NCBI GenBank assembly: GCA_001002325.1 | Contig: LCNZ01000002.1 | Coordinates: forward strand, 7,093-71,092 | DNA from: Candidatus Amesbacteria bacterium GW2011_GWB1_47_19 | GTDB lineage: Bacteria; Patescibacteriota; Microgenomatia; CAZETR01; Amesbacteraceae | Length of the DNA stretch: 64,000 bases | Direction: 5' to 3' | Shown: positions 1-64,000 of the stretch, one piece after another | How the letters are laid out: every line of letters begins with the position of its first letter | How positions within the stretch are numbered: the stretch's first letter is position 1 | Made by a program: the position numbers and the translations under genes | The notes under the pieces: model-generated | The model's input: the letters and a program-made list of their open reading frames with translations, nothing else | Database searches by the model: none | Told to the model about the DNA's origin: nothing

Positions 1-423
1 ACCGATCATTCCCGCCACAGTCAACGCTTCAGGCAGATGAAACTGGGACAAATACCACAGCCATGGGTTGGTTGTGGCTATCCATACCGGCCACCAACTC
101 CTTACGGCTTCGCCTCGGCTCAATCGGTATATTCCCCATACCAAACCAACCTGAATCAGCCAACCCAGGATCCTCAGCTGCATCTCTCCGGTACCAAACG
201 ATTTAAACCAGACCGCCTCCACAGCCAGCGGTACCACAAATAAGCGGTAGCCGTTATCCCGGAGTACCATTTCCAGAGACGGACTGTCGGTTTTTCCCAA
301 TGAGTACGCTGCGTAGCCAAATTCGGCCTGTTCGACGCTCATCCCGATAGGATTCTTCAAGGCCAAAGCCAGATTCAGAAGTAGTATCAGGGCAACCCCG
401 GTTATTTCAATTTTTTTCTTCAT
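1..423 (-). CDS. N-terminal 141 aa of a membrane protein that runs off the 5' edge; divergent PMT_2/GT39-like paralog
   Basis: Reverse-complement of 1-423 is an open frame starting ATG at 423 (MKKKIEITGVALILLLNLALALKNPIGMSVEQAEFGYAAYSLGKT...), not in the supplied ORF track because it is edge-truncated. It has a TM helix then ..P.G....EQAEFGYAAYSL, matching the P.G...DEAALGYNAYSL loop-1 motif of the four downstream paralogs but with DE changed to EQ. Confidence 0.5.
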   Translation of the reverse strand, partial: MKKKIEITGVALILLLNLALALKNPIGMSVEQAEFGYAAYSLGKTDSPSLEMVLRDNGYRLFVVPLAVEAVWFKSFGTGEMQLRILGWLIQVGLVWGIYRLSRGEAVRSWWPVWIATTNPWLWYLSQFHLPEALTVAGMIG

Positions 424-449
424 GCTCCTGAATATAATATAATGAATTT

Positions 450-2051
450 GTGAAAACCGCGGTTTTGACGGGAATATTGCTCCTGGGACTGATTTTACGG
501 ACCGTTTGGTTGGATAAATATCCTCCGGGGCTGACTCCGGACGAGGCGGCATTTGGTTACAATGCCTACTCCGTCCTCCAAACCGGCAGTGACGAATGGG
601 GTACCCCCTGGTATAGGTTGGCTTTTACCAACCTCAGGTCCTTTGGTGATTATAAACTGCCTATGTATGTTTTTTTGGCCTTGTTCCCGGTCAAGATATT
701 CGGATTAAGCGAATTTGCCGTTCGATTGCCGAATGCTTTGATCGGTACCTTAGCCGTTGCCGCTGTCTATCTTCTGGGGAGTAAACTCTTTTCTGCAAAA
801 ACCGCCCTCTGGGCAGCATTTTTATTAGCTGTCTCCCCCTGGCATATCCAGCTGTCCCGTGGTGCCTTCGAAGCCAATCTGGTCACTTTTTTTCTCCCGC
901 TGGGGATATATCTGTTTCTGACCGGATCCGCTGTCTGGTCGGCGCTGGTACTGGGCCTTAATTTTTATTCATATCATTCTGCCCGGCTGCTGACCCCTTT
1001 GATTGTGATAATTCTTTTGATGTTTAAACTACCGGGGAAAATTAATCGCTTAATTTTCATAGCCGCCCTTTTTATCGTGACCGTCCCCGGCCTTGTGTCA
1101 ATGACTTCCGGAAGCATAGCCCGCGTTTCCGATATTGGCATAACCGGCCCTACCGATAATTGGCGATCTGTTGCCGACAGACGTTTTACCGCCCGCCAAT
1201 CCGGCCTACCGGATGGACTGGCCCGGCTGATATCCAACAAAGTCCAAACAGTGACTTCGCTTTATATACATAATTATCTGACGTATTTTTCTGGACAATT
1301 CCTGTTTACATCCGGTGCGAGTGAAGGGACTTATGGCATGCTACCGGGTAGGGGAGTACTTTATATAATTGAATTACCATTGTTGCTATATTTCCTGGTA
1401 CTACTTATTCGCAAACCGTCCCCGCAAATGTATTTGCTACTGTTGCTGCTTCTTATCTCCCCTATACCCGCCGCTCTGACAAAGGGACCGGGTTATGCCG
1501 CCAACCGGGCAGTTGTAATGCTTCCGTTTTTAATTCTCGCCATCTCATTCGGACTAACTCACCTTATAAAAAACAAACTCCTTACACTAATTACAATAAC
1601 TGTTTACTCCCTTTGTCTTCTCTTTTTCCTGGCTAATTATCTCTATCTCTCTCCCTCTCAAATTGCCCCGGCCATGCTTTATGGACGCCGGGAGGCACTG
1701 ACGAGAGTCGCCTCAATATCAGGTGGATTGGAGGAAGTACGAATCAGCCGATCCTTGTCAGAACCGCACATTTATCTGGCATTTTTCTCTCGTTTCTCGC
1801 CGGCGGAATATCAAATGTATTCTCGGAACTGGCCGGACCCGACGACTTTGGGTCTGAAATTTCTGGATCAGGTGGACGGGTACTCTTTAGATAAATATCG
1901 TTTCGGGAACCTGAATTTTGAGGCTCCGGTAGACCATTCGGTTCTTTATGTCGGCTTACCTTCAGACTTTCCCCCGGACTACCCCGGACTTTTCCGTATT
2001 GATTATCCGGACGGTCGCCCGGCGGTGACCGTAGCCGCAAAAAATCCATGA
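450..2051 (+). CDS. PMT_2/ArnT-like GT-C membrane glycosyltransferase (GT39/GT83 type), paralog 1
   Basis: GTG start. N-terminal TM, then LDKYPPGLTPDEAAFGYNAYSVLQTGSDEWG...FGDYKLP...GLSEFAVRLP, the diagnostic DE loop of protein-O-mannosyltransferase/ArnT family; about 11 predicted TM segments; C-terminal soluble domain. Confidence 0.8.
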   Translation: MKTAVLTGILLLGLILRTVWLDKYPPGLTPDEAAFGYNAYSVLQTGSDEWGTPWYRLAFTNLRSFGDYKLPMYVFLALFPVKIFGLSEFAVRLPNALIGTLAVAAVYLLGSKLFSAKTALWAAFLLAVSPWHIQLSRGAFEANLVTFFLPLGIYLFLTGSAVWSALVLGLNFYSYHSARLLTPLIVIILLMFKLPGKINRLIFIAALFIVTVPGLVSMTSGSIARVSDIGITGPTDNWRSVADRRFTARQSGLPDGLARLISNKVQTVTSLYIHNYLTYFSGQFLFTSGASEGTYGMLPGRGVLYIIELPLLLYFLVLLIRKPSPQMYLLLLLLLISPIPAALTKGPGYAANRAVVMLPFLILAISFGLTHLIKNKLLTLITITVYSLCLLFFLANYLYLSPSQIAPAMLYGRREALTRVASISGGLEEVRISRSLSEPHIYLAFFSRFSPAEYQMYSRNWPDPTTLGLKFLDQVDGYSLDKYRFGNLNFEAPVDHSVLYVGLPSDFPPDYPGLFRIDYPDGRPAVTVAAKNP

Positions 2052-3688
2052 AATATTTTCTCTTAATCTTACTACTTTGTCTCCCTGCGTTCGTGCAGAT
2101 GCTGAGGTTTGGTTTATATACTACCCACGACTTTCATTTCTTCCGTCAGTACGAATTTGATAAGTGTATATCCGATCATGTTTTCCCCTGCCGCTGGTCA
2201 GCGAATGCCGGTATGGGTTACGGAGAGCCGGTTTTCAATTTTTACGGCCAACTGCCTTATGTTTTCGGCCAGATATTCAAATATTTAGGTTTTTCAGTGA
2301 TTGATTCGGTAAAAACGGTTTTCATTCTCTCGCTGGTTCTTTCTTCTGTATTCATGTATCTGCTGTCCCGGCGGTTCTGGGGTCATTTGGGGGGTCTGAT
2401 ATCGGCTTTATTTTATGTTTTTGCTCCCTACCGGGCAATAGATGTCTGGGTTCGCGGTGCTCTGCCGGAAAGTCTGGCATTTGTGTTTTTCCCCCTCATC
2501 CTTCTGTCTCTGGAAAAGTATTTACATCGTCCCCGCCTATTACCGCTTTTAGAGTTCTCGTTATCCTGGGCGGGTTTAGTACTGGTCCACAATCTGTCCG
2601 CCTTTATGTTTTTTCCTTTTGTGATTATCTGGTGGCTATGGCGATCCCGGCAGTCGCGGGGTATCATGTCGGGAATTCCGCTTCTGGCCGCCTTCATCTT
2701 TTCGCTCTTTCTTTCGGCTTTTTACCTGCTCCCGGTCATATTTGAAAGCCGCTTAACGACTGTCAACGACACCACCCGGATTTATTACGAGTACGGTTTG
2801 CACTTTACTTCTTTAAAACAGTTGTTCGTTTCCCGTTTCTGGGGCTATGGCGGGTCAGTTTGGGGACTGAATGATACTATGAGCTTTTCCGCCGGCCACC
2901 TTCACTGGATACTTGCAGTCATTATCGGTTTATATTTGCTCATGAAACGTCAAATCAAATCACCATTAACTAATAACTATTTACTGTTCACCGGTCTCGG
3001 TATCTTCGCCCTTTTTTTAACTCACGGCAAATCCGATTTCATCTGGCGCCTGGTTCCTTATATCCGTTTCGTCCAGTTTCCCTGGCGATTTTTAACCATC
3101 ACTGCCCTTTTCCTCGCCCTTGCCAGCGGGAGTATCGCCCGCATCCTTCCCAATAAATTTATCCCCTATATACTACTACTGTTACTGTTGACCAATTTTA
3201 TGTTCTTCCGTCCGGATATCTGGCGTCCGATTTCTGATTCAGTCCAATTTTCCGGTGTTTTGTGGGACGAGCAGCGAGCCTCATCTCTCCAGGATTACTG
3301 GCCGAAATCGGCTCCGCTGAAGCCTCGGGAATTTGCCCCCTCTCTGCCGGAGTTCACAACGGGGCAGGGTCAGGTGGCAGTATTTCATAAATCTTCCCAC
3401 TCAGCTCAGGCGCAGATTACCGTTTCTTCCCCCCGGGCGGAAGTCCTTTTTCCCATTGTCTATTTTCCGGGATGGACAGCCCAAATTTCCGGCCGCAGGT
3501 TTCGGGTCATACCCTCGGGAGATTTAGGCAGGATTACCGTTCTTTTACCTGCCGGTAGTTACCTGGTACAGCTGAGGTTTACCGATACCCCCGTTCGGCG
3601 TATCGGCAATTTAGTAAGTCTGGTCTCCGGAATATTATTGCTGTCCGCCTTGCTGATTATCAAAAAACCGTCTTATGCAAAAAGTTAA
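2048..3688 (+). CDS. Polytopic membrane protein with C-terminal beta-rich extracytoplasmic domain (GT-C-like; YfhO/PTPS-related-like, family uncertain)
   Basis: ATGA overlap with the upstream gene. Many hydrophobic helices; N-terminal loop YTTHDFHFFRQYEF...AGMGYGEPVFNFYGQLPY; C-terminal about 120 aa hydrophilic domain followed by a final TM. No WWDYG OST motif. Confidence 0.55.
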   Translation: MKYFLLILLLCLPAFVQMLRFGLYTTHDFHFFRQYEFDKCISDHVFPCRWSANAGMGYGEPVFNFYGQLPYVFGQIFKYLGFSVIDSVKTVFILSLVLSSVFMYLLSRRFWGHLGGLISALFYVFAPYRAIDVWVRGALPESLAFVFFPLILLSLEKYLHRPRLLPLLEFSLSWAGLVLVHNLSAFMFFPFVIIWWLWRSRQSRGIMSGIPLLAAFIFSLFLSAFYLLPVIFESRLTTVNDTTRIYYEYGLHFTSLKQLFVSRFWGYGGSVWGLNDTMSFSAGHLHWILAVIIGLYLLMKRQIKSPLTNNYLLFTGLGIFALFLTHGKSDFIWRLVPYIRFVQFPWRFLTITALFLALASGSIARILPNKFIPYILLLLLLTNFMFFRPDIWRPISDSVQFSGVLWDEQRASSLQDYWPKSAPLKPREFAPSLPEFTTGQGQVAVFHKSSHSAQAQITVSSPRAEVLFPIVYFPGWTAQISGRRFRVIPSGDLGRITVLLPAGSYLVQLRFTDTPVRRIGNLVSLVSGILLLSALLIIKKPSYAKS

Positions 3689-5279
3689 AAATTGGCCATA
3701 TCTGCTTCTGTTATTGGTCATTTCCGGTCTTTTTTTACGCCTGGTCAGGCTTCCGGATTTCCCGCCCGGTCTTAATTGGGACGAAGCCAGTCTGGGATAT
3801 TCCGCCTATTCACTGTTAAAAACCGGTCATGACGAATGGGGATCTGCATCCCCTTTAATTTTTCGCGCTTTCGGGGATTACAAACTCCCCAGCTACATCT
3901 ACCTGGATGTTGTCCCCGTCGCATTTTTGGGATTAAATCCGTCGGGAGTGAGATTGCCGTCGGTTCTGGCAGGTACCTGCTTGATTCTCATGTCTTTCCT
4001 GTTGGCTCGGCAAATTTTTAAAGACGATCGGATAGCCTTGCTGACGGCACTGCTGGTGGCCATCGAACCGTGGTCGCTGTTTCTTTCCCGGGTGGGCCTT
4101 GAAGCCAATCTGGCAGCATTTCTTATTTGTGCCGGGATTGTTTTTCTGTTGCGGCACAAAATCACACCTGGCCTGTTGTTTTTGGGTTTATCTGTCTGGA
4201 CATACAACAGCGCCCGTCTCTTCACCCCTCTGTTTCTGTTGGCATACTGGGTCATCCGCCGTCCCAAACTATCAACGGTAAACTATTTACTATTAACTGT
4301 ATTTTTCGTACCCATGCTTCTTCAGCTTTTTTCCCCGTCCGGCCAAGCCCGGTACAAATGGGTGTCCTTAATCGACCAGGGGGCAATCAACCGCATCAAT
4401 GAACTTCGTCTGAATTCGGATTTGCCCGAGACCCTTTCCCGAATTTTCTTTAATAAAGTATCCTATTCACTATTCACTTTTACTGTTAATTACCTAAAAC
4501 ATTTCTCCCCGGATTTTCTCTTTTTTTCCGGCGGTAGCAACTACCAGTTTAATATCCCCGGATATGGGTTACTTTCGTTAATAAACCTCCCCTTCTTTTA
4601 TCTGGGCCTCCTGCACTTACCCGGATTTCACGATCGTAAAAATCGCGTCATTTTTCCCCTCTTAGCCTGGCTATTCCTGGCTCCCATTCCCGCCAGTTTG
4701 ACTCGGGACGCTCCTCATACCCTGCGGGCTATTACCCTGCTGCCTTTACCAATGCTTATATCGGCTTTCGGTGCAGTTAAGATTTGGGATAGATTAAAAA
4801 CTCATTTGCCGAATTATTTTCCCATTGTCTGGCTTGTCTGTTTAATCCTAAGTCTGGAATACTACACGACTACTGTCACTCCGGCTTACCGTACTGCTTA
4901 TTCCTGGTCCTGGCAATACGGCTATCGGGACATTGTTGCATATGTCAGAAACCATTATTCCGAATACGACCGGGTCATAGTTAGCAAAAGATATGGAGAA
5001 CCGCATATCTTTTTCCTGTTTTATTGGCCCTGGGACCCGGTTGCCTACCGGACAGATCCTGATCTGATCCGATATTTTAAGAGCGATTGGTATTGGGTGG
5101 ATAGTTTTGCCAAATTCAGGTTCGTCAACGATTGGGATTTGGTGGAATACGTAAGTCAGCCCCATCCAGGTCAAAAGTATTTAACCGTTTCCTCGCCGGA
5201 CAACGCCGCCCCCGGTACACCCCTCGGTCAAATTAATTTCCTCGACGGTCAGCCGGCTTTCATAATTAAAGAAAACTGA
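3675..5279 (+). CDS. PMT_2/ArnT-like GT-C glycosyltransferase, paralog 2
   Basis: LPDFPPGLNWDEASLGYSAYSLLKTGHDEWG...FGDYKLP motif; same architecture as 450-2051; overlaps the upstream gene by 14 bp. Confidence 0.8.
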   Translation: MQKVKNWPYLLLLLVISGLFLRLVRLPDFPPGLNWDEASLGYSAYSLLKTGHDEWGSASPLIFRAFGDYKLPSYIYLDVVPVAFLGLNPSGVRLPSVLAGTCLILMSFLLARQIFKDDRIALLTALLVAIEPWSLFLSRVGLEANLAAFLICAGIVFLLRHKITPGLLFLGLSVWTYNSARLFTPLFLLAYWVIRRPKLSTVNYLLLTVFFVPMLLQLFSPSGQARYKWVSLIDQGAINRINELRLNSDLPETLSRIFFNKVSYSLFTFTVNYLKHFSPDFLFFSGGSNYQFNIPGYGLLSLINLPFFYLGLLHLPGFHDRKNRVIFPLLAWLFLAPIPASLTRDAPHTLRAITLLPLPMLISAFGAVKIWDRLKTHLPNYFPIVWLVCLILSLEYYTTTVTPAYRTAYSWSWQYGYRDIVAYVRNHYSEYDRVIVSKRYGEPHIFFLFYWPWDPVAYRTDPDLIRYFKSDWYWVDSFAKFRFVNDWDLVEYVSQPHPGQKYLTVSSPDNAAPGTPLGQINFLDGQPAFIIKEN

Positions 5280-5280
5280 A

Positions 5281-6918
5281 ATGGGTAGAAAAATATTATT
5301 AATTTCGGTTCTTATTCTTGGACTTGGCCTCAGGCTGATTCGGCTGGATAACCGTCCGGCAGGATTCACTTGGGACGAAGCGGCCTTGGGTTACAACGCT
5401 TATTCGCTTTTATTCACCGGCAAGGACGAACACGCGGCATTAATGCCCCTGGTTTTTAAATCCTTCGGTGATTACAAACCCGGTTTATATATTTATTTCT
5501 CAGTTCCCGCGGTAGCCATCTTTGGCCTTAACGAATTTGCCACCCGTCTGCCCTCCGCTATCTTCGGCACCCTGCTTGTCCTCGTTGTTTATTTGATAAG
5601 TAAAGAATTAGAAAGTTTATTGAAAATTGAAAATTGTAAATTGAAAATTGCACCAGCAGCAGCCTTGCTGATGGCGGTAAACCCCTGGGCTATCCACTTC
5701 TCCCGCGGGGCCTGGGAAGCCAACCTTGCGCTGTTTCTTACCACTTTGGGTGTCACGTTTTTTATCCGGGGAATCAAAAATAATTCTCATTTCCCCTATC
5801 TCATTTCTGCTTTCTTCCTCGGTCTGACACTCTGGTCCTACCAGGGGGCCAAACTTTTCACTCCGCTGCTACTTTTATCCCTGATCGTCGTTTACCGGCC
5901 TGTTATTAGTATAAAAAAAATGCTCTTACCATTGGGACTATTTCTTGTATTACTATTTCCGATTCTGGCAGGATTCGGAAACCAATCCGGCCGACTCAAA
6001 GTCTTCAGCGTATTTTCCTATACCCGCACCCGGGAATATGTATCCCAAATACTTACCCAGGATCAAACAACCCGTCCCGGGTGGGCTTATTACCTGTATC
6101 ACACTGAACTGCTGGATCAGTTACGCGGCATCGCCCAAAGATATCTTAACCATCTGTCACCCCGATTTTTGTTCGTGGACGGCGACTGGTCTTCGCTTCG
6201 CCACTCCACTCCCTACCAGGGATATCTTTTTTACCCCCAACTATTAATTCTTTTGATGGGTTTATACCTGCTGATAAAAAACTTTTCCCATCCATTGTCA
6301 AAGTTTGTCATCATATGGTTGTTTTTGGCACCGGTCCCGGCCGCCCTTTCCCGGGATATTGTTTCCGGCGTCAGATCTCTGCCTTTGATCATTCCCTTAA
6401 CAATCATTTCCGGCATCGGCTTAGCCAAAATTTCCCGTTATTCAACTCTGTTACTCTGTTTCTCTGTAACTCTGTTACTTTTCTTTATCTATTTCCTGGA
6501 TCTCTATTTCATCCATTCGCCTCAGTTTACCGCCCGGGACTGGCTATACCCTTATCGCCCTGCATTTTCGCTCATCAGGCCCTATCTCTCATCATACCGC
6601 CGCATTTATTTCACCGATCAACTCGGCCAGCCCTATATTTTCTATCTTTTTTACAACCAGGTATCCCCCGCATACTACCAGTCCCAAAATGCCTTCATCC
6701 CCAATCCCTCAGGAGACGTCGGTCGGGTCGACCGGGTTGATAATCTGGTATTTGCCCCGGTTTACTGGCCTTCTTTGCGTTACGAAAGTTCTGCGTTGTT
6801 CATCGGAGGCCAGTATGAATTACCTGAATCAGACCTAAACCAGCCCGGCCTGGAGCGGATTGCCGAGATTACTTACCCCAACGGAGATCCGGCACTCAGG
6901 ATTGTCGGTATACCATGA
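5281..6918 (+). CDS. PMT_2/ArnT-like GT-C glycosyltransferase, paralog 3
   Basis: LDNRPAGFTWDEAALGYNAYSLLFTGKDEH...FGDYKP motif; carries an in-frame AT-rich heptamer repeat insert (ESLLKIENCKLKIA) in the loop after TM3. Confidence 0.8.
   Translation: MGRKILLISVLILGLGLRLIRLDNRPAGFTWDEAALGYNAYSLLFTGKDEHAALMPLVFKSFGDYKPGLYIYFSVPAVAIFGLNEFATRLPSAIFGTLLVLVVYLISKELESLLKIENCKLKIAPAAALLMAVNPWAIHFSRGAWEANLALFLTTLGVTFFIRGIKNNSHFPYLISAFFLGLTLWSYQGAKLFTPLLLLSLIVVYRPVISIKKMLLPLGLFLVLLFPILAGFGNQSGRLKVFSVFSYTRTREYVSQILTQDQTTRPGWAYYLYHTELLDQLRGIAQRYLNHLSPRFLFVDGDWSSLRHSTPYQGYLFYPQLLILLMGLYLLIKNFSHPLSKFVIIWLFLAPVPAALSRDIVSGVRSLPLIIPLTIISGIGLAKISRYSTLLLCFSVTLLLFFIYFLDLYFIHSPQFTARDWLYPYRPAFSLIRPYLSSYRRIYFTDQLGQPYIFYLFYNQVSPAYYQSQNAFIPNPSGDVGRVDRVDNLVFAPVYWPSLRYESSALFIGGQYELPESDLNQPGLERIAEITYPNGDPALRIVGIP
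5620..5650. repeat. In-frame AT-rich heptamer tandem repeat (TTGAAAA/GAAAATT, about 4.4 copies) inside PMT_2 paralog 3
   Basis: ttgaaaattgaaaattgtaaattgaaaattg read directly; encodes LKIENCKLKI, which is absent from paralogs 1 and 2. Confidence 0.8.
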
Positions 6919-8570
6919 AACGATACTTGCTTATCCTGATTTTGTTATTGGCTGCTGTTTTACGTCTGACAGCCTTGTCCCGCTATCCGGTCGGATTCAA
7001 TGCCGACGAAGCCGCCTTGGGATACAACGCCTATTCTCTATTAACCACCGGTAGGGATGAGCATGGCCACCTCTGGCCAATAAACCTCGAATCGTTTGGT
7101 GATTTCAAACCTGCCCTCTATGCGTATCTTTTAATCCCGTTCATCAAAGTATTCGGTTTGAGTGAATTTGCCGTCCGTCTCCCATCCGCCCTGGCCGGGA
7201 TATTTTCAGTTTGGCTGATATATCTGTTAACTAAGGAGTTATTTACCTCTCCCTCGTCTCCCCCTCCTGAATCAGGAGGGGGATGGGGGGTGGTACAGAA
7301 GATACCGGTTATTGCAGCATTTATGCTGGCGATATCGCCGTGGCATCTTCATTTTTCCCGGGGAGCCTGGGAAGTCAACCTGGCCACCACCTTCATTTTG
7401 TCCGGAGTTTATTTTTTTATTCTATATCAGAAAAATCACAAATTTTTGAATTTTGAATTTTGTGTTTTGAGTTTTGCTCTGTCCATGTACACCTACCAGT
7501 CTACCCGCATTATTGCTCCGCTCTTGGGTCTGGGCTTGGCTTTGATGTATTTCAAATCTCTGATCCGGTATCCCAAACAGTTGCTTCTGGCTTTTCTCAC
7601 CCTGGTTTTTATACTTTCCCCCTTAATGCTGTCTATTATCCGTTCTGATGCTTCCTCCCGCTTATCCGGCGTCGGCCTTCTGGCAGATGACGGGCCCGTG
7701 AACCGCGTAAACCAGCTACGCGGTCAGCATTCAGCCTTAAATTCACTTTTATCCCGTGAGCTGCACAACCGTCCCGTTATCTACACTATTCAATTTATGA
7801 AAAATTATCTAGACCATTTCAACGGGGATTTTCTGTTTATAACCGGCGACCTGATACCCCGTAATCGTATTCCGGAAACAGGACTTCTGTATCTGACCGA
7901 TTTTCTACTTCTGGTTTTGGGAGTTTTTTATCTCTTCCGCCGGTCCAGACCACACACCCGCATCATTTGGTTGTGGCTGGCTGTCGCCCCGGTGGCTTCC
8001 GCTCTGACTTTTCAGACCCCCCACGCTCTCCGGGCCCAAAATCTGGTCATCCCGCTAACTATAATTTCCACCGCTGGAATTTATTTCATAATTTCTAAAG
8101 CACGTTACTCAAAAGCCCTGTTACTCTTACTATTTACTATTTACACATTTCAATTCACCCGTTACCTCCACCAGTATTATATCCACTATCCCCAAACTTA
8201 TCCTTATGCCTGGGAATACGGTTTTAAAGAACTTGTAAGCTATGTGGAATCGGTTAAGGACGGGTATGATCAGATCCTGGTTACCGACAAATACGATCAG
8301 CCCTACATCCTTTTTCTGTGGTATTCCCGTTACCCTCCAGCCAGATTTCAGGGTACACATCAACTGACTATTCGTGATAAGTTTAACTTTTCCACCGTCA
8401 GGGCTTATGACAAATACAAATTTACGGATACTTCCTGGGACAAAGTTCGGGATATCCACGGCACCCTTATCGTTGCCGCTCCGGATGACATTCCGGAAGT
8501 CGGGGTGCATGTGGTAAAAACTATTTATTTCCCCGGCGGTTCACCAGCATTTAAAATTGTTTCAAATTAA
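6915..8570 (+). CDS. PMT_2/ArnT-like GT-C glycosyltransferase, paralog 4
   Basis: LSRYPVGFNADEAALGYNAYSLLTTGRDEHG...FGDFKP motif; ATGA overlap with the upstream gene; in-frame insert SPSSPPPESGGGWGVV at the same loop as paralog 3. Confidence 0.8.
   Translation: MKRYLLILILLLAAVLRLTALSRYPVGFNADEAALGYNAYSLLTTGRDEHGHLWPINLESFGDFKPALYAYLLIPFIKVFGLSEFAVRLPSALAGIFSVWLIYLLTKELFTSPSSPPPESGGGWGVVQKIPVIAAFMLAISPWHLHFSRGAWEVNLATTFILSGVYFFILYQKNHKFLNFEFCVLSFALSMYTYQSTRIIAPLLGLGLALMYFKSLIRYPKQLLLAFLTLVFILSPLMLSIIRSDASSRLSGVGLLADDGPVNRVNQLRGQHSALNSLLSRELHNRPVIYTIQFMKNYLDHFNGDFLFITGDLIPRNRIPETGLLYLTDFLLLVLGVFYLFRRSRPHTRIIWLWLAVAPVASALTFQTPHALRAQNLVIPLTIISTAGIYFIISKARYSKALLLLLFTIYTFQFTRYLHQYYIHYPQTYPYAWEYGFKELVSYVESVKDGYDQILVTDKYDQPYILFLWYSRYPPARFQGTHQLTIRDKFNFSTVRAYDKYKFTDTSWDKVRDIHGTLIVAAPDDIPEVGVHVVKTIYFPGGSPAFKIVSN
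7259..7283. repeat. Perfect 10-bp GC-rich hairpin (tccccctcct GAATC aggaggggga) inside the paralog-4-specific insert
   Basis: Inverted repeat read directly; lies in the codons for PPPESGGG, a segment absent from paralogs 1 and 2. Confidence 0.8.
7443..7476. repeat. In-frame heptamer tandem repeat (TTTTGAA-like, about 4.5 copies) inside PMT_2 paralog 4
   Basis: tttttgaattttgaattttgtgttttgagttttg read directly. Confidence 0.8.
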
Positions 8571-8571
8571 T

Positions 8572-8991
8572 ATGAATCTAGTTGAATTAGCCAAAGTGAT
8601 ATTTACTGGCGATAAAGGGACTATAATTATTCAGGATCGTACAGGACATAGCAAGATAGGGGAAAAATTGGGATTCTTTGGTGGTGGTATTAAACAGGAT
8701 GAAACTCCGGAACAGGCACTCCGTCGCGAATTACTCGAAGAATTAAGATATTCCCCTGAAATATTAAATTTCTTCATTAAGCAAAATACTATCTGCAAAA
8801 TTACCGGGAAATTTTACGGTTGGAAAGTCATTGAGCATATATTTTTATCTCCCATAACTCCAGAACTATTGGGATCACCATGTCTTGAAGGAGGAGGTAT
8901 TAAAGAATTATTACTTGCAGATGCACTCAAACTTCCGGATTTTTGGGAAGGGGACCATAAAATCTTAGAAATTTTGTATGAAAAAGATTAA
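8572..8991 (+). CDS. Nudix hydrolase (possibly NDP-sugar hydrolase)
   Basis: Nudix box G-x5-E-x7-REuxEEx: GGGIKQDETPEQALRRELLEELRY. The track ORF starts at a TTG at 8557; the in-frame ATG at 8572 (MNLVELAK) is preferred. Confidence 0.7.
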   Translation: MNLVELAKVIFTGDKGTIIIQDRTGHSKIGEKLGFFGGGIKQDETPEQALRRELLEELRYSPEILNFFIKQNTICKITGKFYGWKVIEHIFLSPITPELLGSPCLEGGGIKELLLADALKLPDFWEGDHKILEILYEKD

Positions 8992-9778
8992 ACTTTCCGT
9001 CGTCCTGGCTGTTTATAACGAGGAGGCAAATCTTGCCCGGTGCCTGGAATCCGTAAAAGACATCGCCGGAGAGATAGTTATTGTTGACGGGGGCTCAACG
9101 GATAAAACCGTGGAAATAGCCAAACGGTTCAAAGCCAAAATTATCCGGACAGACAATCCTCCCAACTTCCACATCAACAAAAACAAAGCCATCGATGCTG
9201 CGGCAGGGGAGTGGATTTTGCAGTTGGACGCCGACGAAGTCGTTTCTCCTGAATTATCCCGGGAAATAAAATCTATAACCTATAACCTAAAACCTAATCA
9301 CTATGCAGGATACTGGCTAAATCGCAAAAACTGGTTTCTGGATCGCTTTCTGACCAAAGGCGGCCAGTACCCTGATCCCACCCTGCGCCTGTACCGGCGG
9401 GGTATGGGTCGTCTTCCTGCCATAGATGTCCATGAGCAGGCCCGGGTTAATGGTCCTACCAGTCATCTCAAATCCGACCTGCTGCATTACCGGGATACCG
9501 ATTTTGCCAGATATCTTTCGGGCTTTAACCTCTATACCACTTTTATAGCAGAACAACTCAGACAGCAGGAAATACATTTTAATTTGTCAAACGTATTTCT
9601 CTATCTCTGTTTCAAACCTCTGTCGACTTTCTTAAAGATTTATTTCAGGCACCGGGGATACGTTGACGGTTTCCCGGGGCTTGTCTTTGCTCTATATTCC
9701 GGCCTGGTCCATCCGGTTTCCTTTATTAAATTCTGGCAAAAAACCTTTTATCCGGACCAGTATTCGAAAAAATTATGA
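8978..9778 (+). CDS. GT2-family glycosyltransferase (WaaE/KdtX-like, soluble about 260 aa type)
   Basis: LSVVLAVYNEEANL...IVIVDGGSTDKTVEIA...QLDADE (DxD); typical GT-A N-terminal half. Confidence 0.8.
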   Translation: MKKIKLSVVLAVYNEEANLARCLESVKDIAGEIVIVDGGSTDKTVEIAKRFKAKIIRTDNPPNFHINKNKAIDAAAGEWILQLDADEVVSPELSREIKSITYNLKPNHYAGYWLNRKNWFLDRFLTKGGQYPDPTLRLYRRGMGRLPAIDVHEQARVNGPTSHLKSDLLHYRDTDFARYLSGFNLYTTFIAEQLRQQEIHFNLSNVFLYLCFKPLSTFLKIYFRHRGYVDGFPGLVFALYSGLVHPVSFIKFWQKTFYPDQYSKKL

Positions 9779-10845
9779 TCCGTATCGGTTTCATCACCCC
9801 ATCTTCATCTTCAGGACACCCCGCCCGGGGAATCGGATTTTATTCTCGCCAGTTGTTATCAGCTCTCAAACTCCGGGCAGGAACGTACGGGATGCAAGTC
9901 GAATCCGTAGAAAATTTCGATAATGTCATCGGCAGATACAATCTGATTCATCAGCCTTATTTTGATCTCTTTTCCCCCTCCCTGCCTCTGGTTCCCCCTG
10001 TCAAAACCATTGTCACCATCCATGACGTCATTCCGCTGGAATACCCCTTACATTATCCTCCCGGTATCAAAGGGCGGTTAGGATTGGTTTGGGAAAAAAC
10101 CGCCATCCGGTCGGTATCTCGGATTATTACCGATTCCTATGCTTCGGTAAAAGCCCTGGTTAAATATCTGCACCTTCCCCATGCCAAAATAAAACTGGTT
10201 TATCTGGCTCCCGGCGACCAATTCCGACGTATTACGGATAAAATCCGTTTGTCGTCTGTCCGCAATAAGTACCATCTACCCCGAAAATTTGTACTTTTTA
10301 TGGGAGATATCAATTGGAATAAAAATCTCCCCGGATTGGTAGAAACCTGCCTCAATCTAAAAATCCCCCTTGTGGTGATAGGTAAAAGTGCCGCCGAAAT
10401 TGAAAAATTGAATTTATCCCACAAAGAGCTTTCTCATCTCTCACCTCTCATTTCTCACCTCTCAGATCCCAACTTGATCCGTCTGGGATTTGTTCCCGAT
10501 GAGGATCTGGCGGCGATATTCAGTCTGGCCGGAATTTACTGCCAACCTTCGTTTGCCGAAGGCTTCGGTTTGCCGGTTGTCCAGGCCATGGCCTGTGGCA
10601 CACCGGTGGTCTGCAGCCGGACCCATTCCTTACCTGAATTTGCAGGTGAAGCTGCTGTCTATTTTGACCCTTTTTCAGTCCCGGATATGACTCAAAAAAT
10701 CAAATCCGTGATGACCGATTCTGGTTTACGAAAGACGCTATCCGAAGCCGGAATAATACAATCATCCCGTTTTACCTGGGAGCAAAGTGCCGACCACACC
10801 TTGCAAGTTTACCGGGAGGTAATAAAATCAGGTTTGTTGCCATGA
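9775..10845 (+). CDS. GT4-family (GT-B) glycosyltransferase
   Basis: C-terminal EGFGLPVVQAMACGTPVVCS motif of group-1 glycosyltransferases; contains internal short tandem repeats (EIEKLNLSHKELSHLSPLISHLS). Confidence 0.8.
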   Translation: MIRIGFITPSSSSGHPARGIGFYSRQLLSALKLRAGTYGMQVESVENFDNVIGRYNLIHQPYFDLFSPSLPLVPPVKTIVTIHDVIPLEYPLHYPPGIKGRLGLVWEKTAIRSVSRIITDSYASVKALVKYLHLPHAKIKLVYLAPGDQFRRITDKIRLSSVRNKYHLPRKFVLFMGDINWNKNLPGLVETCLNLKIPLVVIGKSAAEIEKLNLSHKELSHLSPLISHLSDPNLIRLGFVPDEDLAAIFSLAGIYCQPSFAEGFGLPVVQAMACGTPVVCSRTHSLPEFAGEAAVYFDPFSVPDMTQKIKSVMTDSGLRKTLSEAGIIQSSRFTWEQSADHTLQVYREVIKSGLLP

Positions 10846-11993
10846 ATTTTGCCCGAATAGTCAGGTTATTCGTCGCCTGGCAGTTGCTGATTGTTATCAT
10901 CACCGCCGCATCGTTTAGTTGGTTGCCCCTGCGTGCTACTTTTATCGGCGGTTCCGACCAAGCCAGTCTGGCAAACCCCCAGCCATATATCCGGAATCCT
11001 CTGCTATACTCACGGGCAAATTTTGACGGTATCCACTATGTGGACATCGCCCGTAAAGGTTATGGTTATGCCCAACAGGCGTTTTTCCCCCTATACCCCA
11101 AACTTATAACTCTGCTTTCACCTTACGTCCACCCACCCGCGTTAGCCGGAATTTTGGTCTCTCTGGCTGGTTTCCTAGCAGGTTTGGTCTTTCTTTCCCG
11201 ACTCATGACCCTGGACCATCGTCCTAAAATTGTTTTTTGGACTATTTTGGCTCTGCTGGTTTTCCCAACCAGTTTCTTTTTCGGGTCGGTCTATACCGAA
11301 GGCCTGTTCTTCTTTTTTAGCGTCAGTGCCTTTTATTTTGCCCGTTCCCGGCGCTGGTGGGTTGCCGGTATTATAGGATTATTGGCTTCGTATACACGTT
11401 TTATTGGGGTCTTCTTATTGCCTGCCCTGCTCATAGAATGGTGGACGGCCTACTCCGGTTCCGAAAAGGGTCCCAAACCAGCAATCGCCGACCTCATGAT
11501 CCTGTTTTTTATTCCCGTGGGACTGGTAATTTTTATGCACTATTTAATCCACACCACCGGTGATCCTCTGGCCTTTTTGCATGTTCAGAAACTTTTCGGA
11601 CAGGGCAGGAGCGACGAAATAATCCTGATCTATCAGGTGTTCTGGCGTTATCTGAAAATGATTTTTACGGTCAACCGGGCGGATCCGTTGTATCTGACTA
11701 TCTGGCTGGAACTAATCACCGGTATTCTTGGTACTGTATCTTCAGTTATTTTATTTTTCCGTTCCCGTCCGTCGTACGCTTTCTTTAATCTGGCTTCATT
11801 TCTCACCCCCACTCTCTCCGGCACTTTCACTTCAGTCCCCCGCTATTTGTTATTGTGTTTCCCTAGCTTCATTCTTTTAGGCGAATGGTTGGGAAAGACC
11901 GACACAGTATGGCGTCGGTCATATCTGTTCTTCAGCTTAATTCTATTGGTGTTATTTACATCCCTCTTCGTTCGGGGTTACTGGGTCTCTTGA
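10842..11993 (+). CDS. GT-C membrane glycosyltransferase, PIG-V/GPI-mannosyltransferase-2-like
   Basis: Multi-TM; FDGIHYVDIARKGYGYAQQAFFPLYP resembles the conserved luminal-loop motif of Mannosyl_trans2 family proteins. Family assignment from memory, not searched. Confidence 0.55.
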   Translation: MNFARIVRLFVAWQLLIVIITAASFSWLPLRATFIGGSDQASLANPQPYIRNPLLYSRANFDGIHYVDIARKGYGYAQQAFFPLYPKLITLLSPYVHPPALAGILVSLAGFLAGLVFLSRLMTLDHRPKIVFWTILALLVFPTSFFFGSVYTEGLFFFFSVSAFYFARSRRWWVAGIIGLLASYTRFIGVFLLPALLIEWWTAYSGSEKGPKPAIADLMILFFIPVGLVIFMHYLIHTTGDPLAFLHVQKLFGQGRSDEIILIYQVFWRYLKMIFTVNRADPLYLTIWLELITGILGTVSSVILFFRSRPSYAFFNLASFLTPTLSGTFTSVPRYLLLCFPSFILLGEWLGKTDTVWRRSYLFFSLILLVLFTSLFVRGYWVS

Positions 11994-12017
11994 TGGTATT
12001 TACATGTATTATAAACT

Positions 12018-12899
12018 ATGTCTATGACTAAAAACCCTTGCGAAAACATCATTATTGGAGGAAATGGATTTATAGGAACATACATCACAGAACTATTAAC
12101 AAAATCGGGTAACAGTTCGAGGATTATAGATTCCCATGCTCATGCGGATTCACAAGCAGAACAGGTCGCTATTACTATCGGACCTGAATGTAACGATCAG
12201 GAATTAAAAAGCGCAATAGCCGGGAAAAGAATATTCATTCTCGTAGGTCAGATAAAACCTGATTTTAATGAAGATTATGAACTAGCCGCATTAAAGAAAC
12301 TATTCAGTTGCGTCGACTTCAAAATGACCAGACAAATTATCTACACATCTTCAGCCTTAATATACGGGGACACCAAAAAACCTGCAGTGGAAACAGACCC
12401 CATCAATCCGGTCGATTCATATAGTAGATTTAAATCAAAAAGTGAGGATTTATGTAAAATGTATTTTAATCAAAAAACCGGAATCAATTTGCTTATAACC
12501 AGATTAAGTAATGTCTATGGGGGTGTTAAAAACAGGGGATTTATCGGTTTAATAATAAATAAATCCAAGAATGAGATTAAGCCAACAATAGATATTAACG
12601 GAGATGGTAAACAAACCAGAGACTATATTCATGTAATTGATGTCGCAAACGCTATTTTATCAATTGCCGGAAACGAAGTGAATGACATTGTAAATGTGAG
12701 CTTCGGGATTAGCTGGTCACTCCTCGAAATAATTGATAAGTTTAATAATTTATCACCGAATAATATTCATACAAATATAAAAGGCAATTTATTAAATGAA
12801 GTGAAACAGAGCCGGATTTCCAATCAAAAATTGAGAGATATTTACGGATACACTCCTGCAATATCCCTGGATAGGGGGCTCGAGCTTAGTTTGCTTTAG
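12018..12899 (+). CDS. NAD-dependent epimerase/dehydratase (extended SDR)
   Basis: IIIGGNGFIGTYI Rossmann motif; YSRFK (YxxxK) catalytic dyad; first gene of the AT-rich block. Confidence 0.75.
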   Translation: MSMTKNPCENIIIGGNGFIGTYITELLTKSGNSSRIIDSHAHADSQAEQVAITIGPECNDQELKSAIAGKRIFILVGQIKPDFNEDYELAALKKLFSCVDFKMTRQIIYTSSALIYGDTKKPAVETDPINPVDSYSRFKSKSEDLCKMYFNQKTGINLLITRLSNVYGGVKNRGFIGLIINKSKNEIKPTIDINGDGKQTRDYIHVIDVANAILSIAGNEVNDIVNVSFGISWSLLEIIDKFNNLSPNNIHTNIKGNLLNEVKQSRISNQKLRDIYGYTPAISLDRGLELSLL

Positions 12900-12904
12900 C
12901 GTAT

Positions 12905-14326
12905 ATGATGAGAGACAAAATAAAAAAAGTAATAATCGTCGGTTGCGGTGCAGCAGGCCGTCTTTTATTACACGATATAGTACAAAATCATAAAACTATT
13001 TCATGTCTGGGTTATGTGGATGATCTGAAAAAAAGCAATAGTGTTCGTATTTTAGGTCCGATCAGGAATCTGGTTGAATTAGTGGAGAATTACCGGGTTG
13101 ATGAAATCTTAATAGCGGTACCTTCAAGTAATGGCAAACTGGTAAGGCGTGTTTTGCTGCAATTAATTTCAACTCGAATTCCTATAAAAATTGTTCCCAG
13201 AACCCAGATGGTTATTAAGACTGGTCTGGTCAGATATGCAGATTTAAGAGAGGCTGAGGCGCAGGACTTTTTGGGTCGTCCGTTTATTAAACATAATATT
13301 GAAAAACTTTCCGCCTGGTACAAGGATAAAGTGGTGCTTATAACCGGTGGAGCAGGTTCTATCGGTTCTGAAATAGTCAGACAGTTGATGGAGTTAGGTA
13401 CAAAAAAAGTTATAGTATACGACTTTTCTGAATATCTGATGTTTAATCTGGATCAGATGTTAAAAGACGTAGGAATGCGAGACAAGTGCGAATTGATCAT
13501 AGGAAACATTTTAAATGCAAATAAAGTATCCCAGATCTTTAAAAAAGATAAGCCCAATATTGTAATTCATGCAGCAGCATATAAACATGTCTATTTAATG
13601 GAAGACAATTTGGATGAGGCGATAATAAACAACATTCAGGGTACTAAAACAATCACGGATCTGGTAATTCAGAATCAAATTTCTAATTTTGTATTTATTT
13701 CGACAGACAAAGTAGTTAATGCCTCCAGCATCATGGGAGCTACCAAGAACTTATGCGAGCTTTATATCAGACATTCATACCACGGTCAAAAAAAGCTGAT
13801 ATTTAATATTGTTAGGTTTGGAAACGTGATAAATTCAAATGGATCAGTTTTACCGCTCTTCGAAAAGCAGATAAAGGAAAGGAGCGAAATCACTGTAACT
13901 GATAGAAAAGTAAAAAGGTTTTTTATGTCAACTAGAGAAGCTTCACAGCTGGTGATAGAAAGCACTGCTTGGGGGATAAAAAATTCAATACATGTTTTAG
14001 ATATGGGTGAATTATTAAGCATTTATGAAATTGCCTTATGCACTATCAGAAGCAGAAACCTAATTCCGGAGGTAGATGTCAAAATTAAGTTTATCGGTCT
14101 TCGGAAGGGAGAGAAAATGATCGAGGAGCTGTATACTAACCGGGAAAGAGGTAATTTAATTGACACAAAAATACCGCGTGTATTTGGGTTAGAGAAACTG
14201 GTGCTTCACAACAACAAAATCATTGCACTGGAAGAAGAACTGATAAATTTAGCCAGGAAATGCAACATTAAAGGAATAAAGCGAATATTGAATGAAGAAT
14301 TTCCCACACTTTCAAAGGCCCACTAG
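12905..14326 (+). CDS. Polysaccharide biosynthesis protein CapD/PglF/WbpM-like UDP-sugar 4,6-dehydratase (soluble form)
   Basis: N-terminal CoA-binding-like domain (KKVIIVGCGAAG...ILIAVPS), then VLITGGAGSIGSEI and HAAAYKHVYLMEDNLDEAIINNIQGT, characteristic of CapD/FlaA1/PglF. Confidence 0.8.
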   Translation: MMRDKIKKVIIVGCGAAGRLLLHDIVQNHKTISCLGYVDDLKKSNSVRILGPIRNLVELVENYRVDEILIAVPSSNGKLVRRVLLQLISTRIPIKIVPRTQMVIKTGLVRYADLREAEAQDFLGRPFIKHNIEKLSAWYKDKVVLITGGAGSIGSEIVRQLMELGTKKVIVYDFSEYLMFNLDQMLKDVGMRDKCELIIGNILNANKVSQIFKKDKPNIVIHAAAYKHVYLMEDNLDEAIINNIQGTKTITDLVIQNQISNFVFISTDKVVNASSIMGATKNLCELYIRHSYHGQKKLIFNIVRFGNVINSNGSVLPLFEKQIKERSEITVTDRKVKRFFMSTREASQLVIESTAWGIKNSIHVLDMGELLSIYEIALCTIRSRNLIPEVDVKIKFIGLRKGEKMIEELYTNRERGNLIDTKIPRVFGLEKLVLHNNKIIALEEELINLARKCNIKGIKRILNEEFPTLSKAH

Positions 14327-15793
14327 CTTAATAAGAATCGTTCCCCGATATTCCTGATTATCGTAGTTTTCGGTAGCCGGAATGACAAATATTTTCAACA
14401 CCCGGTAATTATTCATTAAATACGGATTTTTGATATTTTCTGGTGAATAAACCACCTCTTTCCAGTCACCTAATGAAAAATTGGCGTCATTTTCAAGATA
14501 ATTCGTTATAACTATATATTCAACATTATTAATCTTACCTGGATAAGGTTTTATCATTTCCGGCGCCAATGGAAACCACATTGTTGTTAAACCGTGATAC
14601 CAGGCAGCCCATGCATCAAGATTTGTGATGGTCAATTTTCCACGAGGAATATTTTGTGCCATTACGTCTGCAATTGCTTTATAGGCTGGAGGCTGATTTG
14701 TATTAAACTGTTGGCGACGATATCTTGAATCCAGTGTGATGTAACCGATCATTGGCAATGACACGATGAATATCAACAGACCAGCAAATAGATACTTTAA
14801 ACGTAGGTTTTTTGCCAATTCGACCAAGGATATTGCCGCACATATAAAAATCAATGGTAAAACGGGATGGACATACCTGGCAATGGGTAGGGTTAGGGAG
14901 GCGGCAATAATTAAAAGCAGACCACTTATTAAAGTATATATATAAAAACCCCGTAACTCTCGTTGTTTTATTAAGGCAAACACCCCGTACAAGAATAAAG
15001 CCAATATTATCGGATTAACGATTCGATCCGGAAATTTAAGAAAATTATACAAGTTGTATACTGTTTTAGCCGCTAGTTTCCTGGTAGTAATCCGGTCAGA
15101 TGGAGCGCCACGCATATAAGCTCCGTTGTTATCGCTGGGTGTGGAATAGATGGAATTAAAATAGAATGCAGGGGAAACGAATGGATATCTGCTGGAAAAT
15201 GGTATACCTGTCAGAATAATAATTCCGGCTACAGCCAGTACTAATAAGCGTCGGCGGGAAAATATTAATACCAGTATAAAAAGAGAAACCGCAATAACTA
15301 TGGATTGAGCTCTGGTAAAAAACATTAACGTTACCGGAACCAATGACAACCATTTTCGTTTTGGATTATAAAGATACAGAATAACCGCGAGTATTATTTC
15401 CAATGACAAGAATATTTCACTTGTGCTGTTTCTAGCATAATCCAGGAAGTACATATTTCCCAACAGAAAAACAACCGCAGTTATCCCTGCTTGGATAGAA
15501 TGTAGCTTTTTACCGATTAAATAGACCAAAACAGCTATCAACAACCAAACACCAACTCCAAAAATGACAACTGTAGAATCACTTAATGGAAATATCCGAA
15601 AAACTATCGACAACACCCAAGAGGTCAAAGGATGAAAACCGGGAGAAAACGCATCACCCGGAGTATACTTTGACAGAAGAACCGGATTGAAGAGACTATG
15701 GTGTATGACCAAACCGCGGCCGTAATTAAAATTTATTGCTGCTTCCGCATATTTTACCGAGTCTGAAAAACTTAACCAAAAATTAAACGTCAT
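14312..15793 (-). CDS. Polytopic membrane protein, putative GT-C glycosyltransferase
   Basis: About 12 hydrophobic helices over the N-terminal 360 aa; C-terminal about 120 aa soluble domain; no WWDYG. Convergent 15-bp overlap with the PglF-like gene. Confidence 0.5.
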   Translation of the reverse strand: MTFNFWLSFSDSVKYAEAAINFNYGRGLVIHHSLFNPVLLSKYTPGDAFSPGFHPLTSWVLSIVFRIFPLSDSTVVIFGVGVWLLIAVLVYLIGKKLHSIQAGITAVVFLLGNMYFLDYARNSTSEIFLSLEIILAVILYLYNPKRKWLSLVPVTLMFFTRAQSIVIAVSLFILVLIFSRRRLLVLAVAGIIILTGIPFSSRYPFVSPAFYFNSIYSTPSDNNGAYMRGAPSDRITTRKLAAKTVYNLYNFLKFPDRIVNPIILALFLYGVFALIKQRELRGFYIYTLISGLLLIIAASLTLPIARYVHPVLPLIFICAAISLVELAKNLRLKYLFAGLLIFIVSLPMIGYITLDSRYRRQQFNTNQPPAYKAIADVMAQNIPRGKLTITNLDAWAAWYHGLTTMWFPLAPEMIKPYPGKINNVEYIVITNYLENDANFSLGDWKEVVYSPENIKNPYLMNNYRVLKIFVIPATENYDNQEYRGTILIKLVGL

Positions 15794-15805
15794 AAAAAAA
15801 TCGAA

Positions 15806-17290
15806 ATGATAGCTTCAAAATACTTGATGATAACCTGTATCTGCCTAACTATAGTTTATTCTTTTTATTTTCTCAATAAAATTAAGTTGGATAATACGGC
15901 CTACTGGAGCGGGGATACTATAGTTTACCAGTCTATTGCAGTAAATTTAGCCACAGGTCATGGTTATAAATATGGAATCATAGAACCATTCGAGAAATAT
16001 AAGTTTGGAAAAGGTCTCTTCAATCCAAAAGCAGACTTAAAAGAGGAACTTACTGACTGGGGTAAAGAAGGTGGACATGATTATTTTTTTACTACCCCGG
16101 GTTACATTTTATTTCTGGGATCAATTTACAAAATATTCGGTATTAGCCCGTTTATAGCCAAAGTAATACAAAATATCTTCATGATCACCATAGGTTCTTT
16201 TTTACCCTTCATTGGCTATATTTTTTGGAAAAGATCAGGACTCGTAAGTGGGATCATATCCGGTTTTATCTATCTCAATCACTTTTTTAGCCTTGAGGCT
16301 CCAGGCTCGCTTGCTGTTGCTAATGAAATACTCACCGAGCCTTTGATCTCTTTTTATCTTTTCTTAATGATCATTGTGTTTATGTATTGGTCAATCAAAA
16401 AGTCTTTTATAACGACGTTTAGTTTTGGAGTCTTGCTTGGTATCGGTGTACTGGTCAAGGGATCAAATATATTTATTCCCCTTCTGTTCTTAACCTATTT
16501 CTTTATTCTTATTTTTATAAAAAGGAGTTTAAGTTTGGCACATCTTTCTGTATTATTGTCGGGAATTATTATTTCTATTTTGCCATGGTCTATATATGCC
16601 ACCAAATCTTCAGATCAATTAATCTTAATTTCCACCCAAAGCAAACCGGCACTATTTGACGGAAATAATGAATACACAGTTATCGACGGAGCTTGGCACC
16701 CGGAGGGATACATTGACAATCCAAATAGTTTTTATCGGCAACCATGGCTGCAAAAATATCCGGATTTAATAAAGGTTGCCATATTTTATTATTATCATCC
16801 CAGAATATTTTTGCCTGTATTTCTTAAAAAGTTATTTTATGCATACCGATTATTTCCTTTTTTTAAAATTTCATTGACTCTGATAATTAGTTCAATCCTA
16901 ATTAATTATTTCTTGAATAAAAAGTTCAAAATAGTCATGTTGATGATAACTTTGCTTTGTTTGATAAATATATTCATTTTTCCCTATCCGGTAACTGGCA
17001 TGCCATTTATGAGCCAAATCTCTACTAGTGGTTCCTTATTAACCGTTTTACTTACAGTAGCCATGCTATTAGCGTATCGCAAAAAAATTATTCACACCAT
17101 AGACATACCTGCACCTATGATAATAATATTCGTGAATTATTTACTGATTACCCTGATGATTTTCGGTTACCCTAGATATATTCAGGTTATGAATTTTGTA
17201 TTTATTCTTGTATCGGTTAAACTCCTCATGGATTTTATAAAAGAATTCTTTTCTACCTTTTATTCTGTTTTCTTTACATCAGATGGTTAA
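15806..17290 (+). CDS. Polytopic membrane protein, putative ArnT/PMT_2-like GT-C glycosyltransferase
   Basis: N-terminal TM then loop DTIVYQSIAVNLATGHGY (D..Y...A..L..G.GY pattern of PMT_2); many TM helices. Confidence 0.5.
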   Translation: MIASKYLMITCICLTIVYSFYFLNKIKLDNTAYWSGDTIVYQSIAVNLATGHGYKYGIIEPFEKYKFGKGLFNPKADLKEELTDWGKEGGHDYFFTTPGYILFLGSIYKIFGISPFIAKVIQNIFMITIGSFLPFIGYIFWKRSGLVSGIISGFIYLNHFFSLEAPGSLAVANEILTEPLISFYLFLMIIVFMYWSIKKSFITTFSFGVLLGIGVLVKGSNIFIPLLFLTYFFILIFIKRSLSLAHLSVLLSGIIISILPWSIYATKSSDQLILISTQSKPALFDGNNEYTVIDGAWHPEGYIDNPNSFYRQPWLQKYPDLIKVAIFYYYHPRIFLPVFLKKLFYAYRLFPFFKISLTLIISSILINYFLNKKFKIVMLMITLLCLINIFIFPYPVTGMPFMSQISTSGSLLTVLLTVAMLLAYRKKIIHTIDIPAPMIIIFVNYLLITLMIFGYPRYIQVMNFVFILVSVKLLMDFIKEFFSTFYSVFFTSDG

Positions 17291-18587
17291 ACCGAATAAA
17301 GAGCTGAAGAACTGGTACTACCACCGGGATTTAATAAATTATTATGCGTTTAACTTAACACCCCAATGTAGTATTTTAAACATTCACCATGGTAATGATA
17401 TTTTCCGCGATTCATTAAAATATAAGAATTATAAATCAGTTAACATTTCAAAAAAGTCAATATTTCCTGATAAAAAATTTGACTTTATTTTTATTTCTGA
17501 TTCTTTAAGTGTTGTCAGAGATATTCAGTCTTTGTTTCACAAGCTAAAGAAATGTTCTAGTCCCAACACCAGACTCATAGTCAATTATCATAATTATTTC
17601 TGGTTACCCTTTCTGAAAATAGCTGTGAAGCTTGGAATTAAAGACCCGCAAAAATATACGAATTGGTTAAATACTGACGACGTGATTAATTTGCTGTCTA
17701 TTGAGAATTATCAAATCATAAAAGTCGGGCAACGGTTATTGATACCGGTTTATATCCCGGTAATTTCTTATTTCATAAACAGGTATATTGCATATTTTCC
17801 GGTTATTAATAAATTATGTTTTACAAACTACCTTATTTCCCGGCCTGTAAATGATAATAAAATCTATGATCAAACCGTAAGCGTGATCATACCCGTCAGA
17901 AATGAGAGTGGGAATATTGAAAATACTATTAAGCGGCTTCCAAAGCTAGGTAAACACACAGAAATAATCTTTATAGAGGGTTATTCCTCTGACAATACCT
18001 GGGATAAAATTATCCGTGTTCAGAATAAGTACAAGAAATTGGATATAAAAGTCTTTAAACAGCAGGGTATAGGTAAGGCGGATGCTGTTCGACTTGGATT
18101 TATTAAAGCCAGAGGTAATATTCTAATGATTCTTGATGCAGATTTAACCGTACCTCCGGAAGAATTGACCAAATTTTATGAAGCTATTAATAAAGACAAA
18201 GGCGAATTCATTAATGGCTGTCGGTTGGTATATCCGGTGCAAAAAGAAGCAATGCAATTTCTTAACACAGTTGCCAACCACCTCTTCTCCACCATATTAT
18301 CATGGATATTGAATATAAAAATAAAAGATACACTATGTGGTACAAAAGTTATCTCAAAGAAGAACTATCTTCATATTGCCCGTAACCGTAAGTACTTTGG
18401 GGATTTTGATCCGTTCGGTGATTTTGATTTGATATTCGGAGCCGCGAAATTAAATCTGAAATATACTGAAATACCCATTCATTACCAATCACGTAAATAT
18501 GGACATACCAACATCTCCCGCTTCAAACATGGCTGGTTGTTACTGAAGATGACTATATTTGCACTATTCAAGTTAAAATTTGTCTAA
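17283..18587 (+). CDS. Dpm1/GtrB-like GT2 polyprenol-phosphate glycosyltransferase with about 190-aa N-terminal extra domain
   Basis: C-terminal half: VSVIIPVRNESGNI...IIFIEGYSSDNTWD...ILMILDADLTVPPEEL (GT2 DxD). N-terminal domain of unknown function (FDFIFISDSL...NTRLIV). Confidence 0.7.
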   Translation: MVKPNKELKNWYYHRDLINYYAFNLTPQCSILNIHHGNDIFRDSLKYKNYKSVNISKKSIFPDKKFDFIFISDSLSVVRDIQSLFHKLKKCSSPNTRLIVNYHNYFWLPFLKIAVKLGIKDPQKYTNWLNTDDVINLLSIENYQIIKVGQRLLIPVYIPVISYFINRYIAYFPVINKLCFTNYLISRPVNDNKIYDQTVSVIIPVRNESGNIENTIKRLPKLGKHTEIIFIEGYSSDNTWDKIIRVQNKYKKLDIKVFKQQGIGKADAVRLGFIKARGNILMILDADLTVPPEELTKFYEAINKDKGEFINGCRLVYPVQKEAMQFLNTVANHLFSTILSWILNIKIKDTLCGTKVISKKNYLHIARNRKYFGDFDPFGDFDLIFGAAKLNLKYTEIPIHYQSRKYGHTNISRFKHGWLLLKMTIFALFKLKFV

Positions 18588-19120
18588 TGCTGATCAATTT
18601 CTTAAAAAGATATTCATACAAACAAATCCTTCTTCTATTCATAGAAGACCACCTTCAGTTTCTCCTGGGTCCGTTACCGTCGTACGAAGGTATTATTGCC
18701 AGAAGACTCATGTACAAAATATTTCTCAAATTAGGTAAGGGGAGCATTATTTACCACCACGTAATATTCACTCACGGTTTTAATATCAAAATAGGTAATT
18801 ATTTTTCACCAAACTGCGGCACCCATATTGATGGTAGAGGAGGTGTGGAAATTGGCGATTATGTCCTGATCGGACCAAATGTTTTTATTGCTTCATCAAA
18901 CCATGTAGTCCGCACGAGAGAGCCCCGTATAAATTTTCCTCATATTCCCAAACCCACGTATATAGGTTCAAATGTCTGGATTGGGGCCAACACGGTTGTA
19001 TGTCCTGGGGTTAAGATTGGTGACAACAGTATTGTGGCCGCCGGTAGCATAGTAACAAAGGATGTAGCACACAACGTTATTGTTGCTGGAAATCCTGCCA
19101 GGGTAACACGGACTTTTTAG
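18587..19120 (+). CDS. Hexapeptide-repeat (left-handed beta-helix) sugar O-acetyltransferase
   Basis: Repeated [LIV]G..x..[LIV] hexapeptides: IGDYVLIGPNVFI...IGSNVWIGANTVVCPGVKIGDNSIVAAGSIV. Confidence 0.8.
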   Translation: MLINFLKRYSYKQILLLFIEDHLQFLLGPLPSYEGIIARRLMYKIFLKLGKGSIIYHHVIFTHGFNIKIGNYFSPNCGTHIDGRGGVEIGDYVLIGPNVFIASSNHVVRTREPRINFPHIPKPTYIGSNVWIGANTVVCPGVKIGDNSIVAAGSIVTKDVAHNVIVAGNPARVTRTF

Positions 19121-19121
19121 T

Positions 19122-20441
19122 ATGATAAATGGATTCAAAAATATTTTATTAAACAAGACGGATGATCTTCATAAACTGATATTTAGTCAACCCATGGGAA
19201 AAGAAATGACAAGTTTTACCAGGAATCTAACATGGACAGTTTTTGGCCTGGGTACATCCTCAGCTATTATCTTCGCGATTAACCTCCTTGCCGGAAGATT
19301 ATTAGCACCCGTTGAGTACGGAAAATACAATCTGGTTCTCAGTTTGTCACAAATTATTATGGTGTTTTCAGTATTTGGTATAGATATGGCTGCTGTAAAT
19401 TTCATTGCCAAATCAAAGAGTGAAACGGATAAGAAAGTTGTCGTATCAACTTCTCTTATGTTAATAACACTTAACTTAATCATGGTTGTTATCGGGACAA
19501 CTCTGTTTTTGAAACTGACCGATATTGCTGATTATTTTGAAATTAGTATGGTGATTTCGATTTTGATATATACAGCTCTATACTCATTTAGAAATGTTAC
19601 TGACGGAATCATGAGAGGATTACATAAATTTAAAGCTCAGTCGCTCTTGAGAATGGTTGAAGTTGGGGTTACCTTATTAACATTCTATTTAATGTTCTTT
19701 ATTGTCAAAAAATATGTATACACCGCTAATCTATTTGCTACACTCACGGGTGTTTTTGCCCTCGTTATCATCTATATCATCTATATAAAACACTATTTAT
19801 TCAAGTTTGACAGAATAATATTAATAGACTTAATGAAATACGGTGGGTTATTTTTCACTAGTGGAGTCGCCGGGGTCGTCTTTGGTCAATTAGACAAAAT
19901 TATTGTAACCACGAGTCTGGGAATTAGCTCATTTGGTTTGTACAGTGCATATTTCACAGCCTCAGGATTGGTTTCAATCAATTTGGCCGGGGTTGTAATC
20001 AACGTCTTTTTCCCAGCTGTATCAAAAGAGCCTAATAAATTACCGATTTACCATAAGTTAAATAGATTAACTGCTTACACAATCTTACCCTTGTTTATGT
20101 TAATGGTAATAATTGTCAGTGTGGCAATGAAAATATTTGGATCAAAATATCAATTTAATTTGGAATATATTCTGCTTTTCAGTATTTTGTCGGTACTTCA
20201 GTTCTTTTATTCCATCAATAATTCATTAATTACCACAATTTCGAGAAATTTATTTATCAAGTCAATTGTGTTTTCAATCCTGATTAGCACGTTCTATTTA
20301 TGTGGATATCTGATATTTATATGTTTATCTTTAATAACTATCACGACCGTAGTAACTTTAATGATCTCTTATGTCATATGCTTGATGTGGATGCAGCGGA
20401 TTATATTAAGGAATTACTTCGGATCTGGTCTGATAAAATGA
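19122..20441 (+). CDS. Wzx-like oligosaccharide flippase (MOP superfamily polysaccharide biosynthesis protein)
   Basis: About 12-14 TM helices, about 440 aa, typical PST-family organisation; sits within the sugar cluster. Confidence 0.65.
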   Translation: MINGFKNILLNKTDDLHKLIFSQPMGKEMTSFTRNLTWTVFGLGTSSAIIFAINLLAGRLLAPVEYGKYNLVLSLSQIIMVFSVFGIDMAAVNFIAKSKSETDKKVVVSTSLMLITLNLIMVVIGTTLFLKLTDIADYFEISMVISILIYTALYSFRNVTDGIMRGLHKFKAQSLLRMVEVGVTLLTFYLMFFIVKKYVYTANLFATLTGVFALVIIYIIYIKHYLFKFDRIILIDLMKYGGLFFTSGVAGVVFGQLDKIIVTTSLGISSFGLYSAYFTASGLVSINLAGVVINVFFPAVSKEPNKLPIYHKLNRLTAYTILPLFMLMVIIVSVAMKIFGSKYQFNLEYILLFSILSVLQFFYSINNSLITTISRNLFIKSIVFSILISTFYLCGYLIFICLSLITITTVVTLMISYVICLMWMQRIILRNYFGSGLIK

Positions 20442-20489
20442 CATCTTCTTAATATATAATGCAGCGTTAAAGAGAGCTTAATCAAAAAA

Positions 20490-21320
20490 ATGAAATTGTC
20501 ACCCGAAGCTAAAACAGTAGTTGAATTAGTTAGAGAATGTGGATTGATTGCCCGACAACAAAGATTGGGGGATTTATCAGTGGAGGATGTGGCTGGTAAA
20601 GGTTTGATCTCAAAGGGGGATCTAAAAGTAGATGGATGGATAAAACATAGAGTTGGTTCGCTATTCCCCGGCTACGTTACTCTTTCTGAAGAATCAGAAA
20701 ATGAATTATCTTTTTCACAGTTACAGATGGAAAACGTAATCGTAGCTGACCCCATCGATGGAACGAGGTGGTACAAAGACGGTGGAAACTTATGGACGAT
20801 TTCCCTGGCATTAGTTGTCCACGGAGTTATTAATATCGGTGTAATCCATCAACCCGACACAAACACTCTTTGGTTGGCCGAAAAAGGCCAAGGTGCCTAT
20901 AGAAAGCGCAACGGGAAACGACCCGAACCAATTAAAACTCTAAATGAGACAAAACTTTCTAGAGTGAAAATTGGGGTTGGGAGTAATATGTCAACTGTTG
21001 AAACCAGACGAACGATGTTAGGATTGTTAAATTACCTAATAGAAGACAGTCGTGGGCCATATATTATGGCAAGTACAGCATTGGAATTAGCTCTGGTCGC
21101 CTCAGGTATCGTATTGGCCGGAGATATCCATCCCCAGGCTAAACCCTGGGACAAAGCTGCTGGCATGCTTATAATTGAAGAAGCGGGTGGTGCGGTTGGT
21201 GGATGGCCGGGCAGGGAAACAGTATTCGAAAATGGTTTAGTTGCCGCCGCTAACTTAATGTTATATAATCAGCTCGTTGAATTAGTAAAAGCGGCAGAAT
21301 GTTATGACAAAGGAAAATAA
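20490..21320 (+). CDS. Inositol monophosphatase-family phosphatase
   Basis: VADPIDGTRWY (DPIDGT) and WDKAAGMLIIEEAGG motifs of the IMPase/FBPase/CysQ fold. Confidence 0.75.
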   Translation: MKLSPEAKTVVELVRECGLIARQQRLGDLSVEDVAGKGLISKGDLKVDGWIKHRVGSLFPGYVTLSEESENELSFSQLQMENVIVADPIDGTRWYKDGGNLWTISLALVVHGVINIGVIHQPDTNTLWLAEKGQGAYRKRNGKRPEPIKTLNETKLSRVKIGVGSNMSTVETRRTMLGLLNYLIEDSRGPYIMASTALELALVASGIVLAGDIHPQAKPWDKAAGMLIIEEAGGAVGGWPGRETVFENGLVAAANLMLYNQLVELVKAAECYDKGK

Positions 21321-21519
21321 ATCATTTGAAAGAAAATTAATGGATAGGTTTGACTTTGAAATCGATGGTGGATCTACTTTGATAATTCCCGATGACACAA
21401 GTTTCGTAGGTTTGATGTTTGCACGAATAATTGCAAATAGATTTATGGTAGATTTTGTTGAAAAAAAGAACGGAACAAGGCTGAGTTTTAATGGTTGGAA
21501 AATATGGCACAGGGGATAA
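21304..21519 (+). CDS. Small hypothetical protein (71 aa)
   Basis: Fills the gap between flanking genes with short overlaps; no recognisable motif. Confidence 0.3.
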   Translation: MTKENKSFERKLMDRFDFEIDGGSTLIIPDDTSFVGLMFARIIANRFMVDFVEKKNGTRLSFNGWKIWHRG

Positions 21520-22112
21520 ATAAATCTCCTGCTTTTATTATTGATAGGGATGGGGTTATTAACCGAATGGTGAATTATTCGGGTCAGTGGGATTCACCCC
21601 AAAAACCCAAAGATGTCCGGTTGGTCGATGGTATAGTAGACATTTTGCACTGGTTAAATGAGAGACATATTCCGATAATCGAAATTTCCAACCAGCCTGG
21701 GATAGCCAAGGGTAAAATGACACAAGAAACCTCAGACGCAATTGAAAACAGGGTCCACCAGCTGTTGGCATCCCGGGGTGTCAGAATTGATAAAACATAC
21801 ATTTGCCCCCATCATCCCAAGGGTGTAGTGCCGGAATTGACACGTGAGTGCGATTGCCGTAAACCCAAAGCGGGCTTATTTATTAAAGCGGCTAAAGATT
21901 TAGGTATAAACTTCTCAGAAAGTGTAATGCTTGGCGATAAAGCCTCTGATATTCAAGCGGGAGATGCTGTGGGCTGTAAAACCGTACTGTATCTTCACAA
22001 TGAAGACCAACCGGAAAAAATCGAACAGACCAAAAGGGCCCGTGCTGACCATCAAGTCACCCGAGTTCAAGAAGTACTTGAAATATTACCTAAAATTTTT
22101 AAATTAGTTTAA
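21495..22112 (+). CDS. gmhB: HAD-IIIA D,D-heptose 1,7-bisphosphate phosphatase (GmhB-like)
   Basis: FIIDRDGVINR, CPHHP...CDCRKPKAGLF, MLGDKASDIQAG: the GmhB/HisB-N signature including the Zn-binding Cys/His cluster. Confidence 0.8.
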   Translation: MENMAQGINKSPAFIIDRDGVINRMVNYSGQWDSPQKPKDVRLVDGIVDILHWLNERHIPIIEISNQPGIAKGKMTQETSDAIENRVHQLLASRGVRIDKTYICPHHPKGVVPELTRECDCRKPKAGLFIKAAKDLGINFSESVMLGDKASDIQAGDAVGCKTVLYLHNEDQPEKIEQTKRARADHQVTRVQEVLEILPKIFKLV

Positions 22113-22851
22113 AACTCCTATCTTTCTTCGCATCAAGGTAAGCTTGATCGAATTGGTTAAGTGTCTCAGTCAGCCTCTTTGACTCCAGCGATTTCTGCAA
22201 TACTTCAGATGTAACGGTTACAATATGAGCCCCTAATGAAAAGGCGATTCTAATTTGTTCTGAAGACCTGACGCTTCCAATAATCACTCTAACATTATTC
22301 AAATTTTGGTTTCTAATATAATTTAATAGAGAAATCAATGTCTCTTGTGCTCCAGGACCTTCCTGATATTTAGACTTGCTTTCTTCAGATCTTCCCCAGA
22401 ATAAGCTTATATATTGAGCACCTGCTTCTGCAGCTAGAGCCAGCTGGGCGAAGCTAATACCAACCGTGGCGTTAACTGTAATTCCTTTTTTAATCATGTT
22501 TCGGATCATCCCAAAACTCCTTCCATCGGGTAATATGGGGATTTTAATAACTGCATTGCTAGGATATTTTGCATGGTATTTGTCAGCCAGCGAGTACATA
22601 TCGGAATCAGACATTTTGGAATAGGGAATCTCGACAGATACCGGGAAGTTATCACCCACCAGAAAGCATATTTTATGAAGATGCTCTGGAATATTAACCA
22701 CGCCATCTTTCTGAAGTATCATAGGATTTGTGGTAATTCCTTTGATTACGGAACTCCATTTTTTTATCTCCTCTAGCTTACTAGAATCAAGAAAAAAACC
22801 TGAAATTCCGGAAAGCCGGTTACTTTTTTCCATTCGCTTTTCCATTATCAA
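22099..22851 (-). CDS. Transaldolase / fructose-6-phosphate aldolase family (TalC/FSA type)
   Basis: FFLDSSKLEEIKKWSSVIKGITTNPMIL aligns with YLDTSDV...GVTTNPSI of FSA/short transaldolases; about 220-aa TIM-barrel size. Start may be an internal Met (22845 or 22833). Confidence 0.75.
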   Translation of the reverse strand: MIMEKRMEKSNRLSGISGFFLDSSKLEEIKKWSSVIKGITTNPMILQKDGVVNIPEHLHKICFLVGDNFPVSVEIPYSKMSDSDMYSLADKYHAKYPSNAVIKIPILPDGRSFGMIRNMIKKGITVNATVGISFAQLALAAEAGAQYISLFWGRSEESKSKYQEGPGAQETLISLLNYIRNQNLNNVRVIIGSVRSSEQIRIAFSLGAHIVTVTSEVLQKSLESKRLTETLNQFDQAYLDAKKDRSFKLI

Positions 22852-23461
22852 AATCCTTAATCATCTGTCGTAATGTAAATATTATTCCATGTGTGAGTAC
22901 GACATGAAATGCTTCTATAGCCGGTGTGCCGTAGACTTCATTTATGACTGGAACTACCAGGCAGACATTAGCCATTTGTTTCATAGCTCCTCCATCAAAT
23001 CCGGAAAATCCCAGGATTTTTGCACCTCGCGATTTTGCTAATTTCATTGCTGCTACCATATTCTGAGACCAGGGACCGGCATCTCCCATACCACTTCCTC
23101 CGTGTACCGAGAATCCCACTAAAACATCGTTCTTTGCCAACCAAGGTTCCAGTTGTTCGGCAAAAACTGTTCCCCAACCGCTATCATTCGTCCAGGCGCT
23201 AACCAATGGAATATTATCTACCAGCGACATGGCCTTGAACCGTTTCTTGTGAGGGATGATTGTGGTTTTTGCTAAATCAGATGCAAAATGGGTAGCTGTC
23301 GATGCGGAACCACCGCACCCCATCACAAATATTGTTCCGGAATTCTTCCAAGTCTCAAATAGAATATCTATTGCTTTATCCAATTCTTTTCCGCTTCCCA
23401 AAAATGTTGCGGACTTGATGATTTCAAAAAAATATTCTTTAAAAGTGAATTGTTGATTCAT
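22820..23461 (-). CDS. gmhA: SIS-domain D-sedoheptulose 7-phosphate isomerase (GmhA)
   Basis: IFVMGCGGSASTATHFASDL...VLVGFSVHGGSG...ILGFSGFDGGAMKQMANVCLVVP...IEAFHVVLTH: GmhA-specific pattern. Confidence 0.8.
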   Translation of the reverse strand: MNQQFTFKEYFFEIIKSATFLGSGKELDKAIDILFETWKNSGTIFVMGCGGSASTATHFASDLAKTTIIPHKKRFKAMSLVDNIPLVSAWTNDSGWGTVFAEQLEPWLAKNDVLVGFSVHGGSGMGDAGPWSQNMVAAMKLAKSRGAKILGFSGFDGGAMKQMANVCLVVPVINEVYGTPAIEAFHVVLTHGIIFTLRQMIKDFDNGKANGKK

Positions 23462-23481
23462 AAAGAAGTATCCCTATAATA

Positions 23482-24492
23482 TCACACCCTTTTAACATTC
23501 TCAGTTCTTTCAACTTGCCTGTAAATGTTTTCAATTATTTTCATCGTTTCCAATCCGTCAGATCCGGTTCCCAACAATTTTTCTTTCCCTGAAATAGCAT
23601 TCTTAAAATTAATCCACTCTCTTTTCCACGAAGGATCAGGTTCGGAAAACTTCCAAACCCGTTCCTTTGGAGCCATACCGGGTGTTCTGAGACCTAATAC
23701 CAGGGTCTCAGTACCATAAGACCCACCCAAGCCGTTTACTTTTAAATAAGCTTCCGTTCCATAGACTTCGAAAATAAATCTATTTTTCCATTCTGTCCAA
23801 CTTGCATGGAGTTCGGCAATACCGTTTTCTCCCCTAAGCAATAAAAAGGCATTGTCTTCGACTCGCACCGGCCAATATGAAGTCGTCAATTCTGCCTTAA
23901 TTGATGAAAACGTTCCCATAAACCACAATACCAAGTCAATTAGATGTGATCCCTGGTCTATTAATTCTCCGCCACCGGATAACATTGGATTCATCCGCCA
24001 CTCTTTTTCATATCCTGGCCTCCCCCCGATACCGTATGTAGATTTTATATACATTATATTGCCGATCTTACCTTTCACAAAAATCTTATAAGCTTTAAAT
24101 ATCGCCGGATGAAATCGGTGGTTATAGCCAGTTTTGTAAATCAAACCTCTTTTTCTTGCCTCATTCACACAATTCGTTATTTCTTTGACATTCAACCCTA
24201 AAGGTTTTTCGCATAGCACATGTTTTCCGGATATTAAAGCAGATTTGGAAATTTCTGCCAAACGGTTATGAGTAGTAGAAACTATAACTGCATTAATATG
24301 TAGATCAGAGACAACATCTTGCCAATTGTCTGAATATTTACAATTGTTCAATCTATTGGACAAGGATTCGGCTTTGGATATGTCAGTATCAGCCACCCGG
24401 AATACAGTATCCCTTCCCAGCAGCTTTATAACTTCAGCTCTTTTTGTTCCAATTATACCTGCCCCGATAATACCAATTTTCATTATATTCAA
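23482..24492 (-). CDS. Gfo/Idh/MocA-family NAD(P)-dependent sugar oxidoreductase
   Basis: MKIGIIGAGIIGTKRA Rossmann N-terminus; EKPLGLNVKE motif; C-terminal alpha/beta domain. Confidence 0.75.
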   Translation of the reverse strand: MNIMKIGIIGAGIIGTKRAEVIKLLGRDTVFRVADTDISKAESLSNRLNNCKYSDNWQDVVSDLHINAVIVSTTHNRLAEISKSALISGKHVLCEKPLGLNVKEITNCVNEARKRGLIYKTGYNHRFHPAIFKAYKIFVKGKIGNIMYIKSTYGIGGRPGYEKEWRMNPMLSGGGELIDQGSHLIDLVLWFMGTFSSIKAELTTSYWPVRVEDNAFLLLRGENGIAELHASWTEWKNRFIFEVYGTEAYLKVNGLGGSYGTETLVLGLRTPGMAPKERVWKFSEPDPSWKREWINFKNAISGKEKLLGTGSDGLETMKIIENIYRQVERTENVKRV

Positions 24493-25475
24493 AAATTTAC
24501 TAAGGTTTTGACCCCTTCATTATCAAAATGTATCAGCATTTCTGTTAAACCGGCCTTTGACATGGATTTTCTTAATTTTGATTTATCTCCTGGACAACAA
24601 AATAATAAAAATCCTCCCCCCCCCGCTCCGATTATCTTACCCCCGAGAGCACCGGCATCTTTTGCCTGTTCGTACCAATTATCTATTTTCACACTGCTTA
24701 TCGCCTTTGATAATTTTCTTTTATATTGCCAATGTACATCCAACAATTTTCCGAATTGCTCTATTTTGCCATTTTCCAAAGCTTTAAAAATTTCATCACC
24801 TAATTCTTTTATAAAATGCAGATTATTTATTACCTGAGAATCATTTTTAGTAGTAGATCGATTTTGTTTGGAAAGAATCTTCCCGCTGGCCCGGCTGATT
24901 CCGGTAAAAAAAAGTACAAAACTATTTTCTAGATCTCTTAAAGCGTGGGGAGACACGTCAGGTTTAATAACCTCCACCTGCCCTTTTTTATTAATTTCCA
25001 TCCTGGTCAATCCGCCAAAAGCAGCCATATACTGATCCTGTTTTCCCACCGGTTTTTTTAGAATCTCAATTTCAATTTTGCATGCATCTTCAGCCAATCG
25101 TCTGGAACTTACTACTTCCCCCTTTAAATCATAAAGAGCTTTCAAAGTAGATACCAGGAAACTTCCCGATGAACCCATTCCAGTGCCATGAGGTAGATCA
25201 GCCACCCATGCCAATTCAACATTTTTGGTCACGCCCGTCAATTTCAAAGCTTCCTTAGCCAAGTCATGATTTACCTCGTTAACAGAGTCAACGGTTTCCG
25301 AATCGGAATATTTTAACCGGATTAATTTATCACTTACCGGTCGATTGGCAGTAGTATAAATATACTTATTGATGGATACTGATATTAATCTACCCCCGAA
25401 TTTTGTGTAGTAAGAAGGAAGATCGGTACCCCCACCTCCGAGGGGTATTCTGAATGGAGCGCGTACCATAATCAT
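24489..25475 (-). CDS. hddA: GHMP kinase, D-glycero-alpha-D-manno-heptose 7-phosphate kinase (HddA-like)
   Basis: RAPFRIPLGGGGTDLPSY and PHGTGMGSSGSFLV (GHMP motif II); the context with GmhA/GmhB/HddC supports heptose kinase. Confidence 0.75.
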   Translation of the reverse strand: MIMVRAPFRIPLGGGGTDLPSYYTKFGGRLISVSINKYIYTTANRPVSDKLIRLKYSDSETVDSVNEVNHDLAKEALKLTGVTKNVELAWVADLPHGTGMGSSGSFLVSTLKALYDLKGEVVSSRRLAEDACKIEIEILKKPVGKQDQYMAAFGGLTRMEINKKGQVEVIKPDVSPHALRDLENSFVLFFTGISRASGKILSKQNRSTTKNDSQVINNLHFIKELGDEIFKALENGKIEQFGKLLDVHWQYKRKLSKAISSVKIDNWYEQAKDAGALGGKIIGAGGGGFLLFCCPGDKSKLRKSMSKAGLTEMLIHFDNEGVKTLVNF

Positions 25476-26185
25476 AAATTCTTTCTCCTGATGTGTTCAC
25501 TGGTCTTTAACAGGGAATCAAATGTTCCCATATCTGACCAATAGTCATTTTTCTTCAACAATATTAACTGTCCAATTTTAAGATATTCATTATTTAGATC
25601 CGTTATTTCTAATTCTCCCCGGGTTGACGGTCTAATTTTATCTATCATATCAAATACCCGGTTATCATAAAAATGTGGCCCCGTCACTACCAGGTTAGAA
25701 TTAGCCTTTTGCGCTTTTTCTTCAATCGATATTAATTTACCCCGACTGTCATATTTCGGAATTGCAAAACGATTGAATTCGGATGTTTTCCGTAAAAAAG
25801 ACATGGCGCCTGTGGCGAAAGCAGACACTTCGGATTTAAAATCATTTTCGTAATAATTATCACCCGCACAAACCATTATTGATTGATTTTGTGTAAATTT
25901 TCGGCATCTCAAAATAGCGTCGGACATTCCTGCTGGTGTCGGTTGTTCAACGTAGGTCAGCCGGACATCCCATTTCGCCGGTATATGATTCATCAACATT
26001 CTTATCTGGTTTCCGTGTGGTGGACCGCTAATAACCGCAATATCTTTTATTCCGGAGGAAAATATTGTGTGCAAGGGATAAAAAAACATCGGCAGGTTCC
26101 AAACCAGTAAAGCGTGTTTATTTACAGCCTTCGTAACTGGATTCAATCTGGTGCCTGTTCCCCCGGTCAGAACAATACCTTTCAT
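25472..26185 (-). CDS. hddC: Sugar-1-phosphate nucleotidyltransferase (HddC-like GDP-heptose pyrophosphorylase)
   Basis: MKGIVLTGGTGTRLNPVT (G-x-G-T-R-L) N-terminal signature of RmlA/GlmU-type NTP transferases; about 237 aa. Confidence 0.75.
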   Translation of the reverse strand: MKGIVLTGGTGTRLNPVTKAVNKHALLVWNLPMFFYPLHTIFSSGIKDIAVISGPPHGNQIRMLMNHIPAKWDVRLTYVEQPTPAGMSDAILRCRKFTQNQSIMVCAGDNYYENDFKSEVSAFATGAMSFLRKTSEFNRFAIPKYDSRGKLISIEEKAQKANSNLVVTGPHFYDNRVFDMIDKIRPSTRGELEITDLNNEYLKIGQLILLKKNDYWSDMGTFDSLLKTSEHIRRKNL

Positions 26186-26187
26186 TT

Positions 26188-27309
26188 CTAGATATTTTTG
26201 ACTTTTCTGATAACTTTTTGTCGAATCATATTTTTCATTGCTTCATTTGAAACATCCTCTATCCTGCCTTGGGTAAGTAACCAATCCCGATATGCCGCCA
26301 GTGATTTTTCCAGACTAACCTTTGGAATCCAACCCAATTTATTTAATCGGGATATATCAGATACCGTAGAGCGGGTATCACCAACACGAAATATTCCTGG
26401 AATTTGTGGTTCAAGCTTGCTATTAAATACTTTTAACATAGTCCGGGCAAACTCAATAGCGCTATATGCTTTACCGCCACCTACGAAGAATATCTCATTA
26501 TTTGCTCTGGGATCTTCAAGCACAATCAAATTAGCCCGGGCGACGTCAGCACAATTAACATAATCCCTTAATCCCATTCCGTCTTCAACCAATATTGGAG
26601 GTTTATTATTAAGAATTCTCATAGCAAACACTCTTAAGATTCCGGAATAGGCGTTGTAGATTGAATTGCGTGGTCCCTGAACATAAGTATATCTCAAACA
26701 TACCGTGGGTATTAAATATTTTTTTCCTAATGTTTGAGCTAATAACTCAACTGCATACTTGGATATACCATATGTCGTAATAGGCCGACATATATCTTCG
26801 GTCATTAGTACATTTTTGCATTCCCGCTTACATGTCGGACATCTAATTTCCCATTGCCCCGTTTCCAATTGTTCAATCGGTCTGGGTTCAGCCCAGAATT
26901 CTCCATGATTTTTACAATTCCATTTTCCGTCTCCCGCCACTGCTTGCGAGGAGGCAAAAACAATCTTTTTTATTGGTAACCTATTAGCTAATATAAGCTC
27001 AAACATTAGAGCCGTGCTTTCGGTATTTGTGTGGATAAAATGGCCAAAATCTGGCATGTAATCCTGATATGCCGCCATATGAAAAACGGCATCGACACCC
27101 CTCAAACTTCGGTATAAATCTTTGGGGCTACTGACATCACCGAGAATAAATTCAGCTTCTGGGGGGATATAACCGGGCTTGCCTTTAGGATGAACTCTTC
27201 TTTGCAGAGAATCCAGAATTCTTACCTTATACCCTTTCGATATCAGCAAGTCGACAGTATGAGATCCGATAAAACCTGCGCCTCCGGTAACTAAAACATG
27301 CTTATACAC
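26188..27309 (-). CDS. NAD-dependent epimerase/dehydratase (extended SDR) with an inserted Cys-rich zinc-ribbon-like segment
   Basis: VLVTGGAGFIGSH; YGISK (YxxxK). Insert KWNCKNHGEFW...IRCPTCKRECK (C-x2-H ... C-x2-C-x3-C). The track ORF extends to 27447, but the N-terminal 46 aa look non-SDR; GTG at 27309 giving MYKHVLVTGGAG is preferred. Start uncertain. Confidence 0.7.
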   Translation of the reverse strand: MYKHVLVTGGAGFIGSHTVDLLISKGYKVRILDSLQRRVHPKGKPGYIPPEAEFILGDVSSPKDLYRSLRGVDAVFHMAAYQDYMPDFGHFIHTNTESTALMFELILANRLPIKKIVFASSQAVAGDGKWNCKNHGEFWAEPRPIEQLETGQWEIRCPTCKRECKNVLMTEDICRPITTYGISKYAVELLAQTLGKKYLIPTVCLRYTYVQGPRNSIYNAYSGILRVFAMRILNNKPPILVEDGMGLRDYVNCADVARANLIVLEDPRANNEIFFVGGGKAYSAIEFARTMLKVFNSKLEPQIPGIFRVGDTRSTVSDISRLNKLGWIPKVSLEKSLAAYRDWLLTQGRIEDVSNEAMKNMIRQKVIRKVKNI

Positions 27310-27336
27310 AGCGCATATTATATAATAATTTTCCGG

Positions 27337-28182
27337 ATGAAAAAAAAGATCGCTATCGTCACTGGTGGTGCGAGAGGTATAGGGGCAGCCATAGCTCAGA
27401 GGATTGCCGGAGAAAATTACCACGTGGTCATATGTTCCAGATCTCAACAGGAAATTGATGATTTTATTAAGACTATGTCCCGATTGAAGTTACAATTATC
27501 CGGATTAGTAACTGACATCTCGAAATTTGGCCAATGTCAGAGATTATTTAACTTTATTCAGGGATTAAATGGAGAACTGGAAATATTGGTTAACAATGCC
27601 GGGATTTACGGACCTATAGGTAAGCTGGAAGAAAATTCGTATTTGGAATGGGAAGATACTATCAGGATTAATTTGCTCGGTACAGTTTACTGTACTCAAC
27701 TGGCAATTCCCATTATGCAGAAAAGAAAATCGGGGAAAATCATCAACATCTGCGGTGGGGGAGTGGGAGGAAAGGATCCTCTGGCTCGATTTTCAGCTTA
27801 TTATACATCCAAAACCGCCATAGCAGGATTTACTGAGGTAACAGCGGCTGAATTGGCCGAATACAATATTCAGGTTAATTGTATCGCTCCGGGTGCTGTA
27901 AATAGTCGTTTTACAGTCTACTTAATTTCTCAGGGGCGAAACAAAGCCGGAGATGAAATGTACACCAAAGCCATAAAGCAAAAAAAGACTGGAGGAGATT
28001 CTCCGGAATTAGCGGCAAGACTTGTATCATTTTTAATTTCAAATAAAGCAAACCATATCTCAGGCTGCTTACTAAGTGCTAAATGGGATAAGAAGGGGGA
28101 ACTGTCGGACTCTCGCACTTTCACTCCAAATCTATACAAATTAAGAAGAATTGACAACCGGAACTTCTGGGATCATGAATAA
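27337..28182 (+). CDS. Classical SDR oxidoreductase
   Basis: MKKKIAIVTGGARGIGAAIA; NNAG; YYTSK (YxxxK). ATG at 27337 is preceded by TATAAT at 27319-27324; the track ORF starts earlier (27298). Confidence 0.75.
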   Translation: MKKKIAIVTGGARGIGAAIAQRIAGENYHVVICSRSQQEIDDFIKTMSRLKLQLSGLVTDISKFGQCQRLFNFIQGLNGELEILVNNAGIYGPIGKLEENSYLEWEDTIRINLLGTVYCTQLAIPIMQKRKSGKIINICGGGVGGKDPLARFSAYYTSKTAIAGFTEVTAAELAEYNIQVNCIAPGAVNSRFTVYLISQGRNKAGDEMYTKAIKQKKTGGDSPELAARLVSFLISNKANHISGCLLSAKWDKKGELSDSRTFTPNLYKLRRIDNRNFWDHE

Positions 28183-28195
28183 ACATAATGAGGAT

Positions 28196-29476
28196 ATGGA
28201 GATCGGAATTTTAGGACTTTGGCACCTGGGATGTGTTTACTCTACGGGACTGGCAAAATATGGTTATAAAGTTACGGGGTTCGATACAGATCAGCAAATT
28301 GTAGCCAGGCTCAATAAATCAACCCCACCGGTTTTTGAGCCCAATTTGGTTGAAGAAATTAATAATCATTTAAACAAAAACCTTACCTTCACCAGTGATC
28401 CAATTAAAGCCATAAAGCATAAAAAATATGTTTTCATCACTTTGGATGTTCCGGTAGATAATCATGACAAGTTAATAATTCGACCATTAAATAACCTAAT
28501 CAGATTAGTATTGCTCCATTGTTCTCCTGGTACCGCCGTTGTGGTTTCCAGCCAAGTCCCGGTGGGAACCATGCGAAATTTACATCAAAAACTTATGCAA
28601 AAAAACGGTTCCCTTGGTATATGCTTTCCTGAAAATGTTAGGTTGGGTCAGGCTTTTAAGACATTTCTAAAACCCGATAGGATTGTACTGGGAATCGACG
28701 CAAAATCTTCATTGATTAATTTCAAGAAAGATTTTCCCATATTTAATTGCCCGGCTCTGGATATGAGTTTTGAATCAGCTGAAATGGTAAAACACACTTT
28801 AAATTCTTATTTAGCAGTGATGATCAGCTTTGCCAGCGAAGTATGTGATATTTGCGAATTGATCGGTGCGGATTATTCAAAAGTTCTTTCCGCCCTCAGG
28901 TCGGATTCCCGTGTTAGTCCGTCAGCTCCTTTAAACCCCGGCATCGGTTTTGCCGGAGGCACTATTGGCAGGGATATTCAGGTCTTGAAAAGCATCACGG
29001 CCAAGCTGGATTATTCACCCAAATTAATCAAAACTGCATATCAGGTTAATCAGGATAGACTGGATAAGTTGATAAACAAGACACAATTCTTATTAGGAAA
29101 TATTAAAGGTAAAAATATCGGCCTTTTAGGTCTGACTTACAAACCGGGTACTGACACTCTTCGGCGGTCAAAATCTCTTGAACTTGCGCATAGGCTGATC
29201 AGCAAGGGCGCAGCGGTTAGGGGATACGATCCGGCTATCAAACCGGCAGTAAAATTACCGGTAAAAATTGATGTAGCCGAAAACTTAGCGTCATTTTTCA
29301 ATCAGCTGGACCTGGCGATCACTATGACCCCATGGCTGGAATTTAAAAATATAACTGCAGATGATCTCAAACCTATGAAAAAATATTTGGTGTTGGACGC
29401 CCTAAATATTCTCAGTCCGGACTTGAAAAAACAACTACCCTCTTTAAAATACCTTCGTACCGGAGTAAGTCAATAA
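28196..29476 (+). CDS. Nucleotide-sugar dehydrogenase (UDP-glucose 6-dehydrogenase / UDP-ManNAc dehydrogenase family)
   Basis: MEIGILGLWHLGCVYSTGLA N-terminal Rossmann; central catalytic domain; C-terminal GLTYKPGTDTLRRSKSLEL UDP-binding motif. Start trimmed to the ATG after the upstream stop. Confidence 0.75.
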   Translation: MEIGILGLWHLGCVYSTGLAKYGYKVTGFDTDQQIVARLNKSTPPVFEPNLVEEINNHLNKNLTFTSDPIKAIKHKKYVFITLDVPVDNHDKLIIRPLNNLIRLVLLHCSPGTAVVVSSQVPVGTMRNLHQKLMQKNGSLGICFPENVRLGQAFKTFLKPDRIVLGIDAKSSLINFKKDFPIFNCPALDMSFESAEMVKHTLNSYLAVMISFASEVCDICELIGADYSKVLSALRSDSRVSPSAPLNPGIGFAGGTIGRDIQVLKSITAKLDYSPKLIKTAYQVNQDRLDKLINKTQFLLGNIKGKNIGLLGLTYKPGTDTLRRSKSLELAHRLISKGAAVRGYDPAIKPAVKLPVKIDVAENLASFFNQLDLAITMTPWLEFKNITADDLKPMKKYLVLDALNILSPDLKKQLPSLKYLRTGVSQ

Positions 29477-29481
29477 TTCAA

Positions 29482-30198
29482 TTATTTATCTGATGAATAG
29501 TGATCCCGGGTAAAATTCAAATTGGCTAAATTTCCAGTGTCGTACCATTTCTTAAGTTCGATAGCTTTGAATTTAATTCCCTTATTCACCATTAATTGCA
29601 TTGCTGCACAATCATTTAGCGACGAGTCGTTTGGATTTGCATTATACAATTTTCCCAAAGCGGACCAAAAATCCTTATAATCCTTTAGACCTACTAGTCC
29701 GATGTGAAATAAGTCCCATTCCGATGCCCCCTTGCGATTCATTTGCTTCATATATCCGTCTTTAATGGTAAAAGAACTCAAGTATTTAGTGTTAAATAAC
29801 TCGGGATCCAATCCTTTCGACCCCCCGTTCCAGTTGAATTTTTCCGGTGAAGGAAGGGAACCTTTTATTATCGTGTCGTTGCAGTGGAATATAAAAGGGC
29901 ATTGGAGTTTGTCTTTTGCCCTGAGCATTGAGTAACCTAAACTACTTCCGTCTCCCTGGTATTTATCTACCCATACAAACGTAAATTTCCTTCCCGGATA
30001 GGCTTTTATTAAATAGTCCCTGATCTTATATCCAAAATACCCCAGAGTGATTACAGATTCAATATCTGGAGAATATAGGTCGACTATATAATTTATTACG
30101 GGTCGCTTATTTAATAGAACCAACGATTTGTTGGTTTTGGCTGTCAATTCACCCAATCTGGATCCGGTGCCGGAAGTGGTAATTAATATTTTATACAT
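29482..30198 (-). CDS. Stand-alone nucleotidyltransferase (paralog of the N-terminal domain of 34355-35923)
   Basis: MYKILITTSGTGSRLGELT...LGYFGYKIRDYL...FVWVDKYQGDGSSLGYS...LQCPFIFHCNDTII is colinear with MKYKVLITTSGTGFRMGSL...LGYYGQYVKDFL...FIWVDKYTGRGSSLVYS...LQCPFIYHAGDTLV. Confidence 0.7.
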   Translation of the reverse strand: MYKILITTSGTGSRLGELTAKTNKSLVLLNKRPVINYIVDLYSPDIESVITLGYFGYKIRDYLIKAYPGRKFTFVWVDKYQGDGSSLGYSMLRAKDKLQCPFIFHCNDTIIKGSLPSPEKFNWNGGSKGLDPELFNTKYLSSFTIKDGYMKQMNRKGASEWDLFHIGLVGLKDYKDFWSALGKLYNANPNDSSLNDCAAMQLMVNKGIKFKAIELKKWYDTGNLANLNFTRDHYSSDK

Positions 30199-30332
30199 AA
30201 CAACATAACCTTTATTAGTTTAACACCTGCTCTTAAAGTTGAAGAGGTGATACTGGAAAGGTCTGTCAAAATTATATAAGAGATGCTAATAACAAACCAG
30301 CATTTTACAGACGTCAGCTTGAATCTTATAGC

Positions 30333-30566
30333 ATGACCATAACACAGATTACTGGAGTCGGATCGAATGTTGTCCAGGCAGCTTATGAATTAACGACAAG
30401 ATATTATTCCCAGGGATTAAGAGGTTATGAGCTTTTAGGCACAGTAAAAAGTAATATATTACGTCAACAGATAAAACGTCGCGGTAATCACAATTTAGAC
30501 CCTGACACAAATGATGTTATCCGACAGATTTTTGACGAGGTTTTAGATCAGGCACGGGGTAAATAA
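30333..30566 (+). CDS. Small hypothetical protein (77 aa)
   Basis: Isolated ORF preceded by a 134-bp AT-rich intergenic region; no recognisable motif. Confidence 0.35.
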   Translation: MTITQITGVGSNVVQAAYELTTRYYSQGLRGYELLGTVKSNILRQQIKRRGNHNLDPDTNDVIRQIFDEVLDQARGK

Positions 30567-30574
30567 TTTTGTCT

Positions 30575-31258
30575 TTATATTCGATTCAAAAAATTCCAGG
30601 TGTTTTCGGCATTTACAGACCCGACCGTCATTTGTAAAGGTTTAAAGCGCAAGGCAGGACGAATTCCGCTCATTTTGTAATATTGGGTCATATTACTCTC
30701 GTCTGGTAATTTTGTAAGTCTGGCAACAGAAATATGCAGAATATTAGTCAAGGGCAAGGGAGAGAATCCTTCTCGTATACCATCACTAGATACGGTTTCC
30801 CTAGCACTTAATATCACTTGCGGAATATTTGTGGCCGCTATAACAGTATTCCCGCCTTTATCCACGAACATATAGTCAAAACTAAGGGTTAACCCTGGAA
30901 GACGCCTTATATTGTTTTCACCCAAAATTATTTTTCTCATCTTCTCTTCCTTCTCGGGTATTACTGCATCCTCCCTTTTTATCTCAAGCACGGTTGAGTG
31001 TAATGGGAAGTCTATACCAGCCATAAACAATTCTGCCCCCGTTGACTCTGCCACCTTTTGCAAAGGTTCAGTAATCCGCTTTAAAAACTCCTGCTGAGAA
31101 CTCTCATCAAAAGTAAGAGTGATACCAAATCTTTTTCTCAACTCTTCTTCTGGAAAAGATTTAAATTCCACAAACTCGCCCTGCAATGCACCCTGGTAGC
31201 CGAGTCTTGCATTTCCAATATATTTTACAATTGTCGGTAATCTAGTAATTGTTTCCAT
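30575..31258 (-). CDS. 2H-phosphoesterase-superfamily protein (LigT/cyclic phosphodiesterase-like)
   Basis: Two H-x-[TS]-x motifs about 90 aa apart: FPLHSTVL and ILHISVAR. The track start is a TTG at 31294; internal ATG (METITRL) at 31258 is preferred. Confidence 0.5.
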   Translation of the reverse strand: METITRLPTIVKYIGNARLGYQGALQGEFVEFKSFPEEELRKRFGITLTFDESSQQEFLKRITEPLQKVAESTGAELFMAGIDFPLHSTVLEIKREDAVIPEKEEKMRKIILGENNIRRLPGLTLSFDYMFVDKGGNTVIAATNIPQVILSARETVSSDGIREGFSPLPLTNILHISVARLTKLPDESNMTQYYKMSGIRPALRFKPLQMTVGSVNAENTWNFLNRI

Positions 31259-31265
31259 CGGCCGT

Positions 31266-31294
31266 ATTGTACTAAGCAATTTAATAAAATGCAA
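31266..31294 (-). promoter_or_regulatory. Sigma70-like promoter candidate TTGCAT-17-TACAAT (minus strand) for the 2H-phosphoesterase gene
   Basis: The -35 abuts the repeat copy; the -10 lies only about 7 nt from the ATG, so the transcript would be near-leaderless. Confidence 0.35.
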
Positions 31295-31363
31295 ACTTAC
31301 GTTGTATTTTCCTTTAATACCAAACTTCCAAAAAGAATAAAATATGGAAGTGAATTAGGCTTG
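31294..31363. repeat. Copy 1 of about 70-bp direct repeat containing a 7-bp inverted repeat (ACTTCCA N13 TGGAAGT)
   Basis: aacttacgttgtattttcctttaataccaaacttccaaaaagaataaaatatggaagtgaattaggcttg; about 85% identical to 31766-31837. Confidence 0.8.
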
Positions 31364-31444
31364 AAGTGGATAGGGATACAGTTCACCTTTGAACCCTTGG
31401 GATAATGTGCTACCCCTTAGGTTTAATTGGCATGATTTTTTTAG

Positions 31445-31726
31445 CTAATCCAGATGATGTTTATACGCTCTCATGTCACGGGTTTTGACACCTCTAACCG
31501 CTGCTTTCCTGATTTGACGGTTGCGTTCACTAAAGTTCTCATCAATCCCGTCTTTTATTGCACCTCGTTCGACGATTTCTTCCATCGGACCGTCCGAGTC
31601 ACCATATGCACTCCGGGCAACTAAATTCGCTAACATATTTCCAAAAATCCGAAGCGTAGCATCAACCATGATTAACGGAATCATCAACATACAACCACTC
31701 TTCTCTGGGTTTTCTCGGCTAGCCAT
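31445..31726 (-). CDS. Small hypothetical protein (93 aa), basic C-terminus
   Basis: ATG start; flanked on both sides by the two copies of the about 70-bp repeat; no recognisable motif. Confidence 0.35.
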   Translation of the reverse strand: MASRENPEKSGCMLMIPLIMVDATLRIFGNMLANLVARSAYGDSDGPMEEIVERGAIKDGIDENFSERNRQIRKAAVRGVKTRDMRAYKHHLD

Positions 31727-31738
31727 ATTACTAAATGG

Positions 31739-31767
31739 ATTTTATCACATTATAAGACTATATACAA
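31739..31767 (-). promoter_or_regulatory. Sigma70-like promoter candidate TTGTAT-17-TAAAAT (minus strand) for the 93-aa ORF
   Basis: Same geometry as the site upstream of 30575-31258: the -35 overlaps the first 2 nt of repeat copy 2, and the -10 is 12 nt from the ATG. Confidence 0.35.
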
Positions 31768-31837
31768 CTTACGTTGTATTTTCCTATAATACCCGACTTC
31801 CGAAAAAAGAATATAATCTGGAAGTGAATTAAGCTTG
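31766..31837. repeat. Copy 2 of the about 70-bp direct repeat
   Basis: aacttacgttgtattttcctataatacccgacttccgaaaaaagaatataatctggaagtgaattaagcttg. Confidence 0.8.
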
Positions 31838-32074
31838 GCCGGAGTCGATTACCCCGCTCACTCTACAGTATTAGAATTTCAAGATTCCGACCAGTCGGTT
31901 TCACCCCAAACCTCAGAAGCCTTAAAAAAAGCTACTTCTTCCACCAGGCTTTCATTAGAGAGAATACCCTTGAGCCGTTTCCAGCATCCCTGAAGAAATT
32001 ACTCGGGCCGGCGACAACCTGGTTGCCATTGGAAATACTCAACAATTAGATCCTCTCCGTAACCTGGGACTTCC

Positions 32075-32992
32075 TCACCGGACCCCAACCCTGAAATCAA
32101 CATATCCGCGATAACACTCCTGAGCTAGAGTTAAAAGCTTCCCATGTATATCCGGATTGCAGGCACCGATAGCCACAGACTTCGTCTCCGCGGTGACCGG
32201 GTTATCTTCTAAATCTGTAGCCACTCCGCCGGCCTGTTCAGTCGCAAAGGCCCCGCATCTCACATCCCACTCACCTCCGATTGCGTGCGTAATCCAAGCG
32301 TGTCCTCTGGTAATAGCCTGACGTTGATTATTCACATTGCTGCCGGCCGACAATAAACTAATATCCGCGTCTAAAATATCCGGCAATCTGGCAATCATCG
32401 CCGAGTAGGGCCCGGCTGTAGTCGTTCGCAAAGTAGTATCCATAAATACGGTCGCCCTTTTTTTGTCCGGTTGCGGCATATGAACTTTCTCAATATGTTC
32501 CCCAGTGGGTATTAGTTTTTCATCTAGACCTACCTGGTATACCAAGCCTGTTTGACAAACTAATAACTCGCGCGAAAAAGGATCACAAATTGCACCCGCC
32601 AGAGGGCAGCCGTTTTCTTCTACAATCACTGTAGTTGTAGAGCCGGCAAGCCCGCCCTTATAAATACCGGTTCCATCCAGCGGATCAAAGATCCACCTTC
32701 GCCTACTTTCGCTTTTGCCTGAAGTACCTGATTCTTCTCCGGTAATTAAATCATGAGGGTATTTGTTAGTAATAATGTTTGCAATAACCGCCTCTGAAAT
32801 TCGATCTGCCTTTGTTTGCCACGTATTATCATGAGTCTTCAAAATCGCCACTAAATCTCCTGACCGGTGAAAACGCACTAATTTACGGCCACCCAAGATA
32901 GCCGCTTCAGCACAGACGATCGCATCTTTAGAAAATCCTAAATTCGTCAGTAACTCAGTTGGTCTGGCTTCTTCTTCCCTTAAGTTTCGCAC
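32075..32992 (-). CDS. Inositol monophosphatase-family phosphatase (second copy)
   Basis: WIFDPLDGTGIYKGG and GEWDVRCGAFATEQAGGVATDLEDNP motifs. Confidence 0.75.
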   Translation of the reverse strand: MRNLREEEARPTELLTNLGFSKDAIVCAEAAILGGRKLVRFHRSGDLVAILKTHDNTWQTKADRISEAVIANIITNKYPHDLITGEESGTSGKSESRRRWIFDPLDGTGIYKGGLAGSTTTVIVEENGCPLAGAICDPFSRELLVCQTGLVYQVGLDEKLIPTGEHIEKVHMPQPDKKRATVFMDTTLRTTTAGPYSAMIARLPDILDADISLLSAGSNVNNQRQAITRGHAWITHAIGGEWDVRCGAFATEQAGGVATDLEDNPVTAETKSVAIGACNPDIHGKLLTLAQECYRGYVDFRVGVR

Positions 32993-32993
32993 A

Positions 32994-33629
32994 GTGGAAA
33001 GGATTATATCACACTATAAGTTTAGTATACTTATTATTTATACCCCGGAAAGTAATCGTGATACAATCGATTCTATGGTCAAACCCCGGACCAGATTAAT
33101 ACTCAAAGAGATTAAACAGGTCCTAGATCACGTCGATGAGAAACAAGCCATAGATTTTATTAATGTCATTTTAAGTGCCAGGAGAATCGTTGTTTGTGGC
33201 GCGGGCAGAGTCGGAATTGCAACCAGTGCATTCGGTATGCGCTTATCACAATTAGGTTTGTCCGCCTTTAGTATAGGAGACAGTAATGTGCCCAGTATCG
33301 GTAAGCGGGATGTCTTACTAACCGCATCAGGTTCGGGAGAAACACAAACCATAATCGATATCACCTCAAGAGCAAAACAAAATGAGGTAAAAATCGCCTT
33401 AATAACAGCTAGCCCCAAATCAAGACTTGCCCAGATGGCTGATTGCATACTCATACTCAACTCCCCGACAAAATATAGCGATCATAAAAGTATTGAAACC
33501 AAACAGCCAATGACTGCACTAAATGAACAATGTCTCTGGATATTTTATGATTCTTTAGTTCTAGAACTCATGGAAATTATGGGTGAAACTAGTCAAAGTA
33601 TGTGGGCTAGACACTCGACTTTAGAATAA
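32994..33629 (+). CDS. SIS-domain sugar-phosphate isomerase (PHI/HxlB-like or SIS-only arabinose-5-P isomerase)
   Basis: RIVVCGAGRVGIATSAFGMRL...DVLLTASGSGETQ...KIALITASPKS, a single SIS domain with no CBS pair. Confidence 0.7.
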   Translation: MERIISHYKFSILIIYTPESNRDTIDSMVKPRTRLILKEIKQVLDHVDEKQAIDFINVILSARRIVVCGAGRVGIATSAFGMRLSQLGLSAFSIGDSNVPSIGKRDVLLTASGSGETQTIIDITSRAKQNEVKIALITASPKSRLAQMADCILILNSPTKYSDHKSIETKQPMTALNEQCLWIFYDSLVLELMEIMGETSQSMWARHSTLE

Positions 33630-33656
33630 AAAATTATTGTTATAATTATTAAACAA

Positions 33657-34358
33657 ATGAATAAATCATTAAAAGTAAAAACTTCGGACAGGAATTATTG
33701 GCTATCTGCTTCTTTGATTTGCGCAGATGTCAACAATCTTGCGGATGATGTAAGAATATTGGAACTATCGGGTATGGACTTTTTACACATTGACGTTATG
33801 GATGGCATGTTCGTTCCCCGATTCGGCATGTTTCCCGAACAGGTCGCCGGTATCAGGAAAATCTCTTCACTTCCGATGGATCTTCATTTAATGGTAGAAA
33901 ATCCGGAGCCTTACTTTGAAACGTTTCGTGATGCCGGCGTTGATTATATAAGTGTGCATGTTGAAGTTTGTAGGCATTTAAATCGCACGGTTTCTCTCAT
34001 CAAAAAGTTAGGCTGCAAAGCCGGATTAGCAATTAACCCTGCTACTCCAATTGAATTTCTGCCATATGTCCTGGATGATATCAAAATGATTAATCTTATG
34101 GGTATAAATCCTGGCATAGTAGGTCATAAGTTAATCGGGTTTACTTATGAAAAAATTCGTAGATTAAAATCAATTGTCGGCGAGCGGGATATTTTCATCG
34201 AGATTGATGGAGGTGTTACAACCGAATCCGCTTCCGAGATGATTCAAGCCGGTGCGAACATGTTAGTGTGTGGTTCGTCAACTGTCTTTAGAAAAGAAAT
34301 GTCTATCACCAAGGCAATTGAATCATTAAGGGTAAATATCGAAAAGTCCATTAAATGA
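33657..34358 (+). CDS. Ribulose-phosphate 3-epimerase-family protein (Rpe-like)
   Basis: LHIDVMDGMFVPRFG, DLHLMV, INPG..G, EIDGGV, VCGSS: the Rpe catalytic His/Asp pattern on a ribulose-phosphate-binding barrel. Confidence 0.75.
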   Translation: MNKSLKVKTSDRNYWLSASLICADVNNLADDVRILELSGMDFLHIDVMDGMFVPRFGMFPEQVAGIRKISSLPMDLHLMVENPEPYFETFRDAGVDYISVHVEVCRHLNRTVSLIKKLGCKAGLAINPATPIEFLPYVLDDIKMINLMGINPGIVGHKLIGFTYEKIRRLKSIVGERDIFIEIDGGVTTESASEMIQAGANMLVCGSSTVFRKEMSITKAIESLRVNIEKSIK

Positions 34359-35923
34359 AATATAAAGTTTTGATAACCACTTCTGGTACGGGGTTTAGGA
34401 TGGGTAGTTTGGTCGAAGATACAAACCAAACCCTTATAAAAGTCGGCGAAAAACCTATTTTGTCCCGCATAGTTGAATCCTACCCCCAAAATATTACTTT
34501 GGTGATCACACTGGGCTATTACGGTCAATACGTCAAGGACTTCTTGGAAATTGCGTATCCGGATAGAAAGTTTGAATTTATATGGGTTGATAAATACACC
34601 GGTAGGGGTAGCAGTTTAGTCTATTCAATATCAAAAGCTTCTGCCAAGCTTCAATGCCCGTTTATTTATCACGCGGGTGATACATTAGTCAAAGAAACGA
34701 TTCCGCCACCAAATGCTAACTGGAATGGGGGAATGCTTAATTTAAATCTTTCACAATATCGCTCTTTCGACATCCTTAAAGATAAGGTAGTTAAGTTTTA
34801 CGATAAAGGTGTGGATGATACAGATTATGTTCACATCGGTCTATTAGGTATCAAAGATTATGAATTATTTTGGAAAAGTTTGAGATCAATTCTAAAAGCA
34901 AGCAATCCTGATATCACTTACTTAAGTGATGTTCATGTTTTAGCAAAAATGCTGGAGTTAGGTACCGAGTTTAAATTAGAGAAATATGAAACCTGGCACG
35001 ATGTTGGTTATCCTGAAGGATTATATAAAGCCAGAGTTGATTATAGAGATAAATATACCGTCCTAGACAAAAAGAGTGAAGCCATATATTTCGTCGGTAA
35101 TAAAGTTATAAAATTTTTTTCAGAATCAAATGTAGTCAGTGATCGGATAAAACGGGCAGAGTTATTATCTGGTTTAGTACCTAAAATTGTTAACGAGAGA
35201 TCTAACTTCTATGCATATTCATATGTAAAAGGTGATTTATTTGCAAATATTGTAAACAAAAATAATTTTTTGGATTTATTAAAATGGGCGTCTAAATATT
35301 TATGGCAGCCGCTGAAAGATTTAGACAAAAATGAATTCGTAAAAGCTTGTATCAAATTCTACAAAGAAAAAACATATGAGCGGGTAAAAATGTATCTTAA
35401 AAAGAAAATAATTAACGATAAAGCAGATAGAATTAACGGATTAGACACTCCATCAATTTCGGATGTTTTATCAAAAGTGGATTTTATTGAAATATGTCAG
35501 ACCGAACCATACAGATTTCATGGAGACTTTATTCTGGATAATATATTAAAAACTGAAAATGGATTTTGTCTACTGGATTGGAGACAGGATTTCGGTGGTA
35601 GAATCGATATGGGAGATCGCTATTATGATTTGAGTAAGTTGAGCCATAATTTATTAGTCAATCATCGAAAAGTAAATGGACATCAATTCAAAATAATAGA
35701 ACAGGATCGTGATATTACCTGTGAGGTTGAAAGAGAACAGAGATTTATAGATTGTGAAAATATACTTTTTGACTTCATTAATCAAAATAATTACAATGCT
35801 CGGCGGGTTAAAGTATTAAGAGGTATAATTTGGTTGAATATGTCACCTTTACATGAACCTCCTCTCGATGACTTTTTATATTATTTTGGTAAATATCATC
35901 TTTGGAAGAGCCTGAATGAATAA
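34355..35923 (+). CDS. Bifunctional nucleotidyltransferase (N-terminal) / APH-ChoK-type kinase (C-terminal) fusion
   Basis: N-terminal VLITTSGTGFRMG NTP-transferase fold (paralog of 29482-30198). C-terminal FHGDFILDNIL (Brenner HxDxxxxN catalytic loop) and LLDWRQDFGGRIDMGDRYYDL (DFG-like Mg-binding D) of aminoglycoside/choline/sugar-1-kinase family. Confidence 0.7.
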   Translation: MKYKVLITTSGTGFRMGSLVEDTNQTLIKVGEKPILSRIVESYPQNITLVITLGYYGQYVKDFLEIAYPDRKFEFIWVDKYTGRGSSLVYSISKASAKLQCPFIYHAGDTLVKETIPPPNANWNGGMLNLNLSQYRSFDILKDKVVKFYDKGVDDTDYVHIGLLGIKDYELFWKSLRSILKASNPDITYLSDVHVLAKMLELGTEFKLEKYETWHDVGYPEGLYKARVDYRDKYTVLDKKSEAIYFVGNKVIKFFSESNVVSDRIKRAELLSGLVPKIVNERSNFYAYSYVKGDLFANIVNKNNFLDLLKWASKYLWQPLKDLDKNEFVKACIKFYKEKTYERVKMYLKKKIINDKADRINGLDTPSISDVLSKVDFIEICQTEPYRFHGDFILDNILKTENGFCLLDWRQDFGGRIDMGDRYYDLSKLSHNLLVNHRKVNGHQFKIIEQDRDITCEVEREQRFIDCENILFDFINQNNYNARRVKVLRGIIWLNMSPLHEPPLDDFLYYFGKYHLWKSLNE

Positions 35924-36443
35924 AATGAAAAACTTTATTATCGATGTCGACGGAGTGTTGACTGACGGCCAGTTCCATTACTCAGCAGAAGGAAAAATAA
36001 TGAAAGTATTTGGTCCAGACGACGCCGACGCTTTAGCCCTACTTAAAGAAAAAATGTATATCCATATGATATCCGGCGATAAAAGAGGCTTTCCCATAAC
36101 CAAAAAAAGGGTAGCCGAAGACATGAAATTCCCACTGAATCTGGTAAGTACCTTTGAGAGGATAGAATGGATAAAAAATAAATTTAATCCCAGCGAGACC
36201 ATCTATATTGGAGACGGTATTTACGACGCCTTAGTTTTTAAAGAGGTAGGCTACTCAATAGCTGTTGCCAACGCTTGTGACATTGCCAAAAAATATGCTG
36301 ACTTCGTTACGGTTAGAAAAGGCGCGGAAGGGGCGGTAGCTGAAGCGGCCTTACATATTATGGACAAGTTCTTTGAACCGATAGATTTAAATAATTTGAA
36401 ACCAAAACACGGTTCAGGCGTCTGGAAATCTGGCAAACAGTAA
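35916..36443 (+). CDS. HAD-IIIA KdsC-family sugar-phosphate phosphatase
   Basis: FIIDVDGVLTDG, ISGDKR, YIGDGIYD, VRKGAEGAVAEA align with the E. coli KdsC motifs LDVDGVLSDG / ITGRK / YVGDDLID / GGRGAVRE. Confidence 0.75.
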   Translation: MNKMKNFIIDVDGVLTDGQFHYSAEGKIMKVFGPDDADALALLKEKMYIHMISGDKRGFPITKKRVAEDMKFPLNLVSTFERIEWIKNKFNPSETIYIGDGIYDALVFKEVGYSIAVANACDIAKKYADFVTVRKGAEGAVAEAALHIMDKFFEPIDLNNLKPKHGSGVWKSGKQ

Positions 36444-36459
36444 ATCACGGGAAACGGTT

Positions 36460-37320
36460 ATGTCTAAATTACTTACAAAACTTTGGCAGATCTTTGAACA
36501 GGTAGTGTTTCATTATTCTTACCCCAGATACAATTACCCCTTATATTTCGTAGCCAAGCGCTATTGTAAATTCTACGAAAACAACGAAAATGGGAACCTC
36601 TCTACTAACGGCGAATTATTCTTTATTACCAGTATACTAAAACAAATTGACCCAGAGGTTTTATTTGATATCGGTGCCAATAAAGGAGAGTATTCGCAAT
36701 TAATATTAGATCAATTCCCTGATTGTATTATTCACTGTTTCGAACCCGATAGCAGGGTATTTTCCATACTTAAGACCAAATATAAAAATATTAACAATAT
36801 TAAGTTAAATCACTTGGCAGTATCCGATCACAACGGTAAAGCAAAATTCTATCTAAACAAGGACCCTGGACTGAATTCTTTATTTGACATGAATAATATC
36901 GGTTATCATTATGACAATATGCTTTCAACGGTAAGTCTTGAAACTATAGATAATTACTGTAAAACTCATTATATTAAAACTATCGATTTTGTAAAAATCG
37001 ATGTTGAAGGAGCTGAGCTGTCGGTTTTAATGGGAGGACCAAGAATGTTATCGGGTAATAGAATAAAAATGATTCAGTTTGAATACGGACATGCAGCCAT
37101 ATCTTCCAAGACCTTCTTAAAAGATATATATGATTTACTGTTAGGTTACAACTATACTATTTATAAAATTATGCCCCTGGGTTTGCTTCATCAGCCTTAT
37201 TCACCCTATAATGAGCACATCGCTTTTGCCAATTACCTGGCTGTAAATTCGAAAGTCAAAATCAATTCTGAATATTTAATAAATCGACCAGATATTTATC
37301 GTCAAGTTCCCATAATATGA
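36460..37320 (+). CDS. FkbM-family methyltransferase
   Basis: LFDIGANKGEYS...CFEPDSRVF...IDFVKIDVEGAELSVL, the defining FkbM pattern. Confidence 0.8.
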   Translation: MSKLLTKLWQIFEQVVFHYSYPRYNYPLYFVAKRYCKFYENNENGNLSTNGELFFITSILKQIDPEVLFDIGANKGEYSQLILDQFPDCIIHCFEPDSRVFSILKTKYKNINNIKLNHLAVSDHNGKAKFYLNKDPGLNSLFDMNNIGYHYDNMLSTVSLETIDNYCKTHYIKTIDFVKIDVEGAELSVLMGGPRMLSGNRIKMIQFEYGHAAISSKTFLKDIYDLLLGYNYTIYKIMPLGLLHQPYSPYNEHIAFANYLAVNSKVKINSEYLINRPDIYRQVPII

Positions 37321-38447
37321 TTACCGTTTTCTGCAACGTATATATAAATTCTCTGGAAAAGCTATCACTTTTTAAAGATACATTCAAAAATGTATTTCCT
37401 ATCAGCGATAACTGGCTTATCAATATCCGCGGTAAGTATAAAGACCAAGTAATTAAACAAATAAAAAAGATTCCGGGTAACAATCGCCAATGCACTTTTT
37501 TTCAAAATCTTAACGATGACGATTGGGCAGAAAGCGCTAGAGAAATGATAAAGGATGCAAAATATGACCACATCTATATATATCTGGAAGATCATTTTTT
37601 ACAGCAACCACTTTCACATTTCCGAAATGTAATAAATGATGCTATAAGGATACAAACGGACTTCATCCCCTACTCCTTTTTTGATATTGGAATGAGTACT
37701 AAGAGCGTTGAAATCTATAATCCGACAACCAGCCGGTATTTCGAAACATTTATATTGACACCCGAACTATTACCCCTGATACGCTCCTTCAACCCAAATT
37801 TCTATCCAATCTCTCTGGTAGGAATATATTCCAAGACATTATTAATTAAAGTCCTGAAAGCTGAAGATAAGAAAAAGTTGTTAGTTCATCCTTATATACA
37901 ATTATTCATGCAAAATGTTTTATTCACATATCCACGAAACCGTCGTTTAATTTTCTTTTTGAACAAAGTATTACAGATTTATAGGCTAGTGCTAAATACC
38001 CCAAAAAGCCCAATGAATATCGAAAGATCAATTCATGATATCGAGTTAAGTTTACTGCCAATAAAAATAAGTATTTTAAAGCAGGAATTGTTTGCAAACT
38101 GGGATGATGATAACGGTAGTTTAAACCTCAGTTTAATTAAGAGAGGTCTGTATCCAAAAAAACTTTTATGTACAGATAAGAACAACAACAACTCCGGTGC
38201 TAAATTATCCCGAGTTTTGAATTTGTCTAAAGGTGGTTGTTACTCCGCTCAGTACCATCCTGAAATAGGTCGAATAGTAAATATTCCTAAAAAGGAGATA
38301 TCAGTTATTCAAGGAAGTCTGATTATAGAGGGGATGGGAGAAAGGTATATTGCGAATTCTGGTAAAAAGATGAATATTTACGCAAATATACCGCATAAAA
38401 TAACAGCTCGAAAAATTACGAAATATCGGTCTTCAATCTACTTCTGA
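37317..38447 (+). CDS. Hypothetical protein (376 aa), no recognisable family
   Basis: Soluble, AT-rich; contains HIYIYLEDHF (possible acidic DxD-like site). ATGA-coupled to the FkbM gene upstream and followed directly by a GT2. Confidence 0.5.
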   Translation: MITVFCNVYINSLEKLSLFKDTFKNVFPISDNWLINIRGKYKDQVIKQIKKIPGNNRQCTFFQNLNDDDWAESAREMIKDAKYDHIYIYLEDHFLQQPLSHFRNVINDAIRIQTDFIPYSFFDIGMSTKSVEIYNPTTSRYFETFILTPELLPLIRSFNPNFYPISLVGIYSKTLLIKVLKAEDKKKLLVHPYIQLFMQNVLFTYPRNRRLIFFLNKVLQIYRLVLNTPKSPMNIERSIHDIELSLLPIKISILKQELFANWDDDNGSLNLSLIKRGLYPKKLLCTDKNNNNSGAKLSRVLNLSKGGCYSAQYHPEIGRIVNIPKKEISVIQGSLIIEGMGERYIANSGKKMNIYANIPHKITARKITKYRSSIYF

Positions 38448-38450
38448 TAT

Positions 38451-39254
38451 ATGACAGCTCCGTTGGTCTCGGTAGTCTTGGCATCATATAATAACGCCGG
38501 ATTAATTTCGGAATCCATTCGAAGTATACTCAATCAAACTTACTCCAACTTCGAGGTAATAATTGCTGATGACGGATCTGATGACGATAGTCAAAGTATT
38601 ATTAATAAGTTTGCTTCCGCATATCCCAGAATTAAAACCATTTTAAGCAAACAAAACGAAGGTATTTCAAATAATCGGAATAAGGCAATCAGAAAAGCTA
38701 CAGGTACATACATAGCAATTGTTGACTCAGATGACATCTGTTTACCAACTAGGTTATCAGAACAAGTCAAATATTTGGAGAATCACGCGAACGTGGGAGT
38801 CTTGGGTACCAAATGGTACGTTTTTACAGATAATCCGGATAACTTTGTTAAAGGTAATTTAAGCATTAATGATATTAACGCTGGAAAAGTACCTGTTCAT
38901 AATCCCACAACTATGATTAGAAAACAGATTTTTGATAATTATGGACTATTCGATTCCCGCATCCGCTACTGTGAGGACGTTGAATTGTACTACCGCTGGT
39001 ATAGTCAGGGTGTAGTTTTCAGAAATTTGAATAGATATTTAACAAAGTACAGGGTAGCTCATGGAAACAATACAGGTGAAAACATCAATGCTCTTTTGTA
39101 TTGGCAACTTTTCAAATTAAATATGATGGCGATTACAAAATATAAAATAAGATTTTCTTTATCTGGATATTTATTTACTCTAAAATTATTTTTATATTGC
39201 CTGTATCGTTCCTTACGATTAAATCATATATATTCTGTGACTAGAGATATATGA
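38451..39254 (+). CDS. GT2-family glycosyltransferase
   Basis: VSVVLASYNNAGLI...EVIIADDGSDDDS...AIVDSDD (DxD). Confidence 0.8.
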   Translation: MTAPLVSVVLASYNNAGLISESIRSILNQTYSNFEVIIADDGSDDDSQSIINKFASAYPRIKTILSKQNEGISNNRNKAIRKATGTYIAIVDSDDICLPTRLSEQVKYLENHANVGVLGTKWYVFTDNPDNFVKGNLSINDINAGKVPVHNPTTMIRKQIFDNYGLFDSRIRYCEDVELYYRWYSQGVVFRNLNRYLTKYRVAHGNNTGENINALLYWQLFKLNMMAITKYKIRFSLSGYLFTLKLFLYCLYRSLRLNHIYSVTRDI

Positions 39255-40345
39255 TTACGAAAACAATCTGCTTAGTCAATTTAAACGCTTACTGTTTGTT
39301 TAATCAGAAAAGCGAAGCCCCTATGGGAGGTGCAGAACTGGACATGTATACCTTGGCTCAGGGTCTTAAAAAAAAATATAACGTTACATTTATCACAGGC
39401 GATTGGGGTCAGAACCCTGAAGAAACCGTCCATGAAATCAGACTTATCAGATCAGTCAACTTAAAAGGTAACTATTTGTCAGGCTTACTGAAATTTATTA
39501 TCGCCCTTATCAAAGCAGATTCAGAGATATATATTTCTTCAGGAGCAGGACCGGAGGCAGGTCTGATTTGTTTATATAGTAGATTGTTCGGAAGAAAATA
39601 TATTTATCGGTCTGTCTCATCATTTGATTGTGATAACAGCTATATTAAAGGACACAGGCTATTGGGGTTAATATATTTATTTGCGGTAAACAATTGTAAT
39701 AAATTTGTAACCACCGTTAAAAATCAAAAAAAGCTATTATCTATAAGTCACCCGGGGGTCATACCCCGTGTTACCCATATTAATCAGGGACTAAAGATTT
39801 TCAAACGTAAAAATAATAAAAAGGCCGGTGTACTATGGGTTTCTCGCTGTGTCCCGTCTAAACATCCGGAATTGTTTATTGATTTAGCTAAGAGATATAA
39901 GAATTTAAAGTTTACCATGATTTGCCCCAAACAAGGAGGATTAGACAGCTTTTACGAAGACGTTAAATCACAGGCCATGCTGGTACCTAATTTAAAATTT
40001 ATCAATTACGTACCTTTTAAACAAATTCAGAAGTTCTATGACCGGTCATATATTTTTATTAATACATCCGACTTTGAAGGTTTTACATATACATTAATCC
40101 AATGCGGACAGGCTGGAACCCCGGTAGTTTATTATAGGGTAAACCCGGATGGAGTAATTACTAAACACGATTTAGGATATTTCTCTAACGGGAATTATCG
40201 ATTAATGTGCAGCCAAATCAGCACTCTATCCCGTAAAAATACTTTATGGAGGAATAAATCAGAAGCGATATCGAAGTATTTCCTTAAATTTCATGATATA
40301 GACAGCTTGATACCGAAGTGGACGAAAATATTTAACTCTCTGTAA
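39251..40345 (+). CDS. GT4-family (GT-B) glycosyltransferase
   Basis: N-terminal GGAE; C-terminal FINTSDFEGFTYTLIQCGQAGTPVV (E-x7-E region). Confidence 0.65.
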   Translation: MITKTICLVNLNAYCLFNQKSEAPMGGAELDMYTLAQGLKKKYNVTFITGDWGQNPEETVHEIRLIRSVNLKGNYLSGLLKFIIALIKADSEIYISSGAGPEAGLICLYSRLFGRKYIYRSVSSFDCDNSYIKGHRLLGLIYLFAVNNCNKFVTTVKNQKKLLSISHPGVIPRVTHINQGLKIFKRKNNKKAGVLWVSRCVPSKHPELFIDLAKRYKNLKFTMICPKQGGLDSFYEDVKSQAMLVPNLKFINYVPFKQIQKFYDRSYIFINTSDFEGFTYTLIQCGQAGTPVVYYRVNPDGVITKHDLGYFSNGNYRLMCSQISTLSRKNTLWRNKSEAISKYFLKFHDIDSLIPKWTKIFNSL

Positions 40346-40352
40346 AATTAAT

Positions 40353-41195
40353 ATGAGTCTGGATTTACATACATATGAGCTTACCTACTCAACCGGAAAT
40401 CACTTTAGTTTTGGAAAAAATTGGCAGAATTTCCTTAACTCTATTGATAACCTGCGAATTAATAAGTCTAAGATATCCCTATCTGAGTTTCTTGGAGGTG
40501 AGAAAAATATTAAAGGTAAATCGTTTATTGACTTCGGCAGCGGAAGCGGATTGTTTTCTTTGGCTGCATATCTATTAGGGGCATCAAGAATCGTTAGTGT
40601 AGATATCGATAATGCATCTTTAGAGTGTACTGAAACATTGAGAAGTAATTATGGCAGACCAACAAATTGGTCAATTACTAAGGGTTCGGCTTTGGATAAA
40701 CAGTTTATCAAATCTCTTGGAAAATTTGATATTGTATATTCATGGGGAGTACTTCACCACACCGGGGACATGTATCAAGCGTTAAATAATGTATCAAGCT
40801 TAATCGCACCAAGAGGTATATTTTATGTTTCTATTTATAATAAAACTACCAGTTGGCTTCAGGGTGGTCCTTCCTGGCAGTGGTTACGGATCAAAGCTAT
40901 TTATAATTCTTCAAATTCGGTTATTAAACAATTGATGCTATCGTGTTACACCTTGGTTCAGATTATAGGTTTAATATGTATCGCTCGAATAAACCCTGTT
41001 TCCTATATTTATAATTACAAAAACAACCGGGGTATGAGTTGGAAACACGATCTGATTGACTGGTTGGGTGGCTATCCTTACGAATATGCTACGCCGGACG
41101 AGATCATTAAACATCTGAAAATTTTACACTTATCGTGTATAAAGGTAGTTCCTACAAAAAATACCGGCTGCAATGAATTCTTATTTGTTCGGTGA
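40353..41195 (+). CDS. Class I SAM-dependent methyltransferase
   Basis: FIDFGSGSGLFSL (motif I), VSVDID (motif II acidic). Confidence 0.75.
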   Translation: MSLDLHTYELTYSTGNHFSFGKNWQNFLNSIDNLRINKSKISLSEFLGGEKNIKGKSFIDFGSGSGLFSLAAYLLGASRIVSVDIDNASLECTETLRSNYGRPTNWSITKGSALDKQFIKSLGKFDIVYSWGVLHHTGDMYQALNNVSSLIAPRGIFYVSIYNKTTSWLQGGPSWQWLRIKAIYNSSNSVIKQLMLSCYTLVQIIGLICIARINPVSYIYNYKNNRGMSWKHDLIDWLGGYPYEYATPDEIIKHLKILHLSCIKVVPTKNTGCNEFLFVR

Positions 41196-43190
41196 ATCGA
41201 TATATCTGTAAATACTTACATCATTATTGTCAAATACTTTTTCAAAATATGGCGATCTTTCGAACTTATCAAGTTTGGCTGGAATAAAGTTCATTCCATA
41301 CCACCAATCATACCTACTAAAAAAACTTTTCTGTTTAACTTTTGAATAAAGTATGTAAATGTTTACCTGTTTATGATTCTTGCCTTTGAATAAATAATTA
41401 TAATTATTTATTTCTTGATCAAGCGTTTCAAATCTTTTTAAGTAGTTTTTGCACAAGTCATTATAAGCAAGTGCTAATTGTTTAATATTAAAGTTGTTAT
41501 TTTGATCGACCGTTAAAGATACCAATTTATTTCTTTCTTTAATCAGAGACTCATCATAATTTTTATAATTGCTGAATATTTTTATCAATTGTGGATTTAA
41601 TGTATCTTCATTGAAATATTTAACTAGATTTTCGTCTAATAAATCAATTACCCAAAAATTACCGTATTCATTAATAGCAGGAAAGTTGCCGAATTGGGTA
41701 ACAACAAGACTTACCCCCTGTTGGTTATTAATATATTTTATAGCTTCAATTTCCTTGTGATTAATAGTATAAAAAGTGGGAAGGAAATTTACATATATGG
41801 TTGCTGCAATGGATCCAATCCATAAAAATATACCTACCTTTAACAGTTTTGGATATTTTTGTATGTTTCCAATGACAACCGGGGTCAAGAGTATCAAACC
41901 GATCGATAAAAGAGGAAATGCGCGAGATGGTAAAAAAAGAAATCCTAAACGGGGTAGTATCTCTAAAATCAATATATATATAAAACAAAAAGATAAGACT
42001 AAGATAATGTAATAATCAATCAATATCTTTTTTAGGATATAAAAATATACGAATAAAATGGATAAATATGGGAGTAGAAAAGCGATATTCGCGGCATAAG
42101 TCACAACCCCGAAATAATTCCTGAAAGGATTGAATCCTGCATAACTTTTTCGAAAGAATCCAAACAGGAAATTAATATGTATCCAAAAATTTGTATCTAA
42201 GTAAGGAATTATGGCTACAGTAGATAAAAGTGTCATTACCAGAAAAATCTTCTTATTACTTCTTGAAAGCAATCTGTACTTTATAATTAATCCCAAAACC
42301 AATAGCGGTAAGAACACCAGAATTGTATAGTGCAATTTCCAGCCGGTGGCGATTGTAATCAACAGAACAATTAACCATTCATACCAGTACTTGGTCTTAA
42401 TTAGCTTATAGAGTAAAAATATTACAAATGGCGATAAGACATAAATAAAAGTTTGTGGTCTGACAAAGCTCATTTCCATTATCAGCATGGGGACAGAGAA
42501 TAATGTTAATAAAGACAATTGAGACCTTGCATCGTCGGAGTAAGTATTAATGACATTATAAAAGCCGATTATTAGACCGATTCCGAATATCCAAACCATT
42601 CCAAAACGAAACAAGAATGTTAAATCAATTCCGGTTAAAAGATTTAGAAAAATAATTTGTGATTGCATCATAGGCTGATAACCTTCAGCTACCAGTGGAA
42701 ACAAGTTTGCTCTCCATTCAGGGTATTTAGAAGAATTTAGAGCCTCTTTAACAGCACTGAAGAAATATGAAGCATCAGGAGAAATAATATTACCCTGTCT
42801 ATTTATTATAAAAAAAATAAGTAAACAGTATACAAATACAGAGGATATTAAAAGGAAAGTCTTATGATTAAATACCCATAAATAATTAACCTCGTTTTGT
42901 CGGTAAAAGACTTTGCTCATTACGGCGTCAACTATTGCCAGGATTATAATCACTACGGTATACAACAACAAAGCGGTTAAACTATTCAGAGGAAATAATA
43001 GGGGATTTATCTTATGAATAAAAAAACCTATCAATGGAACTGTTATCATTGACAAAATAACTGCAATCCACCCATGCTCAACTGCGTTTAATCGGTTTCT
43101 ACGGAATATTATTCTGACTAGGTATATACCCGGCAACCAAAAAAATACAAACGATCCTATAATGATTCTTAATATCGATATTGGAAACAT
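41181..43190 (-). CDS. Large polytopic membrane protein (669 aa) with about 220-aa C-terminal soluble domain; candidate polymerase/GT-C-like
   Basis: About 14 TM helices; very AT-rich; no WWDYG; convergent 15-bp overlap with the methyltransferase. Confidence 0.5.
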   Translation of the reverse strand: MFPISILRIIIGSFVFFWLPGIYLVRIIFRRNRLNAVEHGWIAVILSMITVPLIGFFIHKINPLLFPLNSLTALLLYTVVIIILAIVDAVMSKVFYRQNEVNYLWVFNHKTFLLISSVFVYCLLIFFIINRQGNIISPDASYFFSAVKEALNSSKYPEWRANLFPLVAEGYQPMMQSQIIFLNLLTGIDLTFLFRFGMVWIFGIGLIIGFYNVINTYSDDARSQLSLLTLFSVPMLIMEMSFVRPQTFIYVLSPFVIFLLYKLIKTKYWYEWLIVLLITIATGWKLHYTILVFLPLLVLGLIIKYRLLSRSNKKIFLVMTLLSTVAIIPYLDTNFWIHINFLFGFFRKSYAGFNPFRNYFGVVTYAANIAFLLPYLSILFVYFYILKKILIDYYIILVLSFCFIYILILEILPRLGFLFLPSRAFPLLSIGLILLTPVVIGNIQKYPKLLKVGIFLWIGSIAATIYVNFLPTFYTINHKEIEAIKYINNQQGVSLVVTQFGNFPAINEYGNFWVIDLLDENLVKYFNEDTLNPQLIKIFSNYKNYDESLIKERNKLVSLTVDQNNNFNIKQLALAYNDLCKNYLKRFETLDQEINNYNYLFKGKNHKQVNIYILYSKVKQKSFFSRYDWWYGMNFIPAKLDKFERSPYFEKVFDNNDVSIYRYIDSPNK

Positions 43191-44284
43191 CAGATACAGG
43201 ATAATAAATAGAAGGTTAATTTATTACTCAAAAGATGAATATTATATTTGGAACTCATCAGAGCTTTTCCCATGGACCCCGCTTTCTTGGCTATATCGAT
43301 GTTAGAGATCAGATAAAGTAACTGTTGTTTTAAGATCAAAGCGTCCTGAGATCGAACTAAATATCCGTTATAGTTGTTAACTATAAGTTCCCGGTTTTCA
43401 GGAATATCTGTAGTAATTACCGGTATACTGCTGGCCATTGCTTCCATAATAGCATTGCTCATACCTTCGAAGAGTGTAGGTAAGACAAATATATCCGATG
43501 CGGATAATATGCTCGAAACGTCAATCCGGTCTCCCATGAATAATACTCTTGAACGGGAAGGATAATTCGCAATCTGTTTTTCTAAGGTGGTATGCATTTC
43601 CCCATCACCCACTAGAAACAGCCATACACCGGGGTGTTTTTTATATACTTCATCAAATGCCTGCAATAAATATTTATGTCCTTTATTTGGTAACAAGTTT
43701 GCAACACAAACTATAACTTTATCTGTATTTGTTATATGAAAGTGATTCCGATATCTGCTGCGAATGATATTTGACTTTCGATATTTTTTAAGATCTATCC
43801 CGTTGGGAATAACGGTAATCTTATCGGCTTTTACTCCCAATTTGGTGACATAAAATTTTTTAACGGACTCTGAATTAGCTAAATAGTTCTTTACAAAAAA
43901 AGAAGTTAATCTTTCGAATATCCTTATAGGTAGATATCTTGGATAATTATATGTGGTTCGTAAAAAAGGTATTATTCTGCAATTAGTCAAATTGCCAAGC
44001 AGTATTCTTCCCCAAAAATCCGCATGGAATAAGTAGGTAATCACCAAACTCGGATGAATTTTATTTACCGTCGGTAATAAATCAAAAATTGAATTAAGAT
44101 TAGTGACTTTAATCCCTTCAATTCGAAAACTGGAGGCTAATATACCCTCTGACTTGAGCGTAATTATTTCATGATCAAATAGATTTACAAGAGGTAAGGT
44201 GCGTAATAGCATATTTTCACAGCCTCCGTTGCTTAGTGATTGAATAAGGTGCAGTACTCGGGGTTTGTTATCCATGTGTACCAA
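43190..44284 (-). CDS. GT4-family glycosyltransferase
   Basis: VLPTLFEGMSNAIMEAMASSIPVITTD C-terminal GT-B motif. Confidence 0.8.
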   Translation of the reverse strand: MVHMDNKPRVLHLIQSLSNGGCENMLLRTLPLVNLFDHEIITLKSEGILASSFRIEGIKVTNLNSIFDLLPTVNKIHPSLVITYLFHADFWGRILLGNLTNCRIIPFLRTTYNYPRYLPIRIFERLTSFFVKNYLANSESVKKFYVTKLGVKADKITVIPNGIDLKKYRKSNIIRSRYRNHFHITNTDKVIVCVANLLPNKGHKYLLQAFDEVYKKHPGVWLFLVGDGEMHTTLEKQIANYPSRSRVLFMGDRIDVSSILSASDIFVLPTLFEGMSNAIMEAMASSIPVITTDIPENRELIVNNYNGYLVRSQDALILKQQLLYLISNIDIAKKAGSMGKALMSSKYNIHLLSNKLTFYLLSCI

Positions 44285-45335
44285 TGCAAGTTATACCGGC
44301 TTCTGGATGCTCATATGCTTTTATTTTTTTTAACCCGACCCTTTTATACCACCCGATTACCTCCTCCACTAAAAAATAATTGCATTTCGGTGTGGCAAAA
44401 ACATCGAAAGTATCATTTAACTTCATATTAAAAGGAAAATTTCGATAATATCCGAATGGGGGATTCTTAAAGTGTTCGGTCAATAAATTTATCATGTGCA
44501 CACCAAAGGCGGGGATATAGCAGATATAATACAGCAACTCTTTAGGGAGTCGGCTGGTTATTTTTCTGACGGGTTCATAGAAATACAAAGCCCGATTATT
44601 GTGTCTTCGATTATAGACCCAAACTATTAATTGCCCCTCTTTTTTTAGTAGCTTTGGCAATTTACTGAAACCCATATAAGGATCCGATAAATGATGTATT
44701 ACTCCTATAGAGTGTGCCAAATCAAAAACCCTCCCGAATGGTAAATTATAGATATCGCATTGAACAATGGCTACATTTGTCAAATTACGGGTAAGTTGAT
44801 AAGCGACCTCCACGGTATCTCCCAGATCTACACCAAATACCACCTTAGCCCCGATCAATGCTGGTTGTTTGGTAAATCGTCCAGATCCACAACCTACATC
44901 GATAATTGTTTTATTAGAAATCAATTTCTCATCGACAAATGGACCCGTAAAATGTAAGTAATTTTTTTGCTCAAAACTGTTTTCCCGATAGATATTTTTC
45001 CATTCAAAGGTAAAACTTTCTGCTGTCTTTCGTTGGTGAATGGAAAATTTATCTGAATCAGCTACACTCAGTAACACCTGCTTCCATTGTTTCGATACCG
45101 GAGTGGGTAATTTTCGGCGATATGTTTCAAAAAAATTGAAGTATCGTCGAAGCAGATCCGATTTAGCACCATTAACCAAAAGTCTGGGCACCCCGTTGAT
45201 TATTGGATACCACCAAGATGAAAAAAACAGAAGTCCATCTATTATTTCATTGTCGATTTGTTTAAATACCAGCTTTTGGGATATATTTTCACCTGTTAAT
45301 GGATCAACAAGATATTTTAAGAATTTATTTTTCAT
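44268..45335 (-). CDS. Class I SAM methyltransferase with N-terminal Cys-less Trm112-like domain
   Basis: YLVDPLTGENI...YPIINGVPRLL (Trm112/zinc-ribbon-like fold lacking Cys), then IIDVGCGSGRFT motif I. Confidence 0.7.
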   Translation of the reverse strand: MKNKFLKYLVDPLTGENISQKLVFKQIDNEIIDGLLFFSSWWYPIINGVPRLLVNGAKSDLLRRYFNFFETYRRKLPTPVSKQWKQVLLSVADSDKFSIHQRKTAESFTFEWKNIYRENSFEQKNYLHFTGPFVDEKLISNKTIIDVGCGSGRFTKQPALIGAKVVFGVDLGDTVEVAYQLTRNLTNVAIVQCDIYNLPFGRVFDLAHSIGVIHHLSDPYMGFSKLPKLLKKEGQLIVWVYNRRHNNRALYFYEPVRKITSRLPKELLYYICYIPAFGVHMINLLTEHFKNPPFGYYRNFPFNMKLNDTFDVFATPKCNYFLVEEVIGWYKRVGLKKIKAYEHPEAGITCIGTHG

Positions 45336-47218
45336 TAAAAGAAGGATCTAAACCAAAGCTCCAATGTTAATAATGCCCAAATTCTGTAAGAGAAATTCAA
45401 TTGAGTATGTTTATGTTGTACCAGTAGCTGTTTTATATAATCACGGTTAAATAAACCACGATTTGTAGTTTTTTTTGATAACAATACATCATTAGTATAG
45501 TCGTAGAGATCGGACTTAAACCACCTATTAACCGGCACGCCAAACCCCATCTTGGGTCTAAACATAACTTTATCCGGGATTATCCCCCTCAACGCCTCTT
45601 TAAGAATATATTTCTTATTATTCCAAAACCTCAGTTTTAAATTGAAAGGCATTTTTGCTGTTAGTTCCAGCATTTCATGGTCGAGAAAAGGAGACCGCCC
45701 TTCCAAAGCTACGGACATACCGGCAATATCAACTTTTACCATCAAATCGTCCGGCAAATAAGTATTTATGTCTGCATATAATGTTTGATCTAATTTACTA
45801 ATGTTTTTTACTTCATCAAATTTACTTTCAATCAGATCAAAGCTGTCATGGTTTTTGGTTAATGATTTAAATTTAGATAAATATAGTTTATCTTTCGATT
45901 CATTATCAAAATAACACATAAACAACAGGACGCGTTTCCTGTAATCCTCATCCATCGCCGAGGTAAAACGCCTCACCCGGTCAAGGTAGGCTGTTTTTAT
46001 AAATGATGATAGACTTCTGCTCATGGGTGAGAGTACCTTATTTAGAAGTGAAAAATGTTCGTACCACAAGCCTAAGGTTTGATAATGATATCCGGGATAT
46101 CCGGCAAAATTTTCATCTCCTCCATCACCGTTTAATGCCACCGTAACGTGCTCTCGGGTAAGTTTGGATACAAAATAAGTGGGTAGCGCGCTACTGTCGG
46201 CAAAAGGCTCTTCGTACTGTTTGACTAAATATGGAAGGATCTCTATGGTATCCGGTTTGACAATGTACTCAGTATGATCAGTCTTGAATAGTTGAGCAAT
46301 TATTTTGGCGTAAGGCAACTCATCAAATTTCTTTTCATTAAATCCGATGGAAAATGTTTTTACCGGTCGGTTGCTATATTTAGCCATCATGGCGACAACA
46401 GCGCTGCTATCTATCCCGCCGGAGAGAAATGCTCCTAAAGGCACATCGGATATCATCCGTAATTTTGTTGACTCTTCCAGCTTAGATAATATTATTTTTT
46501 TCCATTCATTTTCAGTAAAGTTCATTTTTTTTGAATAATCCAGCTTCCAGTAACGTTTATTCACCAACTTACCGGTCTTTATGTCCAGTAACAGGTAATG
46601 ACCCGATTCCAGTTTACTGATTCCTTTGAATCCGGTGAGAGGAGATGGACAATATTGATAGGTTAAATAATGATGGATTGCGATATAGTCCGGTTCCCTT
46701 ATGTATTCCGGTTGTGTCAGGATTGCCTTAAGCTCGGATGCAAAGATGAAAACCTTACCGTCTATATAATACTTAAAAGGTTTCTTGCCAACGCGGTCAC
46801 GGGTACAGAATAAAGTATCGTTTTTTTGATCATAAATTACAAAAGCGAACATCCCTCTCAAATGACTGAGGCATTCAATTCCGTATTTATCGTATAATGC
46901 CATAATAACTTCGGTATCTGTGTGTGATTTAAATCGGTACCCTTCTCTAATCATCTCTCGTCTTTTCTCCAGAAAGTTATATATCTCACCGTTAAATACG
47001 ATCTGGTATCTGTTTATATAACTCATCGGCTGATGGCCAAGGGCCGATAGATCTATGATGGACAAGCGGCGATGTCCTAAACCCACCTTACGGTCATTCG
47101 ATATAAAAGCTCCCTCATCATCTGGCCCCCTATGCTTTATGGCTTTTGTCATTTGAGCAATTTCCCGCGCGGAGACTGACTTTCCTGTAAAACTGACCTT
47201 TCCTGCTATCCCGCACAT
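45335..47218 (-). CDS. Asparagine synthase (glutamine-hydrolysing) homolog; WbpS-like amidotransferase
   Basis: MCGIAG (Ntn Cys2) glutaminase domain; LSGGIDSSAVVAMM PP-loop of the synthetase domain. Confidence 0.85.
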   Translation of the reverse strand: MCGIAGKVSFTGKSVSAREIAQMTKAIKHRGPDDEGAFISNDRKVGLGHRRLSIIDLSALGHQPMSYINRYQIVFNGEIYNFLEKRREMIREGYRFKSHTDTEVIMALYDKYGIECLSHLRGMFAFVIYDQKNDTLFCTRDRVGKKPFKYYIDGKVFIFASELKAILTQPEYIREPDYIAIHHYLTYQYCPSPLTGFKGISKLESGHYLLLDIKTGKLVNKRYWKLDYSKKMNFTENEWKKIILSKLEESTKLRMISDVPLGAFLSGGIDSSAVVAMMAKYSNRPVKTFSIGFNEKKFDELPYAKIIAQLFKTDHTEYIVKPDTIEILPYLVKQYEEPFADSSALPTYFVSKLTREHVTVALNGDGGDENFAGYPGYHYQTLGLWYEHFSLLNKVLSPMSRSLSSFIKTAYLDRVRRFTSAMDEDYRKRVLLFMCYFDNESKDKLYLSKFKSLTKNHDSFDLIESKFDEVKNISKLDQTLYADINTYLPDDLMVKVDIAGMSVALEGRSPFLDHEMLELTAKMPFNLKLRFWNNKKYILKEALRGIIPDKVMFRPKMGFGVPVNRWFKSDLYDYTNDVLLSKKTTNRGLFNRDYIKQLLVQHKHTQLNFSYRIWALLTLELWFRSFF

Positions 47219-47248
47219 ATCAAACAGAGTAAATTATATATTAAATTA

Positions 47249-48016
47249 ATGAACAAAAACTTTTACAGGGTTAAATTGAGTTTACTTCAAAGATATCTTA
47301 TGGATTATGCGGTCAGCATATCAGATAAAAACGATGCAGTTCTTGATTATGGATGCGGGGGTGGTGAGATGGTAGGTGATGGCTTAAATAAAAAACTTAA
47401 TATCTTTGGAACGGATACGTTCTATGAAGGAGGTAAGTCAAAAGAACTGGCAATCAGTTTGGGTTTACTGGGAAAAAAAGTGTTTAGTATGAAAAGGAAC
47501 AGGATACCGTTTCCGGATCGCAGTTTCGATCTGGTGATCTGTAATCAAGTGTTTGAGCATGTAAAAGAACTAAACGTCGTGCTGAAGGAAATCAACAGAA
47601 TTTTAAAAACAGGGGGTATCTTATTGAGCGCTTTTCCCACGAAAGAATGTGTCTACGAAGGGCACTGCGGCATACCCATGATACACTGGTTTAATAAAGA
47701 ATCGAGGTTGAGATTTGGTTATGCTCTATTATTAAGAAAAATAGGTTTTGGATATTTTAAGGAAAATAAAAAACCTGAGCGATGGGTAATGGATTTCTTA
47801 AATTGGTTGGATAAATATACAACTTACAGAACCCGTAAGGAAATATTTAGCTTGTTACGACGATACTTTAGTCAAAACGTCTTAATAAAAGACCAGTTTT
47901 ATAAATCAGTCCTTAGGAGTAAAAACATCCACATATTTGACTTTATGTTTGAGTACAAGTTTTGTAAATGGTTAATTAATAATTGTGAGGAGTGTGTAGT
48001 CTTATCAAAGAAGTAA
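47249..48016 (+). CDS. Class I SAM-dependent methyltransferase
   Basis: VLDYGCGGGEMV motif I; DLVICNQVFEHV motif; about 255 aa. Confidence 0.7.
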   Translation: MNKNFYRVKLSLLQRYLMDYAVSISDKNDAVLDYGCGGGEMVGDGLNKKLNIFGTDTFYEGGKSKELAISLGLLGKKVFSMKRNRIPFPDRSFDLVICNQVFEHVKELNVVLKEINRILKTGGILLSAFPTKECVYEGHCGIPMIHWFNKESRLRFGYALLLRKIGFGYFKENKKPERWVMDFLNWLDKYTTYRTRKEIFSLLRRYFSQNVLIKDQFYKSVLRSKNIHIFDFMFEYKFCKWLINNCEECVVLSKK

Positions 48017-48039
48017 ATCTATGGAATTTAAAATAATTA

Positions 48040-48801
48040 TTATTTTCTGAGTACAACGTTAAAAGACAATATTGTTAAATCATCCCGGGTGTACGTGTTT
48101 AACAGATTATTATCTAAATCACCTTTATATCTCATAATACTACCCATCTTAATTATTTCCAGTCGATGATTGTCAAACAGGGACAGATAATTGCTATACC
48201 TTTTACGGTTTACGTAGACCCCCGTTTTTCCGCAAAGTAATTTAAACAAAAACTCAGGAAACTTCAAGAACATCAGGTTTTCATTGTCAATCAGATGATC
48301 TCTCAAATCAACTTGATGATTCATAAACCCCCCCTTTTTTAAAACCCTCATCATTTCCCTGAAACACAGTTCCAGATCGTGTACATGCTCAAGCACTGCA
48401 CAGGAATAGATTATATCAATAGAATCGTCCTTTAATGGATAGCCCGAATTTTGTCCTATCGATATAAACTCTATTTTTTCTTTGTGTTGATCGCCTGTTA
48501 CCCCCAAATGGTCTCCTTCATCCACAGCATAATACTTTTTCGCACCGTCTTTTATACAAAGCTGCCCAAATCCGATTGATCCACCAGGCCCCAATTCGAG
48601 GATGGTCTTATTTTCAATATTTGTGAATTTATTTATCACACTCCTGAAGGCGATATATTGCTTTTGGTTATACTCCACATGAGAAGATCCGAACCAGTAA
48701 GAATTGGTTATATATTTCTCGACAATAGTTCTCATCCCCGGGAAGAGTGAATAAGTGAGATTTTGGACCAATGTTAAGGGTATCTTAAGATAGATATTCA
48801 T
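48040..48801 (-). CDS. Class I SAM-dependent methyltransferase
   Basis: ILELGPGGSIGFG motif I; AVDEGD motif II; CAVLEHV. Confidence 0.7.
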   Translation of the reverse strand: MNIYLKIPLTLVQNLTYSLFPGMRTIVEKYITNSYWFGSSHVEYNQKQYIAFRSVINKFTNIENKTILELGPGGSIGFGQLCIKDGAKKYYAVDEGDHLGVTGDQHKEKIEFISIGQNSGYPLKDDSIDIIYSCAVLEHVHDLELCFREMMRVLKKGGFMNHQVDLRDHLIDNENLMFLKFPEFLFKLLCGKTGVYVNRKRYSNYLSLFDNHRLEIIKMGSIMRYKGDLDNNLLNTYTRDDLTILSFNVVLRK

Positions 48802-49943
48802 ACTAACGTTTTAATTAATAGGTTGTATTTATCGATACTATTCTGCCAGTTAAAATTAGCTTCGACAAATTTTTGTTGATCTTTTGAACTTGATAATTCT
48901 TTAATATTTTCACACATATCAACAATACCGGCTTTGATGGCAGCGGAACTGGACTCCTTAATTAGTATCCCAAAATTATTATCATTCAAAATTTCTTTTG
49001 CACCCTCACCGGGAGTTGCTACTATTCTGCATCCGCAATATATGGCTTCTAAAAGCGAAGTAGACAACCCCCCTCCACTAAAAGAGGAATGAATATAAAC
49101 GTCACTTATTTTTAGGAAAGAGATCACTTCTTGTCTGGTGATCTTACCTGTGAATAATACATAATTATCTGCAATATTTTTAAGCCGGTCCAAATCTTCC
49201 CCATCTCCCATTATTATAAAAATTATCCTCCTTTTTAATGGTTCTGACATTCCTTTTATAGCCTTAATGGTATTTTCGACTCCTTTCCATTTGTATAACC
49301 TCCCTGAAAATGAAAGAAGAATTTTTCCTTTATATTTTCTTCTGAAATAAATTCTCGGTTTAACTTTATTGATAAAACCAAAATTGATACCCCGATATAT
49401 CAGTGGGCTGGCTCTTTTATCAAACCGTTTAATAAAACTTTGAACCGCTTGAGATATTGAGACATTAATATCTGATGACGAAATCATTAATCTGCCCAAT
49501 GTTTCATCATATATTCTGGCTAATAAAGTACTGAATTGACTGCTTAACCTCACAAAATCCGACCCGTGTTCAATATGCATCCACTTGGTATTTTTAAGTT
49601 TCGAAAATAAGAAAGCCATGGGCGTAGTCACAAAAAACCTTGTTCTGGAAATTACTACATCGAATTTTTGTTGAAATAAAGTCATGAACAATTGCCAAAA
49701 CCTCAACGACCATAATTTGGGTAAAGGATAGTTCGGAATAATTTCAAAAGCCGGAAACCTGAATACTTTTACATTTTTATACCTGTTCTCGATCTCCTTA
49801 GCATCAATAGGTATCCGTGGTGTGAAGACGCTAATTTCGTATCCCAATCGCGCTAAATGATAATTAAATTCGTCTGCATGATTTTCTAATCCGCCAATAT
49901 GAGGCGGATAGTAAGGAGAGAAAACTAAAATTTTCATACCCAA
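48798..49943 (-). CDS. GT4-family glycosyltransferase
   Basis: MKILVFSPYYPPHIGGLENH N-terminus; C-terminal E-x7-E region. Confidence 0.8.
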   Translation of the reverse strand: MGMKILVFSPYYPPHIGGLENHADEFNYHLARLGYEISVFTPRIPIDAKEIENRYKNVKVFRFPAFEIIPNYPLPKLWSLRFWQLFMTLFQQKFDVVISRTRFFVTTPMAFLFSKLKNTKWMHIEHGSDFVRLSSQFSTLLARIYDETLGRLMISSSDINVSISQAVQSFIKRFDKRASPLIYRGINFGFINKVKPRIYFRRKYKGKILLSFSGRLYKWKGVENTIKAIKGMSEPLKRRIIFIIMGDGEDLDRLKNIADNYVLFTGKITRQEVISFLKISDVYIHSSFSGGGLSTSLLEAIYCGCRIVATPGEGAKEILNDNNFGILIKESSSAAIKAGIVDMCENIKELSSSKDQQKFVEANFNWQNSIDKYNLLIKTLV

Positions 49944-49945
49944 CT

Positions 49946-50290
49946 TTATCGCCGATGAGTCTTTTTATCTGATCCTTTGATAGCTTCCTGTCGAACAAAG
50001 TCTGAAAATTTCTTCTTAATCTGTTGATTATCTACGTAATTTTTATAAGAGGTTATCCAAAGCGCAACGAATGACAAAACCATTATCAAATCCATTACTC
50101 TGACAACCCCCAAACGATACGTAATCTTTTCTAATAAATCTGGAAATAGTATTGACGCTAGAAAGAAAAGCCATATTAATGACCACACAATCAACTCGTT
50201 CACAAAAATTATTCTCTTCTTATATACAAGAAATACCCAAAACAACATGTACAGTCCAAAACAAAACAACCCCAACTGAAAAATTACCAT
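49946..50290 (-). CDS. Small 3-TM membrane protein (DUF2304-like partner of Dpm1-type GT2)
   Basis: 114 aa, three hydrophobic helices; immediately downstream of and overlapping the Dpm1-like GT2 at 50284-50958. Confidence 0.55.
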   Translation of the reverse strand: MVIFQLGLFCFGLYMLFWVFLVYKKRIIFVNELIVWSLIWLFFLASILFPDLLEKITYRLGVVRVMDLIMVLSFVALWITSYKNYVDNQQIKKKFSDFVRQEAIKGSDKKTHRR

Positions 50291-50958
50291 TTTAATCTAA
50301 GTTTCCACAAAAATAACTCACCGACCAATTTTATGCCGTCTTGAATCGTAATTCCAGTTGCAGAACGTTTATCAAGATATATCGCATCTATTAGCAGCTC
50401 CTGACATCGTAATTTATTAATACCTGCATGAACGACCATTTCAATATCCGAAGAGTAATCTGAAGCCTTCCAACTTATCTTAGAATACACTTTTGATTGA
50501 AATGCCTTATAACCGCACGCCACATCTCTCAGTCTCAAACCAAACAAGCCGCTGGTGAATCTGCTTAAAACTCGATTAAAAATTAGCCGGCCGAATGGCA
50601 TTCCTTTATGCATTCTCCTGGCGCCGAAAATCATTTGATTACCTTGATCCAGCAAGCGAATAAATTGGGGGATTTCTTTAGGATCATGCTGGCCGTCCGC
50701 ATCCATCAGAATAATTGACTTAGCACCGGATTTAATGGCCAATTCGCACCCCGTTTTTAAAGCCATTCCCTTTCCTAAATTAACCCGGTGCCGGGCAACC
50801 ATAATGGCAGGTGGTAAAAATTTTTCGATAGGAAATTTGGAACCGTCATCAACCACAATCACCCGATTCAGTGGGTGATATGATTTTAATTTTCGTATCG
50901 TTAGCGGTAGATGCCGTTCTTCGTTATATGCCGGAATAACTATGTAAATATTTTTCAT
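50284..50958 (-). CDS. Dpm1-like GT2 polyprenol-phosphate glycosyltransferase
   Basis: IYIVIPAYNEERHL...VIVVDDGSKF...IILMDADGQHDP, about 224 aa with no TM. Confidence 0.8.
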   Translation of the reverse strand: MKNIYIVIPAYNEERHLPLTIRKLKSYHPLNRVIVVDDGSKFPIEKFLPPAIMVARHRVNLGKGMALKTGCELAIKSGAKSIILMDADGQHDPKEIPQFIRLLDQGNQMIFGARRMHKGMPFGRLIFNRVLSRFTSGLFGLRLRDVACGYKAFQSKVYSKISWKASDYSSDIEMVVHAGINKLRCQELLIDAIYLDKRSATGITIQDGIKLVGELFLWKLRLKW

Positions 50959-51037
50959 TTCGAGCCTCGATAATATTGTATTATAGTAATAGTTTATTAA
51001 AAAAGCAGACTCAATAAATAAAGACTATCATTTAATT

Positions 51038-51643
51038 ATGACCCCTAGCTCGTTTACAAAAAAATACTTCGATGATATCAGCCTCATATTATCTCAAATA
51101 GACAAATCTGTACTGGACAAACTGGTTGATCTATTGTGGGAAATTTACATTGAGCGAAAACACATGTTTTTTATCGGAAATGGCGGTAGTGCCAGTCTGT
51201 CTTCCCACTTAGCTGCTGATCTGGGTAAAAACACCATCTCTCATTCATCAACCGTTCCCCGATTCCAAACGCAGTCATTAACAGACAATGTTGCATGGAT
51301 TACAGCATTGGCCAATGATTTAAAATACCGGGATATTTTTGTCGAACAATTGAAAAACTTAAGCAATCCCGGCGATTTATTATTCGTTATCAGCGGCAGC
51401 GGAAACAGCCCTAACTTGGTACAGGCTGTAAAATGGGCGCGATTAAACAAAATTAAGACCGTTGGTTTATTGGGTTTTGATGGAGGTAAACTTAAAAATC
51501 TGGTTAAGTTTATGGTATTAGTGCCATCATTGAGTTATGAGTATGTGGAAGGTGTCCACGCAGTGATTGCCCACTACTTGGTTGCTTCATTAAAGTTTAG
51601 ATTTAACCGGCGTCTTTCCACTATTACCTCCAATAAGATCTGA
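51038..51643 (+). CDS. SIS-domain phosphoheptose isomerase-like protein (second GmhA-like copy)
   Basis: MFFIGNGGSASLSSHLAADL...LLFVISGSGNS...VGLLGFDGGKLK...VEGVHAVIAHYL. Confidence 0.7.
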   Translation: MTPSSFTKKYFDDISLILSQIDKSVLDKLVDLLWEIYIERKHMFFIGNGGSASLSSHLAADLGKNTISHSSTVPRFQTQSLTDNVAWITALANDLKYRDIFVEQLKNLSNPGDLLFVISGSGNSPNLVQAVKWARLNKIKTVGLLGFDGGKLKNLVKFMVLVPSLSYEYVEGVHAVIAHYLVASLKFRFNRRLSTITSNKI

Positions 51644-52566
51644 TCAATAGGAGTCTCCGGGACAAAACCGATTGATTTAATAAGTTTTTTGACACTCGGA
51701 ACTCTCCTCGACATATCATTGAATCCTTTCTCAAATACTTTGGCAAAAGGGACAAGCTTAATCCTGGATCGGGAACCGGTTAGGTGTTTGATCTTTTTAG
51801 CCAGTGTCAGAATGGATATTTCCTGAGTTGATCCGATGTTAAATACTTTTCCGATAGCATATTCATTTTCAGTCAGAGCAGAGAGCGCGTTAACCGCATC
51901 CTTAACAAAAGCAAAACACCGGGTCTGAGAGCCATCTCCATACACTGTCAATGGTTTACCGGATAATGCCTGTTCCACCAGTCTGGGAATTACCATTCCG
52001 TACGTCCCAACTTGTCGCGGACCGACGGTATTAAATATTCTGGCAATTATCACCGGTAGTTTCTTTTCCTGGAAATATCCCATCGTAAGAAATTCATCAA
52101 CAATTTTCGTAGCGGCATATCCCCACCTTCTGATGTGTGTCGGACCGATTATTCGGTTATCATCCTCTTCAAACGGGACCTTATTGCTCATGCCGTAAGT
52201 TTCCGAAGTCGAAGCCACCATCACCCTGATATTCTTAAGCTTCGCAGCTTCTTCCAGTACATTTCCTGTACCTTCCACATTTACCACAATTGATTCAATC
52301 GGTTTGTCCACCACCAGTTGTGCTCCTACCACTGCGGCCAGATGGATTACCCAGTCGGCTCCTCTCATTGCACTTACTAAGTCCGGCCGTTTCAGAATAT
52401 CCCCCTTAAAAAACTTGAACCTGTTTTTATTCGCCAGAGTTGATAAATTACTCAGTCTTCCGGTTGATAAATTATCCAGGATTGTTACGTAGTGACCTTT
52501 TTCGTGTAATAATTCTGCCAGATGACTTCCGATAAATCCGGCACCTCCGGTAATCAGGTAATGCAT
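51574..52566 (-). CDS. NAD-dependent epimerase/dehydratase (extended SDR)
   Basis: MHYLITGGAGFIGSHLA; YAATK (YxxxK). Start trimmed to Met47 of the track ORF, whose N-terminal 46 aa are low-complexity and overlap the divergent gene. Confidence 0.7.
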   Translation of the reverse strand: MHYLITGGAGFIGSHLAELLHEKGHYVTILDNLSTGRLSNLSTLANKNRFKFFKGDILKRPDLVSAMRGADWVIHLAAVVGAQLVVDKPIESIVVNVEGTGNVLEEAAKLKNIRVMVASTSETYGMSNKVPFEEDDNRIIGPTHIRRWGYAATKIVDEFLTMGYFQEKKLPVIIARIFNTVGPRQVGTYGMVIPRLVEQALSGKPLTVYGDGSQTRCFAFVKDAVNALSALTENEYAIGKVFNIGSTQEISILTLAKKIKHLTGSRSRIKLVPFAKVFEKGFNDMSRRVPSVKKLIKSIGFVPETPIDQILLEVIVERRRLNLNFNEATK

Positions 52567-53700
52567 ACGATTTCCAAGATTAGCATAATTTTTCCCAAAA
52601 TTCTGAACTGGCTGATTCTGGGATTGATCGGAATTTCCTTGATCATTTTTATTATCTCCCATAGGAGAGTATATTCCACGGTTTACGATACCCGTTTTTG
52701 GCAAAATGAATTCCCAAAAACCCAGCTGGTGATCGGTGATAAAGCGGACAGATTTTATTCCGATACAGAGTTATACGCGATTTTAGGATACAAATACGCT
52801 CTGGGCCAGAATCCCGTAACCATGCATCCCGAAGTTCCTCCCTTGGGTAAGCAAATTATCGGCGCCGGAATTATTCTTTTTAGAAATCAAAATCTGGCCA
52901 GCCTGCTTTTGGGTTTGGGGGGACTGTCTTTGTTGTATTTGATCGGCCTTAAAGTTTCGCCCTCCCGGACTGTAGTCTTACTGACCGTCCTGCTGGTATC
53001 CTTGGACCGGGTATTTCACACTTTGATATCCGACTCTTATATTGATACTCCCCAGTTATTCCTTTTTCTGCTCTCTTTGTATCTATTCTTGAGCTCACTA
53101 ACCAATCAGCGACGGTTTATCTTGGCAAGTCTATCGCTGGGATTGATGATGGCTACAAAGTTTTATTTTAACGGTTTACTGTTGCTGGCTGTTTATCTGA
53201 TCTATCTCACATTGCAAAGGAATTTTCGGATTTTTATGGGCTTCACACTTTCGCTGCCGGCTGTCGCTATAGGATATCTGCTACCCTACACGTATTCTTT
53301 CATTACCGGTTTCGGACTTACGGACTGGATTCGGCTCCAGCGCTGGATGACTTCCTGGTGGGCGGGTAATGCCCGCGTTCCCTGGGGAGGTATTTTTTCT
53401 ATCATCTTTACCGGTAATTGGCATACCTGGTGGGGTAATCGGGATATTATTGCGGTAGGGGAGTGGACCCCCCTCTGGCCTCTGGCTGCTGTTCTCGGTT
53501 TCATTTCAATTTTTCAGATTATTAAAAACAGAAATTACCCCGGTTTATTGTTATGGCTCTGGTGTATTTTTTACCTGCTGTTTCTCTCCGTCACCTCACC
53601 CTTCCCCCGTTATCTGATTCTTCTTATGCCTTTTCTGTATCTGCTCACTCTGGATTTTATCCGGCAGCTATTTTCTAGGCTGAATAAAACAAAGACATGA
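52561..53700 (+). CDS. Polytopic membrane protein, putative GT-C glycosyltransferase
   Basis: About 10 TM helices; loop DTELYAILGYKYALGQNP. The ATG at 52561 sits back-to-back with the minus-strand ATG of the epimerase (ATGCAT); the start could be further upstream. Confidence 0.55.
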   Translation: MHTISKISIIFPKILNWLILGLIGISLIIFIISHRRVYSTVYDTRFWQNEFPKTQLVIGDKADRFYSDTELYAILGYKYALGQNPVTMHPEVPPLGKQIIGAGIILFRNQNLASLLLGLGGLSLLYLIGLKVSPSRTVVLLTVLLVSLDRVFHTLISDSYIDTPQLFLFLLSLYLFLSSLTNQRRFILASLSLGLMMATKFYFNGLLLLAVYLIYLTLQRNFRIFMGFTLSLPAVAIGYLLPYTYSFITGFGLTDWIRLQRWMTSWWAGNARVPWGGIFSIIFTGNWHTWWGNRDIIAVGEWTPLWPLAAVLGFISIFQIIKNRNYPGLLLWLWCIFYLLFLSVTSPFPRYLILLMPFLYLLTLDFIRQLFSRLNKTKT

Positions 53701-54971
53701 AGCAGATATTATCCCGCGGCTGGTATCTTGCCCGCTCGGCAACCGCCCGCTCCGCCTACACCCTATTGGCCGGTAACCTCACCGACTCAATTTTGGCCTT
53801 TTTGTTCACCCTTATCAGTTTCCGCTTGTTGTCCACGGCGGATTTCGGAATATTTTCAGCCGTTAATAACTTCGTATTTACCTGTGTTCTGGTCCTGGAT
53901 TTGGGGATTGGTGGATCGCTTTTGCATTTTATTCCCTATTGGCAAAGCCACCGCCTCCGGGAAAAGGAAGCATCATATATATGGTCGGGAATAATCTTCA
54001 GGGTAGGCGCTGCGGTCGCAGCGGGCACATTCCTGTTGGTTTTCTCCCATCAGATAGCGGGATTTTTCCGGACGCCGGATGTACTGGTCCCGGTTATCGC
54101 CGGGATGTCACTGATCACTATTTCAATTCTCGACGTGTTGGTATTTGCCCTCCAGGGATATAGAAAATTTTTTCACTCTGTCCTTGCCGCCAATATTTTT
54201 TCTTGTCTACGGTTTCTGTTTGTGGCTGTGGTTTGGATTACTCTTCTGCCGTACAGTGTAGTCCTGGCCACCCTAATATCGGCCGTCTCACCGGTTTTGA
54301 GCATTTTCCTTTCCCGTCGTTGGCTCAGACTTCCCTCCTTTACTCTGCCCCGGCCCGGAGTTTTTCGCTCCCTTCTGGGTTTCAGCGGCTGGATGGCCCT
54401 CTCTAAAATTAGCTCTACTATCGCTACCCGCATGGATATCCAGATTATTATTCTGTTTTTAGGACCGGCTCTTGCGGGAGTCTACTCGGTAGCTGCCCGT
54501 CTGGCGAACTTTTACCCGGTCATGTTTGTCAGTATTACCTCAATCCTGGCTGCCAGACTAATTCGGATTTCGGATCGCCGGCATGCGAAAACTTTTTTGG
54601 GTAAAACATTAGTGGCTTTTTGTCTAATCGGCTGCGCCATGTTAATCGGAGCAGCCGTAGCCAGTCCCTTGATCGGTTTACTTTTCGGCCGGTCCGCTCT
54701 GCCTGCAGCCCCGTTCTTCCGGGGATTAACTTTAGCCTATTTGCCTATGCTATTTTCTGTTTTACCTCTGGGAATGGTTATTTATTATTTCAAACTTCCC
54801 CGATTGGCAGGTTGGCTGGGATTAACTCAACTAATGATCACTTTGACAGGGAATTTGCTGCTGACTCCGGTGTGGGGGCCTTTCGGTCCTGTAATATCCA
54901 TTGGTGTGGCCAATGCCCTTGTTCTTTTGATGGGTTTAGTTATAGTTTATAGACTATGGAAATCGGCATAA
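53697..54971 (+). CDS. Wzx/MOP-family polysaccharide flippase-like membrane protein (second)
   Basis: 424 aa, 12-14 TM helices, ATGA-coupled to the upstream gene. Confidence 0.6.
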   Translation: MKQILSRGWYLARSATARSAYTLLAGNLTDSILAFLFTLISFRLLSTADFGIFSAVNNFVFTCVLVLDLGIGGSLLHFIPYWQSHRLREKEASYIWSGIIFRVGAAVAAGTFLLVFSHQIAGFFRTPDVLVPVIAGMSLITISILDVLVFALQGYRKFFHSVLAANIFSCLRFLFVAVVWITLLPYSVVLATLISAVSPVLSIFLSRRWLRLPSFTLPRPGVFRSLLGFSGWMALSKISSTIATRMDIQIIILFLGPALAGVYSVAARLANFYPVMFVSITSILAARLIRISDRRHAKTFLGKTLVAFCLIGCAMLIGAAVASPLIGLLFGRSALPAAPFFRGLTLAYLPMLFSVLPLGMVIYYFKLPRLAGWLGLTQLMITLTGNLLLTPVWGPFGPVISIGVANALVLLMGLVIVYRLWKSA

Positions 54972-56230
54972 TCGGGGCAGGTTTTGTCGGACTAAGTGCG
55001 GCATATCATCTCGCGAAATCAGGTCATCAGGTTACAGTGTTTGAAAAAGAAGCTCAATCCGCCGGCTTGGCTATGGGTTTCAAAGAACCCGAATGGCAAT
55101 GGAGTTTAGAAAAGCACTATCACCATTTTTTTGTCTCCGACCACCATATCCGGAACCTGGCGGCTAAAATCGGCCACCGCGTAAATTTTGTCAGACCAAT
55201 AACCTCCACCTATCTCGACGGCGAAATATTCCAGCTCGATTCCCCCTTAAGCTTACTCCGTTTCCCCAAATTGACGCTTTCCGGGAGGCTGCGTATGGGC
55301 GCGGTTTTGGCCTATTTAAAATTATCCCCAGATTGGCAATCACTCAAAAATATCCCTGCTTCAGTATTTATTCCCAAATTCATGGGTCAAAAAGCTTGGG
55401 ACATAGTCTGGAAGCCGTTATTCAAAGGTAAATTCGGCAAATATTATAAACAAATCAATTCCGCCTGGTTTTGGGCTCGTATTCATCCCCGTTCCTCGTC
55501 GCTGGGTTATCCCGAAGGCGGCTTCCAGGCTTTGGCTCTGCATTTACAAAACGTTGCTCAGGCCGCCGGAGCTGAATTTGTTTTTTCCACCGGCATCAGT
55601 CGCGTTTCCCCGGCTGGTAAAAACCGGCTGCGCATTTCTACCGATACCCAAAAGTATTTTGACTTTGACAAAGTTATTTGTTCCCTGACCACGCCGTTTT
55701 TTACCCGGATAGTTGATTTGCCGGCCGACTACCTGGCCCGACTCAAACCTCTTATAGGATTGGGTGCAGTGAATCTGATCTTATCTTTAAAACAGAAATT
55801 CCTCCCGGGCGTCTATTGGTTAAACATCAACGAACCGGGCTTCCCCTTTTTGGCCGTTGTCGAACACACCAATTATATGAGCCCCGAATATTACAACGGC
55901 GATCGGTTGGTTTATATCGGTAATTACCTGCCGCCTGAACACCCCTATTTCCAAAAAGACAGCCCGGCGTTATTGAAAGTATTTACTCCTTATCTTAAAC
56001 AAATCAATCCGGATTTTTCCCAGAATTGGGTCAAAAAATCCTGGGTTTGGAAAGCCTCTTTTGCCCAACCGATCGTGACCAGCGGTTATTATCACCAAAT
56101 ACCTCCCATGATTACTCCGGTTAAAAATCTCTTTTTAGCCAATATGCAGCAGATTTATCCGTGGGACCGGGGAACAAACTATGCGGTAGAATTGGGGGAG
56201 AAAGCCGCTCGCCATGCATCATCAGCTTAA
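54956..56230 (+). CDS. FAD-dependent oxidoreductase (amine-oxidase/protoporphyrinogen-oxidase-like fold)
   Basis: MEIGIIGAGFVGLSAAYHLAKSGHQVTVFEKEAQSAGLA (GxGxxG plus acidic residue of the FAD beta-alpha-beta fold). Confidence 0.65.
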   Translation: MEIGIIGAGFVGLSAAYHLAKSGHQVTVFEKEAQSAGLAMGFKEPEWQWSLEKHYHHFFVSDHHIRNLAAKIGHRVNFVRPITSTYLDGEIFQLDSPLSLLRFPKLTLSGRLRMGAVLAYLKLSPDWQSLKNIPASVFIPKFMGQKAWDIVWKPLFKGKFGKYYKQINSAWFWARIHPRSSSLGYPEGGFQALALHLQNVAQAAGAEFVFSTGISRVSPAGKNRLRISTDTQKYFDFDKVICSLTTPFFTRIVDLPADYLARLKPLIGLGAVNLILSLKQKFLPGVYWLNINEPGFPFLAVVEHTNYMSPEYYNGDRLVYIGNYLPPEHPYFQKDSPALLKVFTPYLKQINPDFSQNWVKKSWVWKASFAQPIVTSGYYHQIPPMITPVKNLFLANMQQIYPWDRGTNYAVELGEKAARHASSA

Positions 56231-57479
56231 ATCTCTGATTCAAACCGCCACTTTCCGTCAATCGGTCATTACCCTGGGCAGTACCGTTACCAGCGGAGGC
56301 TTGGGAGCCCTGTTTTTCTTTATCCTCGCCCGGTTTTTGGGTAGTCAGCAATACGGTGCCTTCTCCACCGCCTGTGTTTTGATTATTATGCTGTCTTCCG
56401 TTATGGATCTGGGAACCAGCCAGGGATTGGTAAAATTTTCCCGCAAGTATGCCGGGGATCCCGAAAAAAGCGAGGCGGTCATCAAATCAACTTTACTCAT
56501 TAAACTCGTCTCGGGATCAGTTATTTCAATGATTCTCTTGTTTTTTGCAGTTCCCCTGGCCGGCAATATTTTTCACCATCCGGAATTGGCCCCCTATTTT
56601 TCCGTCTCCGGTCTGGGGATTATGGGATCATTGCTGTTTTCTTTCGCTTATTCCCTGGCCCAGTCCCGGGGTTTATATATTCTCTGGGGAAGCATTTTTG
56701 TCTGGCCGAATTTTCTCAGGTTGTTGGCACTTCTGGTTCTCATCCGGTTCGGATGGCTTACGGGGATATCCGCACTCTGGCTCTATATAATCACCCCTTT
56801 TGTCGCCTTCATCGGCAGCCTGTTTTTTACGGACCGGAAATTCATTTCCGTATCGTTTCAGCCGGGGTTAATCGGCGAATTTTTCAGTTTTAACAAGTGG
56901 ATTACTCTGACATCAGTCATATCCACCGTCGGCTCCAGGGTGGAAGCATTATTAACCGCCGGTTTTTTGACCCTTTCAGCCACCGGCAATTACGCTCTGG
57001 CCGTGCAGATGGTTACCCTGGTTCCCCAGCTTAGCTCCGCTTTCGGGGCGGTTACTACACCAAAATTTGCCTCATTTACCAATATCCGGGATAACCGCCG
57101 TTATCTTGTCAAAACCACTCTGCTCACCATGCTGGCTGCCGCCGGTGTGATCCTATGCCTTATCCCCGCCGCCTGGATTTTAATCAGATTGATCGGAAGC
57201 CAATATCAACAGGCTTTTACTCCCTTTTTACTACTTTTAGGGGGTATGGCTTTATTTCTGGCCTCGTCTCCCTTACGGGACAGTCTTACCTATTATTTCG
57301 GCAGACCCGGATTTTTTGCTCTTTGGAGTTTGATTGCCCTGCTTATTACCGTCTGTCTTTCGCTCTGGTTGATCCCGGCGCTGGGTATTATCGGATCGGG
57401 CGCGGTGGTTCTGATAATTCAGATTCTGGGGGTGTTAGCCGCCTGGATTTATTACCGCTGGATTTCCCGACACCAATGA
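56214..57479 (+). CDS. Wzx/MOP-family polysaccharide flippase-like membrane protein (third)
   Basis: 421 aa, 12-14 TM helices. Confidence 0.6.
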   Translation: MHHQLKSLIQTATFRQSVITLGSTVTSGGLGALFFFILARFLGSQQYGAFSTACVLIIMLSSVMDLGTSQGLVKFSRKYAGDPEKSEAVIKSTLLIKLVSGSVISMILLFFAVPLAGNIFHHPELAPYFSVSGLGIMGSLLFSFAYSLAQSRGLYILWGSIFVWPNFLRLLALLVLIRFGWLTGISALWLYIITPFVAFIGSLFFTDRKFISVSFQPGLIGEFFSFNKWITLTSVISTVGSRVEALLTAGFLTLSATGNYALAVQMVTLVPQLSSAFGAVTTPKFASFTNIRDNRRYLVKTTLLTMLAAAGVILCLIPAAWILIRLIGSQYQQAFTPFLLLLGGMALFLASSPLRDSLTYYFGRPGFFALWSLIALLITVCLSLWLIPALGIIGSGAVVLIIQILGVLAAWIYYRWISRHQ

Positions 57480-58309
57480 CCGGACCTTCGCTGACCGTCC
57501 ATTGTCTGGTAAAAAACGAACAGCGCTGGATCTGGTTTGCCCTCAAGTCAATATTAGATTATGCGGACGAGATATTGGTTTGGGACACAGGCTCCACGGA
57601 CCGGACTGTGGAAACAGTGAATGGTTTAAACTCTCCCAAAATTAAATTTAAACAGATGGCCGTATCATCCCCGGAAGAACACACAGCTCTCCGCCAGCAG
57701 ATGTTAAAGGCTACACATTCGGATTGGTTTTTTATTCTGGACGGGGATGAAGTCTGGTGGAGAGAATCGGTTAGACAGGTCAGGGAAGCCATTAAAAATA
57801 ATCCCGGTATGGCGGGAATTATCACCCCTTTTTATAACGCAGTCGGTGATGTGTTTCACCATCAAACTCCTGACGCAATTCATTATCGCATCCACGAGTT
57901 TTTCGGGGGTTTCACCATCCGGGCCATCAACCGCCGCCTTCCGGGTTTGCACCTGGCCAATCCCCACGGCCGCCAGGAATACCGCACCCGCGGGATTGCC
58001 CTGCAGAATCTACCCCGGCACCGCTTGTTGTTTGTTGATGCTCCGTATCTTCATCTGACTCATTTGCACCGGTCCGTGGGCAGGTCCCACGATAGGTCAA
58101 CCTTAAAGAGGGTAATGAAGTATCGTTATGAATTGGGGACAAACTTCCCCCATGATTTTGTATTCCCTGACGTTTTTTATCTTACCCGGTCGGATACTGC
58201 CCCTTCCCCTTTCATCCGCCGTTCGGTATTCTACACTACAATTGCCGCTGCCATCACCCCTCTCAGATGGATAAAATCCCGGGTTACTCCTCACCGCGAA
58301 AGCTATTGA
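57476..58309 (+). CDS. GT2-family glycosyltransferase (WaaE/KdtX-like)
   Basis: LTVHCLVKNEQRWIW...ILVWDTGSTDRTVE...FILDGDE; resembles 8978-9778 and 60707-61477. The track ORF (57155) overlaps the flippase; trimmed to the ATG in the ATGA overlap. Confidence 0.7.
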   Translation: MTGPSLTVHCLVKNEQRWIWFALKSILDYADEILVWDTGSTDRTVETVNGLNSPKIKFKQMAVSSPEEHTALRQQMLKATHSDWFFILDGDEVWWRESVRQVREAIKNNPGMAGIITPFYNAVGDVFHHQTPDAIHYRIHEFFGGFTIRAINRRLPGLHLANPHGRQEYRTRGIALQNLPRHRLLFVDAPYLHLTHLHRSVGRSHDRSTLKRVMKYRYELGTNFPHDFVFPDVFYLTRSDTAPSPFIRRSVFYTTIAAAITPLRWIKSRVTPHRESY

Positions 58310-58313
58310 CCTT

Positions 58314-59057
58314 GTGAATACTCAGTCTCAGTATCCCGGACACCATATTTTGGATGATGCCGGACCCATGGCGGGTTACTCCCGCTGGGTTATGAATATG
58401 TTCAAAGATTATTGGGGGAAAGATATTTTGGAAATCGGCAGCGGCATCGGTACCATGTCCGCCCTGTTGCCTGCCGGCGCATCCGTTACCCTTACCGAAA
58501 CAGATCCGGCTTATATTTCCGTACTCAGGAAAAAATTTGATTTTCCGGTCTATCGCTGGGATGCCCAAAATCCTCCTCCGCGGCCATTGTCGTCATCCGG
58601 TTTTGACGTGGTTTTTACAGCCAACGTTTTAGAACACATTCCCGACCACCGGGCGGTACTAAAAAGTATTTTTAAACTGTTACGCCCCGGTGGCCGGCTT
58701 TTAATTTACGTCCCGGCCAAACAAATAATTTTCGGCACCCTGGACCAAGCATTAGGTCATTGCCGGCGATATGAAAAAGATGAGTTTATCAAATTGCTTT
58801 CGGATCTTAAATTTAGCATCATTACAGCCCGCTACTGCAATCTGCCGGGATTTTTCGGTTGGTGGGTGGTAGGGAAAATTTTGCGATTACACCGCTCACG
58901 GTTACTCGCCAAAGTATTTGATATTATTTTTACCCCATGGCTGTACTTTGAAGAACGGCTCAGCCTGCCATTCGGTCAGAACCTGATAGTTGTGGCTGCC
59001 AAACCAGACCATACTTCATCACACACCCCAGGGCTGTCATACCATCCTTCCAGTTGA
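58314..59057 (+). CDS. Class I SAM-dependent methyltransferase
   Basis: ILEIGSGIGTMSALL motif I; VVFTANVLEHIPD; LLRPGGRLLIYVP. GTG start; an internal Met start is possible. Confidence 0.7.
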   Translation: MNTQSQYPGHHILDDAGPMAGYSRWVMNMFKDYWGKDILEIGSGIGTMSALLPAGASVTLTETDPAYISVLRKKFDFPVYRWDAQNPPPRPLSSSGFDVVFTANVLEHIPDHRAVLKSIFKLLRPGGRLLIYVPAKQIIFGTLDQALGHCRRYEKDEFIKLLSDLKFSIITARYCNLPGFFGWWVVGKILRLHRSRLLAKVFDIIFTPWLYFEERLSLPFGQNLIVVAAKPDHTSSHTPGLSYHPSS

Positions 59058-59697
59058 TTTTCTTGCCCTCATCATATCCCCTGCCGGAATAACTGATACC
59101 CACTTCATAAATTTTATAACCCATTCTGGAGACTTTAATGGTAAATTCCGGCTCAAATCCGAAACGGTTTTCCGCTATGGTAATGTTTTTAGCCACTTCT
59201 CTGGTAAAGGCTTTATAACAGGTTTCCATATCCGTGAAATTCATGTTGGTGACGGCATTGACCAGCAGTGTCAGCAGTTTATTTCCCACCATATGCCAGA
59301 AATACAATACTCGGTGCGGCCGGAAAGAAATGAATCTCGAGCCGAATACGACATCCGCTTTTCCCTCCTTGATAGGCTCAACTAATAGTTTATATTCATT
59401 CGGGTCGTATTCCAGGTCTGCGTCCTGAATGACGACTATGTCTCCCGTGATTAATTTCAACCCGTCTCTGATTGCCGCCCCCTTACCCTGATTTTTGGCT
59501 TTAGTTATCAGTTTTATTTTTTTGTCCCGCAGCTTTTTCAATTCTCTGTCAGTACCGTCGGTTGAAGCATCATCTACAATAATCACCTCCTTCAGTATCC
59601 CGTCGACTTTAGCCCTCAGCACCCGGTTTACCAGTTCTATCACCGTGCCGACTTCATTGTATACTGGAATTATTACCGACAGCTTCATTGCAGGCAA
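58960..59697 (-). CDS. Dpm1-like GT2 polyprenol-phosphate glycosyltransferase
   Basis: MKLSVIIPVYNEVGTV...VIIVDDASTDGT...IVVIQDADLEYDPNEY; convergent overlap with the upstream methyltransferase. Confidence 0.8.
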   Translation of the reverse strand: MPAMKLSVIIPVYNEVGTVIELVNRVLRAKVDGILKEVIIVDDASTDGTDRELKKLRDKKIKLITKAKNQGKGAAIRDGLKLITGDIVVIQDADLEYDPNEYKLLVEPIKEGKADVVFGSRFISFRPHRVLYFWHMVGNKLLTLLVNAVTNMNFTDMETCYKAFTREVAKNITIAENRFGFEPEFTIKVSRMGYKIYEVGISYSGRGYDEGKKINWKDGMTALGCVMKYGLVWQPQLSGSDRMAG

Positions 59698-59708
59698 TTA
59701 TATCTTAA

Positions 59709-60719
59709 ATGAAAATTTCTTTTTTAAGTGTTGGTAGCGGTCAGGTTAATCGTGGGGCTGAGTCGTTTGTTCATTATCTCGCCAACCACCTCTCGCGGCT
59801 CGATCATCAGATCACCGTACATCAGAACGGTGACCCCCTGATCAACTGTACTTATCGTACCGAATCGTACCACCTGGATTCATTTTCTATCCGCGATTTT
59901 ACCGCCCAAGTTCTCAAAAACATCGGTAGTCCGGACATTCTGATTCCCGTAAATGGTCGTTGGCAAAGCGGGCTTTGCCGCCTGTGGGCTTTCAGAAATA
60001 AAACTAAAATGGTTATATCTGGGCAATCCGGACTCGGTTTGGATGACCGGATAAATCTGTATACCTGTCCTGACGCTTTTGTTGCCCTCTCGAATTATCA
60101 ATTAAATTGGGCCAAAAGGATAAACCCCTTCGTCCGGGTGGTCAGAATTCCGAATGGAGTAGATCCGGAAATTTTTCATCCCTCTGCCGAAAAAGTGAAT
60201 ATTGAATTACCCCGACCTATAATCTTGTGTGTCAGCGCCTTGGAAGAAAATAAACGCCTGCATTTGGCTGTAAAGGCAGTAGCCGGTATGCGCCGGGGGT
60301 CACTGTTAATTATCGGTCGCGGCAGTCTGATAAATCCGCTTACGAGTTTGGGAATGCGTCTGCTGCCGGGTCGTTTTTCAATCATGTCATTGCCCCAACA
60401 TTTAATGCCCGGGGTGTTTACCGCGGCTGACTTATTTACTTATCCCACGGTAGCCTGGGAGTCATTTGGTATCGCTTTGTTGGAAGCCATGGCTTCCGGA
60501 TTGGCGATAGTAGCCAACAACGACCCAATCCGCAGGGAAATAGTTGGTGATGCCGGCTTGTTCGCCGATCCCTCGGATTCCGGAGCATACACCTCTACCC
60601 TGAACCAGGCGCTGTCTTATCGGTGGGGTAAAAAACCTCTTCTGCGGGCTCAAAAATATGCCTGGAGTAAAATTGTCCTGGATTACGATAAACTATTCAA
60701 AACTATATGCTATCGATAA
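59709..60719 (+). CDS. GT4-family (GT-B) glycosyltransferase
   Basis: C-terminal TYPTVAWESFGIALLEAMASGLAIVANN motif. Confidence 0.7.
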   Translation: MKISFLSVGSGQVNRGAESFVHYLANHLSRLDHQITVHQNGDPLINCTYRTESYHLDSFSIRDFTAQVLKNIGSPDILIPVNGRWQSGLCRLWAFRNKTKMVISGQSGLGLDDRINLYTCPDAFVALSNYQLNWAKRINPFVRVVRIPNGVDPEIFHPSAEKVNIELPRPIILCVSALEENKRLHLAVKAVAGMRRGSLLIIGRGSLINPLTSLGMRLLPGRFSIMSLPQHLMPGVFTAADLFTYPTVAWESFGIALLEAMASGLAIVANNDPIRREIVGDAGLFADPSDSGAYTSTLNQALSYRWGKKPLLRAQKYAWSKIVLDYDKLFKTICYR

Positions 60720-61477
60720 GTATCATCGCAAAAAACGCTTCCCGGACTCTGCCTGCATGTATTCAAAGCACCCGGGGATTGTGTGACGATGTGGTCGTGG
60801 TCGTAGACTCTTCAACTTGGGATGACACCGTCAAAACGGCTTCCGGTCTCGGCGCCAGGGTATATGTCAGGAAATTTGACAACTTTTCCTCCCAAAAAAA
60901 TTTCGCCGTTTCCAAATGCCGTTACCGCTGGATATTGGCGTTGGATGCAGATGAAACAGTCACGCCTCGGCTGGCGGAAGAAATAATGCAAGTGTTGCCC
61001 GGCACCCGGTACTCGGCATTTTCAATTCCCCGCATAAATTATATTTTTGGCCGGCCGATTTGTCATACAAATTGGTCTCCCGAAACAGACCGGCACATTT
61101 GGTTGTTTGACAAAACCAAAGCAGGTTGGTCCTCCGCTGTTCACGAACAGGTCCTGGTAACCGGTCCGGTGGGTCGGCTCAAAAATCCTAAAACCCACTT
61201 AAACTATCAGTCGGTGGAGCAATTCATCGCCAAAATGAACCAATATACCAGCCTCGAAATAAATTCCGGTAAACGCTCTTTGACTGCCCGCCTGATCCGC
61301 TCCCACTGGTTGAGAGTCTTTTTTCAGCCTAAGTGGAAATTTATCCGGCATTATTTTCTTTACTTGGGTTTTCTCGACGGCTGGCACGGTCTGTTCCTGA
61401 GTTATCTTATGGCCATCTACGGATTAACTTTAACCGTCAAGTCATGGCAAAAACAAACAGGTATTTACCGATCCTGA
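60707..61477 (+). CDS. GT2-family glycosyltransferase (WaaE/KdtX-like)
   Basis: LSISIIAKNASRTL...VVVVDSSTWDDTV...LALDADE. Confidence 0.75.
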   Translation: MLSISIIAKNASRTLPACIQSTRGLCDDVVVVVDSSTWDDTVKTASGLGARVYVRKFDNFSSQKNFAVSKCRYRWILALDADETVTPRLAEEIMQVLPGTRYSAFSIPRINYIFGRPICHTNWSPETDRHIWLFDKTKAGWSSAVHEQVLVTGPVGRLKNPKTHLNYQSVEQFIAKMNQYTSLEINSGKRSLTARLIRSHWLRVFFQPKWKFIRHYFLYLGFLDGWHGLFLSYLMAIYGLTLTVKSWQKQTGIYRS

Positions 61478-62832
61478 TCATCCTCCTTTTGGGATTGGGA
61501 CTGAGGCTGATCAACATCAATCAAAGCTTTTGGTTGGATGAAGCCAGCCAGGCTAATCTTTCCTCGCTGCCTCTGCATCAGATATGGTATGGAAGGGGAG
61601 GGGACTTCCATCCGCCCCTATTTTACTTTTTGGTCCATACCTGGCTTATATTTGGCCGTTCAGAAATTTGGCTCAGAACTTTACCCCTCACTTTCGGGAT
61701 AGCCAATATTTTCATTATTTACCTGTTGGCCAGGGATTTATTTCCTCAAATGGAATCAAAAATTAGATATCTGTCGGCATTATTGTTAGCCATATCACCG
61801 TTTCATATTTATTATTCCCAGGAATTACGGATGTATTCGTTGCTCTGTCTGTTGGGAACAATGTCTATGTACTTTTTCTTCCGCCGTCGCTATCTGCTCC
61901 TGAGCGTATTCAATACCCTGCTTTTATATACTCATTACTCAGCCATATTCCTTATCGCAACCCAGCTAATTTACGTAGTTATGTATTCCCGAAAAGAATT
62001 AAAATCATTCACTTTCTCATTTCTCCTTTCCGCTTTCTCGTATCTGCCTTGGTTGCCCCAATTCTATCGCCAGCTGAATTCGGGACTTAACATCGACACT
62101 TATTTGCCGGGGTGGCGTCAGGTACTCAGTATTTCTCCCCTCAAAGCTTTTCCGGTAATAGTATTCAAACTGGTCGCCGGGCGTATCAGTTTTATCTCCA
62201 GAATCGTATATGGGATATATATAGTTTTTGTCTTCACCGTCACCTTTCTGGCATTGGTCATATCACCCCGTCCCAAACGCCAGCTGGTTATCTGGGTCTT
62301 TTTTCCCGTGATACTGCTGCTTTTGACGTCACTGGCACTGCCTCAAAATCAGCCCTTCAGGGTAATTTATGTTTTACCGGGTTTTATCTTACTTTTTGCC
62401 CGGGCTTGCATCCGCTATCCCAAGTTGATTGTGACTCTTGTTTGTTACATTTTTATCGTGGGCGATATTGCTTACTTCACCCGTCCTCGTCTCCAGCGGG
62501 AAAACTGGCGTGATGCATCTGCTTTTTTATCCCGACAGCAGACAGCCGTCGTGGTAAAATTTTCGGATAGATTCGCTCCTCTGGCCTGGTATGCTCCGGA
62601 TTTACCCGTGGTTGGGCCGGTATCGACTTTTCCCGCTGCATACCAACCGGTTTTTGAGAAACTCGGTCCGGCGTTAGCCACCTCAACCCGGGTTTATCTG
62701 CTGCAATACTTGACAGATCTCACAGACCCCCACAGGGAAGTAGACCGGGTTATAGAAAACCTGGGTTTCAGCCAAACCAAAATTCATGATTTTTCGGGTG
62801 TTGGTTTTATTTACGAATATTCCCGGCAATGA
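61444..62832 (+). CDS. PMT_2/ArnT-like GT-C membrane glycosyltransferase (sixth family member in window)
   Basis: MAKTNRYLPILIILLLGLGLRLININQSFWLDEASQ...: TM then WLDEA loop-1 motif. The track ORF start (61333) overlaps the upstream GT2; trimmed to the internal ATG. Confidence 0.7.
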   Translation: MAKTNRYLPILIILLLGLGLRLININQSFWLDEASQANLSSLPLHQIWYGRGGDFHPPLFYFLVHTWLIFGRSEIWLRTLPLTFGIANIFIIYLLARDLFPQMESKIRYLSALLLAISPFHIYYSQELRMYSLLCLLGTMSMYFFFRRRYLLLSVFNTLLLYTHYSAIFLIATQLIYVVMYSRKELKSFTFSFLLSAFSYLPWLPQFYRQLNSGLNIDTYLPGWRQVLSISPLKAFPVIVFKLVAGRISFISRIVYGIYIVFVFTVTFLALVISPRPKRQLVIWVFFPVILLLLTSLALPQNQPFRVIYVLPGFILLFARACIRYPKLIVTLVCYIFIVGDIAYFTRPRLQRENWRDASAFLSRQQTAVVVKFSDRFAPLAWYAPDLPVVGPVSTFPAAYQPVFEKLGPALATSTRVYLLQYLTDLTDPHREVDRVIENLGFSQTKIHDFSGVGFIYEYSRQ

Positions 62833-64000
62833 TCTTCATCCTTCTGCAGCTTTTACATGCCGGTATTCTTCTTCGTCTCGAGTCCTTTATCTATCCCGAA
62901 TTCTTTGTCTATCCTTACCTGACGCTATCCGGATTGGTCCCGTACCGCCAGATAATAGATCAGCATTTTCCGGGTTTATTTTTCCTGCCCGTCAATTTCG
63001 CTTCGCTCGGATTCAACACGCCGGTATCCTTCCGGACACTTCTCATACTTATGGTGCTGTTTCAATCTGCCCTGATCGCTGTAATTGCCCGCAGAGTCTC
63101 CCGCAGCCGGTTGGCTGCCGTTTTCTCGGTAATTGCTTATACTGTCTGGCAGCCGGTTTTTTTCGGCAATCACTTGTGGTTGGAATCTTTTATTTCACCT
63201 CTTTCGTTGTCTGCATATTTTTTCTGGACGGGACATAATTTATTTTGGTCGGGCTTATTCCTCGGTCTGGCAGTTTTATTCAAACAATCACTTCTATTAC
63301 CGCTCGTTTGTCTGACTGCGTACCTGCTTTTCAGGCATCGTCTGGTGGAAGCAATCAGGTTTTTTTCAGGTGGTTTAGCGCCATTGTTTTTGATTTCTGT
63401 TTACTTCTCCGCCCGGGGATTGTTCCCCGATTTTTTCTTTTGGACGGTAATGTTTAATCTGGTTTATGCCGTCAGGTCTTTTTCGTTGCCTTCATTGTCT
63501 ATCATATTGCAGCTCGTCCTGCCTGTAGTGTTGGTTATTTCATCAATGATCCTGGTCAAACCCCGGCACCGCCTGATGGGATTGGCAGTCTGGGGACTGT
63601 TGCTCATCCCCGGAGGTCTGTCCCGTTTTGATTTTACCCGCATCCAGGCTGCCGTACCCTTTCTTTCATTACTGACGGGAATCCTCTTAGCCTATCTGAT
63701 TTCAAAAAGAAAATGGTCGGCACTCAGCCTGATCGCTCTTTGTCTTGGTTTTTATATCGGTTTATTTTATCTGCGCCAGGCTAATTGGGGGCAGTACCGG
63801 TTTTTTAATAATGAAACTTTGATTCTGGCGGAAAAAATAAAAACTTTGTCGCAGCCGGGAGATATAATTTTCCTGTTGGGAACCCAACCTCATTTATATT
63901 TTTTAACACGGACGCTACCCCCCGGTAATTTCTTTGCTTATCAGTTACCCTGGTACTTGCCTCTGACTACAAACCGGACTTTGTTTACTCTGGCTGACGA
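62829..64000 (+). CDS. Polytopic membrane protein running off the 3' edge (GT-C/DUF2029-like?)
   Basis: Open frame from the ATG in an ATGA overlap at 62829 to the window end (at least 390 aa, no stop), many hydrophobic helices; not in the supplied track because it is edge-truncated. Confidence 0.6.
   Translation, partial: MIFILLQLLHAGILLRLESFIYPEFFVYPYLTLSGLVPYRQIIDQHFPGLFFLPVNFASLGFNTPVSFRTLLILMVLFQSALIAVIARRVSRSRLAAVFSVIAYTVWQPVFFGNHLWLESFISPLSLSAYFFWTGHNLFWSGLFLGLAVLFKQSLLLPLVCLTAYLLFRHRLVEAIRFFSGGLAPLFLISVYFSARGLFPDFFFWTVMFNLVYAVRSFSLPSLSIILQLVLPVVLVISSMILVKPRHRLMGLAVWGLLLIPGGLSRFDFTRIQAAVPFLSLLTGILLAYLISKRKWSALSLIALCLGFYIGLFYLRQANWGQYRFFNNETLILAEKIKTLSQPGDIIFLLGTQPHLYFLTRTLPPGNFFAYQLPWYLPLTTNRTLFTLAD

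Follow-up and report, generated by a model that had tools for sequence, protein, structure and literature searches.

A conserved nine-gene cassette of Candidatus Amesbacteria as a probable cell-surface version of the lincomycin-type octose pathway

Composition and conservation of the cassette

The window analysed here, a stretch of 64,000 nucleotides from contig LCNZ01000002.1 of Candidatus Amesbacteria bacterium GW2011_GWB1_47_19, contains a cassette of nine genes at positions 21504–29476 (Table 1). Five of them had been described in an earlier note as a contiguous set for the synthesis of GDP-D-glycero-alpha-D-manno-heptose with an adjacent transaldolase, and all five open reading frames were found where this note had placed them, with Pfam families of the superfamilies it had named. 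Their clustering was confirmed, but strict contiguity was not: an unmentioned gene for a Gfo/Idh/MocA oxidoreductase (GFO) separates the isomerase gene from that of the kinase, the phosphatase is encoded on the opposite strand, and the whole unit is larger.

Table 1. Genes of the cassette and its immediate neighbours (positions in the window)
Feature	Positions	Strand	Family evidence
Methyltransferase-GT2 fusion	17283-18587	+	Pfam GT2 and weak methyltransferase match
Inositol-monophosphatase/FBPase-family phosphatase (accessory, adjoining the HAD gene)	20490-21320	+	PF00459, 126 bits
HAD-IIIA phosphatase ORF	21495-22112	+	Pfam Hydrolase_like/HAD_2
TAL_FSA transaldolase ORF	22099-22851	-	PF00923, 103 bits
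SIS isomerase	22820-23461	-	Pfam SIS
Gfo/Idh/MocA oxidoreductase (GFO)	23482-24492	-	Pfam GFO_IDH_MocA, N and C domains
GHMP kinase	24489-25475	-	Pfam GHMP_kinases_N and C
Nucleotidyltransferase (NT)	25472-26185	-	Pfam NTP_transferase
GalE-like extended SDR	26188-27309	-	Pfam Epimerase in two stretches
FabG/DHRS4-like classical short-chain ketoreductase	27337-28182	+	adh_short, 173 bits
UDP-glucose/GDP-mannose dehydrogenase-family protein (DH)	28196-29476	+	three UDPG_MGDP_dh domains

Six genes form a minus-strand run in the order SDR epimerase, NT, GHMP kinase, GFO, SIS isomerase and transaldolase (TAL). Overlaps were registered at three of its five junctions (NT/GHMP, GHMP/GFO and SIS/TAL), the remaining two being gaps of 2 and 20 nt. 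The ketoreductase and DH genes (27337–29476) are divergent from this run, and the gene for HAD phosphatase is convergent with that for transaldolase, overlapping its 3′ end by 14 nt. Alignments with orthologs suggest shorter starts at 21504 for HAD, 22845 for TAL, 27309 for SDR, 27337 for the ketoreductase and 28196 for DH. The HAD frame, for instance, opens with TTG at 21495, but it is ATG at 21504 that matches the orthologs, as does GTG at 27309 of the SDR gene.

The same gene set was found in at least 11 other, independent loci, with shuffled gene order and protein identities down to 22–40%, so that the clustering far exceeds anything expected by chance. It is broadly distributed among uncultivated bacteria, and the genes are annotated in databases as heptose genes. 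Many of the carriers belong to CPR or have otherwise reduced genomes, and one contig is labelled Desulfobacteraceae. Orthologs of the methyltransferase-GT2 fusion (42–52% identity) stand directly beside the SIS gene in loci L001, L003, L006 and L016, and the fusion is a candidate glycosyltransferase for the sugar made by the cassette. An ortholog of the PF00459 phosphatase (45–46%) occupies the same place beside HAD in L006 and is absent from the other loci. The same island of the window also carries genes for ribulose-phosphate 3-epimerase and 6-phospho-3-hexuloisomerase; these form a module apart, equipped with a transferase of its own.

The isomerase and its partner transaldolase

The isomerase domain of LmbN, an enzyme characterised in lincomycin biosynthesis as isomerising octulose-8-phosphate, is 46% identical to the window isomerase (168 bits), versus 25% for E. 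coli GmhA, the enzyme type to which the earlier note had assigned it. In a search with a profile of the window isomerase family LmbN took rank 21 among 1.84 billion representatives; it was recognised as such by its 90% cluster, which contains the S. lincolnensis protein, and by an N-terminus that agrees with published lmbN primers. LmbN and all transaldolase-linked isomerases have in common a phosphate loop of the type SV[HG]GG followed by an insertion of 6–9 residues, and a TPxxE motif. In the window protein the loop is SVHGG with a 9-residue insertion, and Glu65 and Gln172 of E. coli GmhA are replaced by Asp and Glu, respectively. Neither the insertion nor TPxxE was found in the other GmhA-like gene of the window or in E. 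coli GmhA, which was the only authenticated GmhA in the alignment. In the neighbour-joining tree the window isomerase groups with LmbN, which is itself nested inside the transaldolase-linked clade. Judged by loop, motif and tree, the window isomerase is a member of the LmbN clade, and this clade could also include isomerases of sedoheptulose-7-phosphate (S7P).

Canonical GmhA was considered as well and rejected, since the window isomerase gave no equivalog-level match and lacks the SxSGN-SxN loop. It scored 88 bits with TIGR00441 (cut-off 209) and 47–67 bits with other GmhA models of NCBIfam (cut-offs 265–320). Authentic LmbN is likewise below threshold with these models (84–90 bits), and because the true octose enzyme scores alike, GmhA profile matches cannot separate heptose from octose. 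The second GmhA-like gene of the window (51038–51643) has the canonical loop and no linkage to transaldolase.

The transaldolase is a short protein of TalC size, for which all TAL/FSA models of NCBIfam stayed sub-threshold. It retains the Schiff-base Lys103, Glu74, Phe151, Arg154, Ser193 and Arg195. Studies of TalB and FSA have established that transaldolases use catalytic Glu and Phe, while fructose-6-phosphate aldolases have Gln and Tyr in their place. Thus, the Lys103/Glu74/Phe151 pattern points to a transaldolase and not to a fructose-6-phosphate aldolase. The transaldolases of L016 and L018 have Gln at the position of the catalytic Glu, like the aldolases. The TAL_FSA gene adjoins an LmbN-type isomerase gene in 11 of 11 contexts (8/8 collected with transaldolase as a seed and 3/3 with isomerase), and this adjacency is kept even where the transaldolase is of a different lineage (27–30% identity). 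A natural SIS-TAL fusion protein (P0260) was also found, and no such neighbours were seen around a housekeeping transaldolase outgroup. Gene overlap, pairing and fusion all argue for a transaldolase dedicated to this pathway, presumably in the role of LmbR, which makes octulose-8-phosphate from fructose-6-phosphate (F6P) or S7P and ribose-5-phosphate (PMC5854111). The supply of S7P, proposed for this enzyme in the earlier note, is possible but without precedent in the heptose-cluster literature found. The precedent of LmbR agrees with the remaining cassette genes. In bacteria with small genomes the cluster transaldolase might also be the sole one of the cell, which counts against an octose. 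Comparisons with LmbR, LmbL and LmbZ were made through lmb-collinear homologues standing in for authentic Lmb sequences (L022, a Brachybacterium-like contig with nine sugar genes in the order lmbR-S-O-P-Z-N-M-L-K); its LmbR-position protein showed no specific relationship to the window transaldolase (21% identity, 43 bits).

Enzymes of activation and tailoring

For the kinase, HddA is the best NCBIfam model and the heptose kinases 3k85, 4usk and 4n3o are the best PDB matches (113–147 bits). Its grouping with HddA-type kinases, as previously proposed, holds, but the score of 151 bits is far under the cut-off of 600. The kinase at the LmbP position of L022 reaches only 71 bits with HddA and is 29% identical to that of the window. 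GHMP kinase is present in all full-length related loci. The phosphatase passed the NCBIfam model of the histidinol-ppas domain (122 bits, cut-off 84), so the HAD-IIIA part of its former assignment was borne out; all GmhB models remained below cut-off (126/178, 111/150 and 96/250). Its best PDB match is GmhB (102 bits), and the LmbK-position protein of L022, 31% identical to it, has a similar profile pattern. HAD orthologs with 55–65% identity were found in L003, L006 and L017; in L001 an HD-domain ORF is found instead, and in L014 and P0254 HAD is fused to SIS.

The assignment of the nucleotidyltransferase to HddC had to be abandoned: TIGR01207 (RmlA) gave 198 bits, whereas the HddC model, with a cut-off of 300, gave 41 bits. 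RmlA was also matched in the PDB (172 bits), and the protein is 38% identical to residues 5–240 of the 293 in E. coli RfbA. It has an RmlA-type core that lacks the C-terminal ~53 residues and in which the aligned RmlA residues are retained. GDP as the nucleotide, assumed together with HddC, thus finds no support in this RmlA-type enzyme. Other versions of the cassette swap in ManC, MurU/HddC-like or GlmU-like transferases, and the L022 counterpart is of another subtype (24% identity in a partial alignment). Genes for RmlB, RmlC and RmlD were not found beside the transferase with Pfam and NCBIfam. Profile searches of the kind recommended in the earlier note gave matches far below cut-off for GmhA, HddA, GmhB and HddC alike. 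Of the two groupings that it had named as jointly contradicting a heptose, the nucleotidyltransferase showed the predicted one by joining the RmlA group, but the kinase stayed in the HddA-type group.

Within the cassette, conservation is highest for the SDR (71–78% identity in L001, L003 and L018). Its best NCBIfam model is GalE (103 bits) and its best structure the UDP-glucose 4-epimerase 4zrm (124 bits); it bears a Cys-rich insertion of ~40 residues and is 26% identical to the LmbM-position protein of L022. For SDR, kinase and phosphatase, the L022 proteins are no nearer than GalE or heptose enzymes. GFO is different in this respect: it matches the LmbZ-position gene of L022 over the full length (38% identity, 216 bits), while no solved structure exceeds 87 bits, and its orthologs in L001 and L003 are 61–62% identical. 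The active site of DH reads GFAGGTIGRD, versus GGSCFPKD in UDP-glucose dehydrogenases, so that Cys is changed to Thr, Lys to Arg, and the catalytic cysteine is absent. Both changes recur in every copy of the cassette, and also at the LmbL position of L022 and L025 (AGATLQRD), with whose proteins DH shares the motif AG[AG]T[IL]xRD and groups. Judged by these stand-ins, GFO and DH are predicted to be of LmbZ and LmbL type, respectively. The ketoreductase matches DHRS4 and FabG structures (107–136 bits). Its orthologs are 39–56% identical in L001, L003, L004, L011, L016 and L018, and one was also called in L012; in these seven loci Cys-less DH and GFO are present too, except for L004, which is without DH.

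Probable pathway and competing readings

To our knowledge, a straight octose pathway of this type is known only from lincomycin biosynthesis. The sugar genes of the lmb and ccb clusters encode transaldolase, isomerase, kinase, phosphatase, guanylyltransferase, epimerase, nucleotide-sugar dehydrogenase, oxidoreductase and aminotransferase (PMC4351081). Counterpart families for eight of these nine steps are present in the window, the aminotransferase alone being without one; the order kinase-GFO-isomerase is common to both systems, and the Ccb proteins have lengths similar to those of the cassette. LmbN and the L022 proteins reproduce the sub-threshold pattern of GmhA, GmhB, HddA and HddC matches seen with the window proteins. 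The two systems are not identical, however. The transaldolase, kinase, phosphatase and SDR of the window show no specific orthology to the lmb-type proteins, and the SDR adds its Cys-rich insertion; an RmlA-type transferase stands in place of the guanylyltransferase, so the nucleotide is perhaps not GDP, and a FabG-like reductase in place of an LmbS-type aminotransferase. Lincomycin is made by Streptomyces in an antibiotic context, whereas the cassette is hosted by uncultivated low-GC bacteria and is surrounded in the window by glycosyltransferases, flippases and GT-C enzymes.

Based on this comparison one can assume that the cassette is probably a cell-surface version of the lincomycin-type octose pathway, supplying a surface glycan with an NDP-octose that is likely to be 8-deoxygenated. 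The substrates, nucleotide and final structure that we infer would be as follows. Like LmbR, the transaldolase would move a dihydroxyacetone unit from F6P or S7P to ribose-5-phosphate, and the LmbN-type isomerase would convert the resulting octulose-8-phosphate to octose-8-phosphate. The HddA/LmbP-like kinase would phosphorylate C1, the GmhB/LmbK-like phosphatase would take off the 8-phosphate, i.e. the terminal phosphate of a sugar 1,omega-bisphosphate, and the RmlA-type enzyme would yield NDP-octose. LmbM, LmbL and LmbZ epimerise and 6,8-dehydrate the octose side chain. By analogy, the GalE-like SDR may epimerise the NDP-sugar, the Cys-less DH may perform a two-electron oxidation of a side-chain hydroxyl, and GFO may be its partner in 6,8-dehydration and redox tailoring of the side chain. 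The cassette and the scanned ORFs of the window gave no DegT-family aminotransferase of LmbS type. Lincosamine is thus excluded as the product, and for the same reason we propose that the FabG-like enzyme reduces the keto compound on which LmbS would act as a transaminase. An NDP-8-deoxy-octose, the deamino analogue of lincosamine, would then be handed to nearby glycosyltransferases. Eight-carbon sugars do occur on bacterial surfaces or in natural products, yersiniose and the octose of paulomycin among them, but these are branched and arise when an NDP-6-deoxyhexose receives a branch of two carbons (PMC4753412). They are not assembled as straight chains with the help of transaldolase, and genes for such branch-adding chemistry were not found in the cassette.

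The scheme of the earlier note agrees with this octose pathway in outline, from transaldolase through GmhA-like isomerase, kinase, phosphatase and nucleotidyltransferase to an NDP-sugar for a surface glycan, and only its heptose specifics were not sustained. NDP-D-glycero-D-manno-heptose or a modified heptose, with S7P raised from F6P and erythrose-4-phosphate, a divergent GmhA and redox enzymes that tailor the heptose, is a rather unlikely product, though the least improbable of the alternatives. The GDP-heptose pathways of Aneurinibacillus thermoaerophilus, Campylobacter jejuni and Burkholderia pseudomallei share their four types of reaction, and the superfamilies, with the cassette, GmhA, HddA and GmhB are the top-scoring named models, heptose enzymes are the best solved structures for the kinase and phosphatase, and the window kinase is nearer to HddA than the lmb-type one. 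Adjacency of transaldolase and isomerase would fit as well, S7P being used by both transaldolase and GmhA, and its dedicated supply could matter in the reduced genomes of many carriers; the cassette of the Desulfobacteraceae contig does not favour this argument. Against a heptose, none of the four proteins reaches its curated cut-off, the transferase is not HddC-like, and the phosphate loop of the isomerase is remodelled as in its nearer relative LmbN, while a canonical-loop GmhA-like protein is encoded elsewhere in the window, unlinked to transaldolase. Transaldolase is not mentioned in the heptose-cluster literature found, whereas in cassettes of the window type it is an obligatory partner. 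Heptose tailoring relies on GDP-mannose-dehydratase-like SDRs and cupin epimerases, so the set of GFO, Cys-less DH and reductase has no counterpart there, and we know of no role for the Cys-less DH and GFO pair outside the octose side chain.

Another acceptor (arabinose-5-phosphate or a hexose-6-phosphate) or donor, leading to an octose of different configuration, a nonose or some other higher-carbon sugar, seems improbable. It would accommodate the polyphyletic transaldolase partner with its Glu-to-Gln change in two loci and the variable type of nucleotidyltransferase, and the ribulose-phosphate 3-epimerase and hexuloisomerase of the island could supply unusual sugar phosphates. Their module is not conserved with the cassette, however, nothing speaks positively for any particular substrate, and the closest characterised relative of the isomerase acts on D-glycero-D-altro-octulose-8-phosphate. 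Least of all can one expect an incidental neighbourhood of a housekeeping pentose-phosphate transaldolase and a transferase serving an unrelated dTDP-hexose pathway. The preserved RmlA residues and the likely housekeeping nature of the island's 3-epimerase would agree with it, but the transferase has no RmlB, RmlC or RmlD beside it, and this explanation is already strongly disfavoured by the overlapping reading frames within one operon, by SIS-TAL fusions and by the invariable SIS-TAL adjacency in distant taxa.

Gene content of the cassette and its heptose annotation

All five open reading frames which the earlier note had assigned to a GDP-heptose pathway (GmhB, transaldolase, GmhA, HddA and HddC) were found at the positions claimed, and each carries the Pfam family attributed to it. 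Their contiguity holds only in part, as a Gfo/Idh/MocA oxidoreductase gene (GFO), omitted there, lies between the isomerase and the kinase. The unit is also larger than proposed: a GalE-like SDR, a FabG-like short-chain reductase and a homologue of UDP-glucose/GDP-mannose dehydrogenases belong to it and had been missed. Six genes of the minus strand form one head-to-tail operon with three overlapping junctions. The cassette lies in a low-GC island (~12-52 kb of the window, GC 0.33-0.40 versus 0.46-0.49 in the flanks), which is crowded with glycan genes and holds most of the sugar-modification genes as well; this 40-kb island may reflect horizontal acquisition or a hypervariable glycan locus. 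Scanning for promoters and terminators revealed no enrichment relative to shuffled sequences, and a scan for tRNA genes found none.

Features of the cassette and of a further sugar-phosphate module in the window
Feature	Position	Strand	Family source or model
HAD-type phosphatase	21495-22112	+	Pfam
TAL_FSA transaldolase	22099-22851	-	Pfam
SIS isomerase	22820-23461	-	Pfam
Gfo/Idh/MocA oxidoreductase	23482-24492	-	Pfam
GHMP kinase	24489-25475	-	Pfam
NTP_transferase nucleotidyltransferase	25472-26185	-	Pfam
GalE-like SDR	26188-27309	-	Pfam
FabG-like short-chain reductase	27337-28182	+	Pfam
UDP-glucose/GDP-mannose-dehydrogenase homologue	28196-29476	+	Pfam
IMPase-family phosphatase	within 32075-37320	-	
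6-phospho-3-hexuloisomerase	within 32075-37320		TIGR03127, 178 bits (over cut-off 160)
Ribulose-P / allulose-6-P 3-epimerase	within 32075-37320		TIGR01163, 215 bits (cut-off 212.6)
Nucleotidyltransferase and APH-like kinase fusion, 522 aa	within 32075-37320		
KdsC-like HAD phosphatase	within 32075-37320		
FkbM methyltransferase	within 32075-37320		

Curated cut-offs of NCBIfam were used as the standard for heptose-pathway assignment, and all proposed matches stayed well under them: 88 bits for the GmhA model (cut-off 209), 151 for HddA (600), 126 for GmhB (178) and 41 for HddC (300). The top NCBIfam model for the supposed HddC is RmlA (198 bits), and alignment of this protein with residues 5-240 of E. 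coli RfbA shows 38% identity, the C-terminal 53 residues of RfbA being absent. The kinase does cluster with HddA-type kinases among solved structures, but falls far short of the HddA cut-off. Thus, an RmlA-type nucleotidyltransferase is combined with an HddA-grouping kinase, which is one half of the pattern (RmlA/GalU-like transferase, galacto/mevalonate-like kinase) that the earlier note had named as contradicting its assignment. The transaldolase retains in the alignment the Schiff-base Lys as well as Glu and Phe, which are transaldolase markers, FSA enzymes having Gln and Tyr at these sites.

Comparison with lincosamide octose biosynthesis

The amino-sugar enzymes of the lmb/ccb pathways are set out in published tables: LmbR is a transaldolase, LmbN a C8 isomerase, LmbP a kinase, LmbK a GmhB-like phosphatase, LmbO a guanylyltransferase, LmbM a GalE-like epimerase, LmbL a nucleotide-sugar dehydrogenase homologue, LmbZ an oxidoreductase and LmbS an aminotransferase (PMC4351081). 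LmbR converts F6P or S7P and ribose-5-P to D-glycero-D-altro-octulose-8-P (PMC5854111), and GDP-octose is turned into GDP-lincosamide via LmbM, LmbL, CcbZ and CcbS (PMC12945683). Each enzyme listed except LmbS has a counterpart in the window, although the transaldolase, kinase, phosphatase, SDR and nucleotidyltransferase are only family-level kin of the lmb-type proteins. To our knowledge, the transaldolase-built octose route is to date known only from lincosamide antibiotics.

When a profile of the window-type isomerase was searched exhaustively with HMMER, P0261, the LmbN representative, ranked 21st among 1.84 billion representatives (206 bits). LmbN of S. lincolnensis belongs to its 90% cluster, and the N-terminus of P0261 (VSTLDEVL) agrees with published lmbN primers; a 23-nt sequence rebuilt from these primers, with which the S. 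lincolnensis lmb cluster was sought, had no match in genome contigs. The isomerase domain of LmbN is 46% identical to the window isomerase (168 bits), and E. coli GmhA is 25% identical to the window isomerase and 31% to LmbN. LmbN, two lmb-like homologues and all transaldolase-linked isomerases have in common a phosphate loop “SV[HG]GG” followed by a 6-9-residue insertion and “SxN”, as well as “TPxxE” before the catalytic histidines. The plain loop “SxSGN-SxN” was registered in E. coli GmhA, the one authenticated GmhA aligned, and in a second isomerase-like gene of the window (51038-51643). In a neighbour-joining tree LmbN falls inside the clade of transaldolase-linked isomerases. On GmhA models LmbN itself gains just 84-90 bits, and the profile logic of the earlier note is therefore unable to separate heptose and octose types.

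Comparisons for LmbL, LmbZ and LmbR were made with homologues at lmb-collinear positions rather than with the authentic proteins. The window dehydrogenase homologue has GFAGGTIGRD at the place of GGSCFPKD in UDP-glucose dehydrogenases, so that the catalytic Cys is replaced by Thr and Lys by Arg. The same change was found in all copies of the cassette, in the LmbL-position proteins of loci L022 and L025 (AGATLQRD) and in their Streptomyces relatives; the name LmbL was absent from the ten clusters of Streptomyces proteins homologous to the L022 dehydrogenase. Lacking the catalytic thiol, the protein should not perform the canonical four-electron oxidation that ends in a uronic acid, and a single alcohol oxidation, as side-chain dehydration requires, is possible. 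The window GFO is 38% identical to the LmbZ-position protein of L022 (216 bits) and equally close to GFOs of other glycan cassettes, while any solved GFO gives at most 87 bits. In the window SDR a Cys-rich insertion (CKNH...CPTCKREC, residues ~130-175), which looks like a small zinc-binding module, cuts the Epimerase domain match in two. Judged by length and domain match, its orthologs in loci L001, L016 and L018 (374-379 aa, with a likewise split match) may carry it too; in L011 and L022 the SDRs at the LmbM position (315-319 aa) apparently lack it.

Locus L022 came from a metagenome scan with P0261 (contig OEIL01000945.1, cassette 5374-13333, GC 0.64). Its genes follow in the order transaldolase, DegT aminotransferase, nucleotidyltransferase, GHMP kinase, GFO, isomerase, SDR, dehydrogenase homologue and HAD phosphatase, i.e. 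a complete lmbR-S-O-P-Z-N-M-L-K series, and a Brachybacterium protein shares 90% identity with its dehydrogenase. This points to a lincosamine-like amino-octose made outside Streptomyces.

Conservation of the cassette and its possible product

Transaldolase homologues occur in the same gene set at L001/L005, L003, L004, L006, L009, L011/L012, L013 and L014, with identity to the window as low as 35% and with gene order shuffled. A housekeeping-type transaldolase of comparable identity (L015) has no cassette-type neighbours. L016, L017 and L018 were picked by their isomerase alone (62-74% identical to that of the window), the transaldolase being disregarded, and in 3/3 of these contexts a TAL_FSA gene lies directly downstream of the isomerase. 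In L016 (10687-11415) and L018 (10605-11345) it belongs to another lineage (27-30% identity; Gln instead of Glu, as in fructose-6-P aldolases, Phe retained), and therefore a non-orthologous partner was substituted while the isomerase-transaldolase pairing persisted. This substitution may alter donor use. The core consists of isomerase, transaldolase and GHMP kinase, usually with a nucleotidyltransferase and a phosphatase alongside. In L001, as in the window, the nucleotidyltransferase is of the RmlA type, and elsewhere it is ManC-, MurU/HddC- or GlmU-like; in L001 an HD-domain frame (10736-11452) stands instead of the HAD phosphatase. Fusions join phosphatase and isomerase in L014 (HAD-SIS, 6850-7962) and the single protein P0254 (SIS-HAD), and isomerase and transaldolase in P0260. 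GFO, dehydrogenase homologue and short-chain reductase form a tailoring set present together in the window, L001, L003, L011/L012, L016 and L018. That these genes are co-localised by chance is hardly credible.

The nearest named relatives of the cassette proteins come from candidate division WWE3, Woesebacteria and Blackburnbacteria (CPR), Chloroflexota and one Desulfobacteraceae MAG, which makes an uncultivated bacterium of CPR type the probable host. A related-loci search with a narrow transaldolase alignment brought up just two relevant species genomes, and plasmids and phages searched with transaldolase and isomerase gave housekeeping or cyanophage genes only. Where the genome is reduced, the transaldolase of the cluster might also take the housekeeping role. 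L019 (ENA ERZ28564383, scaffold_411; sample ANAN16-1_SAMN03203000), 99.97-99.99% identical to window positions 13899-33461, represents the same organism, assembled independently. Its broken transaldolase and HAD calls are caused by runs of N in the scaffold and not by mutations, which rules out real disruption of the transaldolase.

Based on these sequence comparisons, we hold it reasonably probable that the cassette makes an octose. A heptose pathway supplied by the transaldolase, as the earlier note had proposed, gains from the window kinase, which lies nearer to HddA than its lmb-type counterpart does, but the dehydrogenase-GFO-reductase trio would have no obvious job on a heptose, and we consider this pathway rather unlikely. 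Synthesis of another higher sugar appears less likely still. For an octose, transaldolase and isomerase would yield octose-8-P, which kinase, phosphatase and transferase would convert to NDP-octose. Epimerisation and 6,8-dehydration would then fall to the SDR, the Cys-less dehydrogenase and the GFO, as in lincosamide formation; such dehydration requires a three-carbon side chain. The FabG-like reductase would fill the place of the absent aminotransferase, giving NDP-8-deoxy-octose as the predicted product. The obvious candidate for sugar transfer would be a methyltransferase-GT2 fusion (17283-18587 in the window), orthologs of which adjoin the isomerase in L001, L003, L006 and L016.

Chances seem about even for a broader proposition, that straight-chain aldo-octoses are regular envelope-glycan units in many uncultivated bacteria, here probably an 8-deoxy-octose (deamino-lincosamine), made via a transaldolase-initiated, heptose-annotated cassette of primary metabolism, of which the actinomycete lincosamide sugar pathway is an offshoot. 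Literature searches yielded no account of this cassette, nor any straight-chain octose in a bacterial glycan, ulosonic acids (Kdo) and branched octoses aside; the latter, e.g. yersiniose, are already recorded (PMC4753412). If true, an eight-carbon aldose would be a new monomer of bacterial surface glycans, thousands of metagenomic “sedoheptulose-7-phosphate isomerase” entries would carry a wrong annotation, and the origin of the lincomycin sugar pathway would be hinted at. Enzymologists would also obtain a compact deoxy-octose cassette, including the Cys-less UDP-glucose-dehydrogenase homologue, its GFO partner and the ketoreductase.

Other glycan genes of the window

The second GmhA-like isomerase (region 51038-52704; canonical SxSGN loop, 96 bits against the cut-off of 209) has no adjoining transaldolase or kinase, overlaps a LegB/ArnA-like SDR on the opposite strand and has no evident pathway partners. 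A second unusual sugar-phosphate module, 32075-37320, may activate a rare ketohexose or alditol phosphate. Five tandem GT-C glycosyltransferase paralogs (PMT_2 / ArnT-like, ~540 aa) occupy positions 450-8570, at least three further copies are scattered (14312-15793, 52522-53700 and 61333-62832), and GT2 + DUF2304 pairs are present, including 50284-50958 / 49946-50290. Taken together, these glycosyltransferases suggest that extracytoplasmic glycosylation, fed by polyprenyl-phosphate sugars, is extensive. In L001, L003 and L016 the cassette is flanked by this arrangement as well. A NUDIX hydrolase gene lies amid the glycosyltransferases (8557-8991), and an AsnB-type glutamine amidotransferase is encoded within the low-GC island (45335-47218), an AsnB-type gene also adjoining the cassette of L017.

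Follow-up and report, generated by a model that had tools for sequence, protein, structure and literature searches.

A 72-nt repeat upstream of two co-oriented genes in a mosaic island of Candidatus Amesbacteria: a local duplication predicted to carry a promoter half

In the 64-kb stretch of Candidatus Amesbacteria DNA analyzed here (the window), two minus-strand genes each stand behind a copy of the same segment of approximately 70 bp, which contains an inverted repeat and leads into a promoter-like site. A reading of the sequence alone (the sequence-only reading) had taken this pattern for a shared operator or UP-like module that co-regulates both genes. The question raised by the locus is whether the segment is such a module, a mobile element, or a piece of DNA that was copied within the locus and retained. 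The best explanation, to which we assign a probability of roughly 0.55, is a local duplication, predicted to serve as the upstream part of two sigma-70 promoters with short leaders.

The locus and its genes

The gene downstream of the first copy (30575..31258, minus strand) encodes a 227-aa protein identical to UX91_C0002G0036 of Amesbacteria GW2011_GWB1_47_19. The host population consists of uncultivated Candidatus Amesbacteria from groundwater, which belong to the Candidate Phyla Radiation (CPR), a group with genomes of roughly 1 Mb. The family of this protein comprises 182 representatives in 1.8 billion clusters, and 17 of 51 family members matched the Pfam entry LigT_PEase (PF02834). Two motifs, H87-x-T89 and H175-x-S177, are invariant or near-invariant in the family, with H87 and H175 strictly invariant. 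An AF2 model was obtained with a pLDDT of 96.6, for which the top matches of a Foldseek search against the PDB were all 2H enzymes. The two HxT/S motifs and the predicted 2H fold identify the product as a member of the 2H (LigT-like) phosphoesterase superfamily, and together with the PF02834 matches they bear out the 2H-phosphoesterase-like identity that had been read from the sequence.

The gene downstream of the second copy is a 93-aa orphan ORF (31445..31726, minus strand) located between the two copies. It exhibited a coding-like frame signal, with a score of 2.87 that corresponds to the 20th percentile of true-frame chunks and lies above all 845 wrong-frame chunks. No homologue was found among 5.8 billion proteins, and comparison with the 227-aa protein and with all other frames of the window detected no similarity. 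A single-sequence model of low confidence showed a helical protein whose N-terminal helix is hydrophobic. A search of PHROGs gave no match for the orphan ORFs or for the 227-aa protein, and PADLOC returned one very weak match only, for the 93-aa ORF (E = 0.029); a link of the orphan ORFs to defence or to phages was rejected on these results. No recognisable regulator or DNA-binding domain was found with Pfam, PHROGs, or PADLOC in the two ORFs beside the repeat.

The surroundings form an island of low G+C content (33–40%, compared with approximately 47% for the genome) that extends over about 12–52 kb and carries sugar-nucleotide and glycosyltransferase genes. The island is of mixed, mosaic composition, with orphan genes and a pseudogene. 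A 77-aa orphan ORF is also present at the locus, and the nearby IMPase gene has one 50%-identical homologue. In another genome, a 2H homologue lies near ORFs that start like sugar-nucleotidyltransferases and HAD phosphatases, as judged from their first residues only. The statement that the two genes behind the repeat are the only ones unrelated to glycan synthesis could not be upheld, given the 77-aa ORF, the pseudogene, and the sugar-nucleotidyltransferase-like starts near the 2H homologue elsewhere.

The same locus is present in several independent assemblies, which are the ANAN16 scaffolds, GCA_001773795.1, GCA_003488165.1, and a SPAdes contig from another study. The region of interest is 100% identical across them, except that L004 differs at one position, outside the repeat copies, and the repeat is therefore not an assembly artefact. 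The gene order is the same in all public contigs listed for the locus, and no empty site, excision, or insertion polymorphism of the 472-bp unit was seen among the public contigs listed for it.

The repeat, its palindrome, and a dead paralogue

Copy 1 of the repeat occupies 31294..31363 (70 nt) upstream of the 227-aa gene, and copy 2 occupies 31766..31837 (72 nt) upstream of the 93-aa ORF, in direct orientation to each other. They are identical at 64 of 72 aligned columns (88.9%) with one 2-nt indel, and their start-to-start distance is 472–474 bp, which confirms the two copies described before, 472 bp apart, with an identity somewhat above the 85% or so first estimated. Within the window, BLAST detected the pair at E = 1e-14, and a repeat of 72 nt is far beyond chance. 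When a 1-nt indel is allowed, profile alignment adds approximately 6 nt of homology, which then reaches 31288 in copy 1 and 31761 in copy 2 and covers the −35-like hexamers TTGCAT and TTGTAT. The mismatches are evenly distributed along the copies and the borders are sharp, and the flanks of the two copies are unrelated according to local alignment against shuffles (p = 0.22 and p = 0.77). A tandem duplication involving the entire 472-bp unit was also considered and rejected, since the DNA after the two copies is unrelated and the 93-aa protein resembles neither the 227-aa protein nor other frames.

The repeat has only these two copies in the DNA examined. No further copy was found in the 64-kb window, either as an exact match or with up to three mismatches in either half. 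The search was extended into 7.95 kb and 7.48 kb of flanking sequence, and an nhmmer profile of the copies run on the window plus these 15.4 kb (79.4 kb, about 80 kb of the genome) gave no third copy; the next-best hit had E = 1.9 and was located inside a gene. The suggested search for more copies thus returned none, including at random positions, in 79.4 kb. A 20-mer of the repeat, AACTTACGTTGTATTTTCCT, had no match in GTDB representative genomes or JGI contigs, collections that evidently lack this locus itself even though the JGI set includes contigs of the organism, and a 19-mer had no match in IMG/VR. The 18-mer GGAAGTGAATTARGCTTG gave 34 matches in unrelated taxa, all limited to the 18-mer and in a number expected by chance. 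BLAST of the repeat against plasmids and phages detected nothing. The DNA upstream of five 2H homologues (approximately 32% identity) contained nothing related to the repeat, nor were small-ORF homologues present there. The ACTTCC/GGAAGT hexamers showed no enrichment in other intergenic regions, and the idea that the palindrome might recur at other promoters found no site in the 79.4 kb and none upstream of the five homologues.

We also looked for the hallmarks of mobile sequences. The repeat has no terminal inverted repeats, its ends (AACTTACG... and ...TAGGCTTG) being non-complementary, and no target-site duplication was detected in the flanks of the copies. The attC end boxes (RYYYAAC/GTTRRRY) with paired L boxes are absent, and the ends do not fit them. 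No third repeat follows the next gene, and no integrase, recombinase, or transposase was found among the Pfam-annotated genes within ±10 kb.

The inverted repeat of copy 1 is located at 31324..31351 and reads ACTTCCA-N14-TGGAAGT. That of copy 2 (31796..31825) reads ACTTCC-N18-GGAAGT, in which a seventh pair exists only as G.T. The hexamers are hence 16 nt apart in copy 1 and 18 nt apart in copy 2, a difference of 2 nt, so that the palindrome first described for both copies, with a 13- or 14-nt spacer, holds for copy 1 but not for copy 2. Its arms are intact in both copies. In both, by our own count, 66.5 bp lie between its center and the first base of the downstream −10 hexamer, and it is centered near −78 in both promoters. 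The inverted repeat is confined to the middle of the unit, leaving the 3′ third unpaired. Of random 72-mers drawn from the island, 25% contain a stem of at least 6 bp whose loop does not exceed 20 nt, and 7% contain one of at least 7 bp. The palindrome is accordingly weak evidence, no better than chance for a 72-mer, and is most likely incidental; it appears in both copies because they share common descent.

The history of the unit is suggested by the DNA to the right of copy 2, which passes directly into the remains of a second 2H gene. The plus strand from 31817 encodes SGSELSLAGVDYPAHSTVLEF..., which is homologous to residues 73–121 of the 227-aa protein (tblastn E = 1e-7). The first part of this relic (31820..31951, plus strand) begins inside copy 2, corresponds to positions 73–115 of the family profile (HMM E = 8e-6), and contains the first HxT motif (GSELSLAGVDYPAHSTVLEF...), of which HST is retained. 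The second part (31980..32060, plus strand) lies in another frame and corresponds to profile positions 144–170. It is the next-best profile match in the whole window, is collinear with the first part, and extends in the direction of the IMPase gene, the 3′ end of which it overlaps slightly. An HRT tripeptide beyond the aligned stretch, at the place expected for the second motif, may be a remnant of the second catalytic motif. Judged by these alignments, the relic is a frameshifted, 5′- and 3′-truncated pseudogene of a paralogous 2H gene, located between copy 2 and the IMPase gene. This pseudogene and its overlap with copy 2 are new here, and they reveal the history of the locus.

The overlap consists of the right-hand 18 nt of the repeat (GGAAGTGAATTAAGCTTG), which encode G-S-E-L-S-L, collinear with G-A-E-L-F-M of the 227-aa protein (G74–M79). 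The score of these six codons was reached by random 6-mers of the window at p = 2.8e-4. Copy 1 contains these 18 nt too, but the relic does not continue there; a seeming resemblance after copy 1 (‘GIQF’ versus ‘GIDF’) was ruled out by a score of −2.8 bits for this flank against the family profile. The relic extends approximately 240 nt beyond copy 2 only, and the repeat unit would therefore be a chimeric junction between non-coding and ex-coding DNA, with the right side of copy 2 as the ancestral context and copy 1 as the secondary, derived copy. The right arm of the palindrome, GGAAGT, coincides in copy 2 with the G-S codons of the pseudogene, and would thus represent two former codons. Since this arm appears to lie in ex-coding DNA, the unit looks like a copied rearrangement junction rather than an evolved module.

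Predicted promoters and competing explanations

The predicted promoter of the 227-aa gene, P1 (31266..31294, minus strand), consists of TTGCAT (31294–31289), a 17-nt spacer, and TACAAT (31271–31266), which is followed after 7 nt by the ATG at 31258. That of the 93-aa ORF, P2 (31739..31767, minus strand), consists of TTGTAT (31767–31762), a 17-nt spacer, and a TG-extended TAAAAT (31744–31739), followed after 12 nt by the ATG at 31726. P1 is identified by consensus match only, and the geometry of both was verified base by base: each copy does end at a −35-like hexamer with a −10-like hexamer 17 nt further on the minus strand, as first described. The duplicated part ends before the −10 hexamer, and each promoter keeps its own, unrelated −10 region; the extended −10 of P2 is TGaTAAAAT, whereas P1 has no TG extension. 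The hexamers TTGCAT and TTGTAT at 17 nt match TTGACA at 3/6 positions, and TTTGCA at 18 nt matches at 4/6. A consensus scan listed P1 but not P2, because the −35 of P2 matches at only 3/6 positions. In the region as a whole, 6 promoter-like matches were found against 6.1 expected from shuffles.

The arrangement at these two genes is shared by others. In the window, −10 boxes lie 6–12 nt before the start codon at no fewer than six operon-leading genes and are often TGn-extended, and Shine-Dalgarno motifs are rare. The layout of P1 and P2 recurs at four other genes of the window. The P2 sequence TGATAAAAT is much like the corresponding sequences of the IMPase (TGATATAAT) and SIS (TGATACAAT) promoters. 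Both minus-strand promoters are credible as predictions on this basis, and the leaders of both genes are predicted to be very short or absent. The sequence-only reading had pointed to the short distance from the −10 to the ATG as a sign of leaderless or near-leaderless transcripts. The distances of 7 and 12 nt stand; the short leader is not special to these genes, since short-leader promoters are common in the window. The TG-extended −10 boxes at 6–12 nt and the lack of Shine-Dalgarno motifs suggest that leaderless or near-leaderless expression is widespread in this CPR lineage; a search of the literature on CPR leaderless translation gave nothing directly usable. The tract next to the −35 hexamer is approximately 75% A+T by our own count, compared with approximately 61% for the island, and no pattern resembling the UP consensus was seen in it.

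These observations are best explained if approximately 72–78 bp were copied once, recently and locally, from upstream of the 93-aa ORF to upstream of the 2H gene; alternatively to direct copying, both copies may derive from one earlier junction. The copied unit would comprise approximately 54–60 bp of A/T-rich non-coding DNA ending in TTGYAT and, on the opposite strand, 18 bp that represent the first surviving codons of the dead 2H paralogue. The two co-oriented genes would thereby have become near-identical from about −30 to −107, and two promoters of sigma-70 type, with very short or no leaders, would receive from the unit their −35 hexamer and the A/T-rich DNA upstream of it. If the two genes are co-expressed at all, that would be a side effect of their common upstream half. 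An origin by a single duplication appears close to certain, because uniform identity of 89% over 72 nt together with passenger codons of a dead gene would not arise by convergence. The copy was probably retained for completing a promoter, since the −35-like hexamer precedes each of the two unrelated −10 boxes by 17 nt, and P1 lacks a TG extension that could take the place of a −35. Such identical spacing to unrelated −10 boxes is unlikely for a random patch, which, like the intact palindrome arms, counts against the best explanation. The identical 17-nt register hints at selection for promoter function, and it would be in keeping with a regulatory site too.

A regulatory site is indeed what the best-surviving alternative proposes, though we consider it unlikely. 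It holds that the palindrome, perhaps with a third half-site ACTTAC located 29 nt away, is an operator, or that the segment is an UP element, which co-regulates the 2H gene and the 93-aa ORF. The same register to the −35 and −10 boxes in both copies agrees with this, as do the preserved arms and the conserved 29-nt distance from ACTTAC to ACTTCC, and P1, without a TG extension, would rely on the −35 hexamer of the element. However, half-sites of an operator would hardly be expected to differ in spacing by 2 bp, and a stem found in 7–25% of random 72-mers, with a right arm that appears to be ex-coding DNA, provides little to build on. Other intergenic regions show no enrichment of the hexamers, no other site was found in 79 kb, nothing similar precedes the five homologous 2H genes, and the neighboring ORFs have no recognisable DNA-binding domain. 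The identity is moreover uniform at 89% over the full length, which suggests recent copying rather than selected motifs. The proposal of a shared operator or UP module thus keeps its positional part, namely the same register at credible promoters of two co-oriented genes, and is weakened in the rest, as the spacing varies, no more sites were found in 79 kb and no regulator in the two ORFs beside the repeat, and one arm is probably of coding origin; it is possible but unsupported, and a dedicated operator is probably absent.

The plus strand was considered as well. A plus-strand promoter-like site is located in copy 2 at 31761..31790 (TATACA, 18 nt, TATAAT; 10/12), which is the best consensus promoter of the region, and copy 1 has a weaker counterpart at 31289–31318 (ATGCAA, 18 nt, TTTAAT). 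The unit could accordingly be an expression module that supplies the spacer, the −10 (TATAAT/TTTAAT), and the first approximately 45 nt of two transcripts, including a hairpin, the Shine-Dalgarno-like box GGAAGTGA, and a TTG start. An A-to-G change at the seventh stem pair keeps a G.U pair only in the plus-strand RNA, and the TTG with which each copy finishes begins an ORF (14 and 52 codons). Yet the folding energies of both strands are within the range of shuffles (z = −0.25 to −1.6), and promoter-like matches occur at chance frequency. A scan for intrinsic terminators gave 0 sites, with a stem of 6–7 bp, a loop of 14–18 nt, and no U run in copy 2. Rfam gave no match over the window at the gathering score and none at E ≤ 1 for 31200–32100. 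The downstream ORFs are mutually unrelated, one of them being a fragment of the pseudogene, and Shine-Dalgarno motifs are little used in the window. This module is hence improbable. Its transcripts could be small or antisense RNAs running, in copy 1, counter to the 3′ end of the 93-aa ORF and, in copy 2, through the pseudogene towards IMPase.

A more speculative thought is that the unit serves as a recombination hot-spot or cassette junction where small orphan genes enter a CPR polysaccharide island or are exchanged inside it, or as the operator of a regulator acting on leaderless promoters. This is a long shot. If a cassette junction were true, an inserted gene would receive a ready-made promoter half, a simple, integrase-independent plug-in expression of new genes. 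Least probable of all is a mobile or recombination element. It might be a dispersed repeat of MITE/REP type, or an att/attC-like site that took up a 472-bp cassette (the 93-aa ORF plus one repeat), with direct repeats left on both sides. Direct repeats do bracket a small orphan gene, 472 bp lies within the size range of gene cassettes, the setting is a mosaic low-GC glycan island with a pseudogene, and copy 2 has its right border where the dead gene is truncated, but the terminal inverted repeats, target-site duplications, and end boxes are missing, the inverted repeat is only mid-unit, no third copy follows the next gene, no integrase or transposase was found among genes with Pfam annotation in the 20 kb around the locus, the public contigs listed show no excision or insertion polymorphism, and no copies were found in IMG/VR, plasmids, or phages.

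Comparison with known systems

Local duplication with retention of a promoter half can be set beside four kinds of known system. Integron attC sites with their cassettes and MITE- or Correia-like repeats resemble the present case in having direct repeats of approximately 70 bp with an internal inverted repeat and an orphan ORF of cassette size, and small repeats of the promoter-carrying MITE/Correia type can bear promoter parts. They differ from it in their end boxes, terminal inverted repeats or target duplications, since none of these was found here, nor was an integrase or a polymorphism, and the copies in the 79.4 kb are only two. An UP element or class I activator site would share the position (about −38 to −107), the A/T-rich DNA, and the palindrome near −78; unlike such a site, the unit showed no pattern resembling the UP consensus, its palindrome varies in spacing by 2 bp, and it appears to be partly former coding DNA. 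A palindrome upstream of two genes is not always an operator, which is a caveat for annotation.

Extended −10 sigma-70 and leaderless promoters are similar in having the −10 at 7–12 nt, the TG at P2, IMPase, and SIS, a weak −35-like hexamer, and no Shine-Dalgarno motif. The duplicated part stops before the −10 here, unlike in a duplication of a whole promoter. As a side result of wider use, extended −10 promoters of leaderless type appear to be common in this CPR window.

The closest likeness is to the segmental duplications and scars of mosaic polysaccharide islands, which share the sharp borders, two copies per locus, a truncated and frameshifted adjacent paralogue, a low-GC island of mixed composition, and orphan genes. 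The feature is in this sense an ordinary, locus-specific segmental duplication, carrying a predicted promoter half, in a poorly known lineage. If the best explanation holds, it provides a small, clear case in which a promoter half was copied within a mosaic island and a neighboring gene gained a −35 region, and it illustrates that former coding DNA can become part of a promoter-half unit. Rearrangement scars are usually functionless, whereas the exact register of the present copy with a −10 box suggests that it was retained for completing a promoter.

Promoters with short leaders

Predicted −10 boxes, often of the TGn-extended form, were located 6–12 nt 5' of the start codon for the genes starting at 450, 31258, 31726, 32992, 33075, and 51038. 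Shine-Dalgarno motifs were infrequent upstream of the approximately 60 genes in the window. Judging by these motifs, transcripts in this Amesbacteria window appear as a rule to be leaderless or nearly so. Within an 82-nt intergenic region (32993–33074), the IMPase-like gene and the SIS-domain gene diverge from two back-to-back predicted extended −10 promoters (TGATATAAT and TGATACAAT, respectively), which lie 7–10 nt from the respective start codons.

The low-GC island and its gene remnants

A low-GC island extends over about 12000–52000 of the window, where the G+C content is 33–40% as compared with about 47% in the flanks, and carries genes for sugar-nucleotide synthesis together with glycosyltransferase genes. 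The IMPase-like gene (47%) and the orphan 93-aa ORF (31445–31726, minus strand) (45%) are G+C outliers within it, as would fit a mosaic origin. The plus strand carries the remains of a second 2H-phosphoesterase paralogue, now a pseudogene, at 31820–31951 and 31980–32060, possibly extending to about 32090. The relic is frameshifted and truncated at both ends, shares about 39% identity with the intact 227-aa gene on the opposite strand (30575–31258), and is convergent with the IMPase gene, whose 3' end it slightly overlaps. Its presence suggests that the island has undergone rearrangement or allelic replacement in the past.

A third orphan ORF (30333–30566, plus strand; 77 aa) exhibited a coding-like frame signal, and no match to it was obtained in Pfam, PHROGs, or PADLOC. 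It is convergent with the intact 2H-phosphoesterase gene, their stop codons being 8 nt apart. Separately, 450–8570 is occupied by a tandem array of five paralogues, each about 540 aa long, that gave PMT_2-type (glycosyl/mannosyltransferase-like) matches, and two more are located on the opposite strand just beyond the window edge; a 42-nt coding repeat, detected as family D1 in the repeat search, is common to these paralogues.

Copies of the element and homologues of the 2H gene

A 20-mer of the approximately 72-bp repeated element (31294–31363 and 31766–31837) gave no match in the JGI contig scan or the GTDB representative genomes. As JGI contigs and NCBI assemblies do exist for the population carrying the element, both collections evidently lack this locus, and the negative result is uninformative on further copies in this genome.

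A homologue of the 2H gene with about 33% identity was found on a 640-kb metagenome contig (L044, 3142–8659), on which nearby ORFs start like sugar-nucleotidyltransferases (MKVVLPIAGRGSRF...) and HAD phosphatases, as judged from their first residues only. The 2H family itself may be part of phospho-sugar or teichoic-acid-like metabolism, contrary to the sequence-only reading that the 2H gene looks unrelated to glycan synthesis.

Follow-up and report, generated by a model that had tools for sequence, protein, structure and literature searches.

A widespread patescibacterial gene cassette with a predicted role in making a nucleotide-activated sugar from a phosphorylated ketose

In the nucleotide-heptose route (GmhA, HldE or HddA/HddC, GmhB), a SIS isomerase is followed by an anomeric kinase, a HAD phosphatase and a nucleotidyltransferase (NT). 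HldE is a kinase–NT fusion, and the phosphatase acts between its two activities. The closest known system to the locus described here is the phage pathway for UDP-D-arabinofuranose, which was published in 2025–2026 (PMC13326640; He et al. 2026, Nat Chem Biol). Phages RB69, DLP3 and HY126 convert ribulose 5-phosphate (Ru5P) successively to Araf5P, Araf-1,5-P2, Araf1P and UDP-Araf (PMC13326640). AfhE, an NT-kinase fusion termed a D-arabinose-5-phosphate kinase, turns arabinofuranose 5-phosphate into the 1,5-bisphosphate. The HAD phosphatase AfhF takes away the 5-phosphate, after which AfhE carries out the uridylylation. The genes for the A5P isomerase, AfhE and AfhF (RB69 gp55, gp53:52 and gp51; DLP3 gp83–81) serve the formation of arabinosyl-5-hydroxycytosine DNA (PMC13326640).

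Gene content of the cassette

The window, a stretch of 64,000 nucleotides from Candidatus Amesbacteria bacterium GW2011_GWB1_47_19 (contig LCNZ01000002.1), is a glycan island over its entire length. An ORF check bore out the preliminary description of four adjacent, co-directional genes (SIS, RPE, NTK and HAD), all on the + strand, with overlaps of 4 bp (RPE/NTK) and 8 bp (NTK/HAD). The HMM assignment it had asked for gave an HxlB-type SIS protein, an Rpe, an NT-kinase fusion and a HAD protein of the KdsC subfamily. The unit extends beyond these four genes: the + strand operon runs on to 41195, and a divergent operon carries a standalone NT paralogue, NT2.

29482–30198 (−): NT2, standalone NT paralogue of the NTK N-terminal domain (45% identity)
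32075–32992 (−): divergent phosphatase of the inositol-monophosphatase family (Pfam PF00459, 80 bits)
32994–33629 (+): SIS-only sugar-phosphate isomerase, PHI/HxlB type (TIGR03127, 178 bits)
33657–34358 (+): Rpe-family ketose-phosphate 3-epimerase of a cassette-specific clade (Pfam PF00834, 201 bits)
34355–35059 (+): NTK N-terminal domain, sugar-1-phosphate nucleotidyltransferase fold (Foldseek: MurU, LicC)
35060–35923 (+): NTK C-terminal domain, APH/ELK-fold kinase (HGDFILDN and DWRQDFGG motifs; fold match to RB69 gp52)
35916–36443 (+): cap-less HAD phosphatase, KdsC subfamily (TIGR01670, 76 bits; DVDGVLTDG motif)
36460–37320 (+): FkbM-family methyltransferase (PF05050, 67 bits; TIGR01444, 94 bits)
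37317–38447 (+): 'unk376', GT-A-like domain with a C-terminal cupin-like domain (weak Pfam matches of fused relatives)
38451–39254 (+): GT2 glycosyltransferase (Pfam)
39251–40345 (+): GT4-type glycosyltransferase (Pfam)
40353–41195 (+): SAM methyltransferase, last gene of the operon (Pfam)

The SIS protein exceeds the cut-off of NCBIfam TIGR03127 (HxlB/6-phospho-3-hexuloisomerase; 160 bits) and scores only 29 bits with KdsD and 20 with GmhA. Among solved structures it matches B. subtilis YckF/HxlB (2e-30), AF1796, an HPS–PHI fusion and MJ1247 best, and it retains the GSGET and C-terminal RHxxLE motifs. It is thus of the PHI/HxlB type and not, as proposed earlier, an arabinose-5-phosphate isomerase of the KdsD/KpsF type; nor is it a GmhA paralogue. 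Its true start is probably the ATG at 33075 and not the GTG at 32994, which would give a protein of 184 aa, the length of its homologues in related loci. The carbonyl shift that PHI-type enzymes normally catalyse is C2/C3 and not C1/C2, so that an aldose-forming role for SIS is assumed.

The Rpe-like protein scores 215 bits with TIGR01163 (cut-off 212.6) and 172 bits with the AlsE model (cut-off 271), and all catalytic His/Asp/His/Asp and Met residues are retained. Its clade is marked by the near-invariant motifs VPRYG, INPGIVGHKLI (replacing NPGFGGQ) and CG[TS]ST. These motifs and the constant SIS partner speak against a housekeeping Rpe found here by chance.

NTK is a 522-aa fusion with weak family matches to an NTP-transferase at its N-terminus and an APH-type protein at its C-terminus; fold searches with the predicted model (pLDDT 92.7) confirmed both domains. 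The best Foldseek matches of the NT domain were MurU (4y7u, 1e-12) and LicC (1jyk), and among viral models it matched RB69 gp53 at 1.4e-7. In the window, the near-invariant Lys25 of NTK is replaced by Gln. The kinase domain (pLDDT 93) has the invariant residues H389 G390 D391 … N396 and D408 W409 R410. Among proteins of known function, RB69 gp52, the kinase half of the AfhE homologue, matches it best (Foldseek, 6.9e-12, TM 0.64), and by analogy it would be an anomeric kinase. PDB matches scored far lower and spanned several kinase types (MTR kinase, GlcN kinase, choline/ethanolamine kinases, APH(2''); E at least 9e-6, TM about 0.45–0.55).

For the HAD protein, the TIGR01670 score lies below the cut-off of 107, and the KdsC and KDN-9-P phosphatase models gave 62 and 55 bits; it is predicted to take off the terminal (ω) phosphate. 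A scan of window ORFs other than five long ones inside paralogue arrays turned up neither KdsA nor KdsB, in agreement with the earlier view that this is not a Kdo pathway.

NT2, a standalone paralogue that is new here, is 70% identical to the NT2 of locus L072 and has an intact GxGxR…K motif. In NTK, the NT motif is substituted at 10 of 16 loci with NT2, compared with at most 5 of 46 without it (p = 1.3e-4), suggesting that NT2 makes the NT domain of the fusion redundant. L072 has an orthologue of the inositol-monophosphatase-family protein (37% identical), encoded between HAD and NT2, and L040 has one close to its cassette; this gene may tentatively be counted as part of the unit.

The FkbM gene directly downstream of the phosphatase gene probably encodes the enzyme that tailors the cassette sugar. 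The same slot is taken by FkbM in L020, L063, L064 and L066, by TylF in 17 loci and by a 378-aa Methyltransf_23+14 protein in 39 loci. unk376, which has no Pfam match of its own, has homologues in 14 loci and is a candidate for a dedicated transferase of the cassette sugar; the same domain in SIS fusions weakly matches Glycos_transf_2 (5.8e-4) and Cupin_2 (5.4e-5). The unk376–GT2–GT4–methyltransferase block recurs 3′ of the cassette in L005, L010, L012, L013, L017, L033 and L068, at 40–55% identity. A canonical heptose set (GmhA, GHMP kinase, NT, GmhB, transaldolase) lies apart from the cassette in the same window (20490–27447).

Co-occurrence, fusions and an alternative feeder

Co-occurrence of the four genes across genomes, a check also suggested in the preliminary description, was determined for 68 species-level loci with NTK, 42 of which have at least 2.5 kb of upstream sequence. 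SIS and RPE directly precede NTK in 36 of these 42, and one further locus (L045) has an NT–SIS fusion. SIS without Rpe occurs at none of the species-level NTK loci with enough flank, and a KdsC-like HAD phosphatase was found at 55 of 62 loci. The order SIS–RPE–NTK–HAD repeats in dozens of species and several phyla, far more than chance would allow. New here is a cassette that belongs to cells and is widely distributed, chiefly in metagenome-assembled genomes of Patescibacteria. The NTK tree, which carries no support values, is star-like.

Further fusions join NTK to HAD at its C-terminus (P0097/L003), NTK to TylF (P0004), and a GT-A/cupin domain to the N-terminus of SIS (L031, L064, L066, L067). 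Together with NT–SIS, they indicate that the pathway steps belong together and support the proposal of one functional module making an NDP-sugar from a phosphorylated ketose.

A second variant (variant B) occurs in about 10 loci and on one marine viral contig. Its NTK and HAD are orthologous to those above, and a PMI-type cupin and a class-II-aldolase/GatZ-like protein take the place of the non-homologous SIS and RPE. The GatZ family includes fructose-6-phosphate (F6P) C4-epimerase activity (PMC11907403). Either feeder would comprise one epimerase and one isomerase; the chemistry typical of the folds is C3 inversion for SIS/RPE (variant A) and C4 inversion for variant B, and the same product is not obvious. 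The Rpe-containing two-enzyme feeder, which differs from that of the phage system, is new here.

Order of steps and identity of the sugar

Most probably (probability about 0.68), the cassette by itself suffices to turn a ketose phosphate of central metabolism into a rare aldose in NDP-activated form, which adjoining glycosyltransferases put into a surface glycan. The Rpe-like enzyme would epimerise the ketose phosphate and the PHI-like SIS protein would isomerise the product to an aldose that retains its terminal phosphate. The kinase domain of NTK would then phosphorylate the anomeric hydroxyl to give a 1,ω-bisphosphate, and the KdsC-like phosphatase would take off the terminal phosphate. An NT domain, either that of NTK or, in the window, more likely NT2, would couple the sugar 1-phosphate to NMP, and a methyltransferase would tailor the sugar. 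We infer both the site of phosphorylation and the order of kinase and phosphatase by analogy: the kinase probably acts first, given the precedent of AfhE/AfhF, whose order is the opposite of the sequence phosphatase, kinase, NT put forward in the preliminary description (PMC13326640). For the sugar itself, a pentofuranose from Ru5P or xylulose 5-phosphate (Xu5P) is a tentative first choice; D-altrose or D-allose, formed from F6P via allulose 6-phosphate, is possible with less probability, and a 4-epimeric hexose made via 3-hexulose 6-phosphate and tagatose 6-phosphate appears unlikely, as does, equally, some other sugar, heptose included.

That earlier order, in which HAD dephosphorylates the SIS/RPE product to a free sugar, the kinase acts at its C1 and the NT activates it as in salvage (AmgK/MurU, NahK, trypanosomatid arabinokinase/pyrophosphorylase), is unlikely. 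In its favour, the two activities of a kinase–NT fusion usually follow each other directly in a pathway, the APH-fold neighbours MTR kinase (2olc), maltokinase (4u94) and GlcN kinase (6hwl) use unphosphorylated sugars, and MurU, the best NT match, is the partner of AmgK. The eukaryotic D-arabinose route, as outlined in PMC11301363, likewise runs from Ru5P to A5P (SIS domain) and then through a phosphatase to a kinase/pyrophosphorylase. However, AfhE/AfhF, the sole characterised homologous system, proceeds from kinase to phosphatase to NT (PMC13326640), and GmhA/HldE/GmhB shows that a phosphatase step can split the activities of a kinase–NT fusion. Release of a free sugar would also forfeit the furanose lock and risk leakage.

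Somewhat less likely still is a cellular counterpart of the phage pathway, in which SIS would act on Ru5P as an arabinose-5-phosphate isomerase, Rpe would boost Ru5P from Xu5P and the product would be NDP-D-arabinofuranose. Conversion of 3-hexulose 6-phosphate to F6P geometrically corresponds to that of Ru5P to A5P with one additional C1 carbon, which would give the arabino configuration. The transaldolase of the heptose cluster is a precedent for precursor-supply genes within sugar clusters, and in cyanophage S-SRM01 a KpsF-type SIS protein, an NT-kinase and a HAD protein sit in a glycan locus, not a DNA-modification locus. If Rpe, which scores above the rpe equivalog cut-off, merely supplied Ru5P, the pathway would collapse to the phage arabinose route. 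Against this, phage systems and Kdo clusters do without an Rpe, in the cassette it is present whenever SIS is, and its active-site loop is clade-specific. Variant B does not drop the epimerase but swaps it for one of a different fold, suggesting that epimerisation is an obligatory step to a non-central intermediate. D-arabinose, the product suggested earlier, is one of several candidates, and the strict epimerase requirement argues, if anything, against it.

It is very improbable that NTK is LicC/LicA-like and forms a CDP-linked head group from a non-anomeric hydroxyl or small alcohol made by SIS, RPE and HAD, for phosphodiester decoration (phosphocholine, phospho-sugar): LicC, a CTP:phosphocholine cytidylyltransferase, is the best sequence-level PDB match of the NTK profile (1.5e-7), choline/ethanolamine kinases are among the fold matches, and in some databases homologues go under 'choline kinase' or 'CTP:phosphocholine cytidylyltransferase-like'. 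But these kinases are neither the best matches nor a separate group, the phage UDP-arabinose enzyme reportedly has LicC and MurU as its best matches too, choline chemistry gives no role to two linked sugar-phosphate enzymes and a phosphatase, and Pfam detected no LicD-type phosphotransferase in the operon.

Comparison with known systems

The cassette shares with the nucleotide-heptose pathways the logic of isomerase, anomeric kinase, HAD phosphatase and NT. It differs from them in the kinase fold (APH/ELK instead of ribokinase-like or GHMP), in a SIS protein that is not GmhA-type, in a HAD protein that is KdsC-type and not GmhB-type, and in the additional Rpe. The earlier analogy with AmgK/MurU is apt, as MurU is the best structural match of the NT domain and both systems combine an APH-fold anomeric sugar kinase with a minimal NTP-transferase. 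AmgK and MurU are, however, two separate proteins without significant sequence similarity to the cassette, use a free amino sugar from recycling as substrate (MurNAc salvage to UDP-MurNAc) and have no isomerase, epimerase or phosphatase. Compared with HxlB/YckF of the RuMP cycle, the cassette SIS passes the equivalog cut-off and keeps the motifs, but no hexulose-phosphate synthase is present alongside it and the SIS and RPE genes sit inside a glycan operon. The cassette Rpe shares its catalytic residues with housekeeping and AlsE-type epimerases of the Rpe family and differs in the loop signature; it is without the marker residues of the AlsE clade (PMC12216980).

The closest likeness is to the phage pathway. 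In both, a gene for a SIS isomerase precedes one for an NT(N)–kinase(C) fusion, of equal architecture, and one for a HAD phosphatase follows; the overall logic, conversion of a ketose phosphate to an NDP-sugar without a mutase, would also be shared. The PDB neighbours MurU, LicC, 6hwl and 3ham are those reported for the phage proteins. NTK is by profile and structural-model comparison a remote homologue of AfhE (about 18% identity). Its profile aligned by hhalign with the S-SRM01 NT-kinase over 454 columns (probability 93%, E 2.8e-7), which RB69 gp52 in turn matches at 5e-20; the direct hhalign probability for gp52 was 37%. Full-length NT-kinase fusions among viral Foldseek models match NTK at 8e-25. 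Among the cassette proteins, the NT-kinase is the only one demonstrably homologous to the phage system, BLAST similarity of SIS and HAD to their phage counterparts being weak or absent. The cassette SIS is PHI/HxlB-type, the phage SIS KpsF/KdsD-type; the KdsC-type HAD protein has 175 aa, and the phage HADs, to which it shows no BLAST similarity, are GmhB/PNKP-like proteins of 113–128 aa. The cassette further differs in its obligatory Rpe-like epimerase, in its methyltransferases and cellular glycan synthesis instead of DNA hypermodification, and in a product that is probably other than arabinose. The statement that no pathway of such composition was known holds for the Rpe-containing cellular version but no longer for its SIS, NT-kinase fusion and HAD core, whose enzyme logic is the same as in phages making UDP-arabinofuranose.

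Composition and conservation of the cassette

The preliminary description had proposed a four-gene module with a possible route to an activated pentose or ketose. An ORF check confirmed the four genes on one strand, and the profile assignment it had called for gave each product a family, although the two domain matches of the fusion protein (NTK) were weak. The cassette and the divergent genes next to it are as follows.

32994-33629 (+): SIS-only protein (SIS), 6-phospho-3-hexuloisomerase (HxlB) type
33657-34358 (+): Rpe-family protein (RPE)
34355-35923 (+): NTK, nucleotidyltransferase (NT)-kinase fusion, 522 aa; NTP-transferase and APH matches both weak
35916-36443 (+): KdsC-subfamily HAD phosphatase (HAD), 76 bits, under the cut-off; motif DVDGVLTDG
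29482-30198 (-): NT2, a standalone NT paralogue
30575-31294 (-): ORF of 239 aa, no family match
31445-31726 (-): ORF of 93 aa, no family match
32075-32992: inositol-monophosphatase-family gene, in a divergent operon with NT2

RPE and NTK overlap by 4 bp, NTK and HAD by 8 bp. Because its homologues are 184 aa long, SIS probably starts at the ATG at 33075, giving 184 aa instead of 211 aa and a divergent intergenic region of 82 bp. The plus-strand operon extends without real gaps to 41195 and encodes, beyond HAD, an FkbM methyltransferase, a 376-aa protein (no match in the Pfam search), GT2 and GT4 glycosyltransferases and a SAM methyltransferase. A promoter and terminator scan gave nothing exceeding the shuffled expectation, and an Rfam search of the window gave no match. 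The two ORFs of 239 and 93 aa lie between NT2 and the inositol-monophosphatase-like gene; a homologue 33% identical to the 239-aa product is encoded directly 3′ of the HAD gene in the related locus L013.

SIS scored 178 bits against TIGR03127 (HxlB), passing the curated equivalog cut-off of 160, and matched YckF at 2e-30; in the same profile search the rival models KdsD and GmhA reached 29 and 20 bits. RPE scored 201 bits on the Pfam model, 215 on the rpe equivalog (cut-off 212.6) and 172 on the AlsE model (cut-off 271), and every catalytic residue is kept. The clade to which it belongs is marked by three near-invariant motifs: VPRYG, CG[TS]ST and, replacing NPGFGGQ, INPGIVGHKLI. The preliminary description had considered that SIS might be a GmhA paralogue and RPE the housekeeping Rpe present by chance. 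Neither is the case: the GmhA score is far below that of HxlB, and RPE accompanies the cassette across phyla and carries the motifs of its clade, including the altered loop. An AlsE type was likewise rejected, as the AlsE model remained under its cut-off and the AlsE-clade marker residues described in PMC12216980 are absent; this is not decisive, because the β8 motif G[TS]S of RPE resembles AlsE. No 3-hexulose-6-phosphate synthase (HPS) gene was found in the window or beside the SIS gene in related loci; in both, the constant partner of SIS is an Rpe-family gene, not HPS.

NTK has more than 2,300 homologues; among the 120 listed, full-length identity is mostly 45-50%, and Patescibacteria account for most of the named sources. 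When one genome per species was scanned, 72 loci were obtained, every one in a metagenome-assembled or single-cell genome. They belong to Patescibacteria, Bacteroidota, 'Bdellovibrionales', Gammaproteobacteria, Limisphaerales and DPANN archaea, and the window proteins were mapped onto them by BLAST. SIS and RPE lie directly upstream of NTK in the window's order in 36 of the 42 loci with at least 2.5 kb 5′ of NTK, and one further locus has an NT-SIS fusion. SIS without RPE never occurred in the mapped loci. Of 62 loci, 55 have the HAD gene, which follows NTK directly in 46. Co-occurrence, proposed earlier as a check, thus shows the four genes to be a linked unit. Fusions join NTK to HAD (homologue P0097), NTK to a TylF methyltransferase (homologue P0004), NT to SIS (locus L045), and SIS to a GT-A-like/cupin domain that corresponds to the window's 376-aa protein. 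The block of 376-aa protein, GT2, GT4 and methyltransferase is kept in seven loci, and a methyltransferase is nearly always found 3′ of HAD (FkbM in the window, TylF-type in 17 loci, a 378-aa Methyltransf_23+14 protein in 39).

At two related loci, L084 (the context of P0004) and the contig of homologue P0002, the cassette adjoins Wzm/Wzt ABC exporter genes with a Wzt_C carbohydrate-binding domain. Such a position hints at a chain-terminating function, and the cassette sugar may cap the end of an ABC-transporter-dependent polysaccharide. A sulfotransferase gene is present at L084 as well, and B12-binding radical SAM genes on the P0002 contig.

The whole 64-kb window appears to be given over to glycan assembly. 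GC content falls from about 47% in its flanks to about 35% in the stretch from ~12 to 52 kb. Beyond the cassette operon it contains the following.

450-8570 and 53697-57479: tandem arrays of five ~535-550-aa paralogues and of ~420-aa Wzx-type flippase paralogues
20490-27447: separate canonical nucleotide-heptose set (IMPase-family, GmhB-like HAD, transaldolase/FSA, GmhA-like SIS, GFO/IDH/MocA oxidoreductase, HddA-like GHMP kinase, RmlA/HddC-like NT, SDR epimerase/dehydratase)
45335-47218 (-): asparagine-synthase-type amidotransferase in the glycan island, between methyltransferase and GT4 genes
51038-51643 (+): a further GmhA-like SIS_2 protein, on the margin of the low-GC island

Two of three scanned members of the five-paralogue array matched PMT_2/ArnT-like GT-C glycosyltransferases. 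The transaldolase of the heptose cluster looks like a precursor supply for sedoheptulose-7-P, and the amidotransferase may amidate a uronic acid.

The NT-kinase fusion and its associated enzymes

The predicted structure of NTK (pLDDT 92.7) has two domains, the N-terminal one matching MurU and LicC and the C-terminal one matching APH-fold kinases. When modelled alone (pLDDT 93), the kinase domain gave a mixed list of folds, comprising MTR kinase, glucosamine kinase, choline/ethanolamine kinases, APH(2''), maltokinase and fructosamine-3-kinase, and all matches to solved kinases had E values of at least 9e-6 and TM scores of about 0.45-0.55. The Pfam Choline_kinase model did not match NTK, and APH reached 20.8 bits. 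A kinase of the LicA/LicC phosphocholine class, which the preliminary description had kept in mind, was therefore dismissed: choline/ethanolamine kinases are merely some of many APH-fold matches, and the best match is the phage protein RB69 gp52.

NT2 shares 45% identity with the N-terminal domain of NTK and 70% with its counterpart in L072, a related locus in which an orthologue of the inositol-monophosphatase-family gene adjoins NT2. The signature Arg/Lys of the NTK NT motif is substituted in 10 of 16 loci with NT2, including the window (K25Q), and in at most five of 46 loci without it (p = 1.3e-4). NT2 itself keeps the Arg in 22 of 22 cases and the Lys in 21 of 22. As the NTK motif is substituted mainly where NT2 is present, this sequence pattern fits the idea that NT2 and the NT domain of NTK perform the same reaction, and the working nucleotidyltransferase in the window may be NT2.

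About ten loci (L037, L047, L049, L050, L052, L054-L057 and L073) lack SIS and RPE and keep the same NTK and HAD orthologues. In this variant B, one gene encodes a phosphomannose-isomerase-type cupin of 109-117 aa and the other a protein of ~331 aa that is a distant relative of GatZ/KbaZ and of class II ketose-bisphosphate aldolases. C4-epimerase activity converting fructose-6-P to tagatose-6-P has been described for GatZ and KbaZ (PMC11907403). A marine viral contig is likewise of variant B, and its NTK is 44% identical to that of the window. Since these genes replace SIS and RPE (variant A) beside the same NTK and HAD, we read the feeder as having arisen on two occasions from unrelated folds, in both cases by pairing a putative ketose-phosphate epimerase with a putative isomerase. 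A neighbour-joining tree of NTK, calculated to look for a separate variant B clade, was star-like, carried no support values and showed variant B interleaved with variant A.

Proposed pathway and candidate sugars

In the pathway we propose, the Rpe-like enzyme would epimerise a ketose phosphate and SIS would isomerise the product. The kinase domain of NTK would then phosphorylate the anomeric position, HAD would strip the terminal phosphate, and NT or NT2 would attach the nucleotide, followed by methylation of the sugar and its transfer by the adjacent glycosyltransferases. The product is probably a rare, methylated sugar nucleotide. The preliminary description had placed the phosphatase before the kinase; we would favour the reverse order by analogy, because of the phage precedent and the logic of heptose pathways.

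As to the sugar, a pentose route from a Ru5P-like ketose phosphate is one candidate. Both feeder families natively take such substrates, the 6-phospho-3-hexuloisomerase (PHI) reaction has the geometry of the Ru5P-to-A5P conversion with one extra carbon, and the characterised relative makes arabinofuranose (Araf). A simple arabinose route is disfavoured by an epimerase that is obligatory, has an altered active-site loop and is swapped in variant B instead of being lost. These features suggest a ketose intermediate from outside central metabolism, which would point to a route from F6P via allulose-6-P to altrose- or allose-6-P. RPE lacks the AlsE-clade marker residues. A 4-epimer route, from F6P via 3-hexulose-6-P and its 4-epimer to tagatose-6-P, also fits; it is consistent with SIS as a true PHI and RPE as a near-native Rpe, and with variant B's GatZ-like enzyme, but leaves variant A without an obvious aldose-forming step.

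Our most far-reaching reading is tentative, with a probability of roughly two in five. According to it, the cassette would make a nucleotide sugar new to biology: NDP-D-altrose or -allose; NDP-D-talose or -tagatose, via 3-hexulose-6-phosphate epimerised by the Rpe-family enzyme; or NDP-D-lyxo- or -xylofuranose. Once methylated, this sugar would be a surface signature of Patescibacteria and DPANN archaea and might serve as a cap that ends the chain and is recognised by Wzt-type ABC exporters, and two unrelated epimerase/isomerase pairs would have been independently recruited to one NT-kinase/phosphatase module common to cells and viruses.

The literature was searched for the cassette itself and for glycan pathways with xylulose, arabinose or a hexuloisomerase, and no account of the cassette came to light. 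The earlier statement that no such pathway is known hence stands for the cassette and has to be withdrawn for its core logic, which is now known from phages. The cassette is among the more widespread uncharacterised sugar-nucleotide modules of uncultivated bacteria. Given the number of NTK homologues and the prevalence of Patescibacteria among the named sources of those listed, it offers a concrete, testable candidate for a sugar characteristic of the cell surface of organisms with almost unknown envelopes. Genes annotated as '6-phospho-3-hexuloisomerase' or 'ribulose-phosphate 3-epimerase' in these small genomes are likely to be taken for RuMP or pentose-phosphate metabolism, whereas here they point to glycan synthesis. 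The cassette might hold new enzymes, such as a hexulose or heptulose phosphate epimerase and a new anomeric kinase, which could serve rare-sugar nucleotide synthesis.

Comparison with Kdo, heptose and phage pathways

Neither KdsA nor KdsB was found in Pfam/NCBIfam scans of the operon and the other window ORFs scanned; the view that this is not a Kdo pathway is thus upheld. The activation core logic is also known, in other folds, from heptose pathways. The cassette differs from the GmhA/HldE/GmhB pathway in that SIS is not of the GmhA type (20 bits), the kinase has an APH fold and HAD belongs to the KdsC subfamily.

According to PMC13326640 (NAR 2026), which cites He et al. (Nat Chem Biol 2026) and Mahler et al. 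(2025), phages including HY126, RB69 and DLP3 make UDP-D-arabinofuranose for arabinosyl-5-hydroxycytosine DNA. As laid out in that text, Ru5P is first turned into Araf-5-P by a SIS isomerase. The bifunctional AfhE then forms Araf-1,5-bisphosphate with its C-terminal kinase domain, the HAD phosphatase AfhF takes off the 5-phosphate, and the N-terminal NT domain of AfhE yields UDP-Araf. The RB69 gene order, SIS (gp55), NT:kinase (gp53:52, the AfhE equivalent) and HAD (gp51, the AfhF equivalent), is that of the cassette minus Rpe, so that NTK, like AfhE, has a SIS isomerase gene upstream and a HAD phosphatase gene downstream. The best structural matches which the same text gives for the phage protein (4y7t MurU, 1jyk LicC, 3ham, 6hwl) are also those of NTK. 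As modelled, NTK has the AfhE-type architecture, with an N-terminal NTP-transferase and a C-terminal APH/ELK-fold kinase in a single polypeptide.

The NTK profile aligned to the NT-kinase of cyanophage S-SRM01 with a probability of 93% (hhalign, E 2.8e-7, 454 columns), and RB69 gp52 matches this cyanophage protein at 5e-20. Foldseek searches of viral models with the NTK model recovered full-length NT-kinase fusions at up to 8e-25, RB69 gp52 at 6.9e-12 (TM 0.64) and gp53 at 1.4e-7, scores far better than for any solved kinase. Direct hhalign of NTK against gp52 gave a probability of just 37%, tblastn of NTK gave no RB69-type match, and the direct sequence search of phage genomes had one real match only, the marine variant B contig. 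By these profile and model comparisons, NTK is a remote but detectable homologue of AfhE-type NT-kinases. SIS and HAD belong to subfamilies other than those of the phage partners, and BLAST of window SIS against gp55 and of window HAD against gp51 showed weak or no similarity. Because the feeder enzymes differ, the NTK substrate is probably not the arabinofuranose-5-phosphate of AfhE.

Further arrangements were seen in cyanophages and RB69.

S-SRM01 (L081, MW015081), 858-8855: KpsF-type SIS, NT-kinase fusion and small HAD, with GDP-mannose dehydratase, GDP-fucose synthase, fucosyltransferase, GT2 and FkbM methyltransferase as neighbours
S-SKS1 (L082, NC_020851), 2064-5602: NT domain fused to a RibB-type 3,4-dihydroxy-2-butanone-4-phosphate synthase; downstream an AfhE-like kinase, a small HAD annotated 'phosphoheptose isomerase' and a transaldolase
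RB69 (L076, NC_004928), 7709-8095: gp51

The S-SRM01 locus is of the glycan type, and the phage module is therefore not confined to DNA modification. The S-SKS1 genes show the NT/kinase/HAD module with yet another feeder. Several public phage records label the arabinose-pathway HAD, RB69 gp51 with its homologues in JS98 and S-SKS1, as 'phosphoheptose isomerase', which appears to be a propagated misannotation.

RB69 and S-SRM01 have a KpsF-type SIS alone as feeder, S-SKS1 the NT-RibB fusion and a transaldolase, and the cellular loci variant A or B. We read NT-kinase plus HAD as a mutase-free activation module that is portable and can be served by different feeders; newly described for phage DNA arabinosylation, it is apparently general.
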